A stretch of DNA of 64,000 bases, taken from an uncultured Gemmatimonadaceae bacterium. Its GTDB lineage: Bacteria > Gemmatimonadota > Gemmatimonadetes > Gemmatimonadales > Gemmatimonadaceae. Made by a program: the position numbers and the translations under genes. The notes beneath the pieces are model-generated. The model worked only from the letters and a program-made list of their open reading frames with translations. It was not told the DNA's origin and did no database searches. Positions 1-64,000 of the stretch are shown piece after piece. The DNA is taken from contig CAVUFA010000003.1 in assembly GCA_963740565.1 (NCBI GenBank), forward strand, positions 48,137 to 112,136. Direction: 5' to 3'. Every line of letters starts with the position of its first letter. Within the stretch, counting starts at the first letter, position 1.

Positions 1-263
1 AGTTCGTGAACTCGTCGGCGAGATGCCCGCCTTCCTCCCACATGCACTCGCCGCCGCAGTTGACCAGTCGTTTCATCTGGCCAATGGCGCCGACCTTCAG
101 TGCCAGGGCCGCCGACGGCGATCCCACAGCCGACTCGTCGATCAACCCCGGGTTCTGTGGCTCGAGCAGCGTGTCTTTCACGTTGCACGCGCTCGCGGCG
201 ATGGCGACGAAAGCCGCCAGGGTGCTGGCCACCCATCGAGCGCGATATGCAGATCTGGTCATG
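1..263 (-). CDS. SusD/RagB-family outer-membrane lipoprotein, N-terminal part (gene runs off the left edge)
   Basis: Not in the ORF track because it is open at the edge. Hand translation of the minus strand from the ATG at 263 gives MTRSAYRARWVASTLAAFVAIAASAC-NVKDTLLEPQNPGLIDESAV. This is a signal peptide with an A-S-A-C lipobox. It starts 21 nt after the stop of the SusC-like gene, the canonical SusC-SusD order. Confidence 0.6.
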
Positions 264-284
264 AGTATCGTCCTCGGAAGGGGG

Positions 285-3200
285 TCAGTACTTCAGGTTG
301 ACGCGGATCGTGTAGTACGTCGGCGCGCCGGCGGTCTGGAACTCGTTCTGCGCGTCCGACTGATTGAGGCCGTAGTTCGACTCGGGGTCGTAGCCGGTGA
401 AATTCGTCCAGACGCGCAGGTTGCGCGCCGCGAAGACGATGCTCGATCCGGTCTGCGCCCTGATGTAGCCCACCACCCGATCGGGCAACGTGAGTACCGC
501 GGAGATCTCGCGCCACTTCCAGAAGTTGTTCGGCATCCAGTAGCCGGCACCGGTCTTGTACGTCGTGCCGCCCAGTTTCGTGCCGTAGGTCTTGGCGACC
601 GCGCGCGCCTGCAGCGCGAGCGGAGCTCTGGAATCCTCAACCTCCTGGCACGCGAACGGTCCCGTTGAGCACTGGAAGTTGTTGGCGCCGTCCTGCGTGC
701 CCCCGCCGCCCTTGTGATCAAAGGTGGCGTTGATGCGGAGGCGGTGATTGAGCACCTCGACACCGGTCTGAACGGAGACGAGGTCGCGCGGCGTACGATA
801 GCCGAAGTACTTGAACGCCGAGTCGACCTGAACCTCGTCGACCTGCAGGATGCCGTCGCCGTTGTCGTCGCTATAGGTGTAAGGGCGATAGAACATCGAG
901 TTGATCGGCAGGCCGGGAATCTGGCGCACCTCGCCACCCTGACTGCCGCTGCGGAGAATGCGCGGCTCACCGGTGTTCGGATCGATGCCAAGGTCGACGA
1001 CCTTGCTGCTGTTGTGCGACGCGTTGATGGTCACGTCCCAGCTCAGGGGCTTGATATCGAGGAGCTGGGCGTTGAGGGTCGCTTCCTCCCCCCAGTTACG
1101 CGTGGAGCCGATGTTCTGGAGCGGGCTGAGCTGCGACGATGCAGACGACGGCGCGAGACTGACCGAGACCAGGGCATCCTTGGTCTGTTTCCGATAGTAG
1201 GTGAAGTCGAGGCGCAGGCGGTTGCCGAGCAGCTGGGACTCGAAGCCGGCTTCGAGTTCGGTGGACTTCTCCGGTTTGAGGTTGGCGTTCCCCGGCTGAT
1301 TCGCCGTGAGGCCCGGGGTATCGGTACCGGAGGTGGTACCGCGTGCCGGGATGCTCACGCTGCCGGGATTGAACGTCACCAGGGCCGCGGTGGCACCCGG
1401 CTGCACACCGCTCGCTCCATAGGCGCTGCGCAGTCGGAAGCTGTTTACCCACGACAGGCGCGGGAAGAACGATTCATCCGACACGAGCCACGAGACGCTG
1501 GCCTTCGGATAGTACACCTTCTGGAAATTCGTCCCGAAGGCGCTGTTCTGGTCGGTGCGGATCGCGGCGGTCAGGAAGAGGCGATCGCGGAGTGACACCT
1601 GCTCCTGTACGTACAGACCGAGCGTCTTCACCGCCGTCGGCTGCTGCTGCGATGCCGACCGGGTGGAGGCCGCACTGACCGTCGACGCGCCCGGCGGGAG
1701 GATGGTCCCGTTCGAATTCACGAAGTCGTCTTCGACGTTCGTGTAGTCACCCCCGATCGAGGTCTGGAGGTTGGCCCACGGTCTCACGTTCCACGAGGAG
1801 TTGCTCGAGAAGCGGGCACTGAGATTCAGGTAGTTGTGTTTGTTGTCGGTTACACGCCCGAGTCGCGCGGTGGCGTTCTGCGGAGGGCACTCCTCCAGGC
1901 GACAGATCTGATAGTATCCGGCATTGGCCAGGTCCATGCCGATGGTCGCGTCGTTCTGCATCCACGAGAACGGCCGCCAGTTGCCGTTGGTGCTCATGGT
2001 GGTCCGCTGGACGGTCGACTCATTGATGTTCTGCATGATGTCGCCAGGCGCCCACTGGAAGGCGTCGTTGAGCGGGGTGCCGTTCACCTGGTTGGTGATC
2101 TTGTCGAGTCCGGGGCCCTTGAACCCGTAGTTCTGCATCCCGACGTAGAGCAACGAGATGATCAGATCACTCTCGGGCGGGATCCGGTTGTAGAGGTTCG
2201 TGAAGCCGGAGCTGACGCTCAGGTCGATTTTCGGGCTCAGCGTGGCCGAGAGGTTGCCGCGGAACGACTTCCGGTTCATCGCGAGGGGGTTCTTCCACTG
2301 ATCCAGCACCTTGACGTGCAGCGAGTCGAAGCGCTGGATCTCGTAGCCGGGCATCTGCATCGGCCCGATCTCGTTTTCGAGGTCGCCGCTGGCGAAGAAG
2401 CGCACGACGTCGTTACCGCCCTGCACGTTCACGCCGTACAGGCTCCGGTTGCCGTCGTGCAGAAACGTCCGGCTCGGATCACGCAGGTAGTTGTAGCTCG
2501 TCAGGCTGTCGGAAATGCAGGTGGTGGGTCCCATGGTCGCGAGCCGGCAGCGGATGATCTTGCTCGGATCGGTGGGAGAGTGGCCCCAGTTGGCGTACAT
2601 CGTGGGATAGGGGACCTCGTCCTTGACCCGTCCGCCTTCGGCCGTCCAGTTCCAGTGGGTCTGCCCTGATCTTCCCTTCTTGGTCGTGATGAGGACGACG
2701 CCATTGGCGGCGTTGGTGCCGTAGAGCGTCGCGGCCGACGGGCCTTTGACGATTTCGACATCCTCGATCTCATCGGGATTCAGGGTGTTGAGCAGGGAGA
2801 ACCGGGTGTCGGTGCCGGATGTCAGGTCATTCGCGGAAAAGCGCACGCCGTCCACGTAGTAGATGGGGGCGTTGTTCAGGCTGATCGACGACGTCCCGCG
2901 GATGCGGACGGTCGGTGCGCCTCCCAGGGTGGTGTTGGGGAGGACCACCACGCCGGGCGACTTGGCCAGGAGCAGGTCGGAGACCGAGCGCACCTGTGAC
3001 TGCTCCACGACCTTGGAGACGTTGCCGAGGGTGGAGACGGCGTTGCCGAGCTCGATGCGCCGCTGCTGGCCGGTGGCCGTGGTCACGACCTCCTGGAGCT
3101 GCACGATCGAGATCTCGAGCACGAAATCGGCCTTGGTGGTAGAGCCGTTGTTGACGGTGACCGACTTCTTGAGGGGCCGGAAGCCGACGTGGAGCGCCTG

Positions 3201-3452
3201 CACGTCGAACGTGCCGGCGCGGACGTTCTTGATGGTGTAACTGCCGTCGGGTCCCGTCACCGCCGACGAGTTGGACCCCAGGACCAGAATGGTGGCGTCG
3301 GCGAGCGGCTGATCGTTGGCCTGGGCGGTGACCTTGCCGGTGAGCGTGCCCTGCGCCGCGAGGGAATGGAGGGGCGGTCCGAGAAGGGCGAGCACCGCGC
3401 CCGTGACCGCCAGACGTCTGCAATGAAACAGGGTCATAATCGGAGTCCTCAT
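285..3452 (-). CDS. SusC/RagA-family TonB-linked outer-membrane receptor with N-terminal carboxypeptidase-regulatory-like domain
   Basis: ORF 285..3557. Signal peptide MRTPIMTLFHCRRLAVTGAVLALL...AAQG from the ATG at 3452. CarboxypepD_reg-like stretch TLTGKVT...GSYTIKNVRAGTFDVQALHVGF. Plug motifs (IVKGPSAATLYGTNAANGVVLITTKKG). C-terminal aromatic end (VNLKY). Confidence 0.9.
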   Translation of the reverse strand: MRTPIMTLFHCRRLAVTGAVLALLGPPLHSLAAQGTLTGKVTAQANDQPLADATILVLGSNSSAVTGPDGSYTIKNVRAGTFDVQALHVGFRPLKKSVTVNNGSTTKADFVLEISIVQLQEVVTTATGQQRRIELGNAVSTLGNVSKVVEQSQVRSVSDLLLAKSPGVVVLPNTTLGGAPTVRIRGTSSISLNNAPIYYVDGVRFSANDLTSGTDTRFSLLNTLNPDEIEDVEIVKGPSAATLYGTNAANGVVLITTKKGRSGQTHWNWTAEGGRVKDEVPYPTMYANWGHSPTDPSKIIRCRLATMGPTTCISDSLTSYNYLRDPSRTFLHDGNRSLYGVNVQGGNDVVRFFASGDLENEIGPMQMPGYEIQRFDSLHVKVLDQWKNPLAMNRKSFRGNLSATLSPKIDLSVSSGFTNLYNRIPPESDLIISLLYVGMQNYGFKGPGLDKITNQVNGTPLNDAFQWAPGDIMQNINESTVQRTTMSTNGNWRPFSWMQNDATIGMDLANAGYYQICRLEECPPQNATARLGRVTDNKHNYLNLSARFSSNSSWNVRPWANLQTSIGGDYTNVEDDFVNSNGTILPPGASTVSAASTRSASQQQPTAVKTLGLYVQEQVSLRDRLFLTAAIRTDQNSAFGTNFQKVYYPKASVSWLVSDESFFPRLSWVNSFRLRSAYGASGVQPGATAALVTFNPGSVSIPARGTTSGTDTPGLTANQPGNANLKPEKSTELEAGFESQLLGNRLRLDFTYYRKQTKDALVSVSLAPSSASSQLSPLQNIGSTRNWGEEATLNAQLLDIKPLSWDVTINASHNSSKVVDLGIDPNTGEPRILRSGSQGGEVRQIPGLPINSMFYRPYTYSDDNGDGILQVDEVQVDSAFKYFGYRTPRDLVSVQTGVEVLNHRLRINATFDHKGGGGTQDGANNFQCSTGPFACQEVEDSRAPLALQARAVAKTYGTKLGGTTYKTGAGYWMPNNFWKWREISAVLTLPDRVVGYIRAQTGSSIVFAARNLRVWTNFTGYDPESNYGLNQSDAQNEFQTAGAPTYYTIRVNLKY

Positions 3453-3864
3453 GCTGATGAGTGCGAACGACCTGCTCACTCGTCCGCCGGTCACGAGCGG
3501 GCGCGCACCGCAGGTCGCGGCAGGCGCATCATTCGTTAGGCGGCTGACGAAAACCACTCAGGCGTACCGGCAAACGTGGTGCCGATGCGCCGGGCATTCT
3601 GGTGACTCCGACCTGTATTGACATCGACGATCGCTCGACACCAGCGCGGGTGCGCCGCTGGAGACGACAGTCGGTGCGAAAAAATTCGCGGCCCGACGAC
3701 CGGGTCGTGATATATTACTGTACGACTCCTGGTATGTCGTGTCAATGCAGATGGGACGAAGGCAGCTCGACCCCGGGGACGGAATGAGAAAGATCCTGAA
3801 AGGCGTTCCACGTCGCCTCGCGGACCAACCCAGCGCGACCCGGCCAGGACGACGGGGTGGCCCG

Positions 3865-4551
3865 ATGCGGTCGCTCACCGCGCGCTCCGCCAGCGAAATC
3901 GCGTACGTGCAACTCCGCCAGTCGATCATCGCCTGCGAACGACCGCCCGGCGAGCGTCTGACGGAGAGCGAGGTCGCCAACCAGCTGCGGGCCGGAAAGA
4001 CGCCCGTACGCGAGGCCCTGCGCCGCCTGGTGCACGAGGGACTGGTGGTGGTGCGTCCCAGGCAGGGATATGCCGTCGCGCCGATCAGCCTCCGGGACGT
4101 GGAAGATCTCTGCGGATTGCGGCTGCTCGTCGAACCGGCCGCCGTCACCCTGGCCACAGGCCGGCTGGATCGGGCGCGCACCAATGCCCTGGACGAGCTG
4201 TGTCACGTTGGGTACGACGTGACGAAGCCGGAGTCGGTGCGCGCATTCCTGCACGCGAATCGCCTCTTCCACACCACCATCGCGGACGCCTGCGGCAACC
4301 GGAAGCTCGCCGCGCTGGTCGACCAGTTGCTGGTGGAGAGTCAGCGCATCATCCAGTTCGGCATGCTCCTGCACCCACAGAGTCAGGAAGCGGTTCACAG
4401 CCACGAGGCATTGCTCGCGGCACTCCGCCGCAAGCGAGCGGCCGAGGCGAAGCGACTGGTCGAGGAGGAGATTCACGCCACCGAGCGCATGGTCGTGGAG
4501 AGCATCCTTCGCAGCTCCACGCTTCGCACGGTCGCCGTCGGCGCGCTATAG
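3865..4551 (+). CDS. GntR-family (FadR/FCD-type) transcriptional regulator
   Basis: ORF 3739..4551, likely start MRSLTARS at 3865. wHTH segment ERLTESEVANQLRAGKTPVREALRRLVHEGLVVVRPRQGY followed by an alpha-helical FCD-like C-terminus. Confidence 0.85.
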   Translation: MRSLTARSASEIAYVQLRQSIIACERPPGERLTESEVANQLRAGKTPVREALRRLVHEGLVVVRPRQGYAVAPISLRDVEDLCGLRLLVEPAAVTLATGRLDRARTNALDELCHVGYDVTKPESVRAFLHANRLFHTTIADACGNRKLAALVDQLLVESQRIIQFGMLLHPQSQEAVHSHEALLAALRRKRAAEAKRLVEEEIHATERMVVESILRSSTLRTVAVGAL

Positions 4552-4580
4552 CCGGCACGCCGGCATACCCGGGATCACCG

Positions 4581-5381
4581 ATGCCTCGCTGGACGCGACA
4601 CCTCATCCCCGCGGGGTTGCTGCTCGCCTCGGTCGTACGCGCGATTCCGGCGCAGCCGACCCCGACTGCGGCGCTCGTGGGGACCGTGACCGATGACTCG
4701 ACGGGGATGGGACTCGCGGACGCGGAAGTGTCCATTCCGGTGCTGCAGCGCCGGGTCGTGACCGCGGCGGATGGGAGCTTTCGCCTCACGGGGCTGCCTG
4801 GGGGCGCTCTGGCGATCGAAGTGCGGCGCATCGGCTTCCTCCCCAAACGGGACACCGTGACGCTGGCTGCGGACGAGACGGCCCGACGCGACTACGCCCT
4901 GACGCGACAGGTCCAGGTGCTGGACACGGTGCACACCGCGACGACCCACACGTACATCTCGCCGGCCCTGCGCGCGTTCGAGGAGCGCCGGGCCCGCGGA
5001 TTCGGACACTTCATCTCCGAGGAGACGCTGCGCAAGAACGACGACAAGATGCTGAACAGCGTGATCCTCTCCCAGATCGCGGGGGTGTATCTGGTGCGGG
5101 TGAGTGGAGCGATCTATCTGGCGTCCGGCCGGAAGCAGGCTCCAGGACCGGTGTTCCTGAACGCCGACCGGATGATCACGTGTTGGGTGACCGTCTACAT
5201 CGATGGGGCACGGATCTGGGATTATTCGCAGCCTCTCGCCACTCGACCCGACTTCAGCCGTCTGAGCGTCCGCGACTTTGCCGGCGTGGAGTATCACGCC
5301 GGCGGCGCGACGCTGCCGGCGGGCTACAGTCCAGTGAATTCCGATTGCGGGGTCCTGCTGCTCTGGACCCGTGAACGATGA
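4581..5381 (+). CDS. Carboxypeptidase-regulatory-like domain protein (secreted, plug-like C-terminus)
   Basis: Inner ATG at 4581 of ORF 4200..5381. Signal peptide MPRWTRHLIPAGLLLASVVRAIPAQ. CarboxypepD_reg motif LVGTVTDDSTGMGLADAEVSI...ADGSFRLTGLPGGALAIEVRRIGF. Confidence 0.7.
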   Translation: MPRWTRHLIPAGLLLASVVRAIPAQPTPTAALVGTVTDDSTGMGLADAEVSIPVLQRRVVTAADGSFRLTGLPGGALAIEVRRIGFLPKRDTVTLAADETARRDYALTRQVQVLDTVHTATTHTYISPALRAFEERRARGFGHFISEETLRKNDDKMLNSVILSQIAGVYLVRVSGAIYLASGRKQAPGPVFLNADRMITCWVTVYIDGARIWDYSQPLATRPDFSRLSVRDFAGVEYHAGGATLPAGYSPVNSDCGVLLLWTRER

Positions 5382-5540
5382 CGTCGTGGGACGATGCAGG
5401 ACTGGTGGGACCGGGCGAGCGCACGCATCTTCGCCAGCGTGGGCGAGGCCGTGCGTCGCTCTCGACAAGTTTTAGTTAGGCAGCCAAACCGTTCGCTTCC
5501 TTTCCGGTACGTTCGCGCGAATACCACGCAGGAGATTTCG

Positions 5541-8282
5541 ATGCCGCGCCTTGCTCCCCGGGGCCACCAGGCCCTTCGATCCTTCGCCACGCTCGCCCTC
5601 GCGGTCGCGGTCGCCCAGCCAGGCGACGCGCAGACACCAGCGCAGCGACCCGCCATCCCCACGCCCGAGTCGGTGTTCGGATTCCCGGTCGGCGCCGACT
5701 ACAAGCTGTTCGGCTACGACCAGTCGATCGCGTACTTCCGGAAGCTGGCTGCGGCGAGCAACCGCATCCGCCTGATGGAGGTGGGCAGGACGTCGTTCGG
5801 TCACGCGTGGACGGTGGCGCTCATCTCGTCGCCGGCGAACCTCGCGAATATCGACCATTTCCGGCAGATCAACATGCAGCTGGCGCATCCGGAGGGGCTG
5901 ACGGACGCCGAAGCGCACCGTCTGGCGCGGGAGGGTCGGGCGATCGTCGACATCAGCGGTGGACTGCACGCGTCCGAGATCGCGGGTTCGCAGCATACCC
6001 CGCAACTCGCCTACGAACTGCTGTCGCACGCCGACGACCCGGAGATGCAGGCGATCTTCAATAACGTGATTCTCTTCCTGTGGCCGTCGATCAATCCGGA
6101 CGGCCAGGATATCGTGGTGAACTGGTGCCGGGCGCGCGATGAGGGAAAGAACCCGGGACCGATGGAGCTCTATCAGAAATACGTGGGGCACGACAACAAC
6201 CGCGACAGCTACATGCTGAACCAGATCGAGTCGCGGGTGATCGCGCATACGTGGCGCGCGTGGGAGCCGGACATCATCTACGTGCACCACCAATCCTCGC
6301 CGTTCCCCACCCGTATCTGGATTCCGCCGTTCGCGGATCCGGTCGGCCTGCGAGTGCCGCCGATCATGGCGCGCGAGGTCAACGCCATCGGCACGCGGAT
6401 CGCGGAGGAGCTCGACGCGCAGGGAAAGCCCGGGGCGGTGCATATGCTGGCGACGTACGACGCCTGGTATCCCGGCTACATCGACTACATGCCGATGTAC
6501 CAGAACATCCCGTCGTGGTGGACCGAGACGCAGGGCGGCAACTGCGCCACGCCGCGCACGACCACGGTGGACAGCCTGCCGAAGGCCTATCGCGATCTGC
6601 GCCCCGAGCCGTTGTACGTGAGTCCGTGGGCGGAAGGGAAGTGGGGACTTCGGGACGCGGTCGACTATATGGTCACCGCGTCGATTGCCACACTGCGGTA
6701 TGCCTCGAAGTTCAAGGAGGAGGTGTTGTACAACCGGTATCAGGCGGGCACGCGCACCATTCAGCAGTTCCGGACGTCGGCGCCGTACGCCTACATCATT
6801 CCCCAGGCGCAATGGGACCCGGTAGCACCGGTGGAACTGCTGCGCCGCATGGCCTTTCTTGGTGTCCGGATACAACAGCTGAGTCGTGACGCGTCGTACA
6901 ACGGCACCTCGTATCCGCGCGGCACCTGGGTCATTCCGATGGACCAGGAGTTCGCGCAGCTCGTGCGCGAGCTGTTCGAGCCGCAGCAGTACCCGGATCT
7001 GGGCGAGGACCTGCCGTACGATGCGGCCGGCTGGACGCTCCCCTATCAATTGAATGTGCAGGTCGTGGAGGGGACCGTGCCGCTGCCGTCGGCCTTCCGG
7101 TCCGCGCTCGCGCCGGTCACCGGGAAGGCAGCCGCGTGGGGAGCGGCGCCGGACTATCCATTCACGACGAACGCCGAGGCGGCGGGAATCGTGCCTCCAC
7201 CGGGCGTGCTGACCGGTTCTGGAAGCGTTCTGTCACTCGACCCGGCGCAGACCAACACGTTCCGTCTCATCAACCGCGCCCTCGCCGACGGCGGATCGGT
7301 GCGTTACGAGCCGGCAACAGGCGGGAGGGCGGCGCGGTATCTCGTCTCGGGGGTCGACGCGACGAAACTCGGCGCGTGGGCGAGCGAACTGTGGGTGCAC
7401 GGTGAGCGCCTGTCGTCGGCTGGCGGATCGTCGATTCCGGTCGCCACGCGGATCGCCCTGTACAAGGCTTCGCCGGGGAACATGGACGAGGGCTGGAGCG
7501 AGTGGCTGCTCGACACGCACGGCTACAAGTATTCGCTCATCGGGCCGGACGAACTGAAGGAGGGCAATCTGGGCTCGCGCTTCGATGCGATCGTCTTCGG
7601 TTCGCAGGGACTGTCGGCTGGGGGACGGGGCTTCGGCCGCGGCGGGGGTGGCGGAGGCCGTGGAGGGCGTGGTGGAGGCGGCGGCGCGGCGTTGAGTCAG
7701 GCGGCGCAGGACAGTGCGCGGATGCGCGCGATGGACGACAGTGCGCGGGTACGCGCGGTCGACGAATTCGTGCGGGGCGGCGGGACCGTCGTCTTCTGGA
7801 ATCAGGGGACCTCGTCGGCCATCGGCACATTCCAGTTGCCGGTGCGGAACGTCGTCGCCGGTGTCTCGCGGCAGGAGTACTTCACGGGCGGTTCGATCAT
7901 GCGCGTGACGACCGATCCGACCCATCCGGTGATGGCGGGGATGCCGGCGCAGGCCGATGTCTTCGTGAGCGGCAGTCCGGTGTTCACCACGCTCGACGGA
8001 TTCGACGGCGCGGTGCTCGCGAAGTACGCGAGCGATGTCTCGCCGCTCCGTTCCGGTTTTCTGAAGGGCGAGAAGTACATGGAGGGATATGCCGCGGCCA
8101 TCGACGCACGTCATGGGGACGGTCATGTCGTGCTGTTCGCGTTCCAGCCGGAGTGGCGGGGCCAACCGCAGGGGACGTTCCGGGCGGTATTCAACGCAGC
8201 GTTCTTCTCGCGCGATCTCGGTGCGCAGGCCCGAGGGGCGGCGGGATTCTGGACGCCGCCGACCGGTACTCCGGGGCGGTGA
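5541..8282 (+). CDS. M14-family zinc metallopeptidase (carboxypeptidase-like), large secreted form
   Basis: GGAGA RBS then ATG at 5541. Signal peptide ...ALAVAVAQPGDAQ. M14-like segments (GGLHASEIAGSQHTPQLAYELL, YVGHDNNRDSYMLNQ, IYVHHQSSPFPTRIWIPPF). Contains a Gly/Arg-rich insert at about 7612-7690. Confidence 0.85.
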   Translation: MPRLAPRGHQALRSFATLALAVAVAQPGDAQTPAQRPAIPTPESVFGFPVGADYKLFGYDQSIAYFRKLAAASNRIRLMEVGRTSFGHAWTVALISSPANLANIDHFRQINMQLAHPEGLTDAEAHRLAREGRAIVDISGGLHASEIAGSQHTPQLAYELLSHADDPEMQAIFNNVILFLWPSINPDGQDIVVNWCRARDEGKNPGPMELYQKYVGHDNNRDSYMLNQIESRVIAHTWRAWEPDIIYVHHQSSPFPTRIWIPPFADPVGLRVPPIMAREVNAIGTRIAEELDAQGKPGAVHMLATYDAWYPGYIDYMPMYQNIPSWWTETQGGNCATPRTTTVDSLPKAYRDLRPEPLYVSPWAEGKWGLRDAVDYMVTASIATLRYASKFKEEVLYNRYQAGTRTIQQFRTSAPYAYIIPQAQWDPVAPVELLRRMAFLGVRIQQLSRDASYNGTSYPRGTWVIPMDQEFAQLVRELFEPQQYPDLGEDLPYDAAGWTLPYQLNVQVVEGTVPLPSAFRSALAPVTGKAAAWGAAPDYPFTTNAEAAGIVPPPGVLTGSGSVLSLDPAQTNTFRLINRALADGGSVRYEPATGGRAARYLVSGVDATKLGAWASELWVHGERLSSAGGSSIPVATRIALYKASPGNMDEGWSEWLLDTHGYKYSLIGPDELKEGNLGSRFDAIVFGSQGLSAGGRGFGRGGGGGGRGGRGGGGGAALSQAAQDSARMRAMDDSARVRAVDEFVRGGGTVVFWNQGTSSAIGTFQLPVRNVVAGVSRQEYFTGGSIMRVTTDPTHPVMAGMPAQADVFVSGSPVFTTLDGFDGAVLAKYASDVSPLRSGFLKGEKYMEGYAAAIDARHGDGHVVLFAFQPEWRGQPQGTFRAVFNAAFFSRDLGAQARGAAGFWTPPTGTPGR

Positions 8283-8400
8283 AGGAACTGCGGTTCGCAC
8301 CGCAGAGGCCGCGGAGGTCGCAGAGAACCATATCGGCACGTTGCGGTCGCCGGCCTGACCTCCGCGCCTGACGCACCATCCGCGGCAGTGCGCGACCCGC

Positions 8401-9448
8401 TCACGCGGCCGCCCGATCGCTTCCGCCCACGAGCGGCATGACCTCCGCCGCGAACCGGTCCATCTCCTCGGCCTGTGGACTGCACTGCAGCAGCAGCAGA
8501 TCCACGCCGACCGCCGAGAATTCGCGCACGCGTTCCGCCACCTGCGCCGGCGTGCCGACCAGGCCGGCGCGCAACCCACGGTTGGAAACCGAATAGTCCT
8601 CCAGGCTGAGTCGCTGCTCGAGCTTCGTATTGGCGACCCAGTCCTGGTAGTTGCCGATACCCCGGCGAACCCGGCGCGACATTGGTGATCCGCTCGACTT
8701 CGGCGCGCGCACGCCGTTCGTCGGCACGGACCACGGCGTACGCCGCCACACCGAACTGCATCGGGGGAAGATGGAGCGCATCACGCCGGCGGCGGAGGTC
8801 GTCGATCCGCGTCGCAATGCGCTCCGGTGGGTCGCCGTGCATCACGTACGCGTCGCAGGTGCGGGCGATCAGGTCCTTGGCGGCATCCGATTCGCCGCCG
8901 GCATAGATCGTGGGGCGCGGCGTGCGGACGGGTTTGGGTTGCGCCACCGTCTCCTCCACGCGATAGAACCGCCCGTCGAAGCTGAAGGTCGGCTCTCGCC
9001 ACACGCCGTCGACCACCGCGAGCCATTCGGCGGTGCGGGCGTAGCGCTCGTCGTGCTCGTCGAAACGCACGCCGTAGCGCCTGGCTTCGTCCTTCCACCA
9101 CGACGACACCACGTTCAGCGCGAGCCGGCCATTCGAGATCCGATCGACGTTGGCGGCCTGCTTGGCGAGAATGGCGGGGTTGTGAAACGTGGGCCGTACC
9201 GCGACCATCAGCTCGAGACGGTCCGTCACCGCCGCCAGCGCCGCCGCGGTCGACCAGGCGTCGAGCGACGGCGCCTCGATGCCCTTGATGTCGTTCAGAA
9301 ACAGTTCGGCGATGAGCGTCAGGTCATAGCCGCTGCGTTCGCTGCGCTGCGCGAGGCGCCGCACATAGTCCCAGGTGGGCTCCATGCCTTCGTCCCGGAC
9401 GTTGCGCAGCCAGCCGCCGAAAACGGGAAGCCAGTATCCATATCTCAT
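8401..9448 (-). pseudogene. LLM-class (luciferase-like) flavin-dependent oxidoreductase, interrupted by one frameshift
   Basis: The N-terminal 260 aa (MRYGYWLPVFGGWLRNV...ERITNV) lie in ORF 8123..9538. The conserved C-terminus (GIGNYQDWVANTKLEQRLSLEDYSV...LLLLQCSPQAEEMDRFAAEV) lies in ORF 8401..8817. The span is 1048 nt, not a multiple of 3. The frames meet at the C-run at 8660-8663. Confidence 0.8.
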
Positions 9449-10491
9449 GGCGTGACGGGGTGAGCGGTGGAGAGTGAGAGGTGCGGCGACCCGAACGTCG
9501 TGGCCGGCGCGTCGGGTTGGTCGCGCAGGGCACGCCACTCCAGATAGTCGACCAGGTTCACGAACGGGTCGAAGCCGATCACGTTCAGGGCGTCGGCGAC
9601 GAAGTTGGAGAGGGCGTTGATGTCATAGAAGCGGACCTGCCCGTCGCGATCATCGATCAGATACTCGATGCCACCGACATCGAGCTGGGCCGCGCCGGCG
9701 ATGCGCTCGACCTGTGCGATCACCGCGGTCGGCGGGTGGGCCGCCTCGACCCGGAGTCCCCCGCGTGGCGCGTCGACCGCACAGGCGCCGCGCACCAGCT
9801 CCACCCCACTGGTGGTCTGGCAGGCATCGGCGGGGCAAAGATCGAACGAGCCGGTCGCGGGAAAGACGTTGATCGCGTACAGATACCGGCCGCCTAACGT
9901 TTCGACGCGGGTGATGTGTCCTCCCCGCAGGGGCGCGCATTCCTGCACCAGGGCGGTGCCGTCCACGCCCAGGGTCACCGCACCTCCGGCCACGGCGTCG
10001 GCAAGCTCGGCCGGCGTCTGGTAGCGCACGATGCCGGCGCCGCTGCCGCCGATGTTCGCCTTGACGAGGATCGGGTACCGCAGCAGCCGGGCGGCCGCAG
10101 CCGCGTGTGCGGCGTCGTTGATGATCACCGCGCGCGGGTACGGCAGTCCGAGCTGGTCGAGGAGGTCGAGCTGCGATGCCTTGGAGAGCTCCAGCGCGTA
10201 GACCGCGCTCCCGTTGACCACCGGCACGCCATGACGCTCCAGGTGCCGCAGCCAGTGGAGCGTGAAGAAGGTGGACGCGCCGTGCCCACGCAGATACGCC
10301 GACGGACTGGCGCGGTTGAACACGATCGAATACGGCACGTCCTGTTCGCCGGGGTCGTAGGTGTGCGATGCGGCGTCGAGCCGGAGATACTCGTGGCCCC
10401 GGCGATCGAGCTCGGCGAACAGCGGACGGAACCAGTCGGGATGCTCGTGGAGGACAGCCAGCGGCCGGGTCCAAGTCTCAACAGCGGTCAT
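9445..10491 (-). CDS. ATP-grasp domain protein (RimK/alpha-L-glutamate-ligase-like)
   Basis: AGGAGA RBS then ATG at 10491 (MTAVETWTRPLAVLHEHPDW). ATP-grasp hallmarks YPILVKANIGGSGAGIV and GGIEYLIDDRDGQVRFYDINALSNF. Its TGA overlaps the ATG of the LLM gene (ATGA), so the two form an operon. Confidence 0.8.
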   Translation of the reverse strand: MTAVETWTRPLAVLHEHPDWFRPLFAELDRRGHEYLRLDAASHTYDPGEQDVPYSIVFNRASPSAYLRGHGASTFFTLHWLRHLERHGVPVVNGSAVYALELSKASQLDLLDQLGLPYPRAVIINDAAHAAAAARLLRYPILVKANIGGSGAGIVRYQTPAELADAVAGGAVTLGVDGTALVQECAPLRGGHITRVETLGGRYLYAINVFPATGSFDLCPADACQTTSGVELVRGACAVDAPRGGLRVEAAHPPTAVIAQVERIAGAAQLDVGGIEYLIDDRDGQVRFYDINALSNFVADALNVIGFDPFVNLVDYLEWRALRDQPDAPATTFGSPHLSLSTAHPVTP

Positions 10492-10510
10492 ATGGTTTTC
10501 TCCTGCGTGC

Positions 10511-10546
10511 AAGAAAAAGGGCCCGGCCCTCGAGGAGGGCCGGGCC
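10511..10546 (-). terminator. Intrinsic-terminator-like hairpin inside the 5' leader of the ATP-grasp/LLM operon (possible attenuator or riboswitch expression platform)
   Basis: Minus strand reads GGCCCGGCCC-UCCUCGA-GGGCCGGGCC followed by CUUUUUCUU. This is a 10-bp all-GC stem (10520-10529 pairing with 10537-10546). The U-run ends about 15 nt before the RBS and start codon at 10491. Confidence 0.6.
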
Positions 10547-10700
10547 GGGCGCTGGAGCGACTCTCGCTCTAGCTCGGGTCGCGTGCGCCATGCACGGCAA
10601 CCCCGGACCGCTCTCCCGAGGGAGGCCGCCAGGGTGTACACATGCAGACCTGCAATGACTGCGCGCGATGCGCGATCATGGCTTGCCGGTGAAAGACACC

Positions 10701-10736
10701 AAAACGAAAACGCCCGGCTGAGACTGCCGCCGGGCG
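10701..10736 (-). terminator. Rho-independent terminator
   Basis: Minus strand reads CGCCCGGC-GGCAGUCUCA-GCCGGGCG followed by UUUUCGUUUU. The stem is 10711-10718 pairing with 10729-10736. Confidence 0.6.
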
Positions 10737-10805
10737 CGTCGCTTTTTAGCTCGTTGTTTTACGTGGCGGCAATAGGCGGCAAATCACCACGGGCGTTCGA
10801 TTGTT
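10702..10805 (-). ncRNA. Candidate small RNA or leader transcript (about 100 nt), class unknown
   Basis: It is bounded by a near-consensus sigma70-type promoter (10811-10839) and the terminator at 10701-10736. No ORF or RBS is visible inside. It lies in the 510-nt gap between the Omp85 gene and the ATP-grasp gene. Confidence 0.4.
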
Positions 10806-10810
10806 CGGGG

Positions 10811-10839
10811 ATCATAGGATGACGGTCGCGGGTCGTCAA
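10811..10839 (-). promoter_or_regulatory. Sigma70-like promoter, TTGACG-17 nt-TATGAT
   Basis: Read directly on the minus strand: TTGACG (plus-strand 10834-10839), a 17-nt spacer, then TATGAT (10811-10816). Confidence 0.45.
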
Positions 10840-11003
10840 GAGCCCGCGGCCGGCTGATACAACTCGCACACATTCGCCTGCCACCGGCAGTGAAGCACCG
10901 CGGTCACGGCACGCGTCGTCATCCGTCCAGTTCGGCTTCGGGCCGGACGACCGTCAATCGGTGTGATGTCGCGGCCGTTCGGCGACGCCGGGCGCATCAC
11001 CCC

Positions 11004-12620
11004 TCAGAATGTCGGGAAGACGAACCCGCGCCCGACCGAAATCACCCACGCCGCCCTCAGCACGTCGGTCGCCGGACGGCGCGAGAGGTCGAAGCGCCAC
11101 GCACTCCCCGGCTCGCGCAGCGAGGCCATCCGCAACCCCACCCCCAGATCCGTGCCCGTTCTCGACGGCTGAGTATCGTACCAGGCGCCGGCGTGATCGA
11201 CAAAGGTGGCGATCCCGACACCCACCAGGCCAAGGATGCGCGGCCAGAGGATCAATCGGTATTCGGCGTGCAGCTGGTATTCGCGGTCGCCGGTGAAGGC
11301 GTGCGCCGGAAACGCGCGCAGGGCGTTGCCCAGCCCGTAGTCGAACTCGCCGCCGGGGAACGGGTTCCTGAGCATTCCCGCGCCGGCGTGTGCCACCAGC
11401 AGGTGCCGGGGGCCGGGCTGCATAACGAGCACGGCCGACGCGCCGGCCGACGCGGAGTCCGTCCCCTGACTGGTGACGAGCGTGTTGGCGCCTCCGACGA
11501 TCTGGATGAATCCCGAAGGAATACGATGCCCGATCCCGGCGGTGACCGCGGCGCCGACGCCATCCCGGTCATAGCCCCAAGCGCGGGGCGCGGCCAGAAT
11601 CTCGCTCTGCATCCACGCGCCGAGATCGACGTCCTCCACCCGGCCCATAGTCCGGTAGTTGTGCATCCGGATGTACTGCGGCCGCCTGACGCCAAGGGTG
11701 GGCCCCGCGGCCGCGGTGATGGTCCGCGGAATGGCGAGCGAACCGTCGTCCGGTCCGAAGTCCTCGCGTCGCACCTGAGCAGCCAGCCCCACCCGCACGT
11801 ATCCGCGCGGACTGCCCACCACCGCCACGGCCGCATCACCCCGTACCACCGAATACAGCCGGCGCAGCTCCTCGGAAGGAACCGGATTGCCACGAAAGAA
11901 TCGCAGCACCCGGCCGTTGACGAATTGCGTCTGGAGTGAGCCTCCGTGACGTGACGAGAGGCTCACGAATGGATAGGTGAGCGACAGCGCCCCGGCGTGA
12001 CCGTCGGACCGGTCCAGGTATGACGCGCCGACGCCAATGCGGTTGTTGATGACGCGGGGTGTGCTGACGCCGACGGAGATGCTGCTGCGGTCGGGATCGT
12101 TCACGTACCCGAGCGCGGCAACGGTACGTGTACCCAGGAAATTCAGCTCCTGGAGCGACAGGTCGAGAATGTACTGCGACCCCGATGTGCTGAGCCCCAG
12201 TCCGGCGGTAGTCGTCCAGGCGTCGATCGTCTGGACTCGCACCACGACACCGGAATCGCTCATCACCGTGTCGATCGCCACATCCTGGAAGATGCCGAGG
12301 GCGCGCAGGTTGCGCTCGGACTCGTTGACGCGCGCTGAATCGTAGGGCTCACCCGGCGCGAAGAGTAACTCGCGCTGGATCACATAGGGGCGCGTACGAA
12401 CGTGCAGCGAGTTGACGAGATGGTAGAGCCAGAACTCGGCTTCCAGTGAATCGAAGACGGTCTGTCGCCGGATCTCGACGGCGCGAATGACCGGAGCCCG
12501 CTGCGTTGCAGTGTCGCCCACCACGTTCTGCGCGCCCGCGAGCGCGGGCACGACCCACGCCAGCAACGCGATGAATGAGATCCGCGCGCGGCGTGCCAAC
12601 GTTATAGCGATTGGCTGCAC
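11004..12620 (-). CDS. BamA/TamA (Omp85) family outer-membrane protein with a POTRA-like N-terminus
   Basis: Signal peptide MQPIAITLARRARISFIALLAWVVPALAGAQ. POTRA-like segment VRTRPYVIQRELLFAPGEPYDSARVNESERNLRALGIFQDV. Beta-barrel region ending in the OMP signature ...GRGFVFPTF. Confidence 0.8.
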   Translation of the reverse strand: MQPIAITLARRARISFIALLAWVVPALAGAQNVVGDTATQRAPVIRAVEIRRQTVFDSLEAEFWLYHLVNSLHVRTRPYVIQRELLFAPGEPYDSARVNESERNLRALGIFQDVAIDTVMSDSGVVVRVQTIDAWTTTAGLGLSTSGSQYILDLSLQELNFLGTRTVAALGYVNDPDRSSISVGVSTPRVINNRIGVGASYLDRSDGHAGALSLTYPFVSLSSRHGGSLQTQFVNGRVLRFFRGNPVPSEELRRLYSVVRGDAAVAVVGSPRGYVRVGLAAQVRREDFGPDDGSLAIPRTITAAAGPTLGVRRPQYIRMHNYRTMGRVEDVDLGAWMQSEILAAPRAWGYDRDGVGAAVTAGIGHRIPSGFIQIVGGANTLVTSQGTDSASAGASAVLVMQPGPRHLLVAHAGAGMLRNPFPGGEFDYGLGNALRAFPAHAFTGDREYQLHAEYRLILWPRILGLVGVGIATFVDHAGAWYDTQPSRTGTDLGVGLRMASLREPGSAWRFDLSRRPATDVLRAAWVISVGRGFVFPTF

Positions 12621-12689
12621 GTCGTATCAGCCCCACTGCAGGCGCACATTCCTGATTGCCTCGTCATGTGGCGGCGCACCCTCTCCCAC

Positions 12690-13241
12690 TCACAACGCCT
12701 CCCCGTCTGGAAGCCATGGCGCGAGACGCTCACGCATGGTGCGCAGGGCACGCCCCATGTGCGCTTCCACGGCCTTCACCGAGACGCCCATGATCTGGGC
12801 GATCTCCGCGTACCGCAGACCGCGTACGCGGCTCATCTCGAATACCTGGCGGCACTTCGGGGGCAATGACACGATCGCGTCGTGCAGCGCCGCTTCGATC
12901 TCCTCCTCGACCACGCCCGAGTCGGCATTTGCGTGTCGCGCGAGCTCGAGTGACAGGTGCGGCTCGCTGCGGCGTTCCACCCGCTGGTGCCGGACCTCGT
13001 TCAGCGCCCGGTTACGAACCGACTGGAAGAGATATGCCTGTGGCGAACCGTGCGGAGCGAGCGTTTCACGGCGGCGCCATAACTCCAGCATCACGTCCTG
13101 CACGATCTCCTCGGCTTGCGCGCGACTGCGTACGATTCGTTCCGCGCTTCCCACGAGCGCCGCGTATGACCTGCGAAAGATCTCCTCGAAAGCCGCCGAA
13201 TCGCCGTCACGCAGGCGCTGGAACTGCTCCTCGTCGGTCAT
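12690..13241 (-). CDS. ECF-subfamily RNA polymerase sigma-70 factor
   Basis: ATG at 13241 (MTDEEQFQRLRDGDSAAFEEIF). Region 2 (IVQDVMLELWRRRE, AYLFQSVRNRALNEVRH). Region 4 (LPPKCRQVFEMSRVRGLRYAEIAQIMGVSVKAVEAHMGRAL). Confidence 0.9.
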   Translation of the reverse strand: MTDEEQFQRLRDGDSAAFEEIFRRSYAALVGSAERIVRSRAQAEEIVQDVMLELWRRRETLAPHGSPQAYLFQSVRNRALNEVRHQRVERRSEPHLSLELARHANADSGVVEEEIEAALHDAIVSLPPKCRQVFEMSRVRGLRYAEIAQIMGVSVKAVEAHMGRALRTMRERLAPWLPDGEAL

Positions 13242-13339
13242 TCGTGGTCGGCGGCGGGCGAAGGAGAACGACTGCTGAACGAAAGGCGCGATCTGATACT
13301 CCGGGAATAGGCCAAAGGTCGTGGGCCAAGGCAGAGGAA

Positions 13340-13409
13340 GGCCAGAGGCCAAAGGCCAGAGGCCAAAGGCCAGAGGCCAAAGGCCAGAGGCCAAAGGCCA
13401 GAGGCCAAA
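13340..13409. repeat. Perfect tandem repeat, 5 x 14 bp (GGCCAGAGGCCAAA), with degenerate 7-mer copies on both flanks (about 13318-13420)
   Basis: Read directly; the five units start at 13340, 13354, 13368, 13382 and 13396. It lies in the divergent intergenic region between the ECF sigma start (13241) and the FecR start (13485). Confidence 0.95.
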
Positions 13410-13484
13410 GGCCAAACCCCTCGTGTGGCGGAGCAGAATGCGAAACGTAGGGTACGACCGCGGCTGGCTGTATATAGGTATACC

Positions 13485-14633
13485 ATGGCCGCCTCCCCTC
13501 CTCCCAAAGGACCACCCGCCAGCATGTCGCCGCACGGCACTCCGGATTGGGAGATGCTTGCCCGGTTTCTGGCTGAGGAGAGCCCGCCGGACGAGACGGC
13601 TCGGGTCCGCGCCTGGCTCGATGCTCATCCGGCCGATGCCGAGCTGGTGGGCGCGCTCGATGGGATCCTCGATCGGGTGGGGAATGTGGCCACCGAGGAG
13701 ATCGACATCGAGGCGGCGCTACACCGCGCGGCGCTGCGGCGGGATGCCGCCGGGGAGGGAGATGTCGAGACAGCATTGCACCGGGTCAGCGTGCACCGGA
13801 ACGATTCGGTCCGTCCGCGGACGCGCGCACCGTTCCGCGCTCCCGTGCCGTGGTGGCGGCACGGCGCGTTGCGTGCGGCCGCGCTCGTCGGCATCATCGC
13901 CGCCGGTACCCTGCTTTGGAACAGCGTGCGTCGGCGACCCGGCCAGGCGGACGGCGGCCCGTTACGTGCAACGCTGACACGTAGCTACGAGACGGCCATT
14001 GGCGAGACCGATTCCGTGCACCTGGCCGACGGCAGCCTGGTGGTGCTTGGGCCACGCAGCCGGCTCGAGGTGGCGCAGGGCTTCGGCGACCCGGCGCGAG
14101 AGGTGACGCTCGCCGGCGAAGCCTTCTTCGACGTGCGGCATGACGACGCCCATGCCTTCACGGTGCACGTGGGCGGGGCGATCATCCGGGACGTCGGTAC
14201 GAGCTTCAGCGTGCGATCGGAGGATGGCACGGGAATCCGGGTAGCGATGCGCTCGGGTGCCGTTCTCTTCTCACCCGCCGGTGCGCCCGCGGACCGCGGG
14301 GTGGTCCTGCACGATTCGGACGTCGGCGTGCTGGCGCGCGACGGGGGTGTGGTAGCGCAGAGGGGCGCGGCATCGAGCGACGACTTTGCGTGGATCGCCG
14401 GGCGCCTGGTATTCCGGGAAGCGACGATGGGGGAGGTGCGCTCGGAACTGCGGCGCTGGTACGGCGTAGAGTTACGGGTTGCCGACACCAGCCTCGAATC
14501 GCGTCACCTGACCATGACCTTCACCGGCGAACCACTGGAGCGAGTGCTGCAGAACGTCGCGCTCGCGCTCGGCGCCCGGGTGGAGCATCGCGGCGACACG
14601 GCGGTCATCCACGCCAAAGGAGGTCCGCAGTGA
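13485..14633 (+). CDS. FecR-family anti-sigma factor / transmembrane sensor
   Basis: ORF 13425..14633. N-terminal anti-sigma segment (DWEMLARFLAEESPPDETARVRAWLDAHPADAE). One TM segment. FecR domain (VHLADGSLVVLGPRSRLEV...TLAGEAFFDVRHDDAHAFTVHVGGAIIRDVGTSFSV). The start could instead be the ATG at 13524. Confidence 0.85.
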   Translation: MAASPPPKGPPASMSPHGTPDWEMLARFLAEESPPDETARVRAWLDAHPADAELVGALDGILDRVGNVATEEIDIEAALHRAALRRDAAGEGDVETALHRVSVHRNDSVRPRTRAPFRAPVPWWRHGALRAAALVGIIAAGTLLWNSVRRRPGQADGGPLRATLTRSYETAIGETDSVHLADGSLVVLGPRSRLEVAQGFGDPAREVTLAGEAFFDVRHDDAHAFTVHVGGAIIRDVGTSFSVRSEDGTGIRVAMRSGAVLFSPAGAPADRGVVLHDSDVGVLARDGGVVAQRGAASSDDFAWIAGRLVFREATMGEVRSELRRWYGVELRVADTSLESRHLTMTFTGEPLERVLQNVALALGARVEHRGDTAVIHAKGGPQ

Positions 14634-17167
14634 GGTGGGTCGGCCATCGCGGCCGACCTCGCCTGTTCATAGCCTGCGTCGTCGCGGTCGGTGCGGCCGC
14701 GACGCCGGTAACGGCGCGCGCCCTCGAACCATGCGGGCAGCATTCGGCTGCGGAATCGCGCCAGTGGCTTCCGCCGCTCGACCGGCTCGTTTCCCTGCAC
14801 CTGCGCGATACCTCGCTGCGCACGGCACTCGACCATCTGAGCGCCGCCTCACACATCCGCTTCTCGTACTCCTCGGAGCTACTGGAGCTCGATCGTCGCG
14901 TGTGCGGCGATTTCGTGAACGCGCACGTGGGTGACGTACTCCAGCGCTTCCTGGACGGGGCGGCCGTGACGCCGGTTGCCGTTGGTCCGGACCAGGTCGT
15001 GCTCGCGCCCCGACGCGCGCGTCCCGACAGCGGGACGGTCGCGGCGCCACGATTGGCCGAATCGCTTGACCGCGTGGTGGTCACCGACAGCACGACCGGA
15101 ACGACCGAGCGCGCGCTCACCATGTCGCTGGACGTGGTGCCGTCGCGCCAGATGCAGGAGCGTGATGCCGACAATTTCTCGCACGCACTGGACGGAGTCG
15201 TTCCCGGCGTCTGGATCTGGGAACAGTCGCCGGCAAGTCTGGTGTCACGGTACGCCAGTATCCGCGGTGCCAGCTCGTTCGGCGTCAACTATCCAAAGGT
15301 GTACATCGACGGCATCGAGGTGGCCAATCCGCTTCTCCTGACCCAGTTCAATCCCGAAGCGCTGGAGCGCGTGGAGGTGATTCGCGGCCCGCAGGGCGCC
15401 GCGTTGTACGGGGCGGACGCCGTCAGCGGCGTCATCAACGTCGTGACCCGTCACGACGGCGCGGCGCCGGACCAGCCGCGCGCCACGCTGCGTACCAGCG
15501 CGGGCGTGTCCCGCAGCGCGTTCTCGCCGCTTGGCGTGCTGGTGCAGGATCACGCCCTGTCGCTCCGGACAGGAAGCAGCCTGCGGTCGGCCGATCTGGA
15601 CATGACGGTCGGCAGCATGGGGAACTTCGTGGCCGATGGGAACAGCCGGCACCTCAACCTGAACGGCACGACGCGGCTCATCGGCGCGCGGGGCAGTCTG
15701 ACCGCGTCGGCCCGATTCTTCGACGAGCGCGCCGGCACCGCGCCGAGTCCGGTGCTGGCCGCGTGGTTTGCGTCGCGTTCCCAGTCCACCCGCCGCACGT
15801 ACGATGATCTGCAGCGAACGCCCGATGATTCGCTGGAATCGTCAGGCGCGCCCAGCCTGGCCGGGCCGCAGTCGGTCCGGGAATACACGTTAGGCACCAC
15901 CGGAACCCTGCTCGCCGGCAGCCGCTGGACGCACAACGTGGTGCTCGGGATCGACGGCTACCGTCTCACCAACGTCGCCTTCGACAACGGACCGATCCCC
16001 TCGGCGACCGATTCGGCGCTGCGGGCGGCGCGGGGGGGCGCCGACCGGGGCACCGTGCGGCTGAGCAGCGTGGCGCAGTTCGGCGCACCCGAGGCGACAT
16101 CGGCCAGGGTGACGCTGACCGCCGAACAGTCGACCTTCCGCGAGGCGACCGTTGCCGACCTGGGTCCGATGTACTCCGCCGCGCCGGCTCGCGCCGTGGC
16201 GTGGCGTAACACGACCGGACTGGTGGCACAGACCAACCTCGCGATTCACAACGCCTGGTTCGTGACCAGCGGGTTGCGGTTCGAGCGAAACAGCGGCTAC
16301 ACCGACGAGGCGCTGTGGGCGGCACTGCCCGTCCTCGGCGTGGCCTATGTGAAGGATCGCGGGCCGGTGACGGTGAAGCTGCGGGCCGCGTACGGCAAGG
16401 GCATCCGCCCCCCTCAGGCATCGCTTCACCAGATGCTCTGGAGAGGCGGGGACGATGACGGATCTCCGGAACTGAAGCCGGAAACCCAATCCGGTATCGA
16501 GGTCGGGACCGATGTCCTGATCGGAGAGACTCTCTCTCTCAAGGTGACACGCTTCGACCAGCTCGCCTCCGGGCTCATTCAGTCGGTCGCCGTGGCCACG
16601 GACCCGCAATCCGGAACGCCGGCGCAGGGTCAGCACGTCTGGTATCAGTTGCAGAACATGGGACAGGTCTCCAACCGTGGATGGGAGTTTCAGACCACGG
16701 CTTCTCTGGGCCGGCTTTCGCTTTCGGGCGCGCTGTCACTGGTGGACAGCCGGGTGCAGCGTATCGCTGCCGGCTATTCCGGAGACCTTCGGCCTGGCGA
16801 CCGGATGCTCGAGGTGCCCGCGCGCACCACCAGCCTCACCGCCAGTTGGCGCGCCGCGCATTGGCTGACGTCCTGGAGCCTGACACGGGCCGCCGACTGG
16901 ATCAACTACGATCGGCTTTCGCTGGCGCAGAACCTCGCCGCGGCCCAGGGCGGCGCCGGACAGTTCACGGGAGCGCTTCTGCGCTCCTACTGGAAGGACT
17001 ACGGCGGTGTCACGCGGTTGAGAGCGAGCTTCTCCCGCGACCTGCTGCGAGGCTTCTCGCTCGTCCTGACCGGGGACAATCTGCTGGGCCAGCAGCGCGG
17101 CGAACCTGACAACGTGACCGTCGTCCCGGGTCGCACCCTCAGCCTCGGACTCCGCACGAAGTTCTGA
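14630..17167 (+). CDS. TonB-dependent receptor with N-terminal STN (secretin/TonB short N-terminal) signalling domain
   Basis: The GTG at 14630 overlaps the FecR stop (GTGA). Signal peptide VRWVGHRGRPRLFIACVVAVGAAATPVTARA. STN segment (LRDTSLRTALDHLSAASHIRFSY). Plug (VEVIRGPQGAALYGADAVSGVINVVTRH). C-terminal ...LGLRTKF. Confidence 0.9.
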   Translation: MRWVGHRGRPRLFIACVVAVGAAATPVTARALEPCGQHSAAESRQWLPPLDRLVSLHLRDTSLRTALDHLSAASHIRFSYSSELLELDRRVCGDFVNAHVGDVLQRFLDGAAVTPVAVGPDQVVLAPRRARPDSGTVAAPRLAESLDRVVVTDSTTGTTERALTMSLDVVPSRQMQERDADNFSHALDGVVPGVWIWEQSPASLVSRYASIRGASSFGVNYPKVYIDGIEVANPLLLTQFNPEALERVEVIRGPQGAALYGADAVSGVINVVTRHDGAAPDQPRATLRTSAGVSRSAFSPLGVLVQDHALSLRTGSSLRSADLDMTVGSMGNFVADGNSRHLNLNGTTRLIGARGSLTASARFFDERAGTAPSPVLAAWFASRSQSTRRTYDDLQRTPDDSLESSGAPSLAGPQSVREYTLGTTGTLLAGSRWTHNVVLGIDGYRLTNVAFDNGPIPSATDSALRAARGGADRGTVRLSSVAQFGAPEATSARVTLTAEQSTFREATVADLGPMYSAAPARAVAWRNTTGLVAQTNLAIHNAWFVTSGLRFERNSGYTDEALWAALPVLGVAYVKDRGPVTVKLRAAYGKGIRPPQASLHQMLWRGGDDDGSPELKPETQSGIEVGTDVLIGETLSLKVTRFDQLASGLIQSVAVATDPQSGTPAQGQHVWYQLQNMGQVSNRGWEFQTTASLGRLSLSGALSLVDSRVQRIAAGYSGDLRPGDRMLEVPARTTSLTASWRAAHWLTSWSLTRAADWINYDRLSLAQNLAAAQGGAGQFTGALLRSYWKDYGGVTRLRASFSRDLLRGFSLVLTGDNLLGQQRGEPDNVTVVPGRTLSLGLRTKF

Positions 17168-17290
17168 GCGCGACGTACTCTGTCGGGCTTTACCCGACAC
17201 GCAGGTCTCCTTCTCCCGGCTATTCCCTGCCCGGGGCCGGGCTAGCGTCCGCTCGAACGGCTCGCGGCGGGCTCACTGGTAGGACGAGGT

Positions 17291-17713
17291 GTGAGTTCGT
17301 CGCCTGTCGCGTCCGCCCCCGTTCCCGCGTTCGGGAGAAGCATGCGGCACGAGAAGCAGAAGGGCAGCACGACGCACACGCCCGACGACATGCTCGCGAC
17401 GCTGCTGGAGGCAGAGGACCGCCTCGCGGTGCGGCTCGATGCCGCACGTGATGAAGCCGGGGAGATCGTGCGACGCGCGCGTGACGCGGCGGGACTGGCC
17501 GACGACACCTGTGCCGCAACCATAGAAGAGCGCGTCCGGCGATTGGAATCCCGGCGTGGAGAGAGCCTTCGCGCGGCGCTGGCCGAAATCGTAGGCGATG
17601 CCGATCGTCGGGCAGCCGCGTTCTCCGCGTTTGATGAGGCCGGAATAGCTGCGCTCGTGGACTTCGTGGTCGAGCGGGTGTTGCGGATCGAGAGCCCGGA
17701 GCCGACCGCGTGA
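17291..17713 (+). CDS. Putative V/A-type ATPase peripheral-stalk subunit (G/H-like coiled-coil protein)
   Basis: First gene of the V-ATPase cluster, and its stop overlaps the start of subunit I. Predicted long helix rich in A/E/R (LLEAEDRLAVRLDAARDEAGEIVRRARDAAG...). The assignment rests on position and composition only. The start may be the ATG at 17390. Confidence 0.5.
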   Translation: MSSSPVASAPVPAFGRSMRHEKQKGSTTHTPDDMLATLLEAEDRLAVRLDAARDEAGEIVRRARDAAGLADDTCAATIEERVRRLESRRGESLRAALAEIVGDADRRAAAFSAFDEAGIAALVDFVVERVLRIESPEPTA

Positions 17714-19597
17714 TCGTGCGCATGGCGAAGATCCGCGTGGTCGGGACTCGTGAACGCCTGGCCGAAACGCTGCGTGTGCTTCAGGATTTCGGTCTGCTGC
17801 ACCTGGCGGAGAATACGCCGCACGGGCCGCTTGCCCCTCTGGCGCTTTCGCCCCACGACCTGCGACGGCGCCGTCAGCTCGTTCGACTCGTGGACGACGT
17901 CCAGTTTTCGCTGGATGCCCTCGGACTTCACCAGGAGATGGCGCCCGCGGCCGCGCCGGCGGAGGTGTCGGACCTGGCGCGCTGGGCGCGGCGTGCGCGC
18001 CGGGTCCGCCAACGCGTCGCCGAGCTGCTTGCCTCACAGGTGCGGCTCCAGGAGGAGCGGGCCCTCATCCAGCGATATCGTGAGCTCCTGGACGCCCTCG
18101 GCCCTCAACTGAAGAAACTCGCGCGCATGCCGAGGGTGGTCACGCATGCGGTGGTGATTCCGGCCGCCGAGCGATCGGCAGCCGAGGAAGTGATCGCCGC
18201 CTTACGCGCCCGTGGGAACGGCGATCGGCGGTGACGATGCAGCCGCTGCGCAGCGGAGACATCGTCGTGCTGATCGTGATGCCGGCACGGTCGGCCGAGA
18301 AGATCGAGCGCATGCTCACCGAGGCCCGGCTTCCCGAGGTGCCGCTCCCGTCCGGGTTCCGCGCGCGGTCGCTGACCGAGGCGGTGCCGATGATGGTGGC
18401 GCGTCTGGACGCGATCCCGCGCGAGGAAGGGGAAGCGGCTCGCGCACTTCGCGCCATTGGCACGAGGAGGGTCCCGAGCTGGGCAGCGCCCGGATCGCGG
18501 TCAGGACCTCTCGCGGGCTCGACGCGCTGGCACACTGCGGCATCACGTCGCGGCGTTCGCCTCGACGGATGGGTGCCGGCCATCCACAAGGCGCGGCTGA
18601 TGGATCTGCTGGCCGAAGGATCGGCTGACTGGTGGCGGTGGAGGAACTGGCCACCGAGGACTGGGTGGGTCAGGACGCGCCGGTGGTGTTGACCAATCCG
18701 CGCTTGTTTCGCCCGTTCGAAGTGCTGGTGCGGATGATGCCGCTGCCTCGTTATGGGTCGATCGACCCGACGCCATTCGTGGCGGTGTTTTTCCCGGTGT
18801 TCTTCGGGCTGATTCTGGGGGACGTCGGCTACGGGTTGATGCTGGCGGGCTGGGCCTTCTGTTGCACGCGCGGTCGAAACCGGGCTCTTTCGTGCGGGCG
18901 GCGGCGGAGATCATGGGTCCGTGCGCGGCCATGGCCATCGTCGCGGGCTTGCTGTTCGGTGAATTCTTCGGCGATGCGGCGGCGCCGCGTCCTGGGGCTG
19001 CGGCCACTCCTCCTCGATCGTGAGGAAGCGCTGTTCTCGTTCCTGCTGGTGGCGGTTGGCCTCGGCGTCGTGCACATCCTGCTCGGTCTGGTGCTCGGCG
19101 TGCTGACGCGGTGGAAGCACGAGCGTCGACACGCAATCGGCAGCGGTGTGGCCGCGCTGATGGTGGTGTTCATCATCCTCGCATTACTGGCCGCGCTGGA
19201 GATCCTGCCGCACGGGCTGCTCACGCCGAGCGTGATCGCACTCCTGGTGGCATTTCCGGTGCTCGTGGCGGCGGAGGGGATCATCGCGCCGGTGGAGTTT
19301 CTCTCCACGCTGGGCAACATCCTGTCCTATGCGCGTGTGATGGCGTTAGGCGTGGCGAGCGTGATGCTGGCGGTGGTGGCGAACCGGATGGCGGGCGCCG
19401 TGGGCAGCGCGGCGGTGGGGTTCCTCTTCGCGCTGCTGTTCCATCTCGTGAATTTCGCGATCGGCATTTTCAGTCCGACGATCCACGCGCTGCGTCTGCA
19501 TTACGTGGAGTTCTTCGGGAAGTTCTACAGTCCGGGCGGGCGGGCGTATGCGCCGTTGGCACACTGGCGGCCGGCGCCCGCGGCCGGCAGCAGGTAA
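17710..19597 (+). pseudogene. atpI: V/A-type ATPase subunit I (membrane a-subunit), multiply frameshifted
   Basis: Recognisable pieces lie in different frames. MAKIRVVGTRERLAETLRVLQDFGLLHL... ends at the stop at 18232-18234. LRSGDIVVLIVMPARSAEKIERMLTEARLPEVPLP follows in another frame. Then ELGSARIAV...LDALAHCGITS; LDGWVPAIHKARLMDLL; VAVEELATEDW...PTPFVAVFFPVFFGLILGDVGYGLML. Then LLHARSKPGSFVRAAAEIMGPCAAMAIVAGLLFGEFFGD in a third frame. Then LGLRPLLLDREEAL...LSYARVMALGVAS...IHALRLHYVEFFGKFY. At least 6 frame changes. Confidence 0.8.
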
Positions 19598-19617
19598 CCC
19601 TCTCCGATGGAGTGTAC

Positions 19618-19836
19618 ATGAGCACGTTGTGGATCCCTCTGGCAGCCGCGCTGGTGATGGCGATTTCGGCCCTCGCGACGGCGTGGGCGCAGTCGCGCAT
19701 CGGCGCGGCCGGCGCCGCGACGCTGGCCGAAAAGCCGGAGCTGACGAACACGATTGTCATTCTGGTGGCCATTCCGGAGACGATGACCATCCTCGGATTC
19801 GTGGTGGCGATGATGATGATTCTTCGCACAGTGTGA
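19618..19836 (+). CDS. atpK: V/A-type ATPase proteolipid subunit K (c-ring), intact
   Basis: 72 aa, two hydrophobic helices. Sequence MSTLWIPLAAALVMAISALATAWAQSRIGAAGAATLAEKPELTNTIVILVAIPETMTILGFVVAMMMIL, with the conserved carboxylate in IPET. Confidence 0.85.
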   Translation: MSTLWIPLAAALVMAISALATAWAQSRIGAAGAATLAEKPELTNTIVILVAIPETMTILGFVVAMMMILRTV

Positions 19837-19845
19837 GGTCGCGCA

Positions 19846-20474
19846 ATGGCGCTTGAAGCGCTGTTGGCGTCTCTCGCGCACGACGCCGAAGGCGAAGCCG
19901 AAGCCGTGCTGAGTGAGGCGCGCTCGGAAGCGGCACGCATCGGCGGCGGCGCGCACGCTGGTGGAGGAGCGGTGTGAGGTCGCGGTCGACCGGCGCAGCG
20001 AGGCGAGCTGGCGGCCGCAGCGGGATCGCGGCGCGCGCACGCTCCTTCACGAGGGACGGGCAAGTGTCTTCGTGCGCGGCGCGCATTTGCTCGATCTCAT
20101 CTTTCGCCAGGCCGCGGAGCGATTGCCGGGCGGCCCTGGCGGACGAGTCGAATGCCGGCGTTATGCGGCGCGCTGGCACGGGAGGCGGCGGCATACTTCC
20201 CCGCGAGGGGCTCGTAGGCGCGTTGCTCGGCGGCTCCTCGCCGAGGCGCTCGGCCGGCTGCCGCCGCGTCGGGTATCGGCGGGTTCGGGAGGATGACACG
20301 GTGACCGCGGGCGTCGTGCTCGAGACACAGGACGGATCGGCGCGCGTGGACAGGACGCTCGTTGAACGCCTGCGCCGCCTCCGCCCAATCCTTTCGATCG
20401 CTGTGCTCTCGCGTCTGAACGCCGCGGAACCGGCGGCGCGCGCGGGCCGTGACGACACCGGAGCCATCGAATGA
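19846..20474 (+). pseudogene. atpE: V/A-type ATPase subunit E, frameshifted
   Basis: MALEALLASLAHDAEGEAEAVLSEARSEAARI runs into a TGA. The continuation AAARTLVEERCEVAVDRRSEA...LLDLIFRQAAERLPG is in a second frame. The conserved C-terminus AGVVLETQDGSARVDRTLVERLRRLRPILSIAVLSRL is in a third frame. At least 2 frame changes. Confidence 0.7.
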
Positions 20475-21497
20475 GACGCGGCTGGGAGGATGTCGCCGCC
20501 CGCGTCCGGGGGCTCGCGACCCACGTGCTGACCCGTGCCACCATCGCGCAGCTCGGTCATGCGCGCGACTGTCGCAGCTCGCCGCGCAATCTGGGAGCAT
20601 GCGTTAGGCGCCCCCGCACGGAGACGCGCGGCCCGAGCGGCTGGAGCTCGGCGCGCGGCGTCACGCCGCCGGCGCCCTTCGGGTGGTGGCGCGATGGAGC
20701 GGCGACCGGGTCGGTCTGCTCGAACCGATCTACCTCGACGAGGACCGGCGAAGTGTTCGCGCGCTGCTGCGGGGAGCAGCCGCCGGAAGGAGCGCCGAGC
20801 GAGCGTCTCGCCGGTGTGGTTCCAACTCCGGCGCTGCCGGAGCGCGCGCTCGAGGAGTTGGCTCGTCAGCCCTCGACAACCCGGATCGTCGCGCTGCTGG
20901 CCGCCTGGGGGCATCCGTTCGGGCACGCATTGCTGCCGGAAGGACGCGCCTCGCGGCCGGATTTGCTCCGCCTGGAGCAGGCGATGAATCGGGCGTATGC
21001 GGCCCGCGCGCTGAAGGCGGCACGGCGCGCGCCGCGCCCGGACGGCGCACGACGCGACCTGCTTGGCTTTGTGCGGCGCACCATCGACTGGAAAACGCGT
21101 GGACGGCGCTGCAGCTCGCCGCGGAGCCGGACCGCACGGATCCCGGCGCGTTCTTCGTTGACGGCGGCGAGCAGCTTTCGCGGACGGCATTTGTGGCCGC
21201 AGCGTCGTCGACGAACGTGGTATCGGCGGAGGCGCTGCTCCACCGCGCTTTTCGCGGGGACATCACTCGCGGGTGCGTTCGGACCGGCACGACAGCGCGC
21301 ATGGGAAGATGCCGCGCTCACCGCGCAGCTCCGCGATGCGCTCGTGGCGGCGCGGCGGGAACCACTCGGTGTTGCTCCACTCGATTGCCCTCGTGCTGCG
21401 AATCCGCGCCGAGCTCCGTGATCTGCGACTGGTCATCTGGCGCGTTGCCTCTGGTGCGCCGGCTGTGCGGCCTGAAGATCTCATGAGTCCCGCATGA
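20471..21497 (+). pseudogene. atpC: V/A-type ATPase subunit C (d-type), multiply frameshifted
   Basis: Conserved blocks alternate between the three frames: MRRGWEDVAARVRGLATHVL; WSGDRVGLLEPIYLDEDRRSVRALLRGAAAG; LPERALEELARQPSTTRIVALLAAWGHPFGHAL...LEQAMNRAYAARALKAA; LENAWTALQLAAEPDRTDPGAFFVDGGEQLS; VLLHSIALVLRIRAELRDLRLVIWRVASGAP. Roughly 6 frame changes. ATGA overlaps with the neighbouring genes are kept at both ends. Confidence 0.7.
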
Positions 21498-21820
21498 ACG
21501 CCCTCCGTGTGATCGCCGGTCCCGTGGCGGCGGCGGGATTCGCGCTGGCGGGGATTCAGGTGGTGGAGGCCGCGGACGCCGCCGATGGCGCCGCGTTGAT
21601 TCGCGCGCACGCGGCCCGGCCCGATGCCGGCATGCTGCTGGTGCAGGAGGATTTCCTGCAGGCCGTCAGCGCCGCCGAACGCCAGGAGATGATGGGTCGC
21701 GCGTCTCCGATCATCGTGCCGTTCCCGGCGCCGTCCTGGGCCGAGGCCCTGGTGCCGGCCGAATCGTACGTCCTGGAGCTGCTGCGACGGGCGATCGGAT
21801 ATCGCGTGAGGCTGCAATGA
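21494..21820 (+). CDS. atpF: V/A-type ATPase subunit F, intact
   Basis: 108 aa. Sequence MNALRVIAGPVAAAGFALAGIQVVEA...GMLLVQEDFLQAV...IIVPFP. ATGA overlaps with C upstream and A downstream. Confidence 0.8.
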   Translation: MNALRVIAGPVAAAGFALAGIQVVEAADAADGAALIRAHAARPDAGMLLVQEDFLQAVSAAERQEMMGRASPIIVPFPAPSWAEALVPAESYVLELLRRAIGYRVRLQ

Positions 21821-23592
21821 CCGCGACAACGGCGCCTGGTGCGGTGTGCGCGAGGATCGTGCGCATATCCGGCGTGCTCGTGGAAGCGCGGCCGGCTCGC
21901 GACGCGTTCCTGTACGAGCTGGCGCTGGTCGGAGACCGCGAATTGCTCGGCGAGGTGATCCGGCTGGACGGCGACACGGCCACGCTCCAGGTCTACGAGG
22001 ATACGCGCGGCGTGGCGTTAGGCGAGGCGGTGAGCCTCACGAGAAGTACCCTTACGGCGCAGCTCGGGCCCGGGCTCATCGGGTCGATTCTCGACGGAAC
22101 GGGACGCCCGCTCGACCGGCTCGCTGCCACGTATGGTGATTATCTGTCCCCCGGCGTGCGTGCCGACACGCTGGACGCCTCCCGCCGCTGGCGCTTCGAC
22201 GCCGCACTGCACGCCGGCGACCGCGTGGACGGCGGGTCGGTCCTCGGCACTGTGGATGAGCGTCCCGGGTTCCTGCATCGCATCATGGTGCCGCCCTCGG
22301 TGACCGGGGTCATTCGTGAGTTCGCGGGGCGGGGACTACACGATCGAGGAACCGGTGGGTTCGCTCGAAGACGGTACGCCACTGATGCTGACGCAGCGGT
22401 GGCCCGTGCGGCTGGCGCGGCCCATCGCGCAGCGCCTTCCCGGAGACCGCCCATTCATCACCGGGCAGCGGGTCTTCGACTTCTTCTTCCCGGTGGCGGA
22501 GGGCGCGAGCGCCGCGGCACCGGGCGGGTTCGGCACCGGGAAGACGGTGATCGAGCACTCACTGGCCAAGTTCGCGGACGCGGATCTGGTGGTGTTCGTG
22601 GGATGCGGCGAGCGCGGCAACGAGATGACCGAAGTGCTCGAGGAGTTCCCGCGGCTCATCGACCCGCGTACCGGGCACTCGATCATGGATCGCGCGATTC
22701 TGGTGGTGAACACGTCCAACATGCCGGTGGCGGCGCGTGAGGCATCGATCTACCTGGGCGCGACGATCGCCGAGTACTACCGCGACATGGGGTACCGGGT
22801 GGCGGTGATGGTGGACAGCGTGTCGCGCTGGGCGGAGGCGTTGCGGGAGATTTCCGCGCGGCTGCAGGAGATGCCCGGCGAGGAAGGGTTCCCGCCGTAT
22901 CTCGCAACGCGGCTGGGCCATTTCTTCGAGCGCGCCGGACGGTGCCAGAGCGTTAGGCGCCCCGGGCGCGACGGCGCCGTGACGATCGTGAGCGCCATCT
23001 CGCCGCCGGGAGGCGACTTCTCCGAGCCGGTGACGCAGGCGGCGCTCCGGGTGACGGGCGCGTTGTGGGCGCTCGATCCCTCGCTCGCGCACCAGCGCCA
23101 TTTCCCGGCGGTGAACTGGGATACGAGTTACTCGCTCTATGCCGACGCCTGCGCGCCCTGGTTCCGCGAGCACGTGGGCGAGGACTGGCCCGCACTACGC
23201 GAGGAGTTGATGTCGCTGCTCCAGCGCGAACGCGAACTGCGCGACATCGCCGCACTGGTGGGGCCCGAGTCGCTGGAGCCGCGGGACCGTCTCGTCATGG
23301 AAATCGCCGCCACCGTGCGCGACATCATGCTCCGGCAGAACGCCTATCACCCGCACGACGGCGCGTCGTCGGTGGAGAAGACGTACGCGCTGGCGCTGGC
23401 GTATGCGCGAACTGTACCACTCGGCCCTGGCGTCGCTGGACGCGGGCACGTCGATGGGACGAATCGATCTGGAGCCGGCGCGGCGCGCGTTGGCGCGACT
23501 GCGGGACGCGGCGCCCGATGAGCTCGAGCGCTTTCGCGAGGAGGCAATGTCGGCGGCCGAGTCTCGAGTCGCGGGTCGCGAGTCTCGAGTGA
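21817..23592 (+). pseudogene. atpA: V/A-type ATPase catalytic subunit A, frameshifted
   Basis: N-terminal barrel ...[10 protein letters not shown] is in ORF 21817..22740. The rest is in ORF 22316..23521 ([10 protein letters not shown]..., Walker [60 protein letters not shown]). The tail [14 protein letters not shown]... is in a third frame. At least 3 frame changes, at about 22325, about 23400 and before 23590. The stop is taken as the TGA at 23590-23592, which is in the starting frame. Confidence 0.85.
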
Positions 23593-23607
23593 TGGAGAGG
23601 GCGCGTC

Positions 23608-25022
23608 ATGACTCGCATTCCACGGACCTATCACGGCGCTCGCTCGGCGGCGGGGCCGTTGCTCTTTCTCGACCGCACGTATCGCGCGGCGCTCGGGGAG
23701 TGGGTACTGGTGCACTCCGCCGGGCAACCCGATCGGCGCGGCCAGGTGATCGACGCCGGAGACACGATGACCGTGGTGCAGGTGCTCGATGACACGGTCG
23801 GACTGGCGCCGAGCGTCGTCGGATATCACGCTGACCGGCGACGTGGCGACGGCAGTGGTGGGACGCGAGCTGCTGGGGCGCGCATTCACGGGAGCGGGGG
23901 TGCCCATGGATGGCCTGCCGGCGCCCATCGGCGAAGCGATCCGGTCGGTGGAGGGCGCACCGATGAATCCGGCGCGGCGCGCCCGGCCTAACGACTTCAT
24001 CGAAACCGGCATTTCGGCCATCGACGGACTCAATACGCTGGTGCGCGGACAGAAGCTCCCGATCTTCGCCGGACCCGGGCTGCCTGGGCTGCGACTGGCC
24101 GCGCAGATCGTGGAAGGCGCACGCGCGCCGCACGACGAGCCGTTCGCGGTAGTGTTCGTCGCCGTGGGGATCACCGCGCGTGAGACCGACGAGTTCCTCA
24201 CGCGGTTCCGGGAGAGCGGCGCGCTGGAACGGACGGTGCTGTACCTCAACGAAGCCGGACATCCGGCCGTGGAACGGCTGCTTGCGCCGAGGCTCGGGCT
24301 CACGGCGGCGGAGTTCCTGGCGTTCGACGCCGGGATGCACGTGCTGGTGGTGATCGCCGACATGACGCACTACTGCGAGGCCTTGCGCGAGATCGCCACC
24401 GCACGCGAGGAGATTCCGGGACGGCGCGGCTATCCCGGATACATGTACACGGACCTGGCGAGTCTCTACGAGCGTGCGGGGGTGTTGTCCGGACACGCGG
24501 GGTCGATCACGCAGATTCCGATCGTCACGATGCCTGACGACGACATCACGCATCCCATTCCGGACCTCACCGGCTACATCACCGAGGGACAGATCGTTCT
24601 GGATCGGGAGATGCACCGGCGCGCACTGTACCCGCCAATCGACGTCCTGCCATCGCTGTCGCGACTCATGAACGCGGGCATCGGGCAGGGGCGGACGAGG
24701 CCGGATCATCGCGAGTGGTCGGATCAGCTCTATGCCACGTACGCACGCGGTCGTGAGGCGCGCACGATGGCGGCAATTCTCGGCGAGTCCGGGTTGCCAC
24801 CCGCTGACCGCCGCGCCCTCGCGTTTGCGGATCGATTCGAGCGGGAATTCGTCGCGCAGGGCGCCGCGCGGCGCTCGATCGCGGACACGTTGGCGCTGGG
24901 CTGGCAGCTGCTGGAGTCGCTGCCGCGGGAAGATCTGGTCGCGCATCAGCGACGCGTGCTGGCAGGCGCGTCGCGCGAACGCCGGCGGCGACACGACGTC
25001 GCAGCGCGAGCCGGACACGTGA
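23608..25022 (+). pseudogene. atpB: V/A-type ATPase subunit B, frameshifted
   Basis: MTRIPRTYHGARSAAGPLLFLDR...[12 protein letters not shown] is in ORF 23608..23991. The continuation [30 protein letters not shown]...[23 protein letters not shown]...[18 protein letters not shown]...[14 protein letters not shown] is in ORF 23789..25363. The tail RISDA... and the stop at 25020-25022 are in a third frame. At least 2 frame changes. Confidence 0.85.
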
Positions 25023-25024
25023 CG

Positions 25025-25666
25025 ATGCCGGGGATGCGTCTGGCGGCCACGCGCGTGAATCTGCTGCGCGCCCGGCGCCAACTGGTGCAGGTGGAGACAG
25101 GGCGCCGTGCTGTTGCGGCGGCAGCGGGAAGCGCTTGTGCGCGAGCTCTTCCATCTGGCCCGCCCGGCGGTCGACATGCGCGAGCGCATCGCCGACGGCA
25201 TTTGTCCGAGGCGTACGCCGGGCGTGCTCGGAGCGATCGCGATCCACGGGCGCGCGGGGCTTCGCGCGTTGTCGTGGCCATCCCGCGACATCGCGCTCCG
25301 CCTGGTACCGGCGCAGGTGTGGGGCATCAGCGTCTCGGACATCGTGGAGCGTCCGCCCGCTGAAGCGGACGCTGGATGCGCGCGGGGTGGCGCCCGGAAC
25401 CGCCGGGCCCACGGTACGTCGCGGACCGCATCACGGTTCGAGTCACTCGCGGAGCAACTGATCGACGCGGCGGCGGCGGAGCAGCGCATCCGGCGGATCG
25501 GCGAGGCCGTGGCGCTGAGCTCGCGGCGGGTGCGCACGCTGGAGCAACGCGTGGTACCCCAACTCAACGCGCAGATCGCTGAGCCTCAAGCAGACGCTCG
25601 AGGAGCGGGAGCGGGAGGAGCATCTGCGCTTGAAGCATGTGCAGCGGCGGATGAGGCGCGGCTGAT
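25025..25666 (+). pseudogene. atpD: V/A-type ATPase subunit D, frameshifted
   Basis: [26 protein letters not shown], then [28 protein letters not shown]...SSRRVRTLEQRVVPQLNAQI in a second frame, then LKQTLEERERE-EHLRLKHVQRR and the TGA at 25664-25666 in a third frame. Confidence 0.75.
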
Positions 25667-25810
25667 CAGGGTTCGCTCCGCATGGAGTGGCGAGCGCGGG
25701 GCCGCATGTGCCGATCGCGAGTCCGTTTGCGTGAGGGACTCGCCCCCGTCGAGAATCCTAACGACGCCCGCCTGTGGCACAATCGCTCGTTGGAGGGGGA
25801 TAATGCCGCG

Positions 25811-26362
25811 TCAGTTCCGTGGTCGAGCTGTCGTGACCGCCGGGAGCGGAGACGCCTCGCCGGGATAGGTGATCGTGGTGCCCCGGACCCTGGCAAAAGG
25901 CGTGAGCGTGCGCACCTGGCAGCGCGTGCGGCTCACGATCTCCTCGCAGCGGATGCCACGAGCCAGCAAGGCATCAGCGATGAGCGCCCGATGACAGCGC
26001 CACGGGACCGCTTCGGCGCACATCACCGCCACGCATTCCCGGTTCGCCCACTCGATCAACTCTTCCAGGCCCCGTTCGAATTCCGGGGTCGCCATGTAAT
26101 CCGCAAACCCGCGAAAGGAAACGTTGCGCCAACCCAGATTGAGCGAATCGCGCTTCCCATGACGAAGCCCGCCGAGCGCGGGCAGGTGAACGTAGCCCAA
26201 TCCGGCCTTCTGCAATTCGCCTGGCAACGAGGTCTTGTTGAACTGCGGGTTGTGCCGGGACCGCGGTACCGTCCGCACGTCCACGACACGAGTTACCTCG
26301 TGTGCCCGGAGCAGGCCGGTGAATTCCTCGAGCGAGCGGGTGGAATGCCCGATCGTCAGCAC
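25811..26362 (-). CDS. DUF488 domain-containing protein
   Basis: MLTIGHSTRSLEEFTGLLRAHEVTRVVDVRTVPRSRHNPQFN...VAVMCAEAVPWRCHRALIADAL matches my memory of the DUF488 family pattern. Confidence 0.8.
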   Translation of the reverse strand: MLTIGHSTRSLEEFTGLLRAHEVTRVVDVRTVPRSRHNPQFNKTSLPGELQKAGLGYVHLPALGGLRHGKRDSLNLGWRNVSFRGFADYMATPEFERGLEELIEWANRECVAVMCAEAVPWRCHRALIADALLARGIRCEEIVSRTRCQVRTLTPFARVRGTTITYPGEASPLPAVTTARPRN

Positions 26363-26719
26363 GATGGGCGAACGAACAGCGCGGTGAGGTCCTCGCCGGT
26401 CCCGCTCGCCCGGCCCGTCAACTCCTCGGGGAGTGGCGTACCGCCTTCGAGCTGAGGAGCATCGGGGCGACTCGTCTCTTCGCCGTGGTCACGAGGCTTC
26501 CTGCCGGACTTGCCGTCGGTAGACATGCGATCTCTAGGCCTGCGGGCGGCGCGCCTTGTAGACTTTCGGAGTCGCCGGCCGCCGGGGCCGCGCACGCGGG
26601 CAGCGGGGACATCGAACGCAGCGCTCCAGCGCACGGGAGCGCCGAGCATACGGCCGCCGCGCGCGGAGACCGTCACCAGAACGGCGCGTGCGGTAGCTTT
26701 CCAACGCACCGCGTGTGGC

Positions 26720-26950
26720 CTAACGATGCCTGCTCAGCATGAGCGCACGTAATCGACGGTGGATCCAGCTATCCACCCCGGCGAAGACGCCCGGGGTGTC
26801 CGCGAGGCGGAAGTACGCCTTCCATCCCACGAGATAGCTCCGCAGCCTCGCCGCAACTTGCGCGAGGCTCCGGCCGCCGGACCGGGTGGTGATCGCTCGG
26901 ACGCGGTCCTTCATCGCCTTCAGGGCCTTCGGAGCGACGCGGCGTTTCAC
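26720..26950 (-). mobile_element. Remnant of a group II intron reverse transcriptase/maturase (C-terminal maturase segment only)
   Basis: The 76-aa ORF KALKAMKDRVRAITTRSGGRSLAQVAARLRSYLVGWKAYFRLADTPGVFAGVDSWIHRRLRAL carries the maturase-domain pattern (..GW..YF....ld.Wi.rRLR). No RT domain or intron RNA domains were recognised around it. Confidence 0.55.
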
Positions 26951-26975
26951 GATCGGACCCGGGACACGTTCGCCG

Positions 26976-27173
26976 GGGCTCGCAACTGTCGTGGCGACGT
27001 TGTGGCCAATTGGCGATGAGGGCGCCGCGTCGTTCGGCGAGCGGTTCTACGTCCCCTTGCGAACGGCGCCGCCGGCTGAAGCACTGGCTGCCGCCCAGCG
27101 CGACGTGCTGCGTAGTTCGCGATTCGCGGCACCCTTCTACTGGGCCGGCTACCAGGTGATCGGCGACAACGAA
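26976..27173 (+). pseudogene. C-terminal fragment of a CHAT-domain protein
   Basis: GLATVVATLWPIGDEGAASFGERFYVPLRTAPPAEALAAAQRDVLRSSRFAAPFYWAGYQVIGDNE matches the usual CHAT C-terminal end (LW.v.D....f...FY..l.....AL..AQ......P.yWA.f.l.G). There is no upstream CHAT body, and it abuts the intron remnant. Confidence 0.5.
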
Positions 27174-27242
27174 GGGCTGCCGATATCGCACAGGTCGGCA
27201 TCACCGCCCGTTTCACAAATGTACGTACCCTGGGAGCGAGTA

Positions 27243-28784
27243 ATGGACCTGTCGAGAACGTCCGCGACTTTGGCGGCGCGAACGCTGACTGTCCCGGCGT
27301 TCCTCGTGTTATGGGCCTGCACCGGCGATCCGGCTACGTCCGCAGTGGACGTCGCTTCGGTGTCTGTTTCACCAGCCAGCGCATCGATTCAGGTCGGTAC
27401 AACGATTCCGTTGACTGCAGTGCTTAGAGATGCGGGCGGCGCGACCCTGGCGGGTCGCACGATAAACTGGTCATCGAGCAACGCCGCCATCGCGACCGTA
27501 TCAGGAACGGGGATGGTCACCGGCGTGGCATCCGGCGGCGTAGCCACCATCGTCGCGGCCAGCGGCGGTCGGAGCGGCAGTGCGGAAATCACGGTGACGT
27601 CTGCGCACGTGGCCACCGTGACGGTTTCCCCCGACACGGTATCTCTCGGGAAGAGCATGACCGTGCTGCTCACGGCCATACCACGCAATGCTCAAGGAGC
27701 TCCCGTCAATGGCACAGTCTTCGCCTGGGCGTCATCGAATTCCGCGGTCGCGATGGTGTCGGCATACGGCCTCGTTACCGCGATGGCACAAGGCGACGCG
27801 ACGGTAACGGCAACGAGTGAAGGCAAGAGCGGATCGGCGCACGTCAGCGTCTCCTGTTGCGAGTACAGCACGCCGAACACTTATACAGTTGATGCGGCCG
27901 GATCGATGAACGTTCATGACGACGTGCACCACCGCGATATCACGGTGCTGGTTCGGCTTCCCCTTGATGCGCCGCGGCCACTTCCTGTCATCATTTTCTC
28001 ACCGGGAGGCACTGTCTATCCCGACGGATCGTTGGCAGGAGAACGTTGGGGAAATCTCCTGGCGAGCGCAGGGTTCGCGGTGATCCACCTGAACGCCTCC
28101 GACATTGAGCCTAACGCTCTCTGCAGCGAATTCCATGTTCCCGCGGCTGAATGTGAGCCAGCCGATTTCAATACTGAGGTTTCGCTCGGTGGCACTCTCC
28201 CCGCGATCCGAGTCGCCCGCGCGAGAGACGCCAGTGCGGTCCTTGATCAACTCACTTTGATCGCCAACGCGTTCGGCGTTCAGTTCGACCCATTGCACGT
28301 CGCGGTCGCAGGGTGGTCCGGTGGCGCTCACACGGTCATGCTCCTCGCCGGCGCCACGGTCGACATCTCACGATCGGTGAAGTCAGTCTCCATGGCAGAC
28401 ACGCGATTCACGGCCTTCCTGGCGGCCTCGCCCATGGGCATTGGCCGGGCAGGCTTCACCGAGACGTCGTGGGCCCTTGTCGGCAGTCCCGTCATGATCG
28501 AGACCGGATCCAATGACTTCGCCGTGATTGGTCCAGCCAACCGCCGCCAGGTGTTTACCCAGATGCCGCCAGGGAACAAATACGAGGCCTACTTTGTTTC
28601 CCCCGAAGCCTCTCACTCCGCGTTTGGTATGTCCTTGGGAGATCCCTTGGAACTGTTCATCGGGGGCACAGGGCTCACGTTCCTCGATGCCTACGTCCGA
28701 GGCATGCCGGCGGCCCGCACTTGGCTCACCACCAACCAGCTCGCGCGCTGGAGCGCCGGCGTCGGACGGGTGACCGCGAAGTAG
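27243..28784 (+). CDS. Lipoprotein with two Big_2 (bacterial Ig-like) domains and a C-terminal alpha/beta-hydrolase-like domain
   Basis: Inner ATG at 27243 (MDLSRTSATLAARTLTVPAFLVLWAC, lipobox L-W-A-C). Two repeats of the Big_2 pattern (VSVSPASASIQVGTTIPLTAVLRD...WSSSNAAIATVSGTGMVTGVASG and VTVSPDTVSLGKSMTVLLTAIPRN...WASSNSAVAMVSAYGLVTAMAQG). Then a G-x-S-x-G-like nucleophile elbow, VAVAGWSGGAH. Confidence 0.75.
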   Translation: MDLSRTSATLAARTLTVPAFLVLWACTGDPATSAVDVASVSVSPASASIQVGTTIPLTAVLRDAGGATLAGRTINWSSSNAAIATVSGTGMVTGVASGGVATIVAASGGRSGSAEITVTSAHVATVTVSPDTVSLGKSMTVLLTAIPRNAQGAPVNGTVFAWASSNSAVAMVSAYGLVTAMAQGDATVTATSEGKSGSAHVSVSCCEYSTPNTYTVDAAGSMNVHDDVHHRDITVLVRLPLDAPRPLPVIIFSPGGTVYPDGSLAGERWGNLLASAGFAVIHLNASDIEPNALCSEFHVPAAECEPADFNTEVSLGGTLPAIRVARARDASAVLDQLTLIANAFGVQFDPLHVAVAGWSGGAHTVMLLAGATVDISRSVKSVSMADTRFTAFLAASPMGIGRAGFTETSWALVGSPVMIETGSNDFAVIGPANRRQVFTQMPPGNKYEAYFVSPEASHSAFGMSLGDPLELFIGGTGLTFLDAYVRGMPAARTWLTTNQLARWSAGVGRVTAK

Positions 28785-29264
28785 GTCTTGACGGCCAGGG
28801 CCGCAAGTTCGCCGAGAATGTCTCAGCACTTGGTCCCAACGCGCGAGGGGAAGTTTGTCCGGGCGTAGCTCGGCTCCTCGTTCTTCTTGCATCTCGCTTA
28901 CGGTACCCGCAGGAACCGCCACGTTCCGACGCGCTGTTGGTACTTGCCCACGATCGTGTCGCCGAGGACAACTTGGGCGTTAGGCTGCAGAAAACAGACT
29001 CTCCCTCACCACCACCCGACCTCGAAGGTCCGTGGTGATGAACAACGGCGTCGTGATGGCCGAGTCGTCGTCCGGCGGGGCGGTCAAGCTGAGGAAGCAG
29101 GGCAACGCCGACGGCCGTGAACGATCCGCCGCCGGCCGGTGTGCCCATATCGTCATCCGAATGGACGAATTTGACGTAATTCGTGAAAATCGCCCGAATG
29201 GGTGACGCGCGGGTAGGCGCGAGACCTTAGAATTGGCCGACCTCAATCCCACGGAGTAATCCGA

Positions 29265-29651
29265 ATGAAGCGAGTCACTGGCATTGGCGGTATCTTCTTC
29301 AAAGCCAAAGACTCTCCGGCACTACAGGCATGGTACAAGCGGCATTTGGGAATCGATGTCCAGGTGTGGGGCGGAGCTGCCTTCACCTGGACCGACGCCG
29401 AGGGCAAGCCGGTTGCGGGCACAACTGCATGGCTCATCGCTCCGCAAGAAAGTAAGCAGTTTGATCCGAGCTCTGCTCCCTTCATGGTCAACTACCGAGT
29501 GGAAGACGTCCACGCCTTGGTCAAGGCCTTGAAGGAAGAAGGCTGCAATGTGCTCGAGAAGATTGACGACACCGAGTATGGGAAGTTCGCCTGGGTCATT
29601 GATCCAGACGGAAACAAGGTCGAGCTATGGCAGCCGCCTCAAGGCCAGTGA
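29265..29651 (+). CDS. VOC-family (glyoxalase/bleomycin-resistance fold) protein
   Basis: 128 aa. Sequence MKRVTGIGGIFFKAKDSPALQAWYKRHLGI...FMVNYRVEDVHALVKALKEEGCNVLEKIDDTEYGKFAWVIDPDGNKVELWQP. Locally lower GC. Confidence 0.85.
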   Translation: MKRVTGIGGIFFKAKDSPALQAWYKRHLGIDVQVWGGAAFTWTDAEGKPVAGTTAWLIAPQESKQFDPSSAPFMVNYRVEDVHALVKALKEEGCNVLEKIDDTEYGKFAWVIDPDGNKVELWQPPQGQ

Positions 29652-29684
29652 GCAGGCTGGTTACTCACGGCCGCGAATTGCGGC

Positions 29685-29800
29685 CTAACCGGCGACGATC
29701 GGCGAATCCACGAGCTCGTCGTAGTCGGCCGCCCGGTAGTGGTCCCGGAGTCCGTCAGGCACGGTGTCGAGCGACGTCGCCAGCCGGCGATGCGCATGGA
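29685..29800 (-). pseudogene. Short fragment resembling the N-terminal domain of an M61 glycyl-aminopeptidase
   Basis: The tail of ORF 29685..30122 reads ...LDTVPDGLRDHYRAADYDELVDSPIVAG, which matches the M61 pattern y.a.dYDeLvDsPie.G. Nothing else of the enzyme is present. Confidence 0.3.
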
Positions 29801-30277
29801 CTAGGTGTGACGCGCTGCCGCGCCGGGCAGCAGTCCGTCGCCCGGTGCGGCCCGTTCGGCGGGTTACCCCTTCCGCCCGCAGACGACGAAGGCGCAAATA
29901 CCATGGTCGCCGCGACGCTGGCGCGAGCCCAAACATCCAGGCGGGTCTTGCCAGCCGCTCCATCAATCCGTCCCGTGCATCCGATTGGTGCTCCGCGCGC
30001 ACCGCGGAGCCAGTCCTGTCTCTCGCGCCCGCGCACTGCCCGAGGAGATTCCAGGCAAGACATAGCACGCGTTTCGACCCCTCCGGTGGCCGTGATCCCG
30101 TCGTTAGGCTTCGTCGGCGCACTCGTCGCGGCCTCTGGCGGCGGGTCAGATCGCTACGGCCTCCGCCAGTACACGGCTCCGCCGAGTCCGGATCCTGACG
30201 CCCACGCCAGCCCTGGGCCGGTGTTGTTATTCACGGACTGGCGCGCCATCACGAGCGGGATCCCCGCCGGGCAGGCG

Positions 30278-30643
30278 GTCCGTACGATCACCGAGGACCT
30301 GAAGAACCTCAACGTGCTCTTCGTCGGCACCGAGGCCGGCCTCTTCGTTTCACTCAACAAGGACCAGCATTTCGGAGCCCCGGCGATCGGCGGTTCTGGG
30401 GGAAGGAACCCGGACCCTGGCGCGGCGGTCACGTACTACCCGCGGAGCGCCGCGCGATCGGTGTCGGCGCGGATTACCGATGCGTCGGGAGCCCTGGTTC
30501 GCGGGTTACCCGCATCGGATTTCGCCGGTGAACTGGCATCGGGTGCACACCGGGTGCCGTGAGACCTGCGATACGAGCCCATCGCCGACTCTCTGCTGAA
30601 GGCGCGGGAAGCCACGGGGCAGATCACGCTGGTCAGAAAGTAG
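30278..30643 (+). pseudogene. C-terminal fragment of a BNR/sortilin-type repeat protein with an in-frame TGA
   Basis: VRTITEDLKNLNVLFVGTEAGLFVSLNKDQHF...AAVTYYPRSAARSVSARITDASGALVRGL...GAHRVP-TGA-DLRYEPIADSLLKAREATGQITLVRK-TAG. The TGA at 30560-30562 sits where the family has the Trp of WDLRY. Confidence 0.5.
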
Positions 30644-30658
30644 CAGACCCCACCGACG

Positions 30659-31102
30659 TCACCCCTGCAGCGAGCGGATGTCCTCCAGGTCCTTCGGACG
30701 TCCGCTCGCTTGCTTGTTACGGATGAACATTTCGAGGCCGAGGAACCCGACCGGGATGTCGAACACGGTTCCCGATAGCCGACTGGCCCACGCCTCACGG
30801 AAATCGACGCCACTTATAGACGTCATGAGGTCGATCCGATACGGCGGCAGGCCGAGCTGAATCACCTGGTCGGGTCTAGCAAAGTCAGCCTCGCGGATGC
30901 TCAGCGAAGCGAGCGGGGCGCCAAATGAGGCCAGTGCCTGCCAGACGCTGGCGGCGTTCTCCGTCGTCGGCTCCACCCACACGTCCAGGTCGCCGGTGAC
31001 GCGCGGCACGCCGTGCACGGCAAGCGCGTGCGCGCCGACGACAAGAAAGCGAACATCGCGGTCGACCAGCGCCGCGAGCAGGTCGCGGAAGTCGACGATC
31101 AC
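30659..31102 (-). CDS. Nucleotidyltransferase-fold protein (DUF6036-like), putative toxin-antitoxin component
   Basis: 147 aa. Sequence MIVDFRDLLAALVDRDVRFLVVGAHALAVHGVPRVTGDLDVWVEP... carries the G-x-x-A...T.DLD minimal NTase pattern. ATGA overlap with the upstream small gene. Confidence 0.65.
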   Translation of the reverse strand: MIVDFRDLLAALVDRDVRFLVVGAHALAVHGVPRVTGDLDVWVEPTTENAASVWQALASFGAPLASLSIREADFARPDQVIQLGLPPYRIDLMTSISGVDFREAWASRLSGTVFDIPVGFLGLEMFIRNKQASGRPKDLEDIRSLQG

Positions 31103-31314
31103 GAGCTACCCGCGTGCTGCTTCAGCGTGCCGACGCTGACCGGCATCGTCGCGCGCGTATATGTGGGAAGTGGCAGGCCGGCAAGTCGCCACGCCTCGAG
31201 GGTCAGCTCAGTAAGGGCCACCAGCCGCTCCTCCGGGGTTCCACCCATGCGCGCGTCGCCTGCCTCCCGGCTCGAGAGCGGAACCACGCGGGCCGTCATC
31301 CGTGAGCGATCCAT
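31099..31314 (-). CDS. Small partner protein of the nucleotidyltransferase (function unknown)
   Basis: 71 aa from the ATG at 31314 (MDRSRMTARVVPLSSREAGDARMGGTPEERLVALTELTLEAWRLAGLPLPTYTRATMPVSV). Its stop overlaps the downstream ATG. Confidence 0.4.
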   Translation of the reverse strand: MDRSRMTARVVPLSSREAGDARMGGTPEERLVALTELTLEAWRLAGLPLPTYTRATMPVSVGTLKQHAGSS

Positions 31315-31689
31315 TGCCGAGGAAGTTAATGCGGGCGACCGCGGGCGTCGCCCGCACCGATGAGCGACCGCACTCGCCGGACCGCACCTGGTGACGTTGG
31401 GGCCCATCCGTACGGCTGACCGCCGTGGCGCGATCGCACGGCCCTTGGAGCTCGCGTTCGACTTTGCACATCCTGGAATCTCAAGGAGCGAGCCGCGGGT
31501 AATCCGCTAACCATGTCCGGTCAGGTCCTGCCCGTGGGACTGACGGTCGTGATCTCGCAATTCGTCCGCGCACGCAGCTTGGGGCGTGTGCTCGCCGCCG
31601 AAAAGTTGATGGCTCCGCCCCCATCGAGGGTGAGGCTGCGCACGTTGCCCAGCTCCGCGATGATGGTCGGCAGAAGCGTTGCGCGTTGC

Positions 31690-32361
31690 GTGCGACGGCC
31701 TACCCGTCGTTGAGAACTGTCGCCGGATCGGCATCGTGGAAGACGCGCGTCGCGAAGCGCTCCTGGAGAGCGAACGCCAGTTCCAGTATTACGTGCCGCT
31801 CGCCCAGGCCCCCGCCCACGCAAAGCGCGACCTCGCACTGCTGGTCCGTGCCGGCAATCCGGAGTCCATCCGGATCCCGCTCGCGCGGAGCCTGCAGGCC
31901 GTCCGCGCCGACCTGCCGTTCGTCAGCGTGCGGACGCTCGAGGACGTGGTGGCGCCGGAGCTCCGACCGTGGCGGCTCGGCGCTTCGGTATTCGGGATCT
32001 TCGGCGCCCTGGCGCTGCTGGTGGCGGCCGTGGGAATGTACAGCGTGATGCAGTGCAGCGTCTCGCAGCGCACCCACGAGATGGGCGTGCGAATCGCGTT
32101 AGGCGCCCGGCGCGGCCAGATCATCAGGCTGGTGACAGCGCAGGCCCTGGCCCTGGCCGTGCTCGCCGCCGCGGCCGGCGTCGCGCTGGTGCTTGTGCTC
32201 GGTCCCTTTGTCAGAGGCCTGTTGTTCGAGACGTCGCCCGGGATCCCACCGTGCTCGCGACCGTGGCCGCGGCGCTCCTCGTCTCGGGCGTGCTCGCTGC
32301 CCTGCTCCCGGCGTGGCGCGCCGCCCGCACCGATCCGGTTCGGACTCTCAAGGCGGATTGA
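31690..32361 (+). pseudogene. C-terminal fragment of an FtsX/MacB-type (ADOP-like) ABC transporter permease, also frameshifted
   Basis: IVEDARREALLESERQFQYYVPLAQ...LRPWRLGASVFGIFGALALLVAAVGMYSVMQCSVSQRTHEMGVRIALGARRGQIIRLV... is in ORF 31679..32440. The true end, DPTVLATVAAALLVSGVLAALLPAWRAARTDPVRTLKAD, is in ORF 31969..32361. The frame change is at about 32235. The N-terminal two-thirds of such permeases is absent. Confidence 0.7.
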
Positions 32362-32618
32362 ATCCGGGATGGGAGAGGGGGGAAGGCAGATGCCAAAGGG
32401 CTTCGGGCTCCCGCGGCGGCGCCGCGGGTCGCTCGCTTGAAGCGCGACTGGTCGATACCGGGGATCGGCCCTCCTGGCCGCGATACCGCCGCCGTAGCGC
32501 TCTGCCATCGCGGCAGCTACCGTATGCGGAACAGGTCCCGGTTACGAACTACTCACGCGCGGGTCGTTGTGACTTCGATGGAGCGGCGGCGCCGCACGCG
32601 ATACTCTGGAGGTTTCGT

Positions 32619-32909
32619 ATGAGTTCCGATCCAGTCAGTCCCGATCCGGGCTTCGACGAAGCTGATACGAAGCACATCATGGCGCGCGCTTCAGCCCTCG
32701 ATGCCCAACGCAGCGAGCGACTTGACGCCGCCGCGTTGCGCGCCATCGCGACCGAAGCCGGAATCTCGCCGGCTGCGGTCGACCAGGCGATCCGTGAGCG
32801 GCTGCAGCCTCCAGTCCCCGGATTGCGCTCGTGGCCAGCTCGCCACGTTGGAGTGCTCATTCTCCTTGGACTTGTCGCTGCCGTGTTTCTTATTCGTCTA
32901 TTTCCCTGA
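32619..32909 (+). CDS. Hypothetical small membrane-anchored protein
   Basis: ATG at 32619 (MSSDPVSPDPGFDEADTKHIMARASALDAQRSERL...). C-terminal TM segment HVGVLILLGLVAAVFLIRLF. No family recognised. Confidence 0.35.
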   Translation: MSSDPVSPDPGFDEADTKHIMARASALDAQRSERLDAAALRAIATEAGISPAAVDQAIRERLQPPVPGLRSWPARHVGVLILLGLVAAVFLIRLFP

Positions 32910-32977
32910 GCGGCCTCAGGTCTACAGCCGCCTCGGCGTCGCGACCGACCATCGGCCGCACGATGCGAGTCTCGTCC

Positions 32978-33060
32978 GATTATCGACGCCATGGCACGGG
33001 CGCGTATCTGACCGCGTGGGATGTGCGCCGCGCCAAGCTGTTCGGTCGCGTGGTCGGCAC
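32978..33060 (+). mobile_element. Short fragment of an IS630-family transposase
   Basis: DYRRHGTGAYLTAWDVRRAKLFGRVV matches the IS630 DDE-domain pattern (eYkRhGt..L.aAlDv.tGkv.g). It is an isolated fragment with no inverted repeats seen. Confidence 0.4.
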
Positions 33061-33277
33061 GATCTCGATCCGGCCTTCGACGCGCTGGCCGAGCGCCCGA
33101 CGACGGTTCGGACCCGAGCGCCGTGACGAACCCTGATTGACGCGAAGACTCCCGCGGTGCTGAACGCGGTTTTCGCGGCTACGGGAGAGAGGATCCGGAG
33201 TTTGCCGCTTCGCTCAGGGAGGCTTCGCGAAGGATCCCGGAGCTCCGTGTAACAACTGGACTCCGTGATCCTTCGCT

Positions 33278-33312
33278 CCGCTCAGGATGACAATGCTGCG
33301 CTTAGGATGACA
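33278..33312. repeat. Two adjacent copies (20-bp period) of GCTYAGGATGACA
   Basis: Read directly: CCGCTCAGGATGACA at 33278-33292 and GCGCTTAGGATGACA at 33298-33312. Translated, it gives the LRSAQDD-type peptide that I recall seeing in spurious small ORFs over intergenic repeats in soil-bacterial genomes. Confidence 0.5.
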
Positions 33313-33882
33313 TCAAATCCCGGTCCAGGGACATGTCCCCGTGCTCTTGGACACGCGCGCGTTCCCGTTTGGATCGATCACGATTTGCCAGTGGAAGTTG
33401 AGCTGCAGTCGTTGGCCTGGCTGGCCGGACGCCTCGAAGTCAGGCTCGACTCCGGCCTCGACGTACAACCCATTCGGGTTCTGGAGGATGTGAGAAATAT
33501 CGTCCTTGCCCGGTCTCCCCTGCGCGATGTAGTACGTGACACCCTTGTAGATCACCCAGGTGTTTGCGCGATCGATGTTGAAGTAGTTCCGAGTGCTCAC
33601 GACTCCCGAAGGCGAGGTGAGGACGTAGAGTTGCACGGTACCGTTGACGTGCGCAAAGGGCGGGTCCTGAGGATCGACACAGGCCACCGCGTCCAGCGGA
33701 CCATCAAAAGAAACGGGAATCTCGAAATACTGCTGACTCACGGCGGCCTGCGCGGACGATGACAGGTGGTTCGCGATCGGGGTGGATGGCGAAACCGGGC
33801 TCGAACGATCGCTGCAACCGGCGAGCGACAAAGCGGTCGCAATGACCGCACCTATTCCCACCAAGCGTTGACTGGCAAGCAT
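33313..33882 (-). CDS. Hypothetical lipoprotein
   Basis: MLASQRLVGIGAVIATALSLAGC (lipobox L-A-G-C) followed by a beta-rich 165-aa domain. No family recognised. Confidence 0.6.
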   Translation of the reverse strand: MLASQRLVGIGAVIATALSLAGCSDRSSPVSPSTPIANHLSSSAQAAVSQQYFEIPVSFDGPLDAVACVDPQDPPFAHVNGTVQLYVLTSPSGVVSTRNYFNIDRANTWVIYKGVTYYIAQGRPGKDDISHILQNPNGLYVEAGVEPDFEASGQPGQRLQLNFHWQIVIDPNGNARVSKSTGTCPWTGI

Positions 33883-34029
33883 TTAGCACCTCCTCACGAC
33901 GTGTCGTTCGGGAGCCTGGGCCGCCCGCGAGGCCCGTTTGCTTGCAAGCTCCCGGATAGCACGCAATTTTCGCTGAGGCCGTCAACGCGGTGTCGTGCCT
34001 CCGTCGTGCAACCATCGAGCGAGGCGCAC

Positions 34030-34995
34030 TTGCAGACCATCCGGCTACTCGGCGGCGCTTCTGTCGATGCGCTCGATGGCGCAGCGACCAGACGTAACCC
34101 GGCGCAACGCACGCGGATGGCGTTGCTGGCCGTGCTTGCACTGTCCCGCACTCGCGCCGCCAGCCGCGACCGGCTCATGGCCCTGCTCTGGCCAGAGAGC
34201 GACACCGATCGCGCGCGCCATCTCCTGCGCGAGAGCCTGTACCGCCTGCGGGAATCGCTCGCAGCCGATGCCCTGGTGGCGGCCGGCGACGAAGTTTGGC
34301 TCGATCCCGCACGCATCGGCTGCGACGTCTGGGAGTTCGAGGCCGCGATCGAGCGCCGCGTGTGGGGCGACGCGGACCGCGCGTACAGCGGTCCCTTGCT
34401 CGATGGATTCTTTCTCACCGAGGCACCGGAGTTCGAGCGGCTGGTGGGCAACGAACGCACGCGTCTGGCCGACATGCACGCGCAGGCGCTCGAATCGCTG
34501 GCGGTCGACTACGGGACCCGCGGGGACTGGCCGGGCGCGGTCGCTCTCTGGCGCAGACGCTCGGCGGCAGACCCGCTCAACGCGCGCGTGGTACTTCATC
34601 TAATGGAAGCGCTGGACGCCGCCGGCGACCGCGCGGCCGCGCTCAGGGAGGCCACCGCCCACACGGCGTTGCTCGAATCGGGGCTGGGGGCCGCACAGGA
34701 TCCCGCCGTCGCCGCGTTCGCCGAGCAATTGCGGCAATCGCCAACGCGGCGCGCATCGACGAACGGCACAGCAGACGTCCGCACGGAAGTGGACATTCCC
34801 CGAGTCGACGCTGCCGAGGTCGCGCAGTCGGCAGAGTCGCAACCGGACGTCGCGACTTCGGTGACGGCTGTCGCGCGCCGGCCTCTTGCTCGACGCAACC
34901 AGGCGTACGCGGGGCTCGCGGTCATGGGCGTCGTCACGGTGCTGGCGACCGGTTTCATTCGGATGCGCGCGCGCGACGACGCCTGGGCTGAATGA
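34030..34995 (+). CDS. BTAD/SARP-like transcriptional regulator (wHTH plus bacterial transcriptional activation domain) with a C-terminal TM segment
   Basis: In-frame TTG at 34030 (LQTIRLLGGASVDALDG...RTRMALLAVLALSRTRAASRDRLMALLWPESDTDRARHLLRESLYRLR), then BTAD-like helices (CDVWEFEAAIE...AYSGPLLDGFFLTEAPEFERLV...ALREATAHTALLESGLG). The start codon is uncertain. Confidence 0.6.
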   Translation: MQTIRLLGGASVDALDGAATRRNPAQRTRMALLAVLALSRTRAASRDRLMALLWPESDTDRARHLLRESLYRLRESLAADALVAAGDEVWLDPARIGCDVWEFEAAIERRVWGDADRAYSGPLLDGFFLTEAPEFERLVGNERTRLADMHAQALESLAVDYGTRGDWPGAVALWRRRSAADPLNARVVLHLMEALDAAGDRAAALREATAHTALLESGLGAAQDPAVAAFAEQLRQSPTRRASTNGTADVRTEVDIPRVDAAEVAQSAESQPDVATSVTAVARRPLARRNQAYAGLAVMGVVTVLATGFIRMRARDDAWAE

Positions 34996-35092
34996 CGACG
35001 CCGTGGATGGACGATTCCCCGGCGTCCATCCACGGCGCGCGCTGTCCACCTCGCTTCGCTTGCCTGTCGCAGCGAGGCGGCCTGCGCTCGAA

Positions 35093-35458
35093 TTACGGCG
35101 CGCCCGCCACCTTCGCCAGCGGCGCGAACTGCTCCGCCACCTTCGGAAGGATCGAGGCGAGCTTCTCCGGCACGACCTTGGGGTCGAGGCCGGCCGACGT
35201 CGCCAGCGCGTTGATCTTGTCGCTGCCGAATCCCTTCAGCATCTGGTCCGGCGTCAGGGCCACCTTTGGCCCCTTGCCAGTCAGTGACGCCACCACCTGG
35301 CCGAGCCCCCTGTCCTGGAATTGTTTCATGAGCCCGGAGAAGCCGCCCGGAAGGTTCTGCACGAACTTGATCACTTCCTGCAGCAGCTTGGGATTCTCTC
35401 CGGTGACCTTCTCGGCGATTCCCGCCGCTCCGGCTTTCAAGGTTTCCAGCGGATTCAT
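35093..35458 (-). CDS. YidB-family (DUF937) protein
   Basis: 121 aa. Contains ...LPGGFSGLMKQFQDRGLGQVVASLTGKGPKVALTPDQMLKGFGSDKINALATSAGLDPKVVPEKLASILPKVAEQFAP. Confidence 0.75.
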   Translation of the reverse strand: MNPLETLKAGAAGIAEKVTGENPKLLQEVIKFVQNLPGGFSGLMKQFQDRGLGQVVASLTGKGPKVALTPDQMLKGFGSDKINALATSAGLDPKVVPEKLASILPKVAEQFAPLAKVAGAP

Positions 35459-35829
35459 ACGTCCTCCTCGCAGAATGGTCCGTCTGGCGGAGGCCGCGTG
35501 TTGGACGTCGCGAACCCTGTACCCTCGATTCAGTACGCGTCGTTGACGCGGATCTTGCCGCCAGAGATTCAGGCTACACGCGCAACGGTGCTCGCGCAGT
35601 CAGCGAGATCACCCCGACCGGCGGGGATTCGCCTGACCGGATGACGCCAGCTCCGTTGGCCTGCCAACAGCGAACATATGGTTGCGAGGTTTGCCGGACC
35701 TGCACGCAGGGCGGCAGCGACCGCGCTACCGCCCGAGAGACCTTTGGTCATCCGTATCCGCAAGGAGCCAGTTGCTCCGGCGTGTGCCACCGTGTTGCAT
35801 TCCGGAGATTCGCAGGAGCGCTCTCACGA

Positions 35830-37536
35830 ATGTTCGCCGTCGCGAAGGCCGTCACTCGACCTCATCGGCTCGCACTGCTCTTCACCATCGTGCCGTGCGC
35901 ACTGTTCGCCCAGCAACAGACGCCCCCCGGCAGCGAGCTGTACATCGTCAAAGGATGCCTCGGCTGTCACGGCGCGAGCGGGCGCGGAGGCGTGGGACCC
36001 GCGCTGGCCGCCACGACCCTCTCGCTCGACGCATTCCGCCATCAGCTTCGCCAGCCGCGACAGTACATGCCGCCGTTCCCGGCGGAAATCGTGAGCGACG
36101 CCGACGCCGCCGCCATCCGGAGTTTCCTGCAGACCGTACCGCCGCCGCCGCCCCGCATTCTGGGCAATCTGCCGCACGGCAATCTCGATGCGCAGAGCTG
36201 CCTGCCGTGCCACGCGAAGCTCGAGCCCACCATCACGCGGCAGTTCCTGTCGAGCGCCATGGGCAAGGCGGGCATGCAGGACGCGCGCGTCATCTACCCG
36301 CGACGGCAGATCACCTGTGCCGACTGCCACGGCCTCAATCACGACACGATCATGGCGGACAAGGGACGCGTGCCGGAGACCACGTGCGGCGTCTGTCATC
36401 CGCAGATCTACAAGGAGCACGTGCTGGACGCGGGGCATTCGTATGGTCCCGGACCGGGAACGCTGGGGATCAACTGGGAGCGCAACATCGGCATGCCGCA
36501 CTACAAGGAGATGCCGCGCAAGGTCATGGAGATGGGGTGCGACGCCTGCCATGCGCAGGCTGGCGCATCGGACCAGAAATACTGGAGCGATTCCCTGCAT
36601 CGTTATGTGGACCTGAGCAGCCTGGTCTATCGCAACGGCTGCATCGCCTGTCACACGCGGCACGCCTTCAACCTCGAGGAAGCGCGCAAGCCGGAAGCGT
36701 GCTACACGTGCCACATGGGCCCCGATCATCCGAACTTCGAGTCGTACATGGCGTCGAAGCACGGATCGATCTACGCGGCTCGCGGCGCCAGGTGGAACTG
36801 GACGACGTTCCTCGATTCGGCGACGTACGAGACGCCCACCTGCGCGTATTGCCACATGGTCTACGTGTCGGACAGCGGCGCGCGCACGGTGAGCCATAAC
36901 ATGACGCGGAAGATCATCTGGGGAATGGGCGTGCAGGCGGCAAGCGGAGAGCTCACCGATCTCGCCACCACGTCCCGGGGCGAGGCGAAGCGGCGGGAGA
37001 TGATCAAGGTCTGCATGACGTGCCATTCTGAGGACAGGGCGCGCGGCTATCTCTCATCCGCCGACGCGCACAAGCTGGCGGGCGACGCGCTCGTCATCGA
37101 TGCGCGCAACGTGCTCGCCGGACTCTATCGCGACGGCCTCATTCAGCCGAGCCATGCGGCGCGTTCGGCGGGACTGCTCCCGGGACCGCGGTTCACCGCC
37201 ATCGAGCTTCCTGGCGGTGTGGCGCAACACTCGCCGGCCAGCCTGTACTACGACGTGACGCCCATCGAGCGCGAGTACTTCGACATGTTTTTCTTCTCCG
37301 CGCTCAAGAGCTACAAGGGGGCGTTTCACATGAGCCCCGATTACGCGTGGTGGTACGGCTACGCGGACGTGCTCGGCCACCTCGCCGCCATCCGCGATGA
37401 CGCAGAGCGCCTCCGAAGTGATGAAGCCACGCGCAAGCGGACCTTGTTCATGATCTTCACCGGTCCGCTCATGGTCCTCGCGGTGCTGGGCGTCGTGTAC
37501 CTGATCTGGCGATCGCGCCGGCCCCCGGTGACCTGA
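35830..37536 (+). CDS. Multihaem c-type cytochrome: N-terminal monohaem class-I domain fused to a hydroxylamine-oxidoreductase (HAO)-like octahaem module, with a C-terminal TM anchor
   Basis: Signal peptide MFAVAKAVTRPHRLALLFTIVPCALFAQQ. Nine CxxCH motifs (CLGCH, CLPCH, CADCH, CGVCH, CDACH, CIACH, CYTCH, CAYCH, CMTCH). HAO-family blocks NGCIACHTRHAFNLEEARKPEACYTCHMGPDHPNFESYMASKHG and YKGAFHMSPDYAWWYG. Terminal helix LFMIFTGPLMVLAVLGVVYLIW. Confidence 0.85.
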   Translation: MFAVAKAVTRPHRLALLFTIVPCALFAQQQTPPGSELYIVKGCLGCHGASGRGGVGPALAATTLSLDAFRHQLRQPRQYMPPFPAEIVSDADAAAIRSFLQTVPPPPPRILGNLPHGNLDAQSCLPCHAKLEPTITRQFLSSAMGKAGMQDARVIYPRRQITCADCHGLNHDTIMADKGRVPETTCGVCHPQIYKEHVLDAGHSYGPGPGTLGINWERNIGMPHYKEMPRKVMEMGCDACHAQAGASDQKYWSDSLHRYVDLSSLVYRNGCIACHTRHAFNLEEARKPEACYTCHMGPDHPNFESYMASKHGSIYAARGARWNWTTFLDSATYETPTCAYCHMVYVSDSGARTVSHNMTRKIIWGMGVQAASGELTDLATTSRGEAKRREMIKVCMTCHSEDRARGYLSSADAHKLAGDALVIDARNVLAGLYRDGLIQPSHAARSAGLLPGPRFTAIELPGGVAQHSPASLYYDVTPIEREYFDMFFFSALKSYKGAFHMSPDYAWWYGYADVLGHLAAIRDDAERLRSDEATRKRTLFMIFTGPLMVLAVLGVVYLIWRSRRPPVT

Positions 37537-37721
37537 TGCCGGTGCGTGGCTGCGGATGAGGCGATTCGGGAGCGCATGCCGGCTGCGAGCTACAATGGAC
37601 TTACCACCCAGGTTCGGTCGCGCCGGACGGAGCGGTCGCAGGACCACCGCCGGGCGTCGGGCTTGGGCGGGGCCTTGCCGTTGCCAGCATGATATGGTAG
37701 CGTGCGTTACGCTAAACTGCA

Positions 37722-37739
37722 TTACGCACTTCTGCGTAA
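37722..37739. promoter_or_regulatory. Inverted repeat TTACGCA-CTTC-TGCGTAA (candidate operator) upstream of the AAA ATPase gene
   Basis: Read directly. A third TTACGC half-site lies at 37706-37711. It sits in an AT-richer patch 18 nt before the ATG at 37757. Confidence 0.4.
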
Positions 37740-37756
37740 CCCTGCCCCGATCTCTC

Positions 37757-38929
37757 ATGGCCACCATCACCAACCCGTTCGAATTCGGCCGCGAGCTCAC
37801 ACTCCGTGAGCTCGTCGATCGCGAGGACGAACTCGAGGAGCTCGTCGGCGCCCTCACCAGTGCGCGCAAGTACTTCCTCATCGGACCCCGGCGCTATGGC
37901 AAGACGTCGCTTCTCGCCGCTGCCGCTGCCCGCGCGAGCCAGACGAAAGCCACGGTGCTTCGCTACAACGCCGAGCATTTTCCGACGCTCGATCAGCTCG
38001 CGTCACGCATCGTCGCTGACGCCGCATCTGCGCTGAGCGGCAGCGCCTCGAAGGTCGCCAAAGCGATCGCGACGTTCTTCGCTGCGCTCAGGCCGCAATT
38101 GGTGTTCAATCCGAGCGACGGCACCTGGACGGCGCAACTGAGCGCCGCCACGTCGAATGCTCCGGTGCCACTGCTGGGCGATGCGCTCGATGGACTCGAG
38201 AGAGTCGCGCGTACTCGCAAGACTCCCACCGCGCTCATCATCGACGAATTCCAGCGCATCGTCAAGCCGGGCGGCATCGACGCCGAGCGACAGATCCGCG
38301 CCACTATCCAGAAACATTCGGCGGTTGCCTACGCGTTCGCCGGATCGGAGACGGGGCTGCTCGCCGCGATGACCGGCGACGCCGACCGACCATTCTACCG
38401 GTTAGGCACGCGCCGATTTCTGGGACCAATCCCGCGCCCGGCGTTTCGCAAGGCCCTCGAGAAGGGATTCACCGGCGTAGCGAAGGTGACCGACGACGGT
38501 GTGGAGGCGATTCTCGACATCGCAGAGGACGTCCCGTACAACGTGCAGCTGCTCGCGCACGCGTGCTGGGATGAGTGCCGCGAACATCCGCGCGGCCTCA
38601 CGCTCACTCGTGACGTCGTCGAGCGCGCGCAGAAGGAGATGGCGTCGAGAAACGATCCGCTGTACACGCAGACGTGGACGAATCTGACGTCACCACAGCA
38701 GCGCGCCCTGCTCGCTGCCGTGTACGACCAGGACAAGGGGCTGACGTCGGGTGCCGTCACGCGACGGTTTCATCTCTCGCCGTCGACGATGCAGCGGGCG
38801 ATCGAGGCGCTGACCCAGCGCGGCATACTGCGCGAGGAACTGTCGCAGGGGTCGGCGCGATTGCGGCTCGAGGATCCGCTCCTGACCGCGTGGATCAAGT
38901 CCACCATCCCGGAGCCTCCGGCAAGCTAG
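37757..38929 (+). CDS. AAA+ ATP-binding protein (archaeal-ATPase/ORC-like fold) with a C-terminal winged-helix domain
   Basis: MATITNPFEFGRELTLRELVDREDELEEL. Walker A FLIGPRRYGKTS. Walker B ALIIDEFQRI. C-terminal wHTH-like segment LTSPQQRALLAAVYDQDKGLTSGAVTRRFHLSPSTMQRAIEALTQRGIL. Confidence 0.75.
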   Translation: MATITNPFEFGRELTLRELVDREDELEELVGALTSARKYFLIGPRRYGKTSLLAAAAARASQTKATVLRYNAEHFPTLDQLASRIVADAASALSGSASKVAKAIATFFAALRPQLVFNPSDGTWTAQLSAATSNAPVPLLGDALDGLERVARTRKTPTALIIDEFQRIVKPGGIDAERQIRATIQKHSAVAYAFAGSETGLLAAMTGDADRPFYRLGTRRFLGPIPRPAFRKALEKGFTGVAKVTDDGVEAILDIAEDVPYNVQLLAHACWDECREHPRGLTLTRDVVERAQKEMASRNDPLYTQTWTNLTSPQQRALLAAVYDQDKGLTSGAVTRRFHLSPSTMQRAIEALTQRGILREELSQGSARLRLEDPLLTAWIKSTIPEPPAS

Positions 38930-39297
38930 GCGCCGCGGGCCCACCCTGATCTGCCGCCGCAACTCGGCCCAGCGTCGTAGCCGTCGTAGCGCGTCATCAC
39001 TTGGTGCTTGTTCGGAATGTGCCCCGTTCACGCGCGTGAGTCATCCGTAGCACGTCGTGCTGCCGGTGATTCCTCGATAGCCTGGCTGCGCAGTGTCGTG
39101 ATGTGACAAACGCAACTCCTATCATCGAAACCACGTAGACCCACGCGCCCTGTCGCTGTCGATAGCACACGCCAACGTCGACTGGACGGGGGGCCCGTGG
39201 TCGGCGCAGCACCATGACAGGCCCCCCATGCCAGCAGTTGTCGCATGAACCCGAGTGACAATTGTGCCAACCAGACCGCGGACTGCCTGACGCGCCG

Positions 39298-39946
39298 TCA
39301 CTTCAGACGGAGCGTCATCTTGAACGGTAGATGGTAGTAGCCGAGAAGCTCCCCCGTATCGCTGTTGTGCAGCGCCGCGACGTCTTCATGGACTGCACAC
39401 GATCCGTTCGCCTGCACCGTCCACTCGTCCGGATTCACGCTCGTTCGCGTGAACATCACGAACGCGCTCGGGCTGTCGGCGGTGTTCTCCAGCCCCTTGT
39501 GGAAGCTCACCGTCCACCCAGTCGTGCTCGTGCGAAAGCTGTTCCCCATGTAACCGCATTCCGTGCTGGGATTCCCGTTCACGCCCAGCTGCTGCAAGGG
39601 AATCCATGGCGTCGTCGGGCTGTAGACCGAGCCGCCGGTCGAGAAGTGGTCACCGTAGCAGCTGTCTGGATTCGGCCGGTACGTGTTGGAGGGATCGACC
39701 GGATTGCTGAAGTCGTAGGGCGCCGATCGCGGGGCACAGGGTGGCTGTCTGTTCTTCCCGGTGGGAGCGACGTACGTGTCGAAGTTGAACACGCCTGCTC
39801 GGTCACCGAGATAGGCTGACACGCGAATCGGTGGGCGTCGCGCAGGCCCCGCACACCACAAGTGCCGCTGGGACTACGGTGTGCCAACGCCCGCAGATCC
39901 TCGAGCGGAGCCGCTGGGTGAGAGTCGGGAGAAGATGCCAGGACAT
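39298..39946 (-). pseudogene. Hypothetical secreted/lipoprotein gene, apparently frameshifted between signal peptide and mature domain
   Basis: The lipoprotein-type signal MSWHLLPTLTQRLRSRICGRWHTVVPAALVVCGACATPTDSRVS (ATG at 39946, ORF 39803..40201) stops at 39803. The 187-aa body (ORF 39298..39861, AYLGDRAGVFNFDTYVAPTGKN...) is in another frame and has no signal peptide of its own. Confidence 0.4.
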
Positions 39947-40210
39947 GAGAGGGCCTCTTGGGGGAGAGTGGTCCACGAGAACGGCCCTGGGCCTCCCCCT
40001 GACTGGCGAGGACCAGGACCCTGAACAGGCCGCGAACCTACCCGGCTCGCCTGATTTCAGCCTGACGTCGGCGTGAATTGGAGCACGTGCGAGCCATTCC
40101 ACCCCGGAAGAGCGTGCGAAAACCGCCCTCCTTGTCGCTCGATCGAGGGGGACGTAGCATGTTGGGACGCTGAAGCGCGAGCGTGGGCCGACCTGCCTCA
40201 CATCTGTCCT

Positions 40211-40790
40211 ATGCTTATCCTGCGTACGTTGGGCGGGTTGTCCGTGGAGAACGCAGAGTTCAGTGGTGCCGCGGAGGCGCGGCGTCGCCCACTGGCGTTG
40301 CTGGCCATCCTGGCGCTCTCGGGGCGCCGCGGCGTGGCTGATGCACCGTCGAGTGCCGAGGCATTCAGGGTCGTGTCGACCAGGCCTGACGTGGCTGAGC
40401 GGACACGCCGCCAGAGGGTCCTGCTCGTCCTGGGCGCATTGGTATTGCTCGCGCTCGGCGGTGCAGCTGCTGCGCGGCGTTCATGAGCCGTCCGACACTC
40501 GACGATCATGCCGTCGCGGTTCTGCCAGCGTATGGCGCCTCAGCCGCTGCGAAGGCGGGCACTGGCGACCACCTCGGCGCGCTGATCACCGACCGCGTTA
40601 TTGGCGGCCTGGTATCACTGCACCTGGGAGCGGTCCGCGCGTTGCCGATGGCAACCGTGCCAGCGTCGGCGCTGACCATGCAGAGCGCGCGTTCACTCGC
40701 CCGATCGGCTGGAACGCGATACGTCGTCGCGATCCCGTATCGCAATGATGCCGATTCAGTGGTGTTGAGCGCCTATGTCGGGGTCGGCGA
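40211..40790 (+). pseudogene. Decayed BTAD-type regulator/sensor fragment
   Basis: MLILRTLGGLSVENAEFSGAAEARRRPLALLAILALSGRRGV resembles the N-terminus of the 34030 gene. A TM segment (VLLVLGALVLLALGG) follows, and in the next frame a TolB-N-like segment (AVAVLPAYG...GDHLGALITDRVIGGLVSL...AGTRYVVAIPYRNDADSVVLSAYV). Confidence 0.35.
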
Positions 40791-40824
40791 GTGGATCGGT
40801 CCCCGTCGCGGCGTGGATGTGCTC

Positions 40825-41550
40825 TGGAACCGAGGTGGTTTCCCCGACAGTCTCCTCGCAGCAGGCGACGACGCGAGCCTGACCTGGCGTCGCGACTTCA
40901 TTCGAAGCTATCTCGAACGCGACGTTCCGATGTTCGCGCCACGCTTCCCGGTGGAAACGATCGCGCGCCTGTGGGGCATGCTGGCACATGGTCAGGGGAC
41001 GCTCCTCAATCAGTCACGCCTGGCGTCCAGCCTCGGTGTCTCGGCGCCCGCGGTCGCACGGTACGTGGACCTGCTGGTCGACCTCCTGCTCGTCAGGCGC
41101 CTGCAGCCCTGGAGCGGCAACATCGGGAAGCGCTTCGTGCGCTCACCCAAGCTGTACGTCCGTGACAGCGGACTGGTGCACGCACTGCTCCAGCTCGAAC
41201 GCTGGGACGACGTCCTTGGTCACCCAGTGGCCGGCCCGAGCTGGGAGGGATTCGTCATCGAGAATCTCATCCAGGCCGCCGGGGATCGCCGCGTTCCCTG
41301 TTTCTACAGAACCGCCGATGGATCCGAGATCGACCTGGTGCTGGAACGGGGTGGTCGGGTCGAAATTGCCGTCGAGATCAAGCGGTCGACCGCACCGGAA
41401 GCATCGAAGGGATTCCGACTGGGCTGCGAAGCGACCCGCGCAAGGCAGCGGTACATCGTGCACGGTGGATCCGACGAGTGGCCGATGGCAGGCGGAGTGA
41501 CGGCAATTCCCCTCAGCGAGATGGTTCAACGCCTGCGGGAGACGGCATGA
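40825..41550 (+). pseudogene. C-terminal part of a DUF4143-containing AAA ATPase (the AAA domain is missing)
   Basis: WNRGGFPDSLLAAGDDASLTWRRDFIRSYLERDVPMFAPRFPVETIARLWGMLAHGQGTLLNQSRLASSLGVSAPAVARYVDLLVDLLLVRRLQPWSGNIGKRFVRSPKLYVRDSGLVHALL is the usual post-AAA region of this family. It is fused in frame to unrelated sequence upstream. Confidence 0.6.
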
Positions 41551-41640
41551 GCACCACGGACCGCCTCGCCGCTGCCCCTGCGGACCGTTACCGGATCGAG
41601 CGAGAGCTCGGGCAGGGCGGGATGGCGGCCGGGCGACCGG
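41548..41640 (+). pseudogene. N-terminal stub of a Ser/Thr protein kinase
   Basis: MSTTDRLAAAPADRYRIERELGQGGMAA parallels the start of the intact kinase at 43453 (LADRYRIEREIGAGGMATVYLA). It then runs into a 3 x 8-bp repeat (GGGCGACC, 41631-41654) and unrelated sequence. Confidence 0.4.
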
Positions 41641-41693
41641 GCGACCGGGCGACCGAGCACAGCGCCGAACCGCGGGTGGTGCGGCGAGCAAAC

Positions 41694-42224
41694 TCAGCCT
41701 GGGAGCAGCTCTTCCAGCGCGAGGCGTGTCTTGAGTGGAATCTGCGTGTCGTCGAAGTACCGTCCCACGATCTCGAGGGCACCGGACGCTCTCGTGATGT
41801 TGAGGTAGCGGAGGAGGAACCGGACGTCGTCGAGGTCGTGGAACTCCTCGCCAAGGCGCATCGCGGCGCACTTCATGGCCAGCAGGTACGAGGGCTGGGC
41901 GACGAAGACCTTGAGGTGCGAGCGCTCCAGATATCGATCGTACGAGCCGCGTGGACTGAGCCACGCCTTCACGGCGTCATTCAGCCAGTCAGCGGGAACG
42001 GCAGCCTGCGCCGCAACCCGCGCTGCCGACTGTCGCACCAGCGCGGCCGGCTTGAACCAGGCGTCCACGTCGCGCGTGGCTGCCCGGGCGTCGAGCGCGA
42101 GACACATCACCGCACCGCCCACGAGGTAGACCTCGGCGTGGGTGTCCGACGTGGCGAGATCGGCGTTGAGCAGCTCGAAGAGATGCAGGATGTCCGCCTT
42201 CGACAGCTGGACCGGTTCCGCCAC
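41694..42224 (-). CDS. Nucleotidyltransferase-fold protein (DUF6036-like), putative TA component
   Basis: GTG at 42224, 2 nt after the upstream stop. Contains VAEPVQLSKADILHLFELLNADLATSDTHAEVYLVGGAVMCLALDARAATRDVDAWF (the GG...TrDvD NTase pattern). Confidence 0.6.
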   Translation of the reverse strand: MAEPVQLSKADILHLFELLNADLATSDTHAEVYLVGGAVMCLALDARAATRDVDAWFKPAALVRQSAARVAAQAAVPADWLNDAVKAWLSPRGSYDRYLERSHLKVFVAQPSYLLAMKCAAMRLGEEFHDLDDVRFLLRYLNITRASGALEIVGRYFDDTQIPLKTRLALEELLPG

Positions 42225-42226
42225 GC

Positions 42227-42718
42227 TCAGACCCGTGCACCGACGCTGGCGTCGATGAAGATGTTGCGGCGCTTGAACGGGACCGGCGCCGAACGCAGCA
42301 GGTGCATCCGGAGGCTCCGCAGCGGGGTGACGAATCGAGGCGTGTCGAGTGGCGTGACGTCCCTCACCCACGGCGGCGGGGCGACCTGCTTCGATTCCGC
42401 CGCCTGCTCCACCATCGCCGCCACGTAGTTCTGGAGGTATGGGGAGAGCCCGCGCAGGTCCGCGACCGCGACGCGTTCGGCGAAGCTCACCGGCGGCGAC
42501 GCGTGCAGCAGGTCGTTCAGTTCGGCCAGCACGTACCGGTGGTCGGACTCCGACTGGAGCATGCGCAGGAGCTCAGCGAAGCGATTCGGGTCGTCGGGCA
42601 GCAGCCGCGACAGAACGAACGCTGACACGTCGCAACCGGCGGCGCGCGCCTGTCGCTTCAGCATGGCCTTCTGCTGGGGCGTGACCCGGATCTGAAGCTG
42701 CTGCGTCTTGGCGGGCAT
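42227..42718 (-). CDS. Ribbon-helix-helix (CopG/MobC-like) protein, partner of the nucleotidyltransferase
   Basis: MPAKTQQLQIRVTPQQKAMLKRQARAAGCDVSAFVLSRLLP is a typical RHH N-terminus, followed by a 120-aa C-terminal domain of unknown function. The start is at 42718 or 42754. Confidence 0.55.
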   Translation of the reverse strand: MPAKTQQLQIRVTPQQKAMLKRQARAAGCDVSAFVLSRLLPDDPNRFAELLRMLQSESDHRYVLAELNDLLHASPPVSFAERVAVADLRGLSPYLQNYVAAMVEQAAESKQVAPPPWVRDVTPLDTPRFVTPLRSLRMHLLRSAPVPFKRRNIFIDASVGARV

Positions 42719-42727
42719 GAGCGAAAA

Positions 42728-43066
42728 ATGTGCAGCCGGAACCTCATTTGTCAATACATATGTATTGACGACTCACTCCCATCGGGGCGGCAGGGCGTTC
42801 AAGCGCCGGCCGCGGACGGGCCGTTCCGTACCGATGCGCTGGTTCGCGAGGGGCGGAGCGTCATCATCACCGTCCACGGCGAGCCCGTGGCCGAGCTCCG
42901 GCCATACCTGAAGCCGGACCGGCCACAGACCCTCGAAGAGCGGATTGCCGAGTTGACCGCCCGAGGAGAGATCATCCCGGCCAGGATGAAGCCCTCCGAC
43001 CCTGCAGCATTCCGACTGGGCACGCCGAAGCCGGGCGCGCTGCAACGTTTCCTGGATGACCGGTAG
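42728..43066 (+). CDS. Phd/YefM-family type II antitoxin (start codon unresolved)
   Basis: Core REGRSVIITVHGEPVAELRPY...LEERIAELTARGEIIPA. The annotated ORF start lies upstream of and across the palindrome. No ATG, GTG or TTG occurs in this frame after it, so the N-terminus is either non-canonical or frameshifted. Confidence 0.6.
   Translation: MCSRNLICQYICIDDSLPSGRQGVQAPAADGPFRTDALVREGRSVIITVHGEPVAELRPYLKPDRPQTLEERIAELTARGEIIPARMKPSDPAAFRLGTPKPGALQRFLDDR
42750..42769. promoter_or_regulatory. Perfect 20-bp palindrome GTCAATACATATGTATTGAC (candidate shared operator of two divergent TA-like modules)
   Basis: Read directly. It is AT-rich in a GC-rich context. It lies between the minus-strand RHH gene start (42718) and the plus-strand Phd/YefM-VapC pair. 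Confidence 0.6.
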
Positions 43067-43445
43067 TGGCAGCGGCCTATGTCGACATTCGGTGATCACC
43101 GCGATTGCGTTCGTCGAGGGCGCTGCAGCAGCGATCGCAGGACGTCTCCGGCAATTCGACCAACTCTTCTCCGCCCCGTTGCTCGAAGCCGAGGTGCGCT
43201 CGGCCGCGTACCGGGAGGAGGCGCCCGTCGATGAGGGGTGGTTTGCCCCATTGATGTGGGTGCAACCAGAGCGTTCCCTCAGTCCGGAAATCGTGCGTGT
43301 GCTGCAGGCAGGGTATATCCGTGGTGCGGACTGCTGGCACCTGGCGACGGCGCTCCACATCGTTCCGGATCCTGCCGAGCTGACCTTTCTCACCCTCGAT
43401 CCGCGCCAGCAGGAGATCGCGGCGAAACCAGGGTTCACCACGTGA
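43056..43445 (+). CDS. vapC: PIN-domain (VapC-like) toxin, possibly N-terminally frameshifted
   Basis: ...VITAIAFVEGAAAAIAGRL...APLLEAEVRSAAYRE...GYIRGADCWHLATALHIV...LTFLTLDPRQQEIAAKPGF. The expected N-terminal AAYVDI motif, carrying the first catalytic Asp, is encoded at 43064-43093 in a different frame that ends in TGA. Confidence 0.65.
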   Translation: MTGSGSGLCRHSVITAIAFVEGAAAAIAGRLRQFDQLFSAPLLEAEVRSAAYREEAPVDEGWFAPLMWVQPERSLSPEIVRVLQAGYIRGADCWHLATALHIVPDPAELTFLTLDPRQQEIAAKPGFTT

Positions 43446-43452
43446 GGAACCG

Positions 43453-46128
43453 ATGTCCCTCGAGCGCCTGACCACCGCCCTGGCCGACCGCTACCGCATC
43501 GAGCGCGAGATCGGCGCCGGCGGGATGGCGACCGTGTACCTCGCCGAGGATCTCAAGCACAAGCGGCAGGTCGCGCTCAAGGTGCTCAAGCCGGAGCTGG
43601 CCGCCGTGTTAGGCGCCGAACGATTCGTGCAGGAGATCACCACCACAGCGGCGCTGCAGCACCCGCACATTCTGCCGCTCTTTGATTCCGGATCGGCGGA
43701 CGGGTTCCTCTACTACGTGATGCCGTTCATCGACGGCGAGACGTTGCGGGACCGACTCAATCGCGAGACGCAGCTGGGGGTGGACCAGGCGGTGAAGATC
43801 GCCAGTGAAGTGGCGGATGCCCTGGACTACGCGCACCGGCATGGGGTGATCCACCGCGACATCAAGCCCGAGAACATCCTGCTGCACGACGGGCGCCCGA
43901 TGGTGGCCGACTTCGGCATCGCGCTGGCGGTGAGCGCCGCCGCCGGCAGGCGGATGACAGAGACCGGGCTGTCGTTAGGTACGCCGCACTACATGAGCCC
44001 GGAGCAGGCGACGGCGGACAAGGAGATCTCCGCGCGGTCGGACATCTACTCGCTGGGCAGCGTGCTCTACGAGATGCTGGCCGGGAATCCGCCACACACG
44101 GGGAACTCCGCGCAGCAGATCATTATGCGAATCATCGCCGAGCCGGTGGAGCCGGTGACGAAGTACCGGAAGACGGTGCCGGTGAACGTCGAAGCGGCGG
44201 TGGCGAAGGCGCTGGAGAAGCTGCCGGCGGACCGGTTCGAGAGTGCGCGGGCGTTTGGCGAGGCGCTGGCGAATCCGTCGTTCACCAGCTCGCGGACGGT
44301 CGCCCAGGCCCACGCGGGGACGCCGTCGGGATGGCGCCGCTACGCCGGTGCGATCATCGCTGCACTCGGTCTGATAGCGGTCGTCTCCACGGGGCTGGCG
44401 GTGCGGGGGCGACGCGGCGGCGCTCCGTCCCCGCTCGTTCGGTTCAGCCTCGCCCTCCCCCCTGCGCAGGGGCTGACCGCACCAGGTGGCACTCGACTGG
44501 CGTGGGCGCCCGATGGGAACTCATTCCTCTACGTGGGACCCGGCAGCGGCGGGACGCAATTGTGGCATCGCTCGCTCGACGCCCTCGACGCGGTCCCGAT
44601 CCCGGGCACCGATGGTGCCACAAGCCCGTTCTTCTCGCCCGACGGAACCCGAATCGGCTTCATCAACCTCAATCCGTTCGCCGTCCAGCTGGTGACACCA
44701 GACGGCGGCAGCGCCACGATGCTGGTGGGGGACCACGTTTCGGGGGGCGGCGCGTCGTGGGGGGATGATGGATTCATCTACTTCGACGGACTCACGACGC
44801 TCTCGCGGATTCGTCCTGACGGAGCGGGCCGCGAGGTCGTGTACGCTCTCGATTCACTGCAGCGTGAGGTCGGTGTGGCGTGGCCCGAGGCGCTGCCGGG
44901 AGGTCACGGGGTGCTGTTTCGCATCCGCCGCATCGGCGACGACGTTGCCGACTACCGCATCATGGTCGCGGACCTCCGCACAAGGAAGGTGAAGTTCGTG
45001 GTGCAGGCGGCCGTGGCACGGTATTCTCCCACCGGGCACCTGCTCTACGTGACCGCAGACGGTTCGCTGATGGCCTGCCGCTTCGATCTGGACCGCCTCG
45101 AGCTGACCGGGTCGCCAGTGCTGCTCTGGCGAGGCCTGGGCCTCGGTGCGTTCGGGGTGGCGGACATCGCCCTCGCCTCGACCGGATCCTTGCTCTATAC
45201 GACCGACTACAACTCAACGATCGCCGAACCCACGTGGGTGACAAGGGACGGCGCGTCCACCCCCGTGGATGCGGCGTGGCCGGACGGGCTGGTCTATGCC
45301 GTGGCGCTATCTCCTGATGGATCGCAGATGGCTGCGGAGTTCATCAACGGCAATTCCAACACCAGCAGCCCCGACATCTGGATCAAGCGCCTCAATGGAG
45401 GAGCGCTGTCCCGACTCACCTTCGAGGGTGCGAACAACCAGCGGCCGACATGGTCGCACGACGGCCGCGATATCTTCTTCCTGTCCGACCGGACGAGACC
45501 CCCGGCGCTCTACCGCCAGCGCGCCGATGGCAGCGCCCCGGCACAGCGTGTCGCATCAGGCGCTCGTGGCCTGGGCGAAGGACTCGAATCAGGCGACGGA
45601 AGTTGGCTCGTGCTGCGGTCCGCGGACGACGTCTGCTGCGACATTCTGGGAATGAGACCCGGGGTGGATAGCGCTCCCGTTCCATTGGTGGCGACCTCGT
45701 TCCGCGAACGGAGCCCGGCGCTCTCCCCCGACGGAAAGTGGCTGGCATACGCGTCCGACGAGACCGGGCGTTTTGAGATCTTTGTTCGCCCCTTCCCCAA
45801 CGTGCAGTCTGGCAAGTGGCAGGTTTCAACTGCGGGAGGGGCGTCGCCGCGCTGGAGCCGGCAGGGAGACGAATTGTTCTTCCTGGATGGCGCAAGCGAT
45901 ATGGAGGCGGTCAGGGTGGCCACCAAGCCAGGCTTCGGCATCCTCAACAAGCAGCGGCTGTTCTCGGCGACAGGCTACTTCGCGTCGCCGTGGGCCCAGG
46001 CGTACGACGTGTCGCCGGATGGGCGGCGCTTCCTGATGTTGCGCGTCGGCTCCGCGTCGGGAGCCGTTTCTCTATCATTGGTCCTGGTACAGGGCTTCCC
46101 GGCTGAGCTGCGTCGGAAGGTTCCATGA
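43453..46128 (+). CDS. Ser/Thr protein kinase with one TM segment and a C-terminal TolB/PD40-type beta-propeller
   Basis: 891 aa. Kinase subdomains GAGGMATVYLA, VALKVL, HRDIKPENILL, DFGIA, GTPHYMSPEQ. TM segment YAGAIIAALGLIAVVSTGLAV. Repeated PD40-like units (SPDGTRIGF, SPDGSQMA, SHDGRDIFF, SPDGKWLAY, SPDGRRFLM). Confidence 0.9.
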   Translation: MSLERLTTALADRYRIEREIGAGGMATVYLAEDLKHKRQVALKVLKPELAAVLGAERFVQEITTTAALQHPHILPLFDSGSADGFLYYVMPFIDGETLRDRLNRETQLGVDQAVKIASEVADALDYAHRHGVIHRDIKPENILLHDGRPMVADFGIALAVSAAAGRRMTETGLSLGTPHYMSPEQATADKEISARSDIYSLGSVLYEMLAGNPPHTGNSAQQIIMRIIAEPVEPVTKYRKTVPVNVEAAVAKALEKLPADRFESARAFGEALANPSFTSSRTVAQAHAGTPSGWRRYAGAIIAALGLIAVVSTGLAVRGRRGGAPSPLVRFSLALPPAQGLTAPGGTRLAWAPDGNSFLYVGPGSGGTQLWHRSLDALDAVPIPGTDGATSPFFSPDGTRIGFINLNPFAVQLVTPDGGSATMLVGDHVSGGGASWGDDGFIYFDGLTTLSRIRPDGAGREVVYALDSLQREVGVAWPEALPGGHGVLFRIRRIGDDVADYRIMVADLRTRKVKFVVQAAVARYSPTGHLLYVTADGSLMACRFDLDRLELTGSPVLLWRGLGLGAFGVADIALASTGSLLYTTDYNSTIAEPTWVTRDGASTPVDAAWPDGLVYAVALSPDGSQMAAEFINGNSNTSSPDIWIKRLNGGALSRLTFEGANNQRPTWSHDGRDIFFLSDRTRPPALYRQRADGSAPAQRVASGARGLGEGLESGDGSWLVLRSADDVCCDILGMRPGVDSAPVPLVATSFRERSPALSPDGKWLAYASDETGRFEIFVRPFPNVQSGKWQVSTAGGASPRWSRQGDELFFLDGASDMEAVRVATKPGFGILNKQRLFSATGYFASPWAQAYDVSPDGRRFLMLRVGSASGAVSLSLVLVQGFPAELRRKVP

Positions 46129-46247
46129 TGGCGGACGCGAGGGACGGAATGAGCGTCCGCGGCTTCGCGACCGCTTGCGACATAGTGACTCGAGGCGCAA
46201 TGCAGTGGTGACGATCTTCGCGGCGCGTGAGCGCAGCGTGGGCCTTC

Positions 46248-46349
46248 ATGAGCCCCGTGATTTACCGCGAAGACGGATATCGTTTCTTCTTGAGGAATCG
46301 ACCTGCAATTCTTGAGGAGTGGTATGCGAGGTTCCCCGAAGCACCATAA
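46248..46349 (+). pseudogene. Internally deleted DUF4160 remnant
   Basis: Hand translation gives MSPVIYREDGYRFFLRNRPAILEEWYARFPEAP-stop (33 aa). The N-terminal ..Y.e.GYRFF and C-terminal ..I.EeW..f pieces of DUF4160 appear joined, without the central HvHv core. Confidence 0.35.
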
Positions 46350-46368
46350 GCCGCGCTCGGCCGCGCCC

Positions 46369-46692
46369 ATGTCATGGACGCCTGGAAGGGCGCGACCATA
46401 TAAAGGTCCGCGCGCTACGGGCGTCCGCGTAGTTCGCCGGCAGCTGATCGTCACGCTCGATGACTCCCGTGTGCTCATCGTGCCTCTCGAGATGCTTCCG
46501 GGACTCGATGCGGCGCCGGCGTCGGCCCGGAAGGTGCACGAACTATTGGGCGGCGGCATCGGAATTCGATTTCCGCTCTGCGACGAAGATGTTAGCGTCG
46601 CGAACCTGCTGCGACCGGAGATGGTGATGCACCATCAACGCCCCACTCGCGTGCAAGCCAAGCGCGAGCGAGCGCGCAGGGTGAAACCGTAG
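46369..46692 (+). CDS. DUF2442 domain-containing protein
   Basis: ...VRVVRRQLIVTLDDSRVLIVPLEMLPGLDAAPASARKVHELLGGGIGIRFPLCDEDVSVANLL. This family is the usual partner of DUF4160. Confidence 0.65.
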   Translation: MSWTPGRARPYKGPRATGVRVVRRQLIVTLDDSRVLIVPLEMLPGLDAAPASARKVHELLGGGIGIRFPLCDEDVSVANLLRPEMVMHHQRPTRVQAKRERARRVKP

Positions 46693-46695
46693 CAA

Positions 46696-47697
46696 CTACT
46701 TCGATTTCTCCGGCACGCCCAGCTCATGTCTCATCGATGCCGGAACCGGCTCATCGAGCTTCCAACGGACCGTGATCGGCTTGTCACCTTCCCAGCTCAC
46801 GAACCTGAGCGGCCCCGCATAGACGAACCCCATCGTCTTGCCCGCCTGCTTCGCGGCGGCACGCACAAAGAGATGCACGCCAATGTTCAACTGCTCGTGC
46901 CCAGCTAACCGCTTACCCGCATCGCTCTCCCGCGCCGTTCGGTTCTGACTCTGCCACTGAAACGTGGAAGGGTCCAGAAACGCATCGGTGTACTTGTGCT
47001 CCTCCGCTTCTCCCCGGTCCGGCGATAGCACGTACTCGTCGTTCAATCGCTGGAACATGACGCGATGACTGGTACCGGGCTGGCCCGCGCCTTCGCCGAA
47101 CCATTTTCGTAGCACTTCGCCGAGCACGTTCGCCTCGGCGCCTTTGCGATGCATGACGTTGACAGCGACCTTGACGAAGTTCGCGAGGTACGGCTCTGCA
47201 TCCGCGGTGACGTCAACCCAGCCTTCGGGAATCCCCGCTACCCTGTCGCGCGACGGGAGAAACAGGATGGGCTGACTGCCGGCGTGAGACACTCGGCACA
47301 CAATACGAGGCGCACCGTCCACGATTCCGGTCCGCCTGATGTACTGCGCGAGTCGCCACTCGGTGATCTCGCGAACCAACGCGGCAGTCGCATCACGGAG
47401 CGCATCGGGAACATCGAGGCGCGCTGCGAACTGCCTACTTTCGTAGCTGAAGTACTTCTCGCCGGCTGTACCCCTGCCGCCGACCCACGCGGCGATGGGG
47501 TGTTCCTCCAGGAGCGCGACTAGCGCAGAATCGTCGGCCAGCGCATCCGCGAATTCAGTCCGAAGCGCAGCACTTCGCTGCACGATGGTTCGCACGCGGG
47601 CAACAAGACGCTCGATCGTGATGGAGCCGGGGAGGGAGTCTTCCGCGAGCATCGCGAGGAGCACGACCATTTTGAAGCTCGGAGTGAGCGGAGTCAC
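46696..47697 (-). pseudogene. Orphan C-terminal (wH plus partial DUF3427 target-recognition) module, a paralogous fragment of the 50800 gene
   Basis: ORF 46696..47697 begins (GTG) exactly at the repeat boundary. It matches residues about 861-1228 of ORF 50800..54486 nearly identically. The 51 aa DSQPRYWQRYTRADVPKLFGFEFKAFESQSGVVERPGLVLLFVTLDKTGKP are missing. It keeps 18 C-terminal residues (EPVPASMRHELGVPEKSK) that the full-length gene has lost. Confidence 0.7.
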
Positions 47698-47698
47698 C
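46696..47698. repeat. Direct repeat copy A (about 1.0 kb) of the 3' end of the HIT-PLD-helicase-DUF3427 gene
   Basis: It aligns by eye to 50751-51900 at roughly 95 percent identity. It lacks a 153-bp in-frame block present in copy B (51055-51207) and carries 6 extra nt near 46703. Confidence 0.9.
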
Positions 47699-47716
47699 CA
47701 ACGTGCGAACCGGAGG

Positions 47717-48517
47717 CTACCTCACGCCGAGTATCCAGCCCTCGACCGTCGCGACCATCTGCTCGCTTGGCTTTAGGCCAGGATGCAGGAAGTCCAACAG
47801 CGCACCGCTGCTGTCGGCCTGTCGCAACCACGCGGCGACGGTATAGGCGTCGTGTTGATGGTCGTTGCGATCCTCACGAGGGAAGCTCTGCTTCCATAGA
47901 GAGGGATACACCTCGACTATCGCCGACCGGCCGACGGGGATCTCCCAACCGTCGAATGGCCAGAAGTGGAGGTGTTCGCCGAGTTGTCGGCGCAGATAGC
48001 GAAGCCAGGGAATGCCGGCATGCGTGGACTTGGCGACCGAGCCTTGGCAATCGAAGTGAAAGACCGACTTTGCGGCGCCGGCGCGGAGCTCGGTGATGCG
48101 GCGCCAGCGGGAGTTGCCCTGACGCGCGGCGCCGTTTCCATGCAATCCGTCGCGCACGAAGTCGACGTACATATTGTCGTCATCCGTCGGCCAATGGCGC
48201 TGGAAGTCGTCGAGGAACGCCGGCCAGTCCGGTGGCAAGCGATGCGTCTCGAAGTAGCGCAACGGGAAAGAGAACCCGTGGTCGATGCCGACGATCGTGC
48301 GGCGTTCTTCACGTAACTGCTCCACCAGCCACTCTGCGATGCCACGCCGAGTCCAATACTTTCGGGCGCTCGGGGGCGGTGGCACTTCGGTTGGTAGCGC
48401 TGCCCGATCTGCGGCGTATACCCTGAGTCCTTTGAGGCTCGCCGTGGGCACCTGAGCGCCGGAGTAATCGATGCCGATATAACGCGCGAATCGCGGAAGG
48501 CTGCGGACGTCTGACAT
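47717..48517 (-). CDS. Hypothetical protein, possibly RNase-H-fold (DUF429-like)
   Basis: Inner ATG at 48517 (MSDVRSLPRFARYIGIDYSGAQ...TIVGIDHGFSFPLRYF...AIVEVYPSLW...HQHDAYTVAAWL). The spaced acidic motifs (IGIDYSG, GIDHGF, VEVYP, HDAY) resemble DUF429. The assignment is tentative. Confidence 0.45.
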   Translation of the reverse strand: MSDVRSLPRFARYIGIDYSGAQVPTASLKGLRVYAADRAALPTEVPPPPSARKYWTRRGIAEWLVEQLREERRTIVGIDHGFSFPLRYFETHRLPPDWPAFLDDFQRHWPTDDDNMYVDFVRDGLHGNGAARQGNSRWRRITELRAGAAKSVFHFDCQGSVAKSTHAGIPWLRYLRRQLGEHLHFWPFDGWEIPVGRSAIVEVYPSLWKQSFPREDRNDHQHDAYTVAAWLRQADSSGALLDFLHPGLKPSEQMVATVEGWILGVR

Positions 48518-48525
48518 GACCGCGA

Positions 48526-48801
48526 TCAAGAGGGGTTCGTCAGCCAACGCTTGAGATCCTCGGCGGTTGTCAGCACACGAGAACGCTCCGCGATGGACGC
48601 ATGTATCTGGAGTGGCGAATAGCCGGTGGGCATCAGGGATTCTTCGTTGACGACCCAACAATGACGCCAGTTCTTGGGTCTCCCCGACAGGACCGAGCGA
48701 GGAATCGTTCCGACGAGTCCGGCCACCGCTCCGTACGTTGCCCTTTGGTGATACTGATTCAGTGAATCGAGAATCGTATCGAGCAGAGACATTGAGACCA
48801 T
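48526..48801 (-). CDS. MGMT-family / alkyltransferase-like DNA-binding domain protein (no active-site PCHR motif)
   Basis: 91 aa. Sequence ...QRATYGAVAGLVGTIPRSVLSGRPKNWRHCWVVNEESLMPTG. The tYG.vA...G..pR.V pattern of the MGMT DNA-binding domain is present, but CWVVN stands where PCHRV is expected. Confidence 0.55.
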   Translation of the reverse strand: MVSMSLLDTILDSLNQYHQRATYGAVAGLVGTIPRSVLSGRPKNWRHCWVVNEESLMPTGYSPLQIHASIAERSRVLTTAEDLKRWLTNPS

Positions 48802-48831
48802 GGTCCGATGGAACTGTTTGTTTCGATACCG

Positions 48832-49833
48832 CTAGGACGACCTCGGCCGACGCCAGACTCCTCGTGAGCGTGAACGCCTCGGCGCTGCCGCCGGTATGCT
48901 CGTCAGCTCAATGAGGTAACGAGGCGTAAACGTGCGTTGTGTCACCGTGACCGGCCCCATCTTCGCGACGTTGAAGGCCTTTACTTGTCCTGATTCAGCT
49001 TCCAAACCATAAAGTAGAAGGTTGCCGGTTTGCGGTCGTCTGAACGAGTAAGGTTCGACAGTCCGCATTTGACCGGAATACGGGAACGATACCATGAGAC
49101 GGTTGGCGCCGGCGAACCGAATGGTTTCGATGGGAGCCCCTTCTCGCCAGAGTCTCGCGCTGGGCGCAACGACCGTTGACTCGCCACCTCGCGTTGCAAT
49201 GGGCGCCAGAGCAGGCGCCGCGATCACTGCTTCCTCGAGCCACGCCAGCGCCTCCGGCAGCCTGTCAATGAAGGTCTCGACATCGACGACTTCTGGAAGC
49301 TGATGCGCGATCATGTCCCGCCAGTCGGCCCTGATTTCCTCCGACCTCCGAATGAGCTCCACCAGCTCGTCGCGTGATGGCGCGACCAGCGACTTGCTTC
49401 GGCACTTCTCGAGCCAGATCTCGCGAGCGCGTTCGGTGTCGATCTGCTCGCCGCTGAACGCGACATACACCACGTCGTACAGATCTCTCGGGCGCGCGCG
49501 TTCAAAAAGAGCGCGAGTCTTCTCGGCGAGTAACTCTTCGAGGGTGTATGTAGAAACGCTCGTGCCAGGCGGGAGTTGATCTGGATAGGAGTGAAAGATC
49601 GGACGTGCGTCGGGCTCATCGACGATGACCTCGTGTTGGGTGATATCGAAAAGCAGGCGAGGTGAGAGAAAACACTTCTTGAGACACGTTCCGCCCTTCA
49701 GAACCCAGTTGGTCGAGATCTGGGGGTCGCCGCCATCAGCAAGCACCCACCCGAGCACGTAGTCTTTCTCGACAACAGCTGGATTCAGGCGCCATTCGCG
49801 CGCGCGGTCGACGATATCCTGCTTGGTGATCAC
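48832..49833 (-). CDS. abiEii: AbiEii/AbiGii-family nucleotidyltransferase toxin homologue with a shortened catalytic region and a C-terminal WYL-like domain
   Basis: N-terminus REWRLNPAVVEKDYVLGWVL...VLKGGTCLKKCFL and later LEELLAEKTRALFERARPRDLYDVVYV are AbiEii hallmarks. The RFSEDLDF acidic motif is replaced by SPRLLFDIT. The C-terminal 90 aa (IRFAGANRLMVSFPYSGQMRTVEPYSFRRPQTGNLLLYGLEAESGQVKAFNVAKM) follow the WYL-domain pattern. Confidence 0.7.
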   Translation of the reverse strand: MITKQDIVDRAREWRLNPAVVEKDYVLGWVLADGGDPQISTNWVLKGGTCLKKCFLSPRLLFDITQHEVIVDEPDARPIFHSYPDQLPPGTSVSTYTLEELLAEKTRALFERARPRDLYDVVYVAFSGEQIDTERAREIWLEKCRSKSLVAPSRDELVELIRRSEEIRADWRDMIAHQLPEVVDVETFIDRLPEALAWLEEAVIAAPALAPIATRGGESTVVAPSARLWREGAPIETIRFAGANRLMVSFPYSGQMRTVEPYSFRRPQTGNLLLYGLEAESGQVKAFNVAKMGPVTVTQRTFTPRYLIELTSIPAAAPRRSRSRGVWRRPRSS

Positions 49834-49839
49834 CGGATG

Positions 49840-50676
49840 TTACCGCTGATGCACGTCGGCGTTGATCCAGAGGCCCCACCGTTTCGAGAGCTTGCCGCGT
49901 GACCGAATCGCGGGATCGAGCTTGATGTAACCGGCACTCTTGCGAGACAACAGCTCGTCGATCACAACAGTTTCGCCGACGCCCATTGTTTCGAGGAGCC
50001 AGCCGAGACGTTTGGCCTGGGCGCCGCCACGAAGCCGAGGGAGCTCGCGCACGAGATCCGCGACGGATCCCTTGGAAGAGTCCAGATAATTCGTCAACGC
50101 ATCAGCCACATTACGAACTCCCCCGAGCCACGATGGATCGCGCAGCGCGTCGACGAGCGTGCGTTCGCGCGATGAGACGTGCACCCGCTCGCTGCCTCTC
50201 CAGACGGTCGTTAGGTTGGCTATTCGTACAGCTGGCACTCGCTTGATGACAAAGCGAAGTCCCAGGACTGCAACTTCGCGCGCTCTCACCGAAGCGGCGG
50301 AGACCACGAACGTCTTCGCGAAGATCTGCTCGGTGAGCCCCCAATGTTCGGCTGCGCTCCACCCACCGATGTAGCAGGGAGTGAAGAGGTGGCTCGCCAC
50401 CAGCCATGGATCGTGATGTGTGGTGGTCGCGCCGGATTCGGCTTCAAGCGGTAGAATGAAGTACTGGCCGCGTCTCAGCCGCGTCACCCAACCAGTTCGC
50501 GCGAGGTTCGACAGAAGTGCCGAAGCTCGCCCGCGCGGACGCCCAAGGGTCACTGCCGCCGTGTTTACGTCGATGATCCCGCTCGGGGCTGAGCGGGCGA
50601 GCAGGGAGAGCGTGCGTTTGGCCTCGGAGGGGAGCGGCGCTGACATTTTTTTGGTATATTCTGCGTGTAGTAACAT
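49840..50676 (-). CDS. abiEi: AbiEi-family type IV TA antitoxin / transcriptional regulator
   Basis: N-terminal wHTH (LLSNLARTGWVTRLRRGQYFILP). AbiEi_4-like C-terminus (YIGGWSAAEHWGLTEQIF...SSRERTLVDALRDPSWLGG). It lies 6 nt upstream of abiEii. Confidence 0.85.
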   Translation of the reverse strand: MLLHAEYTKKMSAPLPSEAKRTLSLLARSAPSGIIDVNTAAVTLGRPRGRASALLSNLARTGWVTRLRRGQYFILPLEAESGATTTHHDPWLVASHLFTPCYIGGWSAAEHWGLTEQIFAKTFVVSAASVRAREVAVLGLRFVIKRVPAVRIANLTTVWRGSERVHVSSRERTLVDALRDPSWLGGVRNVADALTNYLDSSKGSVADLVRELPRLRGGAQAKRLGWLLETMGVGETVVIDELLSRKSAGYIKLDPAIRSRGKLSKRWGLWINADVHQR

Positions 50677-50750
50677 CGTCGTAACACCGATTACTACACG
50701 TAAACTATACCTAGTTGCCGATGAAAACGATGGGGCCTAGGGTAATGGAG

Positions 50751-51900
50751 CTACTTCTCCGGCACGCCCAGCTCGTCTCTCATCGGCGCCGGTACCGGCT
50801 CAGTCGAGCTTCCAACGGACCGTGATCGGCTTGTCACCTTCCCAGCTCACGAACCTGAGCGGTCCCGCATAGACGAACCCCAGCGTCTTGCCCGCCTGCT
50901 TTGCAGTGGCCCGAACGAAGAGATGCACTCCAATGTTCAACTGCTCGTGCCCAGCTAACCGCTTACCCGCATCGCTCTCCCGCGCCGTTCGGTTCTGACT
51001 CTGCCACTGAAACGTGGAAGGGTCCAGAAACTCATCGGTGTATTTGTGCTCCTCAGGCTTGCCAGTCTTGTCCAGCGTGACGAATAGCAGCACGAGCCCG
51101 GGTCGCTCGACCACGCCGGATTGCGATTCGAACGCCTTGAATTCAAAGCCAAACAGCTTCGGCACGTCCGCGCGCGTGTAGCGCTGCCAATAGCGTGGCT
51201 GCGAGTCCGCTTCTCCCCGGTCCGGCGATAGTACGTACTCGTCGTTCAATCGCTGGAACATGACGCGATGACTGGTGCCTGGCTGGCCCGCGCCTTCGCC
51301 AAACCATTTTCGCAGCACATCGCCGAGCACATTCGCCTCGGCGCCTTTGCGATGCATGACGTTGACAGCGACCTTGACGAAGTTCGCGAGGTACGGCTCT
51401 CCATCCGCGGTGACGTCAACCCAGCCTTCGGGAATCCCCGCCACCCTGTCGCGCGACGGGAGAAACAGGATGGGCTGACTGCCGGCATGAGACACTCGGC
51501 ACACAATACGCGGCGCACCGTCCACAATTCCGGTCCGCCTGATGTACTGCGCGAGTCGCCACTCGGTGATCTCGCGAACCAACGCGGCAGTCGCATCACG
51601 GAGCGCATCGGGAACATCGAGGCGCGCTGCGAACTGCTTACTCTCGTAGCTGAAGTACTTCTCGCCGGCTGTACCCCTGCCGCCGACCCACGCGGCGATG
51701 GGATGTTCCTCCAGGAGCGCGACTAGCGCAGCATCGTCGGCCAGCGCATCCGCGAATTCAGTCCGAAGCGCAGCACTTCGCTGAACGATGACTCGCACGC
51801 GGGCAACAAGACGCTCGATCGGGATGGAGCCGGGGAGGGCCTCTTCCGCGAGCATCGCGAGGAGCACGACCATCTTGAAGCTCCGCGTGAGCGGAGTCAC
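50751..51900. repeat. Direct repeat copy B (3' end of the full-length gene)
   Basis: See copy A. The homology ends at ...GAGCGGAGTCACC (about 51900 in B, about 47698 in A). Confidence 0.9.
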
Positions 51901-54336
51901 CTCGAGCGATTGCAGAAACGCTCGCAGCCGCGACTCGGCGGCGTCCGCGTCGGCGTCCAAGTCTCCCATGGTGCGCACGAACTGGAACCAGGAGCCGTAA
52001 CCCTGCCGAGTCGCTCGCGGATCGTAGCCGTCGTGAAATGCTTCGGTCGCGGTTGGGCGGACACCGTTGCGGTCGCGGAAGTCCGTGTAGTACGACATGA
52101 GCGCCTGTGGCCGGTCCATGTCGCGCTGCAGAAGCGTCCGCAGTATTTCGATGGCCTCGAGATCGTAGGTGACCGAGCAGCCGGGAGGCAGGAGTTCACC
52201 AGCGCGGCCTTCGTCGACCAGCCGAAGCGCGTATGCCGTGCTCGCGGCGCTTCCGTCCAACTGAAAGAGCGTGCGCGGCTTGAGGAGAAACGACCGATGG
52301 TTGCCGATGTAGTCGATGACTTTGAGCCGCTTCCCCGAGCGATAGCGAAGCCCTCGCCCGAACTGCTGCAGCCACAGCACCGGTGACTCCGTGGGGCGCA
52401 GCATGAGGATGGTGTCGACATCAGGCAGGTCCACGCCTTCATTGAACATGTCGACCGCGAAGAGCACATCGAGCTGACCATCCTGCAACTGCTCCAGCGA
52501 ACGGGCGCGTGGATCGCTCGTGGGCCCAGAATGGACGGACGCGCACCGGAGTCCGGCACCTAGGCAGAAATCTTTCATGAAGTCCGCGTGCCGTAGCGAC
52601 ACGCAGAAAGCGAGGGTTCGCGTTCCTCCGCGTCGTCGCATCTGATCGACGGCATTCTCGGCGCGGGACTCGATCGCGAGGCTCGCCGTGAGCTCCTTCT
52701 CGTCGAAACGCCCGTTGCGCCATGGAATGTTGGTGTAGTCAACTTCGTCCGGCACACCGTAGTAGTCGAAGGGGGCGAGCAGTCCTCGGCGAATTCCTTC
52801 GACGAGATCACACCGGTACACGAGGTTCTCGCCGCAAAGCGAGAGAAGATCCGCGCCGTCGGTGCGCTCGGGCGTTGCCGTGAGGCCAAGCAGGAAGCGC
52901 GGGGTAAAGTGATCCAACAGTCGTTGATACGTCGTCGCGCTGGCGTGATGAAACTCGTCGACAACGATGTAGTCGAACGCGGTAGCGAAGAAACGCTCGA
53001 GATGCGCCCGGCGATTCAGCGTTTGAATGGACGCGAAGGTGACGTCGGCATTCGTCTCGCGGCTGGCCCCCATGTATTTGCCGAGTATGGCCTGCGGACG
53101 GATAGTGCGAAACGTGCGCATGGCCTGGTCGAGAATCTCTTCGCGATGTGCCACGAAGAGCACGCGCTCGGCGCCAAAAGCCTCGGTGTCGAAGGCGCTC
53201 AGCCAGGTTTTGCCGAGCCCCGTCGCGAGAACGACGAGACCAGCGGTGTTCCCTTGGGCACGCGTGGCCGCCAGCGCTTCGAGCGCCTCGCGTTGAACAG
53301 GGTGCGGCTCGGGGACCAGAAGCGGGGGCTCGACAGGAACGGGCAACACAATGGCCTGCATGCGCCGTCGCTTCTGGTACGCCGCTATTACGTCAGGAGT
53401 AACGCGGACGGCTCGTTCGTCAGCGAAAACGTGCTCGAACGCATCGTGGACTGTCCGAAAACCAGCGCCATCGCGGGAGGTAATCACGCGATAGTTCCAC
53501 TCGATGCCCTCACGTAGCGCAGTCTGCGTGAGGTTCGAGCTTCCGACAAACGCCGTTCCCCGTCCGTCGCCTTCGGCGCAGATGTAGCTCTTGAGGTGGA
53601 AGCTCGTTCCGTCGGCCTGGAAGAAGCGGAGGTCAAGTCCTCCACCGATGTCCAGCAAGCGACGCAGAGCGTCTGGCTCGGTACCATCGAGGTAGTCTCC
53701 CGTCACCAGTCGCACTCTTCCGCCGCGGCCGATGACGTCGCGAAGGTGTTCCTCGACGAGCTTCACGCCGCTCACCATCGTGAAGGCGACCGCAATGTCG
53801 ACATGGCTCGCGCCGGCGATGTGCGAGACCAGGTGCGGAAGAAGCGGATCGCCGGCGCCTCGGATCAGCGGTTCGCCATGAGGGGCACCGGACTTCGCGG
53901 GATCGGTCAGGTAGTTGGCGAGCGACGGGATCACGAACCGCAACCCGCCACGCGGGTCGGGGAGGTCTCCCTTATACCTCGGAATCACATGCAGATGCAC
54001 GTGGTCTATCGTCTGACCAGCAGCCGCACCTACGTTGACGCCAATGTTGTATCCGTCGGGGGTGTGCTCCTGGTCAATGATGGCTCTTAACCGCGCGACC
54101 AGCGCAAGCATTTCCTGCTGCTCGGCCGGAGAAGTGTCGAACCAGCTGCTGATATGCCGTCGCGGTATGACAAGGCCGTGACCGGGCGAGACGGGGTGCG
54201 TGTCCCAAAGAGCTCGCGAACGCTCTTCGACAAGGAGACAGGCATCATCTGAAATGGAGCAGAGGGCGCAATCGATCGGAACGTGATCGCCGAGTGAGTC
54301 ATCAGGTGTGGGCTCTCGGGAGCGCTCGGTACTCAA
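50800..54336 (-). CDS. HIT domain / PLD-family nuclease / SF2 helicase / DUF3427 fusion protein (SauUSI-like type IV modification-dependent restriction enzyme architecture plus an extra N-terminal HIT domain)
   Basis: ORF 50800..54486. HIT: CALCSI...GHGLVIPRRH...GQTIDHVHLHVIPRY. PLD: VDIAVAFTM...FHLKSYICAEGDGRGTAFVGSSNLT. Helicase motifs: LATGLGKT (I), VVDEFHH (II), GLTATPER (III), QQFGRGLR (VI). C-terminal DUF3427 region: YWQRYTRADVPKLFG...FQWQSQNRT. The likely start is the TTG at 54336, overlapping the SprT-like stop (TTGA). The in-frame ATGs at 54423 and 54486 would overlap that gene by 90-150 nt. Confidence 0.85.
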   Translation of the reverse strand: MSTERSREPTPDDSLGDHVPIDCALCSISDDACLLVEERSRALWDTHPVSPGHGLVIPRRHISSWFDTSPAEQQEMLALVARLRAIIDQEHTPDGYNIGVNVGAAAGQTIDHVHLHVIPRYKGDLPDPRGGLRFVIPSLANYLTDPAKSGAPHGEPLIRGAGDPLLPHLVSHIAGASHVDIAVAFTMVSGVKLVEEHLRDVIGRGGRVRLVTGDYLDGTEPDALRRLLDIGGGLDLRFFQADGTSFHLKSYICAEGDGRGTAFVGSSNLTQTALREGIEWNYRVITSRDGAGFRTVHDAFEHVFADERAVRVTPDVIAAYQKRRRMQAIVLPVPVEPPLLVPEPHPVQREALEALAATRAQGNTAGLVVLATGLGKTWLSAFDTEAFGAERVLFVAHREEILDQAMRTFRTIRPQAILGKYMGASRETNADVTFASIQTLNRRAHLERFFATAFDYIVVDEFHHASATTYQRLLDHFTPRFLLGLTATPERTDGADLLSLCGENLVYRCDLVEGIRRGLLAPFDYYGVPDEVDYTNIPWRNGRFDEKELTASLAIESRAENAVDQMRRRGGTRTLAFCVSLRHADFMKDFCLGAGLRCASVHSGPTSDPRARSLEQLQDGQLDVLFAVDMFNEGVDLPDVDTILMLRPTESPVLWLQQFGRGLRYRSGKRLKVIDYIGNHRSFLLKPRTLFQLDGSAASTAYALRLVDEGRAGELLPPGCSVTYDLEAIEILRTLLQRDMDRPQALMSYYTDFRDRNGVRPTATEAFHDGYDPRATRQGYGSWFQFVRTMGDLDADADAAESRLRAFLQSLEVTPLTRSFKMVVLLAMLAEEALPGSIPIERLVARVRVIVQRSAALRTEFADALADDAALVALLEEHPIAAWVGGRGTAGEKYFSYESKQFAARLDVPDALRDATAALVREITEWRLAQYIRRTGIVDGAPRIVCRVSHAGSQPILFLPSRDRVAGIPEGWVDVTADGEPYLANFVKVAVNVMHRKGAEANVLGDVLRKWFGEGAGQPGTSHRVMFQRLNDEYVLSPDRGEADSQPRYWQRYTRADVPKLFGFEFKAFESQSGVVERPGLVLLFVTLDKTGKPEEHKYTDEFLDPSTFQWQSQNRTARESDAGKRLAGHEQLNIGVHLFVRATAKQAGKTLGFVYAGPLRFVSWEGDKPITVRWKLD

Positions 54337-54905
54337 CGCGCCACCGATCCTCTGTGTGTCGCGCGCTGAGTCGGCACAGCCCGCGTTGCGACCAAACGAG
54401 TTAGGAGGCCGTTGGTCTGACATTCGGGACACAACCAGGCTGACATCACTCGTCGCGCTCGGCGGCGCCATTGGCACACCGGGCATGTGTGCACGACGGC
54501 CGGGGCAACGCTCTGTGCGCTTCTACTCTCAACACCACGTGCTGACACACCGCGCGGTGCGGCCGTCACTGTTGGCGGGTAGCCTGCTGCCCTAACGAGT
54601 GCAGCCCATTCGGGACCGTGGGCTCGCGGGGGAGCTGCACCCTTGGCGGCGGCTTGCCAAAATGCGACGACGTGCGCGGCCTCGTGGCAGAGCACTCGAA
54701 GCAAGCGGTCTCTCGAGCCGCGTCTGAGGGCGGCACTTAGGGTTACCTGTCCAGTGGAGGGAACGGCACGACCGAGCGTGCGCTGGAGGCGCGTACTGAA
54801 GTTGACTGTGAGCTCTTTGTGGAGCGTGGGCACGTGCCACCGCTCGCCCAGTCGACGAACGGCTGCATCAATCGTGGAATCCGGTGCGCGAGATCGCTGA
54901 GTCAT
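54333..54905 (-). CDS. SprT-like zinc metalloprotease domain protein with a C-terminal zinc ribbon
   Basis: 190 aa. HExxH in LLRVLCHEAAHVVAF, followed by HGPEWAALV. CxxC...CxxC (CPVCQWRRRARRVMSAWLCPEC). Its ATG overlaps the NUDIX stop (ATGA). Confidence 0.75.
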   Translation of the reverse strand: MTQRSRAPDSTIDAAVRRLGERWHVPTLHKELTVNFSTRLQRTLGRAVPSTGQVTLSAALRRGSRDRLLRVLCHEAAHVVAFWQAAAKGAAPPRAHGPEWAALVRAAGYPPTVTAAPRGVSARGVESRSAQSVAPAVVHTCPVCQWRRRARRVMSAWLCPECQTNGLLTRLVATRAVPTQRATHRGSVAR

Positions 54906-55306
54906 GCGCTTGCGGCCGCATTGTTTGAAAGCCGGAACTCGACATATCGGCGATCACTTGGGGCGAGAGGCAGCGCAAGGAGTGAATCAGGCAGCGCCCA
55001 TTTCATGTCGATGTGTTCATGACATGTCGGATTGCCCTCGATGGAGACGGGGACAAAGGCGATGAGAAATGCTGACCCAGGGTCGGCGATCGCGAACTCC
55101 TCGACGCCCACGGCGGTGACCTGGACGCCGAGTTCTTCGCGCAGTTCCCGGTACGCGGCCTCAAAGTCGCTCTCGCCGGGCTCGCACTTGCCGCCGGGGA
55201 ATTCCCAAAGGCCCCCGTGGCGTTTGTGGTGAGGGCGTTGGCAGATGAGCACCTGGTCGCCACGGCTGATGACGGCGGCGATAACGCGAACATTAGGCTC
55301 GGGCAT
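54902..55306 (-). CDS. NUDIX hydrolase (MutT-like (d)NTP pyrophosphohydrolase)
   Basis: ATG at 55306 (MPEPNVRVIAAVISRGDQVLICQR). NUDIX box GGLWEFPGGKCEPGESDFEAAYRELREELGV. Confidence 0.85.
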   Translation of the reverse strand: MPEPNVRVIAAVISRGDQVLICQRPHHKRHGGLWEFPGGKCEPGESDFEAAYRELREELGVQVTAVGVEEFAIADPGSAFLIAFVPVSIEGNPTCHEHIDMKWALPDSLLALPLAPSDRRYVEFRLSNNAAASA

Positions 55307-55520
55307 GAGGCAAAACTGCGTGCGCATGAAGCTGAGCGCCAGAACTCGCGGCTTCGTATCGGTATTGCGAGCAACAACAGTATAGAGCGTGCTCAGCACG
55401 GACCTTCTTAATGGACCGCCAGGGAAGTTCTTCACTGGACAATCGAGCTAGGCTATCCGTGAAGGTATCAGCGATGAAGAAGTTCACGCGTCGGTCCGAG
55501 ACCTTGACCCTACGATGTGC

Positions 55521-56384
55521 TCATTTCCCAATCAGCGGGCACGCTCGAACGAGATCTGCGAGCGTATCCACAGCATGTTCGAAGCGAGTGCGTAACTGTT
55601 GGTCCCGTTGCTGCAACTCCTTACGGGTGCTTGGCGCATGCCCGGACTGATTTCGATGCGGTGTTAGACCGCGAACTCGCGCCCACAACGCCTTGTCAAT
55701 TCGTACTGTACTTGCCAACAGCTTGGGAAAGTCGGCGTTCAGATCAACGTATTCCAGTACCCTTGCCCACGCGGCGGTTCTAAACCTGGGCTTCGACGGA
55801 GGGGGCAGGGTTCTCCACAACAACAACCGGTCGATCTCGGTCGCAACGGTTCGGCTTCCCTTCTCGATCAGGTCGTAGACACGACCGCACCCTTTCGCGG
55901 CGTCCCCGTTGCGAAACGTCTCTTCGGCTTGATGGAGTTGCGCAAAGTAGCCTCTTGGATACCGAGTTCGATCTACCGGCCTGACACCAAAGAGTGATAA
56001 TGAGACCGCGGGGAGCAGCGACCGGACCGTTTTTCCATCGAATTCCACGACTCCTATGCCCCGTTTTCTAGCCTGACGCACGAGATTGAGAAGTTGGGCG
56101 GCTGGCCCTCCAGAGGGAACGGCGACGAACAGCCTGATGGGAAGGCCCGCGGTGAGGCACTCTACGACGAACGTGTCAAGTGCGTTCGTGTACGTGCCAT
56201 CGTTCACTTCAATGGCGAGTATACTCTTGTCGTGGTTCTCCGCCGAGAGAGTTGGCCGGTAAGACAGGTCGCTTGCGATTTCCTCCTCTGCGCGGAAGCG
56301 CTTCGCACCTTCCATCTTCGCGAAGTGCTTTCGTGCAGCTTCAGCGACAGGCACAAGAGAGCCGGCCAATGCACGATACTGCAT
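55521..56384 (-). CDS. Hypothetical 287-aa protein; the C-terminal helical region contains an R-N-x-x-x-H (HEPN-like) motif
   Basis: ORF with operon-like spacing (2 nt after the ParB-like stop). No family recognised in the N-terminal half (SILAIEVNDGTYTNALDTFVVECLTAGLPIRLFVAVP). The C-terminal half is helical, with LTPHRNQSGHAP. Confidence 0.55.
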   Translation of the reverse strand: MQYRALAGSLVPVAEAARKHFAKMEGAKRFRAEEEIASDLSYRPTLSAENHDKSILAIEVNDGTYTNALDTFVVECLTAGLPIRLFVAVPSGGPAAQLLNLVRQARKRGIGVVEFDGKTVRSLLPAVSLSLFGVRPVDRTRYPRGYFAQLHQAEETFRNGDAAKGCGRVYDLIEKGSRTVATEIDRLLLWRTLPPPSKPRFRTAAWARVLEYVDLNADFPKLLASTVRIDKALWARVRGLTPHRNQSGHAPSTRKELQQRDQQLRTRFEHAVDTLADLVRACPLIGK

Positions 56385-56386
56385 TC

Positions 56387-57334
56387 TTACTTCCCCAGAA
56401 GGTCGCGGGCCACACTTACCAACGCGCGCAACCTCTTACGGAGCTCAACGTCGATGTCTTCGGGATGCAGTTGCTTCAATCGCTGCAGCAAACCGTCCAG
56501 ACGAACGGCGATGTCCTTCTCCGTATAGGCGCCGGCGACCGTGTGCTCGTACGCCTGGGCTATGGAGTAGTCGTTGGAGGTGAACAAACGGCTAAGCGCC
56601 TTCTTAGCGGCCGGTACATTCGCCTTCACGCGCGCAGCACGGGCAATCTTGGCCACGTCCCGAAAGTGCGTACGGTTCGCGATCACGTCGGTCCTAAATT
56701 TCTGGACGAGGACACGCCTGACCTTGTTCTTGTCATCAATGACATCAGGCATCGCCCGCTCGACGGTGGTGAGGGCGCGTTCCATCTCGATGAAGAAATC
56801 CTCCGTAAGGCGCTGTTCTCGTTTGGGTTTCTTCAGTTCGCTCTGAAGCTGTTCCTGGAACTCTGCTGGGAGCCCCAGGAGGTAACGACAGCGGCGTATG
56901 ACACCTCTTGCAAGTCCGGTATTCCTGGCGATTTCTGCCTCGGTGGGGCGACTCTTCTTCGCGCGCTCTAGCAGGTTGATGATGACAGCTAGCTTGGTAG
57001 CAATGGTCAAAAGGTCCCACTGCTCTCGGAGCGCGTGGATGTTGAACATCAAAAGCAGGTTCGTAAGGCGGTCGGGCTTCTCCTGAACGAGTGCGGGAAT
57101 GGTCTTGAGGTTCAGCTTAAGAGCGCAGCGCCAGCGCCTTTCGCCGTCGATCAACACAAAGCGTCCTTTCTCGCGATACACAGATACGGGAACCTGTATT
57201 CCGTGAATCGCGATCGACTCCATTAGTTCGTCCATCTCCTTCTGCCGGAAGTGGATCCTGGGATTCTCGCGGTTGGGATCCACGCTATCGACCCTGATTT
57301 GAGCGAGTGTGGCGTTGGCAGCATCAATGGGCAT
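56387..57334 (-). CDS. ParB/Srx N-terminal-domain protein with a central HTH
   Basis: IRVDSVDPNRENPRIHFRQKEMDELMESIAIHGIQVPVSVYREKGRFVLIDGERRWRCALKLNLKTIPALV is the ParB N-domain, including the GERRW box. HTH-like segment PTEAEIARNTGLARGVIRRCRYLLGLP. Confidence 0.8.
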   Translation of the reverse strand: MPIDAANATLAQIRVDSVDPNRENPRIHFRQKEMDELMESIAIHGIQVPVSVYREKGRFVLIDGERRWRCALKLNLKTIPALVQEKPDRLTNLLLMFNIHALREQWDLLTIATKLAVIINLLERAKKSRPTEAEIARNTGLARGVIRRCRYLLGLPAEFQEQLQSELKKPKREQRLTEDFFIEMERALTTVERAMPDVIDDKNKVRRVLVQKFRTDVIANRTHFRDVAKIARAARVKANVPAAKKALSRLFTSNDYSIAQAYEHTVAGAYTEKDIAVRLDGLLQRLKQLHPEDIDVELRKRLRALVSVARDLLGK

Positions 57335-57343
57335 CGGCGATCC

Positions 57344-58201
57344 TCAGATCGGCGCTGTGTTCGAAATGATCAACTCGTAAGCGAAACGTCGATTGTCAGC
57401 GAACCCGGCGATCTGGCGGCGCACTCGCACTCGACGATGGATCCAGTTGACCGCAAGCTTTCGTGCCTCCGAACAGTCGGCGAAGCTGAGGAGAAACTTC
57501 GCTCCCCTGGCGTGGAGCTTGTCGAGGTGCGCACCAAGTCGATCGATGTCTTGTTGTAGAAACCTTCGCGGACCGTAGTCGCGAAACACACGCCGAGCAC
57601 GCACGAAGAAAGGAGGGTCTAGGTAAACGAAGTCGCCGTTGCGTACATCGCGCAGCGTGTGGCCGAAATCGCAAGAGCGTAGGCGCGCAGTCTTCAATCG
57701 GTCTGCTGCATTGATGAAGTCAGCTAGCGCCGGCATCGCACCCGTGCGCGAAGGCGCAAAGGGAACGTTGAATTGCCCACTGTTATTCGTACGATAGAGA
57801 CCGTTGAAGCAGTTGCGATTCAAATAGAGAAAGCGAACGGCCCTGCGGGCTTTCGCAATGCGGGCGGGCACCAGCGTGCGAAGCGCTTCATACGTGGCTG
57901 GCGTTTGAGGAATGCTCGTCACCTCACGCCAAAGCGTTACCGGATCGTCCCGTAGTTCCTCGTAGAATTCGATGAGGTGACTGTTCGAGTCCGCCAAGAG
58001 TGCGCGTGCAGGTCGTATGACGAAGAAAAGCGCAGACGAACCGCAAAACGGTTCTACGTATCGCTCGAAATCAGGAGACCAATACTGTCGAAGCAGTGGG
58101 AGAAGCTGCCGCTTGCTACCTGCCCAGCGTAGGATGGGTCGTCCACTGGCCTCCGGTACTGGTGATGAGGGCACACTCACTTGGTCGTCCCGGACTGACA
58201 C
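57344..58201 (-). CDS. Dam-family (D12-class) N6-adenine DNA methyltransferase
   Basis: Motifs LRWAGSKRQLLP, YVEPFCGSSALFF (SAM binding), FVYLDPPF (DPPY-type catalytic motif). Confidence 0.85.
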   Translation of the reverse strand: MSVRDDQVSVPSSPVPEASGRPILRWAGSKRQLLPLLRQYWSPDFERYVEPFCGSSALFFVIRPARALLADSNSHLIEFYEELRDDPVTLWREVTSIPQTPATYEALRTLVPARIAKARRAVRFLYLNRNCFNGLYRTNNSGQFNVPFAPSRTGAMPALADFINAADRLKTARLRSCDFGHTLRDVRNGDFVYLDPPFFVRARRVFRDYGPRRFLQQDIDRLGAHLDKLHARGAKFLLSFADCSEARKLAVNWIHRRVRVRRQIAGFADNRRFAYELIISNTAPI

Positions 58202-58990
58202 GCGAGATCAACGACGAGTAGCTCCTTGCAGCGGAAACGGCGGGAATCAGGCGCGCCTTCGACGGGCGCGCCGAGTTGTCGCGCGCTGTCAAGGTGTCCG
58301 GTGTGACCGATAAAGCGAACGGTGACGTCTACCGCGTCGGTCTCTCCGAGCTCCCACGCATCGGACGATCGTGCATGCTTGCGAAGATCGAATGATGCCG
58401 GCACGTCGAAGTCCGAAGAGTTGGGTCGCGCACTGTTGGCCTTGGGCCGTCGCACTCGACTGAGCCGATTATTCCGCAACGCTGCACGATCGAGGTCGTA
58501 ACCGACGAGGTATCCGTTGGAGCCGAGGAAGAACACTCCATATGATTGCACACGACGCTGCGCGACCTCATCCCGCTCCATCGACCTGTACGAGAACGAC
58601 AGCTCCTTGCGTCGCGACAGAGCACTGGCGGCTATTTCGAACACATACGCGCACGAGCGGCGCGCCGGCTTCGTGGCCCGCGTTGCTTTGCCCTTTTTCG
58701 TACTCTTCACTCGATCGCGCGGCACTGATTCCTCATGGTCTGCTGAAGGCACGCTTCAATATCGCAGGGGTCCTCGCTGGCGCTCTGACTCCTCGGGATG
58801 ACGGGAACTTCCACTAGCAATCGTACCGGTTTACCGAGAGCGAGATCAACACGCCACGTAACGTGGCGATACATGGCGTCACCTCCTGGCTAACGACTGC
58901 AGTGTGCGTCTCGGGGGATAAACGCATGGTGGGCCGCACGTTCAGCGCCCGGTATCGGTTCACAGAAGTGGCTCCGCTTTTCTGTACAGC
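58177..58990 (-). pseudogene. Decayed PafBC/WYL-type regulator (WYL plus WCX domains retained, HTH region frameshifted)
   Basis: ORF 58177..58752 has the WYL-domain pattern (LSFSYRSMERDEVAQRRVQSYGVFFLGSNGYLVGYDLDRAALRNNRLSRV) but no HTH. Upstream pieces in two other frames (…VSQEVTP… and MYRHVTWRVDLALGKPVRLL from the ATG at 58874 with an AGGAGG RBS) look like remnants of the usual LA.elgVS.RTiyRDi..L...G.Pi helix-turn-helix. Confidence 0.5.
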
Positions 58991-59181
58991 TTCACGGGGT
59001 GAGCTCACGGGATCGGCGAGCGGGGTTAGGCTGGCGCGGGAAGCGACAGCAGGAGGAAGTAGGCCTCAGCACCCAGTTCACGCATTCCGCACCGGGCACT
59101 CGGTGTCCGTCCGGGTGAATGACCTCCTCGGATTCGGCGGGGTATGCTCTGCTTCACGTCTCGAACGGAGGAAGTAGCCTC

Positions 59182-59886
59182 ATGCGACTGCTCACCCCCT
59201 TGTTGCTGGTGCTTGCGGCGCCCCTCGCCGGGGCACAGGTCCCGACAGCGGGAGACAGCGCGCCGGTGACTATTGCGGTCACCGGACAGGGCCAGCACTC
59301 CGTGCCTGCCGATGAGTTGATCGTGCAGCTGGCGGTGGACACACGTGCCCGGACCGCGAGTCGCGCCGGTGCGGACAACGCCGATCGGATGACCGCCGTG
59401 CAGAAGGCGCTCCGCGAGATCGGCCTGACACAGGACGAAATCTCGACGGCGTTCTATACGATTCGCTTCGATTATGGTCCCCAGATGCGCGACACGCAGT
59501 ACGTCGCGACCAACTCGGTGCGCGTGGACACGCGGCGACTGGAACTCGTGAGTCGGATCATCGATACGGCCCTGCAATCGGGCGCCACCACGGTTGCCGG
59601 CGTGCAGTACACGCTGCGCGACAGTCGTGATGCGACGCGCCAGGCGCTCACCGACGCCGTGGCCGACGCAAAGCTCCAGGCCGAGGCCGTGGCTGCCGCA
59701 GCGGGCGGGCGGTTGGGAGACCTCCTGGGGCTCGAGGCGCAGCCGAATCGCCCCGGACCGATCCCATACGGGCAGTTCGCGCTGGCGTCCGGTGGAATGG
59801 CTCGCGCGGAGACCCCGATTTCACCGCGTGACATCACCGTAACGGCGATAGTCACGGCGCGCTGGCGGTTCGTCGCGTCCAGATAG
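59182..59886 (+). CDS. SIMPL-domain (DUF541) periplasmic protein
   Basis: Signal peptide MRLLTPLLLVLAAPLAGAQ. Pattern ...VTIAVTGQGQHSVPADELIVQLAVDTRA...AVADAKLQAEAVAAAAGGRLGDLLGL...ITVTAIVTARWRF. Confidence 0.8.
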   Translation: MRLLTPLLLVLAAPLAGAQVPTAGDSAPVTIAVTGQGQHSVPADELIVQLAVDTRARTASRAGADNADRMTAVQKALREIGLTQDEISTAFYTIRFDYGPQMRDTQYVATNSVRVDTRRLELVSRIIDTALQSGATTVAGVQYTLRDSRDATRQALTDAVADAKLQAEAVAAAAGGRLGDLLGLEAQPNRPGPIPYGQFALASGGMARAETPISPRDITVTAIVTARWRFVASR

Positions 59887-60073
59887 AGAATCGATCCGGA
59901 GGCGGGCGCCGGCGGAGGGTCGCCGAAAGACGGTGGAGGTCAGGGTTTCCCTCGCGGCGGCACCGGCCCGGACCGCGCAGCCCACGTCGGGTAGTGGGTC
60001 CTCAAACTGACTCACTACCCCCACGTCGCGCGGCCTTGCATCCGCGGCGGGTCGGGCGCACTATCGCGCGCAG

Positions 60074-60982
60074 ATGACATCCTCCAGTGATGAGCCCCGG
60101 CGCTACCGCAGCCTCGATGATCCAGAGACGCTGCGGCTCCTGGCGCGCACCCTGGGTGAGGGGATCTACGTCACCGACCGGGACGGGCGCATACTGGACT
60201 GCAATCCCGCGTTCCTCGACATCTTCGGCGTGTCGTCGCTCAAGGGCCTGGAGCAGTTCCACGCGTCCGACCTGCTCGCCGACCCCGAGCGGCGCCGGAT
60301 CGAGCTGAAGGAGCTGGAGCGGGAGGGCAGCGTGCGGGATTTCGAGCTCGAAATCGTGCGGCCGGACGGGCAGCGACGGACGGTGCTCGACACGACCTAT
60401 CAGGTGCGGGATCCGGGATCCGGTGAGGTGTTCTATCACGGCGTGCTGATCGACATCACGGCGCGCAAGGAACTGGAGCGCCAGTTGCGCGAGCAGCTGA
60501 TACGTGACGCGCTCACCGGCTGCTACAATCGCCGCTTTCTCCTCGACCTCGAGGACGACCTCGAGCGTCAGGCGGAGACGCGCTGGGGGTGCATCTACAT
60601 CGATATCGATCACTTCAAGGTCTACAACGACCGCCATGGGCATCAGAACGGCGATCAGGTGCTGCGGCGGATGGCGCGCTTTCTGATGCGCGAGGTTCGC
60701 GCCGACGAGCCGGTGGTTCGCATGGGCGGAGACGAGTTTGTGATTGCACTCAGCGGCGAGAACGCCGAGCGCACCGAGACGGTGGCGACGCGGCTGCACC
60801 ACAGCGCGGCGCGCAGCGCGCCGGTGGCATTTTCGTTGGGTTGGGCGAAGCGGGCGGAAGGGGAGACCTTCGAGGAGACGATGGCCCGCGCCGACAAGAA
60901 CCTGATCGGGGTGCGGGTGCTCTCGCGTTCGGGCGAGTGGTCGTCGCTTCCGCCCGAAATGGAACGTCGGCGGCGGCGCTAG
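60074..60982 (+). CDS. PAS-domain diguanylate cyclase (GGDEF)
   Basis: PAS segment (LGEGIYVTDRDGRILDCNPAFLDIFG...RTVLDTTYQVRD...FYHGVLIDITARKELE). GGDEF domain (DALTGCYNRRFL...IYIDIDHFKVYNDRHGHQNGDQVL...VRMGGDEFVIAL). Confidence 0.9.
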   Translation: MTSSSDEPRRYRSLDDPETLRLLARTLGEGIYVTDRDGRILDCNPAFLDIFGVSSLKGLEQFHASDLLADPERRRIELKELEREGSVRDFELEIVRPDGQRRTVLDTTYQVRDPGSGEVFYHGVLIDITARKELERQLREQLIRDALTGCYNRRFLLDLEDDLERQAETRWGCIYIDIDHFKVYNDRHGHQNGDQVLRRMARFLMREVRADEPVVRMGGDEFVIALSGENAERTETVATRLHHSAARSAPVAFSLGWAKRAEGETFEETMARADKNLIGVRVLSRSGEWSSLPPEMERRRRR

Positions 60983-60990
60983 CCTCGCCC

Positions 60991-61392
60991 ATGCCGCTGC
61001 GGCTTCCGGCTCCGTGGCGCGGGCTGCTCGTCGCGGCCGCGCTCATCCTCTCGGGCACCGCCATGTTGCAGGCCACGGCCTACCCGGATCTCACGCGGAC
61101 CCTCCGGGCGGCAGGACTGGACCGGGCAGCCACGTCAACGCTCGAAGGGCTGTGGCTGATGTTCCCGGTTCATCTGCTGTTCATCGCGGCCTTCCTCGTC
61201 CTGGCCGCTGTCCGCGTGCGCATCGCCGCCGACTCGGGGCTGCTGGTGTGCGCGCTCATCCTCGCCGCCGACACCGCGTTGCTCGGCGGATTCATGGGAA
61301 TGTTCACCGGCACGGTGCTGGTCGGGGTCTCGACCGGCCTCGTGATCATCGCCCGCCTCATTCGGCAGGCGATGCTCGCCGGTACCGCCTAG
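60991..61392 (+). CDS. Hypothetical integral membrane protein (4 predicted TM segments)
   Basis: MPLRLPAPWRGLLVAAALILSGTAML...LWLMFPVHLLFIAAFLVLAAV...LLVCALILAADTALLGGFMGMF...VLVGVSTGLVIIARL. Its TAG stop lies within the CTAG duplicated by the IS5 insertion. Confidence 0.5.
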   Translation: MPLRLPAPWRGLLVAAALILSGTAMLQATAYPDLTRTLRAAGLDRAATSTLEGLWLMFPVHLLFIAAFLVLAAVRVRIAADSGLLVCALILAADTALLGGFMGMFTGTVLVGVSTGLVIIARLIRQAMLAGTA

Positions 61393-62621
61393 GGAAGCTC
61401 TGCACAGGTTAAAGCGCGATCCATCGTTATGAAATCAGCGCGGTTTGCACGCGTCAGGTCTCGCCGGATGACGGCGGGGGCTCCGAGTTCTCCCGCGGTT
61501 CAGCGGGGCGCGGGGTGCTTCGGTAGCGCGGGAGGGTCGGCGGCCGGAATCTCATGCCAGGCTCGGGATGAATCCTTTGGGCAGCAGCCGTTTCCGCAGC
61601 CGGTACAGATTGGCCAAGGCGAACATACTGAAGGCGCGCGCCGCGTTCTTGGCAATCCCGCGGTACCGCACCTTCACGAAACCCCACAGATGCTTCACGA
61701 CGTGAAAGGGATGCTCGCCCATGGCCCGGTGGCGCGAGCGCGTTTGATTGATCGCCTTCTCGGACTCGGTCAAGGGCCGCTTCTTCGTGCCGCGTCGATT
61801 CACGCGGTACTTGCCGCCTTCGAGCTGCCACTGTTCGCGATGGTCCGCTTTCCAGTACGCTTGATCCCCGTACAGCGTCCCCTCCTGCCCGTGCAACAAC
61901 TCAGGCAGCTGCGTGATGTCCGCCACCGCCGCATCCGTCGCTCGCACCGTGTGCACCACCCCGCGGCGGTCCGTCCCGATATGCAGTTTCATCCCGAAAT
62001 GCCAGTGCTTCCCCTTCTTCGTTTGGTGCATCTCGGGGTCCCGCTGCTTTGCCGCGTTCTTGGTCGAGCTCGGGGCCGCAATGATCGTGGCATCCACAAT
62101 CGTCCCCGCCTTCAAGAGCAACCGCTTCTCCTCCAACACCGTGCGGATCTCGGCAAAGATCGCTTCGGGGAGCTGCTCGCGTTCCAGCAGGTGGCGGAAC
62201 CGCAGGATGGTGGTCTCGTCCGGAATCACGTCCTCGCCCAACTCAACCCCGGCGAAACGCCGCATCGACTCACTGTCGTAAATGGCGTCCTCCGCCTGGG
62301 GATCCGACAGGTTGAACCACTGCTGCAGAAAGTAGATCCGGAGCATCCGTGCCAGACCCACGGGCTGCCGGCCGTTCCCGGCCTTGGGGTAATGGGGGGC
62401 GATCAACGCCAGCAGCCGCGTCCACGGGATTACGGCGTCCATCTCCGCCAGAAAGCGTTCGCGCCGCGTCACCTTTCCCTTCAGACTCCACGCCATCGAC
62501 GCCAAGGTCCGTTGCTGTCCCATGGGAAGGCCTCCGAAACAGGAACCAACCAGTCAGGAGATCACGCACGCCTAACGCGACAGCAATATACCATCATGTC
62601 CTTCACTTGTGCAGAGTTTCC
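61393..62621 (-). mobile_element. IS5-family insertion sequence (1229 bp) with imperfect terminal inverted repeats and a 4-bp CTAG target-site duplication
   Basis: Left end GGAAGCTCTGCACAGGT. Reverse complement of the right end GGAAACTCTGCACAAGT. CTAG at 61389-61392 and 62622-62625. One transposase ORF inside. Confidence 0.9.
61552..62523 (-). CDS. IS5-family DDE transposase
   Basis: 323 aa, closely parallel to E. coli IS5 InsH as I recall it: YPKAGNGRQP, LRIYFLQQWFNLSD, DETTILRFRHLLE, GTIVDATIIAAPSSTKN, QRDPEMHQTKKGKHWHFGMKLHIG, GDQAY, EHPFHVVKHLWGFVKVRYRG. Confidence 0.9.
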   Translation of the reverse strand: MGQQRTLASMAWSLKGKVTRRERFLAEMDAVIPWTRLLALIAPHYPKAGNGRQPVGLARMLRIYFLQQWFNLSDPQAEDAIYDSESMRRFAGVELGEDVIPDETTILRFRHLLEREQLPEAIFAEIRTVLEEKRLLLKAGTIVDATIIAAPSSTKNAAKQRDPEMHQTKKGKHWHFGMKLHIGTDRRGVVHTVRATDAAVADITQLPELLHGQEGTLYGDQAYWKADHREQWQLEGGKYRVNRRGTKKRPLTESEKAINQTRSRHRAMGEHPFHVVKHLWGFVKVRYRGIAKNAARAFSMFALANLYRLRKRLLPKGFIPSLA

Positions 62622-62781
62622 CTAGGGAAAATGGGGTCAGACTCGAATTTCGCCGCGGGCCGGCGCGCACTGGCCGAAACCACGCGCATCATCGGCCCGC
62701 GCCGACCGGGACGACGGGCGGAGCGGGCTTGATGCCGAACTCGTCAGGCAGGGCCCGCCGGGTGGCGGGCGGGCGATGCGA

Positions 62782-63330
62782 CTACTTCTTCACCACCACG
62801 ATGTGCACGGTGTCAGCCACCAGGGGACTGAGCGGCACGTGCGCGGGCGTGGCGAGGATGGTGATGATGCGGTGCGGACCCGGCGCCACGTTCACCCAGT
62901 CATAGGTGGTTTCCGCCTTGCCCAGATGGACGATCCCTGGCGTGCCGGCCGGGATGGGCTGGTCCGGCGTGCCGAGATCGGTGTCGAGATACAGATGATG
63001 GTGCGCGGTCCCGGCGCGTCCCTCCGCCGCCGGCGCGAGCTCGATGCCGGTGGCACCGAGCACGATATGCACGGTGTCGCCGTGGATGGTGTCGCCCTCG
63101 GCCGGACTCGAGATGGTCACGGTCACCGCCGGAGCCATCGCCGTCATGGCCGACGTGTCGGCAGCCGGAGCGTTTTCCTTCTTCGCGCACGCCGCCGCGA
63201 TTACAGCGGCCACGAGGGAAAGGCCGAGTGCTCCTGCAACCCGTCGGCGCGCGCGCGAGTGCTCGGCGGCGTGCGTGGTGAGCGGGTCGGGACGAGCATC
63301 CGCTACGCGGTGTAGCTGGTGAGGTGTCAT
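62782..63330 (-). CDS. DUF4399-domain lipoprotein
   Basis: ATG at 63330. Lipobox ...LSLVAAVIAAAC. Pattern ITSPAEGDTIHGDTVHIVLGATGIELAPA...GTAHHHLYLDTDL...IPAGTPGIVHLGKAETTYDW-VNVAPGPHRIITILA. Confidence 0.7.
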   Translation of the reverse strand: MTPHQLHRVADARPDPLTTHAAEHSRARRRVAGALGLSLVAAVIAAACAKKENAPAADTSAMTAMAPAVTVTISSPAEGDTIHGDTVHIVLGATGIELAPAAEGRAGTAHHHLYLDTDLGTPDQPIPAGTPGIVHLGKAETTYDWVNVAPGPHRIITILATPAHVPLSPLVADTVHIVVVKK

Positions 63331-63564
63331 GGTCGTGAAGATCTCCGAGGTGCGGCTGCGGCCGAATGGAGCCTGTGACATCTGGGGTTCATCTAAGAAA
63401 CGCAGCGCCATGAGATTCCGGAAGAAGTGCCGCCATCAATTCCCAGCGCGTGGGCTCGCTACCCTGGGGCTCCGCCCCTCTCCGGGGAGCCCGACCCGCA
63501 CCCGGCTGTGCAAGTTGCCCCGCCCGGCAGCGTCTCCCTGGCGAACCTCAAGCCAGGACAACGT

Positions 63565-64000
63565 ATGCGACCCTCCGCTTGTCTCTTCCCGGGAATGCTC
63601 CTCCGGCCACTGGCCACGCTGGCCCTGCTCCTCCCAACCGGGCTTCTGGCCCAGGGGCAGATCATCCCGCGTCCGTGCACGACTCCGCCCCAGCCCTCTC
63701 CGGCCTGCCGCGACGGGCGGTGCATCGACGTCGCCGTTCTCCCGTGTCCCACCGGGAATCCCATCGTCCGCACATCGAGCACCGTACACGTGGACCTCGT
63801 CAACCGGGTGCTGCGGTACGAGATCAGCGAGACCTTCGTGAATCGCGGCGCCGGTCTTGGCGAAGCGGACTACATCTTTCCGCTCCCTGCCGGGGCCGCG
63901 TTCGAGGATCTGAAGCTGTCGATCAACGGGGAGCTGGTGTCGGGCGAGACGATGAGCGCCGGCGACGCGCGGCGCATCTACGAGGAGATCGTCCGCAAGC
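63565..64000 (+). CDS. VIT-domain (vault/inter-alpha-trypsin) protein, N-terminal part (runs off the right edge)
   Basis: Not in the ORF track because it is open at the edge. ATG at 63565 gives MRPSACLFPGMLLRPLATLALLLPTGLLAQG (signal peptide). Then VHVDLVNRVLRYEISETFVNRGAGLGEADYIFPLPAGAAFEDLKLSINGELVSGETMSAGDARRIYEEIV, the usual VIT pattern. Confidence 0.7.
   Translation, partial: MRPSACLFPGMLLRPLATLALLLPTGLLAQGQIIPRPCTTPPQPSPACRDGRCIDVAVLPCPTGNPIVRTSSTVHVDLVNRVLRYEISETFVNRGAGLGEADYIFPLPAGAAFEDLKLSINGELVSGETMSAGDARRIYEEIVRK

Follow-up and report, generated by a model that had tools for sequence, protein, structure and literature searches.

Why should the 3′ end of one gene be present twice, in the same orientation, on either side of 3 kb of other genes? 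The question is raised by a 64-kb window (the whole stretch of DNA that was analysed), in which blastn comparison of the window with itself finds this single long repeat. The comparison bears out the reported ~1-kb same-strand duplication of the helicase gene 3′ end: 46706–47698 matches 50755–51901 at 94–96% identity overall, as two blocks pairing 47003–47698 with 51206–51901 (696 nt, 96.4%, E 0.0) and 46706–47004 with 50755–51054 (300 nt, 94.3%, E 3e-129). We refer to the orphan as copy A and to the copy within the helicase gene as copy B. The original prediction saw here a partial-gene direct duplication bracketing foreign genes, generated by recombination with incoming DNA, and proposed a Campbell-type route; our analysis retains the bracketing duplication and the incoming DNA, but not that route.

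The duplicated gene, Hel (50800–54486, minus strand; Pfam, PADLOC and the SauUSI structure), is, as predicted from domain and motif matches, a HIT-fused SauUSI-like type IV (methylation-dependent) restriction enzyme, with HIT, putative PLD, SF2 helicase, coupler and DUF3427/SRA-like domains. Pfam finds HIT, PLDc_2, ResIII, Helicase_C and DUF3427, PADLOC matches mREase_IV (E 1e-118), and in a PDB sequence search residues 207–882 match the SauUSI structure 7CLG (E 2e-82). The helicase and HIT motifs are intact, with GLGKT, DEFH, TATP and QQFGRGLR all found in the SF2 ATPase (ResIII 130 bits, Helicase_C 52 bits). The PLDc_2 match (E 7e-6, 26.3 bits) lies slightly below the 27-bit Pfam cut-off; the region aligns to 7CLG from chain residue 32 and has HxK and GSSN, while the classical HxK(x)4D spacing is absent. 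PF11907 scores 74.6 bits in copy B; in copy A the score is 62.8 bits, from a match to model positions 177–278 only. The gene had been described as encoding 1178 aa; counted from the first ATG, the ORF has 1228 aa, but relatives align from about residue 73, making 1178 aa plausible, and the true start is probably further in than the first ATG. SauUSI, the 5mC/5hmC-dependent type IV enzyme of Staphylococcus aureus, has in common with Hel the SF2 ATPase, the helical coupler and the C-terminal SRA-like/DUF3427 recognition domain, and its PLD nuclease has a probable counterpart in Hel. Hel differs in its extra N-terminal HIT domain, its length (1228 aa versus 953 aa) and a conserved C-terminal tail cut by a frameshift. 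Orphan recognition-domain copies are not noted for SauUSI in the abstract of PMC3141236 or in the TRD, coupler and SRA passages of PMC7913695.

With the domain limits given for SauUSI in the relevant passages of PMC7913695, copy B (50755–51901, minus strand; blastn and alignment) is the Hel 3′ module, made up of the second coupler subdomain and the SRA-like recognition domain. Copy A (46696–47698, minus strand; sequence, alignment and Pfam) is an orphan, 5′-truncated form of this module. All the indels previously claimed for the two copies stand up to base-by-base alignment. Copy A has an in-frame 153-nt deletion (equivalent to 51055–51205 of copy B, junction 47003/47004) and so is without 51 aa of the SRA-like core, and an additional base in copy B, at about 50803, creates a TGA at 50800–50802 (lesion 50800–50803, minus strand), with loss of an 18-aa tail conserved across the protein family. 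This base is missing from copy A and from four other copies (contigs L081–L084), so the insertion is derived in copy B; either a genuine mutation or an error of assembly may account for it. As the premature stop removes the conserved tail, the ATP-dependent cleavage of 5mC/5hmC DNA by Hel is uncertain. Copy A keeps the tail in an open frame of 333 codons, and in copy B its coding sequence persists as an out-of-frame relic (50751–50799, minus strand, read from the sequence) ending in the ancestral TAG. This ancestral stop codon is the end of homology (relic TAG 50751–50753 in copy B, TAG 46696–46698 in copy A); indeed the homology limit falls exactly at the stop codon in all contexts of the module, five different ones downstream, and the inactivating lesions are grouped within one segment of the recognition domain. 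The 42 A/B mismatches include every substitution type, with adenine in copy A at nine and in copy B at ten. A diversity-generating retroelement was rejected because mismatches are not confined to the adenines of one copy, and no reverse transcriptase family was matched among the ORFs scanned (40.5–63.4 kb).

The 3052 nt between the copies carry, as predicted, four ORFs, all on the minus strand, and these form a patchwork of an AbiE pair with a defective toxin and two unrelated genes. The AbiEi antitoxin/regulator gene (49840–50676) is identified by Pfam AbiEi_1 and PADLOC AbiEi (E 4e-64, residues 16–273). Across its start a repeat scan finds an inverted repeat, I1 (50653–50711, 21-nt arms, 17-nt spacer), which looks like the operator of an AbiE promoter under autoregulation, a putative function suggested by known AbiEi behaviour. 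The AbiEi/AbiEii pair had been reported without reference to damage, but AbiEii (48832–49833) is not intact: aligned to P0247, a 463-aa AbiEii homologue (71% identical) used as reference, it is without 77 aa including the RFSEDLDF nucleotidyltransferase motif, so that the catalytic motif is gone, and its C-terminus is about 55 aa short. The PADLOC profile match accordingly skips from position 56 to 136, and there is a jump in the Pfam match as well. The 91-aa ORF (p91, 48526–48801) has no family or PDB match, its former ‘MGMT-like’ label being unsupported in Pfam, NCBIfam and PDB sequence searches, and it was not found adjoining p266 homologues at other loci. Homologue searches place the 266-aa ORF (p266, 47717–48517) in a very large, highly conserved, unnamed family that occurs in defence islands; of the ‘RNase-H-like’ assignment there remains a weak fold-level match, and p266 possibly has an RNase H-like fold. 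Pfam, NCBIfam, PADLOC and PDB sequence searches revealed no integrase, relaxase or replication genes in the cassette, and the databases searched hold no close relative of it, the best non-self matches being 79% identical for p266 and 71% for AbiEii.

The cassette ends 18 nt past the p266 stop, where base-by-base alignment shows it joined to an internal gene position equivalent to 51901, a junction (47698/47699) that we take to be illegitimate. The downstream neighbours of copy A are a convergent DUF2442 gene and the remnant of its DUF4160 partner (46293–46692, plus strand; Pfam and comparison with L083), with no immunity gene. The DUF2442 stop is 3 nt from that of copy A, and the DUF4160 gene is 5′-truncated, only its last 18 codons remaining ahead of DUF2442. 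Upstream of Hel lies the rest of a variable island (54902–58962, minus strand; Pfam and synteny with L082) encoding a NUDIX protein, a 287-aa ORF, a ParB_N protein, a Dam-like N6-adenine methyltransferase and a WYL protein. From 58962 onwards (SIMPL and PAS-GGDEF flank) the window is again syntenic with L082, a related genome, and G+C is 57–64% in the island and 66–70% in the flanks. The anatomy observed is that of a patchwork, degraded locus.

Further 5′-truncated remnants of the Hel 3′ module are found on contigs L081, L082 and L083. In L083, from an independent short-read metagenome, an orphan module is followed by DUF2442/DUF4160 (93.7% identical to window 46292–47004), which directly supports copy A being the positional orthologue of a remnant that, in another sample, has no cassette. 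The contig has no cassette and no second copy in the 1.8 kb upstream; its orphan has a different 5′ junction (equivalent to 51740), its own 157-nt deletion and a peptidase gene upstream. L082 has the same left chromosomal flank as the window (95–97% over window 58962–61386), and at that locus carries other island genes and a frameshifted 1.5-kb remnant from the equivalent of 52258. The L081 remnant starts at the equivalent of 52030, with unrelated sequence upstream, and L084 has a damaged module copy in a fifth downstream context, on a contig that starts inside the module. These remnants are damaged by frameshifts, a stop codon or deletions. In other species 80 loci of the family were compared, and at none of them were the cassette genes, or a nearby second copy of high identity, present. 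Neither a donor arrangement (full-length gene directly followed by this cassette, no orphan) nor an ancestral one (full-length A-type allele followed by DUF2442) was found.

Comparison of the alleles establishes that copies A and B are no more alike than alleles of different genomes, with nucleotide identities of 94.3% for A-B, 95.0% for B-L081 and 95.2% for B-L082. Synonymous changes make up most of the A-B differences (dS 0.106, dN 0.019, dN/dS 0.18; 13 non-synonymous differences in 313 codons), and dS against alleles in other genomes, 0.13–0.14, is similar. This predominance of synonymous change indicates that most of the divergence arose while both copies were in working genes, not after a duplication in situ; their nature as independent alleles is thus directly supported. 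When changes were polarised with L081 and L082 as comparators, 29 were unique to copy A (19, or 66%, at third codon positions) and three to copy B. Over seven blocks the unique changes number 10, 4, 3, 3, 7, 1 and 3 in copy A and 0, 0, 2, 0, 1, 0 and 1 in copy B. Their presence in every block of copy A indicates that ancestry does not switch inside the repeat, though the sites behind this argument are few (29 versus 3 unique changes) and the comparators number only two to four. A and B are grouped together by 11 sites, eight of them within a single 105-nt tract, a sign that the tree has been blurred by some recombination between alleles. A period of purifying selection on copy A after an in-situ event would give a synonymous bias that does not separate the models.

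We consider it somewhat probable that copy A is what remains of an older SauUSI-like allele, once resident in this fast-turnover defence island and since displaced, and the duplicate tail is most likely an ordinary genomic scar that calls for no new mechanism. From the present-day sequences we infer in what order this happened and by which kind of recombination. DNA from a related strain would have brought in another Hel allele, its 3′ part being copy B, followed by the AbiE/p91/p266 cassette. On the upstream side it would have entered by homologous recombination, within the gene or within the island, and on the downstream side by an illegitimate join, 18 nt past the p266 stop, into the resident gene at the equivalent of 51901. 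Such a join into the resident gene would shift its 3′ end, together with its own DUF2442/DUF4160 neighbours, downstream and leave it orphaned. This process would fit the homology-facilitated illegitimate recombination proposed to lie behind ‘C-terminal displacement’. The orphan copy A is decaying.

The architecture, a direct fragment repeat around foreign genes with a sharp internal boundary, is also what Campbell-type integration would produce, in which a circular non-replicating DNA carrying the cassette and a gene fragment (equivalent to 51901 through the stop) enters by one crossover in the fragment. A single crossover inside the repeat predicts chimeric copies, with ancestry switching at the crossover point. 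No such switch is seen along the repeat, where A-unique changes occur in all seven blocks and B-unique changes are nearly nil, small as the numbers of sites are; nor does the cassette hold any integrase, relaxase or replication function. Elsewhere the module occurs as orphans that have no cassette and begin at other 5′ positions, a pattern more in keeping with recurrent displacement or deletion than with a dedicated element. We therefore do not favour Campbell-type integration, and judge it unlikely. Recombination between tandem paralogues, the other route suggested earlier, finds no support, as the paralogues of distant relatives (L042, L050, L070) are about 36% identical and of a different subfamily. 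In-situ segmental duplication of the gene 3′ end, through template switching in replication, unequal exchange or the like, with the cassette arriving at the same time or later and neutral decay following, could explain why the copy A branch is much longer (29 versus 3) with dN/dS somewhat raised, as for a relaxed copy, and why both copies have lesions. It is nonetheless very unlikely: 66% of the A-unique changes are at third positions, the A-B dN/dS of 0.18 is far from neutral, dS (0.106) is similar to that of other-genome alleles (0.13–0.14), and copy A has its downstream context in common with L083, which is without a second copy or cassette in 1.8 kb upstream. That two strain haplotypes were strung into one contig by the assembler is very unlikely indeed. 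The source is evidently a metagenome-assembled contig and strain variants of the locus co-occur in nature (L081–L084), but the sequence at the p266/copy A junction (47698/47699) is unique and offers an assembler no misleading repeat, the copies differ by 4–6% plus indels and so are not one sequence used twice, and the independent short-read assembly L083 also has an orphan with a unique upstream junction.

Could the orphan instead be kept as a silent partner, so that a crossover excises the cassette and replaces the recognition-domain end, as with orphan toxin modules or hsdS half-genes? Judged from the hybrid ORFs, excision or end-swapping between the copies would be feasible. The orphan frame is still open, and a crossover in the 251-nt block 50804–51054/46754–47004 would yield an uninterrupted 1246-aa ORF joining the intact SRA core of B to the intact conserved tail of A, with loss of the cassette. 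Yet the orphan module hardly differs from the resident one (13 non-synonymous changes among 313 codons) and is short of 51 core residues that are highly conserved; a crossover in the larger block, of 696 nt, would leave the gene inactive; related remnants bear frameshifts, a stop codon or deletions; and there is neither a recombinase nor inverted or site-specific repeats. No evidence for a programmed switch was found at the locus, and we regard one as extremely unlikely. A related proposal, distinctly unlikely, is that the Hel 3′ module is an exchangeable unit with a recombination point at the stop, repeatedly displaced with the toxin-antitoxin-like module that follows, and that the orphan could be a repair template; if so, one crossover in the 251-nt block would restore the lost tail and remove the dead cassette.

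Read as displacement, the locus provides a clear, allele-resolved example of defence-island rebuilding, in which incoming DNA would overwrite part of a resident gene and leave a datable scar, the cassette and neighbours being themselves fragments. It also carries a warning for annotation, as stand-alone ‘DUF3427 proteins’ of 140–400 aa from metagenomes can be what is left of SauUSI-like genes and not genuine small proteins. Displacement leaves the stop-codon-precise end of homology, with its five downstream contexts, without explanation. If general, this end and the recurrent loss of one recognition-domain segment would each inform how modification-dependent restriction enzymes are lost and replaced.

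Among known systems, integrative elements that carry a copy of the target 3′ end (of tRNA, tmRNA and some protein genes) also produce direct repeats at both ends. As here, sequence supplied by the incoming DNA rebuilds the gene, and the old 3′ end comes to lie beyond the insert. They employ a site-specific integrase and a short core site, whereas here there is no integrase, the repeat is 1 kb and its 5′ limits vary among strains. Homology-facilitated illegitimate recombination, reported for transformable bacteria (de Vries and Wackernagel 2002; Prudhomme 2002; Meier and Wackernagel 2003, as cited in PMC5361080) and in E. coli conjugation (PMC3240628), would account for one homologous and one illegitimate side, as at 47698/47699; it was defined experimentally in those systems, whereas here we infer it from the end product alone. 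The closest analogy, already raised in the original prediction, is with the orphan C-terminal modules of polymorphic toxins and their C-terminal displacement (Jackson 2009 and Poole 2011, as cited in PMC5361080; Kirchberger 2017, PMC5361080; Koskiniemi 2014, PMC3967940). Rhs, CdiA and T6SS effector-immunity loci likewise have a same-orientation, 5′-truncated 3′ copy behind a full-length gene, an old end pushed downstream on arrival of a new 3′ end with accessory genes, a proposed mechanism in which homology anchors one side and the other is joined illegitimately, and remnants with differing 5′ limits among strains (PMC5361080, PMC3967940). At our locus orphan and resident ends are of independent origin (dN/dS 0.18, 29 versus 3 unique changes, A-B identity not above that of B with other genomes). 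The displaced ends of those loci are different toxins, each with an immunity gene, and can be reactivated (PMC5361080, PMC3967940). Here, by contrast, the displaced end is a damaged, 94–96% identical copy of the same recognition module of a restriction enzyme, with no sign of use, and the new end would have come with an unrelated, partly dead gene set.

The helicase gene (50800-54486, minus strand), an ORF of 1228 codons, encodes HIT, PLD, ResIII/Helicase_C and DUF3427 domains, and matches both the PADLOC model of type IV methyl-directed restriction enzymes (E 1e-118) and the SauUSI crystal structure 7CLG (E 2e-82); its HIT and helicase motifs are intact. The source's own gene call, the 1103-aa protein P0125, begins within the HIT domain, and the alignment of relatives to the 1228-aa ORF starts at about residue 73. 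Among species-representative genomes the family has 297 candidate stretches that encode a relative, of which the best is 58% identical, and the fusion of HIT to a SauUSI-like enzyme is widespread among them. To our knowledge this fusion is uncharacterised. At three distant loci (L050:10001-16149, L070:10001-16844 and L042:2866-7724) a second gene, encoding PLD-helicase-DUF3427, comes after the HIT-PLD-helicase gene, and in L050 and L042 the match of the first gene ends at about residue 1038, ahead of the SRA-like core, which suggests that the system has a two-gene variant.

Comparison of the window with itself establishes, far beyond chance, that the 3' module of the gene (copy B, 50755-51901) is directly repeated in a 5'-truncated orphan (copy A, 46696-47698), with 696 nt at 96.4% identity (47003-47698 and 51206-51901) and a second segment of 300 nt at 94.3% (46706-47004 and 50755-51054); it reveals no other long repeats in the 64 kb. 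The helicase gene, the genes of the insert and copy A are all encoded on the minus strand, and the repeat is located in an island of lower G+C. SauUSI has its coupler at residues 618-805 and, at residues 806-953, its SRA-like recognition domain (PMC7913695), and by alignment to these boundaries the repeat starts within the second coupler subdomain and continues through the recognition domain. Base-level alignment bears out the two lesions originally described, an in-frame 153-nt loss from copy A and a single extra base in copy B creating a TGA at 50800-50802, and places the ancestral stop codon at the homology limit in both copies. The 51 residues absent from copy A open the DUF3427/SRA core, and homologues conserve them strongly; the 18-residue tail lost by copy B (...VPxxLRxxLRVP...) is also conserved.

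The 3052 nt between the copies hold the four ORFs expected, encoding AbiEi, AbiEii and proteins of 91 and 266 aa. AbiEi and the AbiE operator-like inverted repeat upstream of it (50653-50711) look intact, and AbiEii (48832-49833, minus strand), relative to a 71%-identical 463-aa homologue, has lost 77 residues in frame, including the RFSEDLDF nucleotidyltransferase motif, and is about 55 residues short at its C-terminus, so the pair is, as read from the sequence, an antitoxin/regulator with a dead toxin. The description of the 91-aa protein as MGMT-like gains no support, as it has no match in Pfam, NCBIfam or the PDB. The 266-aa protein (47717-48517, minus strand) belongs to a very large family without a name, with at least 8000 database matches of about 260-265 aa at 70-79% identity in many phyla, and at the ten loci inspected (L085-L094) its relatives sit at the 3' end of varied defence operons (MmeI-like with Hachiman, type I RM, HEPN/MNT). 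It has no match in Pfam or in a PDB sequence search; a fold search with the predicted structure lends weak support to its proposed RNase-H-like nature, every match being RNase H-like (RuvC-like resolvase MOC1, RNase HI, Argonaute PIWI) and sub-threshold. This uncharacterised defence-island protein is so strongly conserved that it merits its own study. None of the cassette genes encodes an integrase or a replication function, the cassette is not bounded by terminal repeats, inverted or direct (the operator-like one being its sole notable inverted repeat), and the window has no tRNA genes. The cassette was also considered as a habitual partner of the helicase and rejected, none of its four genes lying within 10 kb of the helicase homologue in the best 80 of the 297 related stretches (0/80 species-representative loci).

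Upstream of the helicase gene lies a co-oriented block (54902-58752, minus strand) encoding a WYL regulator, a Dam-like N6-adenine methyltransferase, a ParB_N protein, a 287-aa ORF and a NUDIX protein, which may be a separate defence module; the NUDIX protein matches PADLOC candidate PDC-S07. Downstream of copy A is a DUF2442 gene, convergent with it; the DUF4160 partner of this gene, a full 56-aa gene in the related contig L083, is cut to its last 18 codons (46293-46346, plus strand), and this truncation marks another junction at about 46292, adjoining a Ser/Thr kinase gene.

At 90% nucleotide identity or more, relatives of the 3' module are confined to four other contigs (L081-L084), all four of them remnants; the protein search returned just two close clusters, and a scan of JGI metagenomes nothing above 59% identity. 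The L081 remnant, with its 5' end at the equivalent of 52030 and unrelated DNA upstream, alone keeps an intact frame, the other three being damaged by frameshift, stop codon or deletion. That in L082 begins at the equivalent of 52258 and is 1.5 kb long and frameshifted; this contig comes from the same place in the chromosome: over its first 2.4 kb it is 95-97% identical to window 58962-61386, and it has different island genes and lacks the 54902-58752 block. In L083 a single orphan, with its 5' end at the equivalent of 51740 and its own 157-nt deletion, has a peptidase gene upstream and is followed by DUF2442/DUF4160, as is copy A; the cassette is absent from this contig. In L084 the copy contains an in-frame stop, and what follows it downstream is different again. 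Within a gene of 3.7 kb, the known 5' ends of remnants, four in all, are confined to 520 nt.

At the other end of the module, all six close copies lose their homology at most a few bases from the stop codon, and five different sequences come next (50751-50755, 46696-46706, L081:1578-1603, L082:6752-6777, L084:540-551). Three of the downstream contexts begin with small convergent toxin-antitoxin-type genes, and one is AbiE. This limit may stem from selection that keeps genes intact and tightly packed, or from a gene end prone to recombination. Independent inactivating lesions are concentrated in the opening part of the SRA-like/DUF3427 core, equivalent to window 51055-51351, where the 153-nt deletion of copy A, the overlapping 157-nt deletion of L083, the L084 stop codon and two L082 frameshifts are found. 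A 46%-identical homologue from a Spirochaetaceae MAG (L044) is intact over its first ~1040 residues and degenerate at its 3' end, where it lacks (L044:13153-13183) the equivalent of HelC residues 247-303, nearly those lost from copy A (252-302). Selection against 5mC binding could lie behind the clustering, as could a fragile sequence.

Nothing points to use of the orphan. It lacks conserved core residues, three related copies are damaged, and the locus has neither a recombinase nor site-specific repeats. Recombination between the copies is nonetheless possible, and the excision foreseen in the original prediction is feasible from the sequence, which does not in itself argue for a designed switch. 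Within the 251-nt block 50804-51054/46754-47004, a crossover is predicted to delete the cassette and yield a 1246-aa ORF with intact core and conserved tail; within the 696-nt block, it would bring the 51-aa deletion into the helicase gene.

The origin of the two copies was judged from their substitutions. They are no closer to each other (94.3% identity) than copy B is to its counterparts in other genomes (95.0% to L081, 95.2% to L082), and most of their differences are synonymous (dS 0.106, dN 0.019, dN/dS 0.18). Duplication in situ with neutral decay would spread changes evenly over codon positions, a prediction at odds with the synonymous bias, 19 of the 29 changes unique to copy A being at third positions. 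Only three changes are unique to copy B. Campbell-type integration, as first proposed, would by a single crossover within the repeat switch ancestry between the copies, and no such switch is seen along it: changes unique to copy A are present in all repeat blocks and those unique to copy B in almost none. Because 8 of the 11 sites common to A and B fall within one 105-nt tract, the alleles show signs of recombination. Recombination between tandem paralogues, also suggested earlier, was rejected, the paralogues in L042, L050 and L070 being ~36% identical and without HIT; a high-identity second copy occurs in none of the best 80 family loci (0/80), a divergent paralogue lies in tandem in a few of them, and multiple matches in the remaining loci are indels or frameshifts inside one gene. 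A diversity-generating retroelement was likewise rejected, the A/B mismatches not being adenine-specific.

As the predictions of neither in-situ duplication nor single crossover are seen, and copy A is positionally orthologous to the cassette-free L083 remnant, we lean towards copy A being the older resident allele, a displacement reading limited by few informative sites and by the signs of recombination among alleles. The incoming DNA would have carried copy B and the cassette, and would have been joined by homology on its upstream side and by an illegitimate join at 47698/47699 downstream. Among the relatives searched we found neither a donor nor the ancestral arrangement. Recombination scars of this kind are known, and the locus adds a new one in a type IV restriction gene. 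The same process is proposed in PMC5361080 for Rhs loci, where C-termini are displaced, and for Vibrio T6SS loci, where displacement is sequential; it pairs a homologous join on one side with an illegitimate join on the other, a pattern that the window locus would share.

Follow-up and report, generated by a model that had tools for sequence, protein, structure and literature searches.

The locus described here raises the question of what a histidine-triad (HIT) domain would contribute to a restriction enzyme. Type IV restriction enzymes are usually described as a reader and a nuclease, sometimes with a motor. The window, a 64,000-nucleotide stretch of DNA from an uncultured Gemmatimonadaceae bacterium, contains within a low-GC defence island a gene in which, according to the initial annotation, a HIT domain, a PLD nuclease, an SF2 helicase and DUF3427 follow one another in the order of SauUSI. 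Each domain proved to be correctly assigned (Pfam, PADLOC, SauUSI structure 7clg and Foldseek), and the motifs that had been quoted (HVHLHVIPR, FHLKSY...GSSNLT, GLGKT, DEFH, TATP and QQFGRGLR) are all present in the translation. The nearest relatives of the gene are found in MAGs of Gemmatimonadota, Acidobacteriota and Planctomycetota. The gene and its parts are:

50800..54336, (-) strand: whole gene, HIT-PLD-SF2 helicase-winged-helix-like-DUF3427; 1177 codons plus stop, TTG start
53911..54270, (-) strand: HIT domain, aa 23-142 (Pfam HIT, PDB relatives)
53851..53910, (-) strand: variable HIT-PLD linker, aa 143-162 (alignment A6, pLDDT)
53407..53850, (-) strand: PLD-family nuclease domain, aa 163-310 (PLDc_2, alignment with SauUSI 7clg, invariant residues)
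52267..53304, (-) strand: SF2 helicase/ATPase, aa 345-690 (ResIII and Helicase_C)
51622..52266, (-) strand: helical coupler and winged-helix-like segment, aa 691-905, including SFKMVVLLAML (SauUSI alignment, AF2)
50803..51621, (-) strand: beta-rich target-recognition region (TRD), DUF3427/SRA-like, aa 906-1177 (Pfam DUF3427, Foldseek)

The frame is uninterrupted from 50800 to 54486 on the (-) strand, and its translation passes from the HIT to the PLD region, where a hidden interruption had been a concern, without meeting a stop or frameshift. The longest open reading frame (1228 aa, on which the Pfam domain positions given below are numbered) begins at an upstream ATG at 54486. The TTG at 54336 shares nucleotides (TTGA) with the TGA stop of the SprT-like gene upstream and lies nearer than this ATG to the point at which homologues begin, the conserved CPFC motif following a few residues later. 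The start first proposed, at 54336, is compatible with these data, and the TTG, favoured by the homologue starts over the ATG, is a candidate for the exact codon, not a proven one. It is almost certain from these comparisons that the gene is intact and encodes a SauUSI-family enzyme with an added N-terminal HIT domain.

The SauUSI-like portion is readily recognized. A phmmer search matched SauUSI (7clg_A) at E=1.6e-82 over 676 residues, the full-length model matched it in Foldseek at E=6.5e-44 over 1033 columns, and the PADLOC type IV model (mREase_IV) gave E=1.3e-118. The catalytic residues of the PLD domain are the HxK pair H247/K249 (53590-53598) and GSSN (265-268). Its Pfam match to PLDc_2 (E=7.3e-6, aa 225-334) scores 26.3 bits, just below the 27-bit cut-off; the region aligns with the PLD domain of SauUSI, and SFHLK and GSSNL are unchanged across 45 homologues. 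The helicase is matched by ResIII (E=9.5e-38) and Helicase_C (E=8.8e-14), and its motifs I (GLGKT), II (DEFH), III (TATP) and VI (QQFGRGLR) are invariant in the 45 sequences of alignment A6. The segment that follows (aa 691-905) had no match in a Pfam search; it aligns with SauUSI to about aa 832, with an AF2 secondary structure of H-E-H-H-H...E-E. DUF3427 was matched at E=1e-20 (74.6 bits against a cut-off of 27.7), although only over profile positions 129-267, its C-terminal half. The AF2 model of the TRD (pLDDT 85) retrieved SauUSI in Foldseek, followed by the SRA domains of KRYPTONITE, SUVH5 and SUVH9 and by AbaSI; the modelled C-terminal fold is thus SRA-like, which supports the view of DUF3427 as a modified-base reader. 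The initial annotation had given it this role, which is presumed for SauUSI (PMC3141236, PMC6765204) and is predicted here; the modification dependence of the enzyme and its target base are likewise suggested by homology.

The N-terminal domain is indeed a HIT domain with an intact HVHLHVIPR triad, as had been claimed. The Pfam match (E=7.8e-23, 81.4 bits against a 21.5-bit cut-off, aa 83-172) includes HVHLHVI, and the domain has an N-terminal CxxC, PGH, GQT, the triad H112/H114/H116 (53989-54003) and a conserved tail, GDLPDPRGGLRFVIPSLANY. The conserved Asp of WDxFPVSPGH, aligned by eye, presumably corresponds to the ribose-binding Asp of Hint. When solved structures were ranked by sequence, 6af2 (E=4e-17) was followed by 3wo5/3ano (E=7e-17), Fhit (1fhi, E=6e-13) and Hint1 (about 1e-9); aprataxin was absent from the PDB matches at E<=1e-8. 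Among NCBIfam models the top HIT match was ATP adenylyltransferase, though far under its cut-off. By sequence similarity, the domain is nearer to the Fhit/Ap4A-phosphorylase branch than to the Hint, GalT, DcpS or aprataxin branches. The hallmark of the subfamily is the tail IPRYxGDxxDPRGGVRxVIP, present at every locus with a readable region; its DPRGGVRxVIPxxxNY portion is clade-specific in comparison with Rv2613c and Fhit. The tail is strictly conserved and predicted to be disordered (aa 123-157, pLDDT <50). The linker to the PLD domain has a mean identity of 36% and a length of 19-29 aa in A6, with longer insertions in alignment A1; its pLDDT is low as far as aa 157, and it is probably flexible.

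When HIT fusions of this kind were surveyed, the HIT-PLD-helicase-DUF3427 architecture was found to be common to at least 120 protein clusters (54-76% identity) and to occur in about 27 GTDB species from more than eight phyla, with no viral contigs among the carriers. This conservation also answers the concern over a hidden interruption. Neither A1 nor A6 (22 and 45 sequences) shows any change in the triad, CxxC, PGH, HxK, GSSN or helicase motifs, and a triad histidine is lost in only three of 120 homologues (P0005, P0037, P0084). Invariant columns make up 37% of the helicase, 19% of the PLD domain, 16% of the HIT domain and 8% of the TRD. Judged from such alignments, the HIT activity is under purifying selection, and the domain is very likely an active accessory enzyme, a nucleotide hydrolase or transferase.

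Two small genes precede the fusion:

54333..54905, (-) strand: SprT-like Zn-metalloprotease gene (HEAAH, C-terminal CxxC...CxxC; Pfam SprT-like E=7e-12)
54902..55435, (-) strand: NudG/MutT-like NUDIX hydrolase gene (Pfam NUDIX, NUDIX_4)

The NUDIX gene overlaps the SprT start by 4 nt and the SprT-like stop overlaps the start of the fusion gene; the three probably form one translationally coupled operon. The SprT-like gene is translationally coupled 5' of the fusion in at least 12 loci (others with it 5' are L001, L002, L003, L005, L006, L007, L010, L012, L082, L084 and L085) and is fused to the enzyme in P0049 and P0055. A NUDIX gene is adjacent in six loci (equivalent positions in L003, L012, L082, L085 and L087); a NUDIX-SprT fusion (P0348) and a NUDIX-HIT fusion were also found. 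About half of the examined loci have no NUDIX gene and, likewise, about half no SprT-like gene. The NUDIX protein matches PADLOC PDC-S07 (E=2.9e-30), and its best NCBIfam match is a NudG-like pyrimidine (d)NTP diphosphatase (E=3e-25), at 88.6 bits against the 156-bit equivalog cut-off. NudG itself prefers 5-methyl-dCTP as substrate (PMC3744803).

The HIT domain also occurs with other nucleases. In about 37 of 53 loci, the same subfamily is fused to or adjoins HNH and NOV_C/PD-(D/E)XK nucleases: one locus (L027) has a HIT-HNH fusion, and in about 32 a stand-alone HIT gene overlaps an HNH or NOV_C gene. Split forms, with HIT 5' or 3' of a PLD-helicase gene, are seen in L014, L050, L067, L031, L070 and L078. 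The NOV_C partner matches PADLOC PDC-S36 (E=6e-98), and its head domain is ScoMcrA-like (5zmm, E=2.7e-5). This recurrence beside or within several nucleases, together with the constraint on its catalytic residues, points to the HIT domain being both portable and catalytically constrained, an accessory to nucleases that are probably of type IV. Members of equal similarity are found in housekeeping contexts as well, which suggests that the chemistry of the clade is probably generic.

Taken together, the locus is best explained, with slightly better than even confidence, by a SauUSI-type enzyme carrying a HIT accessory that acts on a small nucleotide substrate. By homology, the enzyme is a single-chain, ATP-dependent member of the SauUSI family, with a PLD nuclease that is presumably dimeric when active and is driven by the SF2 translocase; the winged-helix-like and SRA-like/DUF3427 C-terminus would read modified bases and direct the enzyme to its target. 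The HIT domain, of the Fhit/Ap4A-phosphorylase branch, would be an autonomous module tethered to the N-terminus through the variable linker. Like the NUDIX protein, it may act on a small nucleotide-linked compound, NMP-X, for which an activated donor for phage DNA hypermodification or masking, a dinucleoside polyphosphate and a modified nucleotide are candidates; invader DNA would thereby be exposed to the nuclease, or modified nucleotides kept from host DNA. That the substrate is a small nucleotide and not a DNA or protein adduct seems to us an evenly balanced proposition, toward which the relatives (6af2, Ap4A phosphorylase and Fhit) and the link to NUDIX by adjacency and fusions lean. The roles put forward in the initial annotation, action on a nucleotidyl adduct or on a dinucleotide signal, are likewise hypotheses.

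T-even phages grown without UDP-glucose turn sensitive to modification-dependent restriction, a classical observation. A rather unlikely form of the small-nucleotide reading is counter-counter-defence, in which the HIT and NudG-like NUDIX proteins would destroy nucleotide-activated phage DNA-masking compounds such as UDP-glucose (for hmC glucosylation), other NDP-linked donors or modified dNTPs. It would be the enzymatic equivalent of that deprivation, in that invader DNA would stay readable by the attached type IV nuclease, and its logic would extend to the HNH- and NOV_C-linked HIT genes. SauUSI cleaves the 5hmC-containing DNA of T4gt well but that of glucosylated T4 poorly (PMC3141236), so such an enzyme would benefit from any activity preventing glucosylation. 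The UDP-glucose version is weakened, however, because the NUDIX protein is of the MutT/NudG and not the NDP-sugar type and the HIT domain is nearer to the Ap4A enzymes than to GalT and the NDP-sugar enzymes.

Other roles for the HIT domain have to be set against its action on a small nucleotide. HIT enzymes such as Hint and aprataxin hydrolyse P-N and AMP-phosphate linkages, and PLD nucleases act through a phospho-histidine intermediate; on this chemistry the domain might process macromolecular adducts where the DNA is broken. Like aprataxin or Hint, it could remove AMP from 5'-adenylated DNA or ligase-Lys-AMP, blocking resealing, or could hydrolyse the covalent PLD-His-phospho-DNA phosphoramidate while the SprT-like protein removes protein bound or crosslinked to DNA. 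Proteases of the SprT type are known mainly from DNA-protein crosslink repair, so their coupling and fusion to the enzyme fit adduct processing better, and the physical tethering of HIT to a DNA-bound motor is in its favour. We nevertheless regard it as unlikely, given that the same clade pairs with HNH and PD-(D/E)XK nucleases, which act without a covalent intermediate, that no aprataxin-type zinc finger or DNA-binding extension was found in the protein and aprataxin is missing from its closer PDB matches, that equally similar members sit in housekeeping loci, and that the NUDIX link suggests nucleotide pools. HIT proteins form homodimers, and PLD nucleases of the single-motif kind require two HxK motifs; a HIT domain placed N-terminally beside the PLD domain could be mainly regulatory or structural, an obligate dimer that nucleates the PLD dimer, perhaps binding an alarmone such as Ap4A to gate the nuclease or ATPase, with catalysis only resetting the switch. 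The conserved low-pLDDT tail resembles a segment that folds only in complex, and the closest relatives bind Ap3A or Ap4A; yet the catalytic set is nearly invariant, and HIT also occurs stand-alone or split, in either gene order, with monomeric-type HNH and NOV_C partners, which makes a chiefly regulatory role quite unlikely.

The remaining alternatives concern the gene as a whole. A methyltransferase gene lies upstream:

57344-58201, same strand: D12-class N6-adenine methyltransferase gene, 3 kb upstream (domain search)

This copy might therefore be the nuclease arm of a conventional system and not modification-dependent, with the host protected by adenine methylation. The genes for WYL, D12 methyltransferase, ParB-like, unknown ORF, NUDIX, SprT and HIT-enzyme follow one another closely on a single strand, overlapping or separated by short gaps, and DUF3427 fusion genes are often near methyltransferases (Lutz et al., PMC6765204). 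We consider this very improbable: the methyltransferase and unknown ORF have no homologues in 80 related loci or eight looked-up contexts, where the ParB-like gene occurs only in L027; an 85-nt gap splits the genes into two blocks; and the TRD is SRA-like and the homology to SauUSI strong. There is a negligible chance that the fusion arose through faulty assembly or annotation, or that the gene is decaying. Interrupted copies do exist among GTDB MAGs (L003, L007, L024, L025, L055, L076), and 4 kb downstream there is a truncated second copy of the 3' end, but the frame is continuous, more than 100 independent full-length homologues come from many sources and each of the three enzymatic modules has invariant catalytic residues; to the extent that sequence can decide, both ideas are refuted.

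The initial annotation knew of no restriction or defence enzyme with a HIT domain. This holds for restriction nucleases, as a literature search found no paper on HIT fused to or coupled with one, and a HIT helper activity beside DNA-cutting defence enzymes is apparently undescribed; it does not hold for defence in general, where ThsC, a HIT protein listed in PADLOC as an accessory of Thoeris type II (PMC8565338), provides the only precedent found. The HIT domain would represent a fourth enzymatic activity attached to type IV enzymes across three unrelated nuclease folds, often accompanied by a NUDIX hydrolase and a SprT-like protease, and its clade-specific tail motif offers an easy way to search for all members of the family. 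If HIT and NUDIX alter nucleotide pools or hypermodification donors, they would add a new layer to the arms race over modified phage DNA and explain how hosts can overcome protective hypermodification; should HIT and SprT instead act on nucleotidyl or protein adducts on DNA, restriction would be tied to the end-processing of eukaryotic repair (aprataxin, Tdp1, Spartan).

Comparison with known systems places the enzyme closest to SauUSI of Staphylococcus aureus, an ATP-dependent type IV enzyme of the kind that cleaves chemically modified foreign DNA, with which it shares the order of PLD, SF2 helicase, coupler and DUF3427 and all catalytic motifs. It differs in the extra N-terminal HIT domain of about 140 aa with its linker, in a C-terminal region that is extended by about 100 aa, contains a winged-helix-like insert and is matched by DUF3427 in its second half only, in the accompanying NUDIX and SprT-like genes and in coming from a lineage of high-GC, Gram-negative type. 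Among named proteins of solved structure, the HIT domain is closest to Rv2613c (mycobacterial Ap4A phosphorylase, 3wo5/3ano) and Fhit, with only 6af2 scoring better; these two share its HxHxHxxPRxxGD motif, but are free-standing metabolic enzymes, whereas this HIT domain is tethered to a nuclease. For the NUDIX protein the nearest counterpart, below the equivalog cut-off, is E. coli NudG (Orf135), a pyrimidine (d)NTP/5-methyl-dCTP pyrophosphohydrolase. ThsC is comparable in that it too belongs to the HIT family and is linked genetically to a defence system, and its PADLOC model matches the domain at a generic HIT level (E=1.1e-11). It is, however, a separate protein beside ThsA (SIR2/Macro) and ThsB (TIR) with a cADPR-type messenger as proposed target, while the partner here is a nuclease; membership in Thoeris type II was rejected, since the match is only generic and none of the ten neighbouring genes, within +/-8 kb, has a TIR or SIR2 domain. 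The DUF3427-PD-(D/E)XK enzymes of the McaZI and YenY4I groups, which restrict the 5hmC phage T4gt in vivo (Lutz et al. 2019, PMC6765204), share the DUF3427 reader and the defence-island setting. They are without helicase, PLD or HIT and have DUF3883/NOV_C as their nuclease, and a NOV_C-type nuclease is among those that recur beside the stand-alone HIT genes of the clade.

The gene at 50800-54336 on the minus strand had been described in the initial annotation as a SauUSI-type restriction enzyme preceded by a histidine-triad (HIT) domain, and this description was borne out. The minus strand is open throughout 50800-54486, with no hidden stop or frameshift, and the motifs that had been read by eye (HVHLHVIPR, FHLKSY...GSSNLT, GLGKT, DEFH, TATP, and QQFGRGLR) are all found in frame. 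The proposed HIT, PLD, helicase, and DUF3427 assignments were recovered in profile searches, with matches to all five domains in the enzyme (minus strand):

HIT: E=7.8e-23
PLDc_2: E=7.3e-6 (26.3 bits, slightly under the 27-bit cut-off)
ResIII: E=9.5e-38
Helicase_C: E=8.8e-14
DUF3427: E=1e-20, with the match limited to the C-terminal half of the profile

The enzyme also matches the PADLOC type IV methyl-directed restriction model (E=1.3e-118) and the sequence of the SauUSI crystal structure (7clg; E=1.6e-82 over 676 residues), and SauUSI is the top structural match (E=6.5e-44) of its full-length AlphaFold model (pLDDT 83). The proposed start at 54336, a TTG, shares bases with the TGA stop of the gene upstream (TTGA). 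It lies nearer than the ATG at 54486 to the starts of homologues, which fall a few residues before a conserved CPFC, and is the candidate start codon.

The fusion of the HIT and PLD domains is, by its conservation, real and under selection. An artefact or pseudogene is excluded as far as sequence data allow, given the unbroken frame and over 100 full-length homologues, and a one-off fusion is rejected by the many homologous clusters and the approximately 27 loci (one genome per GTDB species) that carry it. Among the best 120 homologous clusters (54-76% identity; from JGI, ENA, NCBI, and Logan assemblies), almost all have HIT, PLDc_2, ResIII, Helicase_C, and DUF3427 as precomputed domains. Two alignments, one of 22 N-terminal regions and one of 45 full-length proteins, show no variation in the HIT triad (H112/H114/H116), the histidine of the PGH motif, the PLD HxK and GSSN, or helicase motifs I, II, III, and VI, and hardly any in an N-terminal CxxC; a triad histidine was lost in only three homologues. 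Invariant columns make up 16% of the HIT domain, 19% of the PLD domain, 37% of the helicase, and 8% of the target-recognition region, while the HIT-PLD linker is poorly conserved and varies in length. The nearest relatives of the enzyme are in Gemmatimonadota-type MAGs, and hosts of the fusion include Acidobacteriota, Planctomycetota, Gemmatimonadales, Myxococcota (among them Sorangium cellulosum So ce26), Mycolicibacterium and other Actinomycetes, Clostridia, Verrucomicrobiota, and Gamma- and Betaproteobacteria. No relatives were found on viral contigs in IMG/VR, and phage carriage was rejected on this basis. The architecture is thus rare, yet its GTDB loci are scattered over many phyla, the distribution that a defence gene spreading by horizontal transfer would be expected to have.

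The HxHxHxxPRxxGD motif of the HIT domain is of the Fhit/Ap4A-phosphorylase type. Among solved structures, those nearest to the domain by sequence, each at about E=1e-17, are 6af2, a HIT protein of 192 aa, and Rv2613c (3wo5/3ano), an Ap4A phosphorylase from mycobacteria, followed by archaeal and bacterial HIT proteins, Fhit (about 1e-13), and Hint1 (about 1e-9); aprataxin was not among the PDB sequences matched at E<=1e-8. In every relative with a readable region, the motif is followed by a tail, DPRGGVRxVIPxxxNY, that played no part in finding these relatives and is a hallmark of the HIT clade. The stretch GDxxDPRGGVRxVIPxxxNY (53866-53970, aa 123-157) is the most conserved beyond the catalytic motifs and is modelled at pLDDT <50 in the AlphaFold monomer; this tail may fold only in a dimer or complex, or on a partner or substrate. 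An exhaustive phmmer search with the HIT domain alone against 1.84 billion representatives returned 167 matches at E<=1e-30 and 3015 at E<=1e-10.

The main new result is that the same HIT clade accompanies other nucleases. A further 53 GTDB loci match the HIT part only (43-56% identity), most of them encoding a stand-alone protein of 125-145 aa, and clustering of their neighbors gave two recurrent families. One (20 loci) is an HNH endonuclease of approximately 350 aa (Pfam HNH/HNH_4) whose start usually overlaps the HIT stop; the other (18 loci) has a common N-terminal domain and a C-terminal end that is either HNH_2 or NOV_C/DUF3883 PD-(D/E)XK. The NOV_C member matches the PADLOC candidate PDC-S36 (E=6e-98) and a type IV model (2.8e-7), and at its N-terminus it resembles the ScoMcrA head domain (5zmm; E=2.7e-5), ScoMcrA being a type IV enzyme. 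Direct HIT-HNH fusion occurs at one locus (L027), a separate HIT gene lies directly before or after a PLD-helicase gene at six (L014, L031, L050, L067, L070, L078), and a Peptidase_S24-like C-terminal domain replaces DUF3427 in the HIT-PLD-helicase of three more (L015, L016, L019). A Pfam scan covering the 123 of the best 150 clade representatives longer than 150 aa, many of them contig fragments, found PLDc_2 in 25, ResIII in 21, HNH in 2, and NUDIX_4 and a methyltransferase in 1 each. In all, HIT adjoins or is fused with a nuclease at about 37 of the 53 non-fusion loci. The remaining 16 stand-alone loci, some on short contigs, have no nuclease neighbor, and most of those scanned lie among housekeeping genes (such as enolase, ribonucleotide reductase, ABC ATPase, and UDP-glucose dehydrogenase), so confinement of the clade to defence was rejected, strong as its association with nucleases is. 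Ordinary cellular HIT enzymes are the probable source of the module, which seems to have been taken over with little change.

Several of these loci show further arrangements. The Peptidase_S24-like variants, exemplified by Sorangium cellulosum So ce26, lie at 7158-11894 in L015 (with an extra N-terminal extension of approximately 280 aa without a family match), 8025-12311 in L016, and 7992-12641 in L019. A SauUSI-like paralogue without HIT (PLD-helicase-DUF3427) adjoins the HIT-bearing gene or stand-alone HIT in L013 (2974-6066), L016 (4579-7749), and L067 (8598-11768), which suggests that two-paralogue systems exist. In Bacteroides caecigallinarum, one ORF (L032, 1934-3055) joins an N-terminal class I SAM methyltransferase to a clade HIT, with an HNH gene of the recurrent family directly upstream. 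A domain common to the N-terminus of the HNH partner ('ATYKFALLLAL') and the target-recognition region of the enzyme ('SFKMVVLLAML') was considered and dropped, as hhalign aligned only 20 columns (E=0.11, not significant).

The genes surrounding the enzyme in the window are as follows:

47717-48661, minus strand: unannotated 314-aa ORF, between repeat copies, with only a weak NCBIfam match (MobB/unknown-domain fusion)
48832-49833, minus strand: AbiEii nucleotidyltransferase toxin, between repeat copies
49840-50676, minus strand: AbiEi-like antitoxin, between repeat copies
54333-54905, minus strand: SprT-like zinc metalloprotease with HEAAH and a C-terminal zinc ribbon, first gene upstream of the enzyme
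54902-55435, minus strand: NUDIX/NUDIX_4 hydrolase, second gene upstream of the enzyme
55521-58752, minus strand: block of WYL, D12-class N6-adenine methyltransferase, ParB-N-domain, and 287-aa ORF (no family match)

Overlaps of 4 nt join the NUDIX, SprT-like, and enzyme genes. The SprT-like gene is found at the same place in related loci L001, L002, L003, L005, L006, L007, L010, L012, L082, L084, and L085, and a NUDIX gene is also present in L003, L012, L082, L085, and L087. SprT is fused at the N-terminus of the enzyme in two homologues (P0049, P0055), NUDIX is fused to SprT in P0348, and a NUDIX-HIT fusion was also found; that these three pairings occur as single polypeptides points to a functional unit. 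Neither partner is obligatory, and 4 of the 8 contexts looked up lack both. The NUDIX protein matches another PADLOC candidate, PDC-S07 (E=2.9e-30), and its best NCBIfam match is a NudG-type pyrimidine (deoxy)nucleoside triphosphate diphosphatase (E=3e-25, under the equivalog cut-off). NudG is reported, in a passage of PMC3744803 citing O'Handley et al. 2001, to prefer 5-methyl-dCTP.

Between roughly 46 and 58 kb the GC content drops to 0.57-0.63 (vs about 0.67), and this stretch contains the enzyme gene, the AbiE pair, and the 55521-58752 block. Within it, a direct repeat of approximately 1.15 kb (about 96% identical; 46706-47690 vs 50755-51900) places a copy of the 3' target-recognition part of the enzyme gene 4 kb downstream, containing an ORF at 46696-47697 (minus strand). 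The repeat starts exactly at the 'TPLT.SFKMVVLLAML' segment, and in the downstream copy 153 nt are deleted in frame from the DUF3427 region, while the loss of 1 nt at the stop codon lengthens the frame. The two copies bracket a 3-kb insert carrying the AbiE cassette, and the repeat is probably a recombination or cassette-insertion scar, not a working module of alternative specificity. The tightly packed 55521-58752 block is separated from the NUDIX gene by 85 nt. No homologue of its methyltransferase or 287-aa ORF was found in any related locus, and its ParB-like gene recurs in only one (L027); these genes were rejected as members of the system for lack of conservation and assigned to a neighboring one, perhaps separate and either regulatory or restriction-modification-like in kind. 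No tRNA genes were found and no integrase was seen in the window, and a promoter and terminator scan gave background levels. A 323-aa ORF at 61552-62523 (minus strand), by eye similar to an IS5-type transposase, lies 3 kb past the low-GC stretch (46000-58000).

At the other end of the enzyme, the last 492 residues were modelled at pLDDT 85 as a helical coupler, a helix-strand-helix winged-helix-like segment, and two lobes rich in beta strands. A Foldseek search of the PDB placed SauUSI first, followed by SRA domains in complex with methylated or hydroxymethylated DNA (KRYPTONITE, SUVH5, and SUVH9) and by AbaSI, a 5hmC-specific enzyme. In SauUSI, DUF3427 is presumed to read the modified base (PMC3141236; PMC6765204), and the matches to SauUSI and SRA support this role for the C-terminus here, the fold not indicating a particular modification. 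SauUSI is described as requiring ATP and two sites. It cuts 5mC and 5hmC DNA but glucosylated T4 DNA only poorly (PMC3141236). By homology, the mechanism of the enzyme is expected to be that of SauUSI: the C-terminus would read the modified base, the SF2 motor would spend ATP on communication between sites, and the PLD domain would cut the DNA.

The HIT domain is best viewed as an active enzyme on a flexible tether, working alongside the nuclease rather than inside its catalytic cycle. This reading is favored because HIT occurs as a separate protein in either gene order, is paired with three nuclease folds, is equally similar to housekeeping HIT proteins, and has a nucleotide pyrophosphatase as a co-travelling partner. 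The same observations favor a small NMP-X as its substrate, a proposal to which we give an even chance. In no firm order, candidates would be a nucleotide-activated donor that phages need for DNA hypermodification, loss of which would leave invader DNA in a form that the nuclease can read; dinucleoside polyphosphates; and modified nucleotides, which would trigger restriction of the host's own DNA if they were incorporated into it again. The NudG-like NUDIX would likewise remove modified dCTP. The two superfamilies known to cleave NDP-sugars are HIT and NUDIX, and as glucosylation protects against SauUSI, UDP-glucose is an attractive donor substrate; it is nonetheless improbable, the HIT branch and NUDIX type not being those typical for NDP-sugars.

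Other roles for the HIT domain fit parts of the evidence. SprT, as a protease for DNA-bound protein, is best accounted for by adduct processing at the break, in which HIT would strip AMP from DNA ends or ligase or resolve a PLD phospho-histidine-DNA intermediate, but this leaves the HNH and NOV_C partners and the Ap4A/Fhit-like sequence unexplained, and we consider it unlikely. It is quite doubtful that HIT is a dimerisation or alarmone-sensing module: the N-terminal position and odd tail agree with such a role, while the split versions and the near-invariant catalytic set conflict with it. A modification-blocked mode acting through the nearby D12 methyltransferase is very improbable, as that gene is conserved in no related locus.

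In the papers searched, there was no account of HIT linked to SauUSI, type IV restriction, a restriction endonuclease-helicase, or modification-dependent HNH, nor any description of the clade tail, the HNH/NOV_C recurrence, or the NUDIX and SprT partners. The initial annotation knew of no restriction or defence enzyme carrying a HIT domain; the sole precedent found for HIT in defence is ThsC, the HIT-family accessory of Thoeris type II in PADLOC. ThsC belongs to a different system, none of whose hallmark genes is present at the enzyme locus. By every trait that can be judged from sequence, the enzyme would belong to the SauUSI family, and its HIT domain appears to be not the mark of a new class of system but a conserved, unexplained fourth activity attached to type IV restriction.

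What the first reader, a model, noticed from the sequence alone, without database searches (positions are those of the whole stretch)
50800..58752. Candidate multi-gene defence / DNA-adduct-processing operon: Dam methylase - ParB-like - unknown(HEPN-like?) | NUDIX - SprT-like protease - HIT-PLD-helicase
Seven co-directional minus-strand genes are packed with coupling-type junctions. The decayed WYL gene and the Dam gene overlap by 25 nt. The Dam-to-ParB gap is 9 nt and the ParB-to-unknown gap is 2 nt. A 214-nt gap follows (55307-55520, room for an internal promoter). Then NUDIX/SprT overlap as ATGA and SprT/helicase overlap as TTGA. The second sub-operon links three nucleotide- or adduct-handling activities. 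These are a NUDIX pyrophosphohydrolase, a SprT/Spartan-like HExxH protease with a zinc ribbon, and the HIT domain. All three are tied to a modification-dependent nuclease-helicase. I offer two hypotheses. In the first, it is a defence system aimed at hypermodified-cytosine phages: NUDIX degrades the modified dNTP pool while the SauUSI-like enzyme cuts the modified DNA. In the second, it deals with DNA-protein or DNA-nucleotide adducts. An anti-defence or leading-region origin (ParB-like plus an orphan methylase plus an ArdC-like SprT protease) is a competing reading. I do not recognise the combination as any named system.
Basis: inference. Interest (0 to 1): 0.8.

Follow-up and report, generated by a model that had tools for sequence, protein, structure and literature searches.

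The report
Restriction enzyme with protease partner
The stretch holds two separate phage-defence gene cassettes side by side, and one of them is a methylated-DNA-cutting restriction enzyme that, in bacteria from about ten phyla, travels with a small Spartan-like protease that nobody in the searched literature has described.

Summary
In detail: seven co-directional minus-strand genes with the stated junctions and domains.

It is not one seven-gene system. It is a truncated WYL gene plus two independently conserved cassettes, inside a low-GC, partly decayed island (about 46.2-59.0 kb).

Cassette 1 (55521-58201) is Dam-family methylase, ParB-like protein and a rare 287-aa protein. That protein has a nuclease-like N-terminal fold and an invariant RNxxxH (HEPN) motif. 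The trio recurs elsewhere without cassette 2.

Cassette 2 (50800-55306) is a NudG/MutT-like NUDIX, an SprT-like zinc protease, and a full-length homologue of the type IV restriction enzyme SauUSI carrying an extra N-terminal HIT domain.

- SprT sits directly upstream of such an enzyme in 55 of 80 genome loci and 12 metagenome loci, most often with a 4-nt overlap.
- Natural SprT-enzyme and NUDIX-SprT fusion proteins exist.
- The pair co-diverges.
- Two of three close enzyme relatives examined through the enzyme lack SprT, so it is an accessory.

NUDIX linkage to SauUSI was noted in 2011. I found no description of the SprT or HIT links.

Verdict: a new variant of a known kind. What the accessory enzymes do is inferred, not shown.

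The parts
58177..58752 (-). Truncated WYL-domain gene. It has the WYL domain only and lacks the N-terminal HTH part. It is not part of either conserved cassette.
   Evidence: Pfam WYL E 2e-14 at residues 37-103. The PADLOC WYL profile is matched only from position 112 of 229. No WYL gene lies next to the methylase trio in L161-L164.
57344..58201 (-). Cassette 1, gene 1: Dam-family (D12 class) N6-adenine DNA methyltransferase.
   Evidence: Pfam MethyltransfD12 E 1.9e-37. TIGR00571 dam scores 195.9 bits against a cut-off of 114.85. PADLOC MTase_II E 1.5e-61. An alternative GTG at 58180 overlaps the WYL stop as GTGA.
56387..57334 (-). Cassette 1, gene 2: ParB/Noc-like protein with a ParB N-terminal domain and a GERRWR motif.
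   Evidence: Pfam ParB_N E 6e-18. TIGR00180 scores 84.4 bits against a cut-off of 58.45. It is 55-80% identical to the gene between the methylase and the unknown in L161-L164.
55521..56384 (-). Cassette 1, gene 3: 287-aa protein of a rare family. The N-terminal half has an alpha/beta, PD-(D/E)xK-like fold. The C-terminal half is helical with an invariant RNxxxH (HEPN-type) motif. It is the probable effector nuclease.
   Evidence: No Pfam, NCBIfam, PHROG or PADLOC match. There are 36 clusters by word search and 368 representatives by full HMM search. AF2 model pLDDT is 93. Foldseek hits are to SfsA, EndoMS/NucS, YaeQ, XisH, Can2 and Card1, with weak Csm6 hits. Invariant residues are listed.
55307..55520 (.). 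214-nt spacer between the two cassettes, the presumed start of the cassette 2 transcription unit.
   Evidence: Coordinates. No sigma-70-type promoter, terminator or Rfam match. One 11-nt inverted repeat at 55424-55485.
54902..55306 (-). Cassette 2, accessory gene: 134-aa MutT/NudG-like NUDIX hydrolase with an intact Nudix box.
   Evidence: Pfam NUDIX E 3e-20. PADLOC candidate PDC-S07 E 2.9e-30. Best NCBIfam match is PRK10546, pyrimidine (d)NTP diphosphatase, at 89.9 bits (cut-off 156). It is present upstream of SprT in L001, L004, L006, L010, L013, L014, L026, L029, L056, L166, L167 and L169. It is fused to SprT in P0078.
54333..54905 (-). Cassette 2: 190-aa SprT/Spartan-like zinc metalloprotease with a C-terminal four-cysteine zinc ribbon.
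   Evidence: Pfam SprT-like scores 45.6 bits against a cut-off of 25.6. H74, E75, H78, H96 and C141, C144, C159, C162 are invariant in 52 homologues. The best solved-structure match by sequence profile and by fold is Spartan 6mdx. ATGA and TTGA overlaps with its neighbours.
50800..54336 (-). Cassette 2, core enzyme: SauUSI-family type IV restriction enzyme with an added N-terminal HIT domain. Domain positions: HIT about 53971-54240; PLD nuclease about 53485-53814; SF2 helicase about 52342-53310; DUF3427 about 50806-51192. A 1-nt insertion near 50803 removes the conserved last ~18 residues.
   Evidence: PADLOC mREase_IV E 1.3e-118. Pfam domains. SauUSI structure 7clg matches at E 1.6e-82 from the PLD domain to the C-terminus. 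Catalytic HxHxH, HxK/GSSN and DEFH motifs are conserved. The C-terminal frameshift is shown by comparison with copy B and ten homologues.
46696..47697 (-). Second, decayed copy of the enzyme's 3' end (DUF3427 region), 96-97% identical, with a 153-nt internal deletion. With the copy at about 50755-51900 it forms a direct repeat around the AbiE genes.
   Evidence: Direct-repeat families D1-D3. Pfam DUF3427 E 4e-17. Translations.

Best explanation
The 8-kb stretch holds a truncated WYL gene and two adjacent, independently mobile defence cassettes, in a roughly 13-kb low-GC island that is partly decaying.

- DUF3427 probably reads modified cytosine in incoming DNA.
- The SF2 motor translocates using ATP.
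- The PLD domain cuts.
- These three steps are inferred from full-length homology to SauUSI.

The three added hydrolases are accessories, not the core.
- SprT is translationally coupled to the enzyme, co-inherited with it, and sometimes fused to it, so it most likely works on or beside the DNA-bound enzyme.
- My preferred reading is a safety and clean-up role. A DNA-dependent protease removes enzyme molecules that are stalled or covalently trapped on DNA, much as ClpXP degrades HsdR of type I enzymes.
- The Hint-type HIT domain would then hydrolyse the phosphoramidate-linked remnants that a PLD phospho-histidine intermediate can leave.
- The NudG-like NUDIX would destroy 5-methyl- or 5-hydroxymethyl-dCTP, so that the host's own DNA does not become a target.
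- These accessory roles are inference only.

Cassette 1 (Dam-family methylase, ParB-like protein, nuclease-fold/HEPN protein) is a separate methylase-linked system, with the 287-aa protein as its likely effector.
For: Identity of the core enzyme:
- PADLOC mREase_IV E 1.3e-118.
- SauUSI 7clg E 1.6e-82 across PLD, helicase and C-terminus.
- Catalytic motifs invariant or nearly so in 32 homologues.

SprT linkage:
- 55 of 80 genome loci found through SprT have the enzyme immediately downstream on the same strand. They span about ten phyla.
- The start-stop distance could be computed for 49 of those 55 loci. It ranges from -85 to +22 nt, and -4 is the commonest value (20 of the 49).
- 12 more loci were found through the HIT-PLD region.
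- Fusion proteins exist: SprT-HIT-PLD-helicase-DUF3427 (P0205, P0211) and NUDIX-SprT (P0078).
- SprT and helicase distances correlate: Mantel r 0.65, with 0 of 2000 permutations reaching it.
- SprT catalytic and zinc-ribbon residues are invariant.

Accessory status of SprT: L170 and L171 carry enzymes 57-58% identical with no SprT. L087, L090 and L096 also lack it.

HIT and NUDIX recur with distant SauUSI-like genes as separate neighbours, for example L109 with HIT, NUDIX and PLD-helicase as three genes. Xu et al. 2011 (PMC3141236) noted NUDIX next to SauUSI in at least 60 genomes.

Defence setting:
- BREX genes lie next to the cassette in L166.
- A type I R-M system lies next to it in L169.
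- A SIR2-domain gene, a serine recombinase and a transposase lie near it in L168; toxin-antitoxin genes flank it in L166 and L167.
- In the window the neighbours are AbiE genes, and GC is 0.57-0.63 against 0.67-0.69 in the flanks.

Independence of cassette 1: the methylase-ParB-287-aa trio is conserved in L161-L164 with no SprT, NUDIX or helicase. No SprT-helicase locus carries any part of the trio; the only match to a trio gene is a partial Dam hit in L060, an SprT locus without the enzyme.

Family background for the inferred roles:
- NudG hydrolyses 5-methyl-dCTP (PMC3744803).
- The PLD nuclease BfiI works through a covalent phosphohistidine intermediate (PMC2853115, listed but not read).
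- The closest solved HIT relatives are Hint phosphoramidases, Fhit and Ap4A phosphorylase.
Against: - No experiment bears on any step.
- SauUSI itself works as a single polypeptide, without SprT or HIT (PMC3874153). The accessories are therefore not needed for cutting, and their role is open.
- L017 and L018 pair SprT with a helicase-DUF3427 protein that lacks both HIT and PLD. This weakens any model in which SprT exists only to deal with PLD adducts.
- The HIT motif is degenerate in L013.
- The NUDIX score is below the NudG equivalog cut-off.
- The window's enzyme has lost its conserved C-terminal tail by a frameshift, and several neighbours are decayed. This particular copy may be inactive.
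- The target modification is assumed from SauUSI, not shown.
- The Foldseek match of SprT to Spartan is weak (E 1e-3, TM 0.42).
Confidence: 0.65

Rival explanations
1. Same restriction system, but SprT is an offensive subunit. It degrades proteins that shield or are attached to invading DNA, so that the nuclease-helicase can act. Candidate targets are co-injected anti-restriction proteins, DNA-bound protectors and covalent terminal proteins.
For: - SprT/Spartan-type proteases act on DNA-bound proteins (family knowledge). The best structural match is Spartan.
- The catalytic residues are invariant.
- There is tight coupling, and there are fusions to the enzyme.
- SprT diverges faster than the helicase core (mean distance 0.57 against 0.31), as expected for a component in an arms race.
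Against: No target is known. Close relatives of the enzyme do without SprT. Nothing in the sequence separates this reading from the safety model.
Confidence: 0.2
2. SprT is an activating or regulatory protease. It cleaves the enzyme (for example between the HIT and PLD domains) or a repressor when DNA is sensed, as CapP-type metallopeptidases do for CBASS.
For: - The fold resembles PprI/IrrE-type regulatory metallopeptidases at low score.
- The gene order places the protease first.
- The fusion proteins have lost the zinc ribbon, which suggests the ribbon serves to recruit SprT to the enzyme or to DNA.
Against: - Enzymes 57-58% identical occur with no SprT, so obligatory activation is unlikely.
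- No conserved repressor gene sits next to the pair.
- SauUSI needs no processing.
Confidence: 0.08
3. Cassette 2 is a housekeeping DNA-repair module for DNA-protein crosslinks and adducted DNA ends, not a defence system. It would be a bacterial counterpart of Spartan, aprataxin and TDP1 joined to a helicase.
For: It combines an SprT protease, a HIT domain and a PLD phosphodiesterase in one unit. LigD-type end-joining genes lie about 5 kb away in L167.
Against: - The large protein is a full-length SauUSI homologue with the modification-reading DUF3427 domain.
- The HIT domain is Hint/Fhit-like. Aprataxin matches only at about 1e-4.
- The distribution is patchy across phyla, with variable flanks.
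- Neighbours are BREX, R-M, toxin-antitoxin and AbiE genes.
- It sits in a low-GC island.
Confidence: 0.06
4. All seven genes form one integrated system, or an anti-defence / plasmid leading-region block (orphan methylase, ParB, ArdC-like protease), as the first reader also proposed.
For: The genes are co-directional and tightly packed. ArdC appears far down the SprT fold-search list (E 0.43).
Against: - The two halves never co-occur in the other loci examined.
- The 214-nt gap separates them.
- SprT has no ArdC N-terminal domain.
- Neither SprT nor the 287-aa protein matches any of 72,556 plasmid records at E 1e-5.
- No relative of the SprT or 287-aa protein family was found in IMG/VR.
Confidence: 0.03

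Closest known systems
SauUSI (Staphylococcus aureus type IV restriction enzyme; PDB 7clg)
   Same: The domain order is the same: PLD nuclease, SF2 helicase, DUF3427. Homology is full-length (E 1.6e-82). HxK/GSSN and helicase motifs are conserved. A NUDIX gene next door was already noted for SauUSI (PMC3141236).
   Different: - This enzyme has an extra N-terminal HIT domain.
- It carries more sequence between the helicase and the C-terminal DUF3427 match than SauUSI does (query residues 832-1050 against chain residues 709-806).
- An SprT-like protease gene is translationally coupled upstream.
- SauUSI acts alone as a single polypeptide.
Spartan / SprT family DNA-protein-crosslink proteases (PF10263; PDB 6mdx)
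   Same: It has the HExxH motif plus a third histidine, and a zinc-binding C-terminal subdomain. Spartan is the best solved-structure match to the protease core by sequence profile; the top-ranked profile hits are ribosomal L37ae/eL43 proteins matching the zinc ribbon. Spartan is also the best match by fold.
   Different: It is only 190 aa. The similarity is weak (profile E 1.4e-4; Foldseek E 1e-3, TM 0.42). It is dedicated to a restriction enzyme and moves with it between genomes, rather than being a stand-alone housekeeping gene.
ClpXP-dependent restriction alleviation of type I enzymes (degradation of HsdR on host DNA)
   Same: The concept only: proteolysis of a translocating restriction enzyme to protect the host chromosome. 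This comparison rests on my own knowledge.
   Different: There the protease is the general cellular ClpXP. Here a dedicated metalloprotease is encoded with the enzyme. No evidence shows that SprT cleaves the enzyme.
[quoted passage not shown] 2013, PMC3710099)
   Same: Cassette 1 has exactly this gene context, and its third protein has an invariant RNxxxH motif.
   Different: No Pfam HEPN model matches any of the 35 family members. I had no MAE_28990 sequence to compare. The N-terminal nuclease-like fold is not mentioned in that paper's table.
PADLOC candidate PDC-S07 / E. coli NudG
   Same: It is a small MutT-type NUDIX flagged as defence-associated (E 2.9e-30). Its best named relative is a pyrimidine dNTP diphosphatase active on 5-methyl-dCTP.
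   Different: PDC-S07 is defined as a single gene with no partner. The score is below NCBI's NudG cut-off, so orthology is not established.

Membership tests
SauUSI-family type IV restriction enzyme | N-terminal PLD (HxK ... GSSN) nuclease domain | tested here: met
   FHLKSY and GSSNLT are present. H225, K227 and N246 are invariant in alignment A2. The profile match to 7clg residues 27-191 is E 1.3e-26.
SauUSI-family type IV restriction enzyme | Central SF2 helicase/ATPase | tested here: met
   ResIII E 9.5e-38 and Helicase_C E 8.8e-14. The VVDEFHH motif is present.
SauUSI-family type IV restriction enzyme | C-terminal DUF3427 domain | tested here: met
   PF11907 scores 74.6 bits against a cut-off of 27.7. 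A second aligned stretch matches SauUSI residues 806-917. The last ~18 conserved residues are lost by a frameshift.
SauUSI-family type IV restriction enzyme | ATP-dependent cleavage of 5mC/5hmC DNA only | not testable with these tools
   Needs enzyme assays or plasmid and phage challenge.
SprT/Spartan-like metalloprotease (PF10263) | HExxH plus a third zinc-ligand histidine, with a score above Pfam's cut-off | tested here: met
   45.6 bits against 25.6. H74, E75, H78 and H96 are invariant in 52 sequences.
SprT/Spartan-like metalloprotease (PF10263) | Fold of the Spartan SprT domain (protease plus zinc-binding subdomain) | tested here: inconclusive
   6mdx is the top hit over 182 columns, but at E 1.1e-3, TM 0.42 and rmsd 12.9. 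The linker at residues 111-130 is modelled at low confidence.
SprT/Spartan-like metalloprotease (PF10263) | DNA-stimulated cleavage of DNA-bound proteins | not testable with these tools
   A biochemical property.
HIT superfamily, Hint/Fhit branch | HxHxHxx triad and Pfam HIT above cut-off | tested here: met
   HVHLHVI is present. The score is 81.4 bits against 21.5. The closest solved relatives are Hint-type proteins, Ap4A phosphorylase and Fhit (E 1e-25 to 1e-17). Aprataxin matches at about 2e-4.
E. coli NudG (pyrimidine dNTP diphosphatase) orthologue | NCBIfam equivalog score at or above the cut-off | tested here: not met
   89.9 bits against a cut-off of 156. The Nudix box itself is intact. 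I therefore file it as MutT/NudG-like, not as NudG.
ArdC-type anti-restriction protein | N-terminal ssDNA-binding domain plus a location on conjugative plasmids | tested here: not met
   Only the SprT-like domain is present in 190 aa. There is no plasmid match. The ArdC fold hit is at E 0.43.
HEPN superfamily (287-aa protein) | Rx4-6H motif in an all-helical domain | tested here: inconclusive
   R244-N245-x3-H249 is invariant, and residues 144-286 are helical in a model of pLDDT 93. However, no HEPN profile matches, and the Csm6 fold hits are weak (E 0.04).
MAE_28990-type HEPN / ParB / methylase operon | HEPN gene in an operon with ParB-like and DNA methylase genes | tested here: met
   The same order, methylase then ParB then 287-aa protein, is seen in the window and in L161-L164. 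Sequence membership in the named family could not be tested.

The most novel reading that the evidence does not exclude
A bacterial immune nuclease carries its own DNA-protein-crosslink repair kit.
- The SprT-like protease digests enzyme molecules that are stalled or covalently trapped on DNA through the PLD phospho-histidine intermediate.
- The fused Hint-type HIT domain then hydrolyses the remaining peptide-phosphoramidate at the DNA end.
- The NUDIX keeps methylated dCTP out of host DNA.

This would be a prokaryotic, self-directed counterpart of Spartan plus TDP1/aprataxin, evolved to make a dangerous restriction enzyme safe.
Probability: 0.2. Interest if true: 0.8.

Novelty: new variant of a known kind. 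Interest (0 to 1): 0.6.

Why it matters
Type IV enzymes of the SauUSI kind are a major barrier to DNA transfer, and they have been treated as single-protein systems. Here a large clade of them is regularly coupled, and occasionally fused, to a Spartan-like protease and a HIT hydrolase. It is found in Gemmatimonadota, Acidobacteriota, Planctomycetota, Verrucomicrobiota and others.

If the protease limits or cleans up the enzyme on DNA, that would be a dedicated, genetically linked form of restriction alleviation. It would also give a simple model for how DNA-dependent proteases choose their targets. If the protease instead attacks invader proteins, it would be a new offensive arm of restriction. 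Either answer is reachable with a three-gene clone and point mutants.

The neighbouring methylase-ParB-HEPN-like trio is a rare and untested candidate system in its own right.

Tried and rejected
- Promoter and terminator consensus scan of 50.5-59.3 kb: no promoter, and terminator-like sites at background level.
- Rfam at a permissive threshold over 46-60 kb: nothing.
- tRNA scan of the whole window, looking for an integration site: none.
- Short repeats in the 214-nt gap and upstream of WYL: only one weak inverted repeat each.
- Viral contigs (IMG/VR) for the SprT family and the 287-aa family: no relatives.
- PLSDB plasmids for both proteins: no match.
- Pfam at E up to 10 on all 35 members of the 287-aa family: no meaningful hit.
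- Look-up of the window's own SprT protein, to name the source genome: not on record. The organism is only inferred to be Gemmatimonadota, from the best hits.
- Neighbourhoods of the more distant SprT homologues (L019, L020, L030 and others): no recurring partner, and the high-GC ORF noise was too heavy to read further.
- All-against-all clustering of flanking ORFs: no conserved neighbour beyond SprT, the enzyme and NUDIX. Most other clusters are shadow ORFs on the enzyme gene.
- Literature: no paper in the held library links SprT or HIT with SauUSI/DUF3427. Only six papers mention DUF3427 at all.

Full report
**The observation.** Seven ORFs lie on the minus strand at the stated coordinates.
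- The WYL ORF (58177-58752) overlaps the Dam ORF (GTG 58201) by 25 nt. An in-frame GTG at 58180 would make it a GTGA overlap.
- The Dam-ParB gap is 9 nt. The ParB-unknown gap is 2 nt.
- The unknown gene stops at 55521. The NUDIX profiles begin at residue 44-47 of the longest ORF, which fits the ATG at 55306 and gives the 214-nt gap.
- NUDIX and SprT overlap as ATGA. SprT and the helicase overlap as TTGA.
- Domain calls are confirmed by Pfam, PADLOC and NCBIfam.
- The region 46-59 kb has G+C of 0.57-0.63 against 0.67-0.69 on both sides. It sits between a Ser/Thr kinase-PD40 gene and a SIMPL gene.

**The large protein.**
- It is a full-length homologue of SauUSI. phmmer against solved structures gives 7clg at E 1.6e-82, from the PLD domain through the helicase, plus a second stretch in the C-terminal domain.
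- PADLOC calls it mREase_IV at E 1.3e-118.
- It differs from SauUSI by an N-terminal HIT domain with an intact HVHLHVI triad and a preceding CxxC motif.
- In 32 homologues the HIT histidines, the PLD H-x-K and GSSN residues are invariant or nearly so.
- The closest solved HIT relatives are Hint-type proteins, Ap4A phosphorylase and Fhit. Aprataxin is far weaker.

**The SprT-like gene and its linkage.**
- The 190-aa protein passes Pfam's SprT-like cut-off.
- In 52 homologues, H74, E75, H78, H96 and four zinc-ribbon cysteines are invariant.
- Its best solved-structure match for the protease core, by profile and by fold, is Spartan. Both matches are weak.
- I scanned one genome per species with the SprT alignment, which returned 80 loci. 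In 55 of them a HIT-PLD-helicase-DUF3427 gene follows immediately on the same strand. In two of these it is a helicase-DUF3427 gene without HIT or PLD.
- The hosts are Gemmatimonadota, Acidobacteriota, Planctomycetota, Verrucomicrobiota, Myxococcota/Deltaproteobacteria, Chloroflexota, Gammaproteobacteria, Spirochaetota, Binatota and others.
- The distance from SprT stop to the nearest start could be computed for 49 of the 55 loci. It runs from -85 to +22 nt, and -4 is the commonest value at 20 of the 49. This supports the TTG start in the window.
- The 25 loci without the enzyme are the most distant SprT homologues.
- Clustering all flanking ORFs showed no other conserved neighbour except NUDIX.
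- SprT and helicase pairwise distances correlate: Mantel r 0.65, with 0 of 2000 permutations reaching it.

**The reciprocal test.**
- Searching metagenome contigs with the HIT-PLD region gave 12 more loci with SprT upstream.
- It also gave fused HIT-PLD-helicases without SprT (L087, L090, L096).
- Three contexts were reached through the enzyme alone. One had NUDIX-SprT-enzyme beside a type I R-M system (L169). Two had enzymes 57-58% identical with no SprT (L170, L171).
- SprT is therefore frequent but dispensable.

**Gene fusions.**
- P0205 and P0211 (1335 and 1327 aa) are SprT core-HIT-PLD-helicase-DUF3427 proteins. They have lost the zinc ribbon.
- P0078 is a NUDIX-SprT fusion, followed with a 4-nt overlap by the enzyme.

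**NUDIX and HIT as recurrent accessories.**
- NUDIX precedes SprT in the Gemmatimonadota-centred subset: nine genome loci plus L166, L167 and L169.
- Its best named relative is the NudG-type pyrimidine dNTP diphosphatase, but below the curated cut-off. NudG is active on 5-methyl-dCTP (PMC3744803).
- It also matches the PADLOC single-gene candidate PDC-S07.
- Xu et al. 2011 had already noted a MutT/NUDIX gene next to SauUSI in at least 60 genomes, and left its function open (PMC3141236).
- Stand-alone HIT genes sit next to more distant SauUSI-like genes. Examples are L093, L121 and L148, and L109 with HIT, NUDIX and PLD-helicase as three genes.

**The setting.**
- The pair lies next to BREX genes (L166) and a type I R-M system (L169). 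Toxin-antitoxin genes flank it in L166 and L167; a SIR2-domain gene, a serine recombinase and a transposase lie near it in L168. In the window it lies next to AbiE.
- No relatives were found in IMG/VR viral contigs or in PLSDB plasmids.
- This favours chromosomal defence islands over phage or plasmid anti-defence.

**The upstream half.**
- The 287-aa protein belongs to a rare family: 36 clusters by word search, and 368 representatives among 1.84 billion by full HMM search. It has no profile match.
- Its contexts show the same methylase-ParB-287-aa order in L161 and L164. The order also holds in L162/L163 by tblastn. None of these has SprT, NUDIX or the enzyme.
- None of the SprT loci has this trio. 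The two halves are therefore separate cassettes, and the WYL fragment belongs to neither.
- An AF2 model (pLDDT 93) has two parts. The N-terminal alpha/beta domain gives weak fold hits that are nearly all PD-(D/E)xK nucleases. The C-terminal half is helical and gives weak Csm6 hits.
- R244, N245 and H249 are invariant. This is the HEPN signature.
- Anantharaman et al. [quoted passage not shown] The context is the same. I could not test sequence membership.

**How it most likely works.**
- Shown by homology: a PLD nuclease, an ATP-driven SF2 motor and a DUF3427 reader, arranged as in SauUSI. SauUSI cuts 5mC and 5hmC DNA.
- Inferred: the same activity here.
- The accessories are catalytically intact, co-inherited and sometimes fused, yet dispensable in close relatives. 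That pattern fits helpers better than obligatory subunits.
- I favour a safety and clean-up role, for three reasons:
  - SprT-type proteases act on DNA-bound proteins.
  - PLD nucleases pass through a covalent phospho-histidine-DNA intermediate (BfiI, PMC2853115; this paper was listed but not read).
  - Hint-type HIT enzymes hydrolyse P-N bonds.
- In addition, a NudG-like enzyme would keep methylated dCTP out of host DNA. ClpXP-mediated degradation of HsdR is the conceptual precedent (my own knowledge).
- Against an adduct-only role: L017 and L018 keep SprT with a protein that lacks PLD and HIT.
- The rivals are an offensive protease, an activator, and housekeeping repair. They are scored separately in the report.

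**State of this copy.**
- The enzyme gene has one extra C before its stop, near 50803. This removes a C-terminal tail that is conserved in ten homologues and in the second copy.
- A 96-97% identical direct repeat of about 1 kb of the enzyme's 3' end flanks the AbiE genes (46706-47700 and 50755-51900). The distal copy carries a 153-nt deletion.
- AbiEii lacks about 80 profile positions.
- The WYL gene lacks its HTH.
- The island looks old and eroding, so this particular copy may not be functional.

**Novelty.**
- No paper in the held library links SprT or HIT to SauUSI or DUF3427.
- PADLOC-DB 2.0 has no model that matches the SprT gene.
- The core enzyme is a known kind. The NUDIX link is already published.
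- The SprT partnership and the HIT fusion are, as far as I can tell, undescribed.

Noticed in passing
window 46706-47700 and 50755-51900: A direct repeat of about 1 kb, 96-97% identical, of the enzyme's DUF3427-coding 3' end brackets about 3 kb. The bracketed stretch holds AbiEi, AbiEii and two unknown ORFs. The distal copy has a 153-nt deletion inside the domain. The layout looks like integration of a circular DNA by single crossover, or a partial duplication. Recombination between the repeats would delete the AbiE genes.
   Followed up: partly
window about 50803: One extra C (CTCGAC|TGA, against CTCGATGAG in the second copy) ends the enzyme ORF 18 codons early. This removes a tail (xPVPxxLxxxLG...) that is conserved in ten homologues. 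It may be real decay or a sequencing error.
   Followed up: yes
window 48832-49833 and 49840-50676: An AbiE toxin-antitoxin pair. AbiEi looks complete (PADLOC E 4e-64). AbiEii matches its profile in two pieces, with about positions 57-135 missing, so the toxin gene probably carries an internal deletion.
   Followed up: partly
window 47717-48661 and 48526-48801: Two overlapping ORFs (314 aa and 91 aa) lie between AbiEii and the repeat copy. Neither has a family match in Pfam or PHROGs, and the 314-aa ORF has none in PADLOC (the 91-aa ORF was not scanned there). The only hit is a weak NCBIfam match of the 314-aa ORF to the unknown C-terminal part of a MobB fusion protein.
   Followed up: partly
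window 61552-62523: An IS5-type DDE transposase gene (DUF772 + DDE_Tnp_1) lies about 2.5 kb beyond the island's right edge, on the minus strand.
   Followed up: no
L109 5974-9604; also L093, L121, L148: More distant SauUSI-like genes (29-47% identical) have the HIT domain as a separate upstream gene. In L109 the order is HIT gene, NUDIX gene, PLD-helicase-DUF3427. HIT and NUDIX are therefore recurrent companions of the whole enzyme family, not only of this clade.
   Followed up: partly
L018 251-6186; L017 10001-11878: A Planctomycetota variant: SprT is followed by a helicase-DUF3427 protein that lacks both HIT and PLD. In L018 it is preceded by a 1063-aa SNF2-like helicase that overlaps the SprT start. 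Where the nuclease activity sits in this variant is unknown.
   Followed up: partly
L013 10496-10792: In this Gemmatimonadales locus the HIT triad is degenerate (HLAVQLRP), while the PLD and helicase motifs are intact. HIT activity is therefore not kept everywhere.
   Followed up: no
L170 7003-7755: In a locus without SprT, the 250-aa gene upstream of the enzyme contains a second, divergent HIT-like stretch (24% identity, E 5e-8).
   Followed up: no
L161 1-14873: The methylase-ParB-287-aa trio sits here between a ResIII helicase plus a 938-aa N6/N4 methylase on one side and UvrD-like, NACHT and TIR-domain genes on the other. This is a dense defence island, which supports a defence role for the trio.
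   Followed up: no
window 43453-46128: An 891-aa Ser/Thr protein kinase fused to PD40/TolB-type beta-propeller repeats bounds the island on the left. Together with the best hits, it suggests a Gemmatimonadota host.
   Followed up: no
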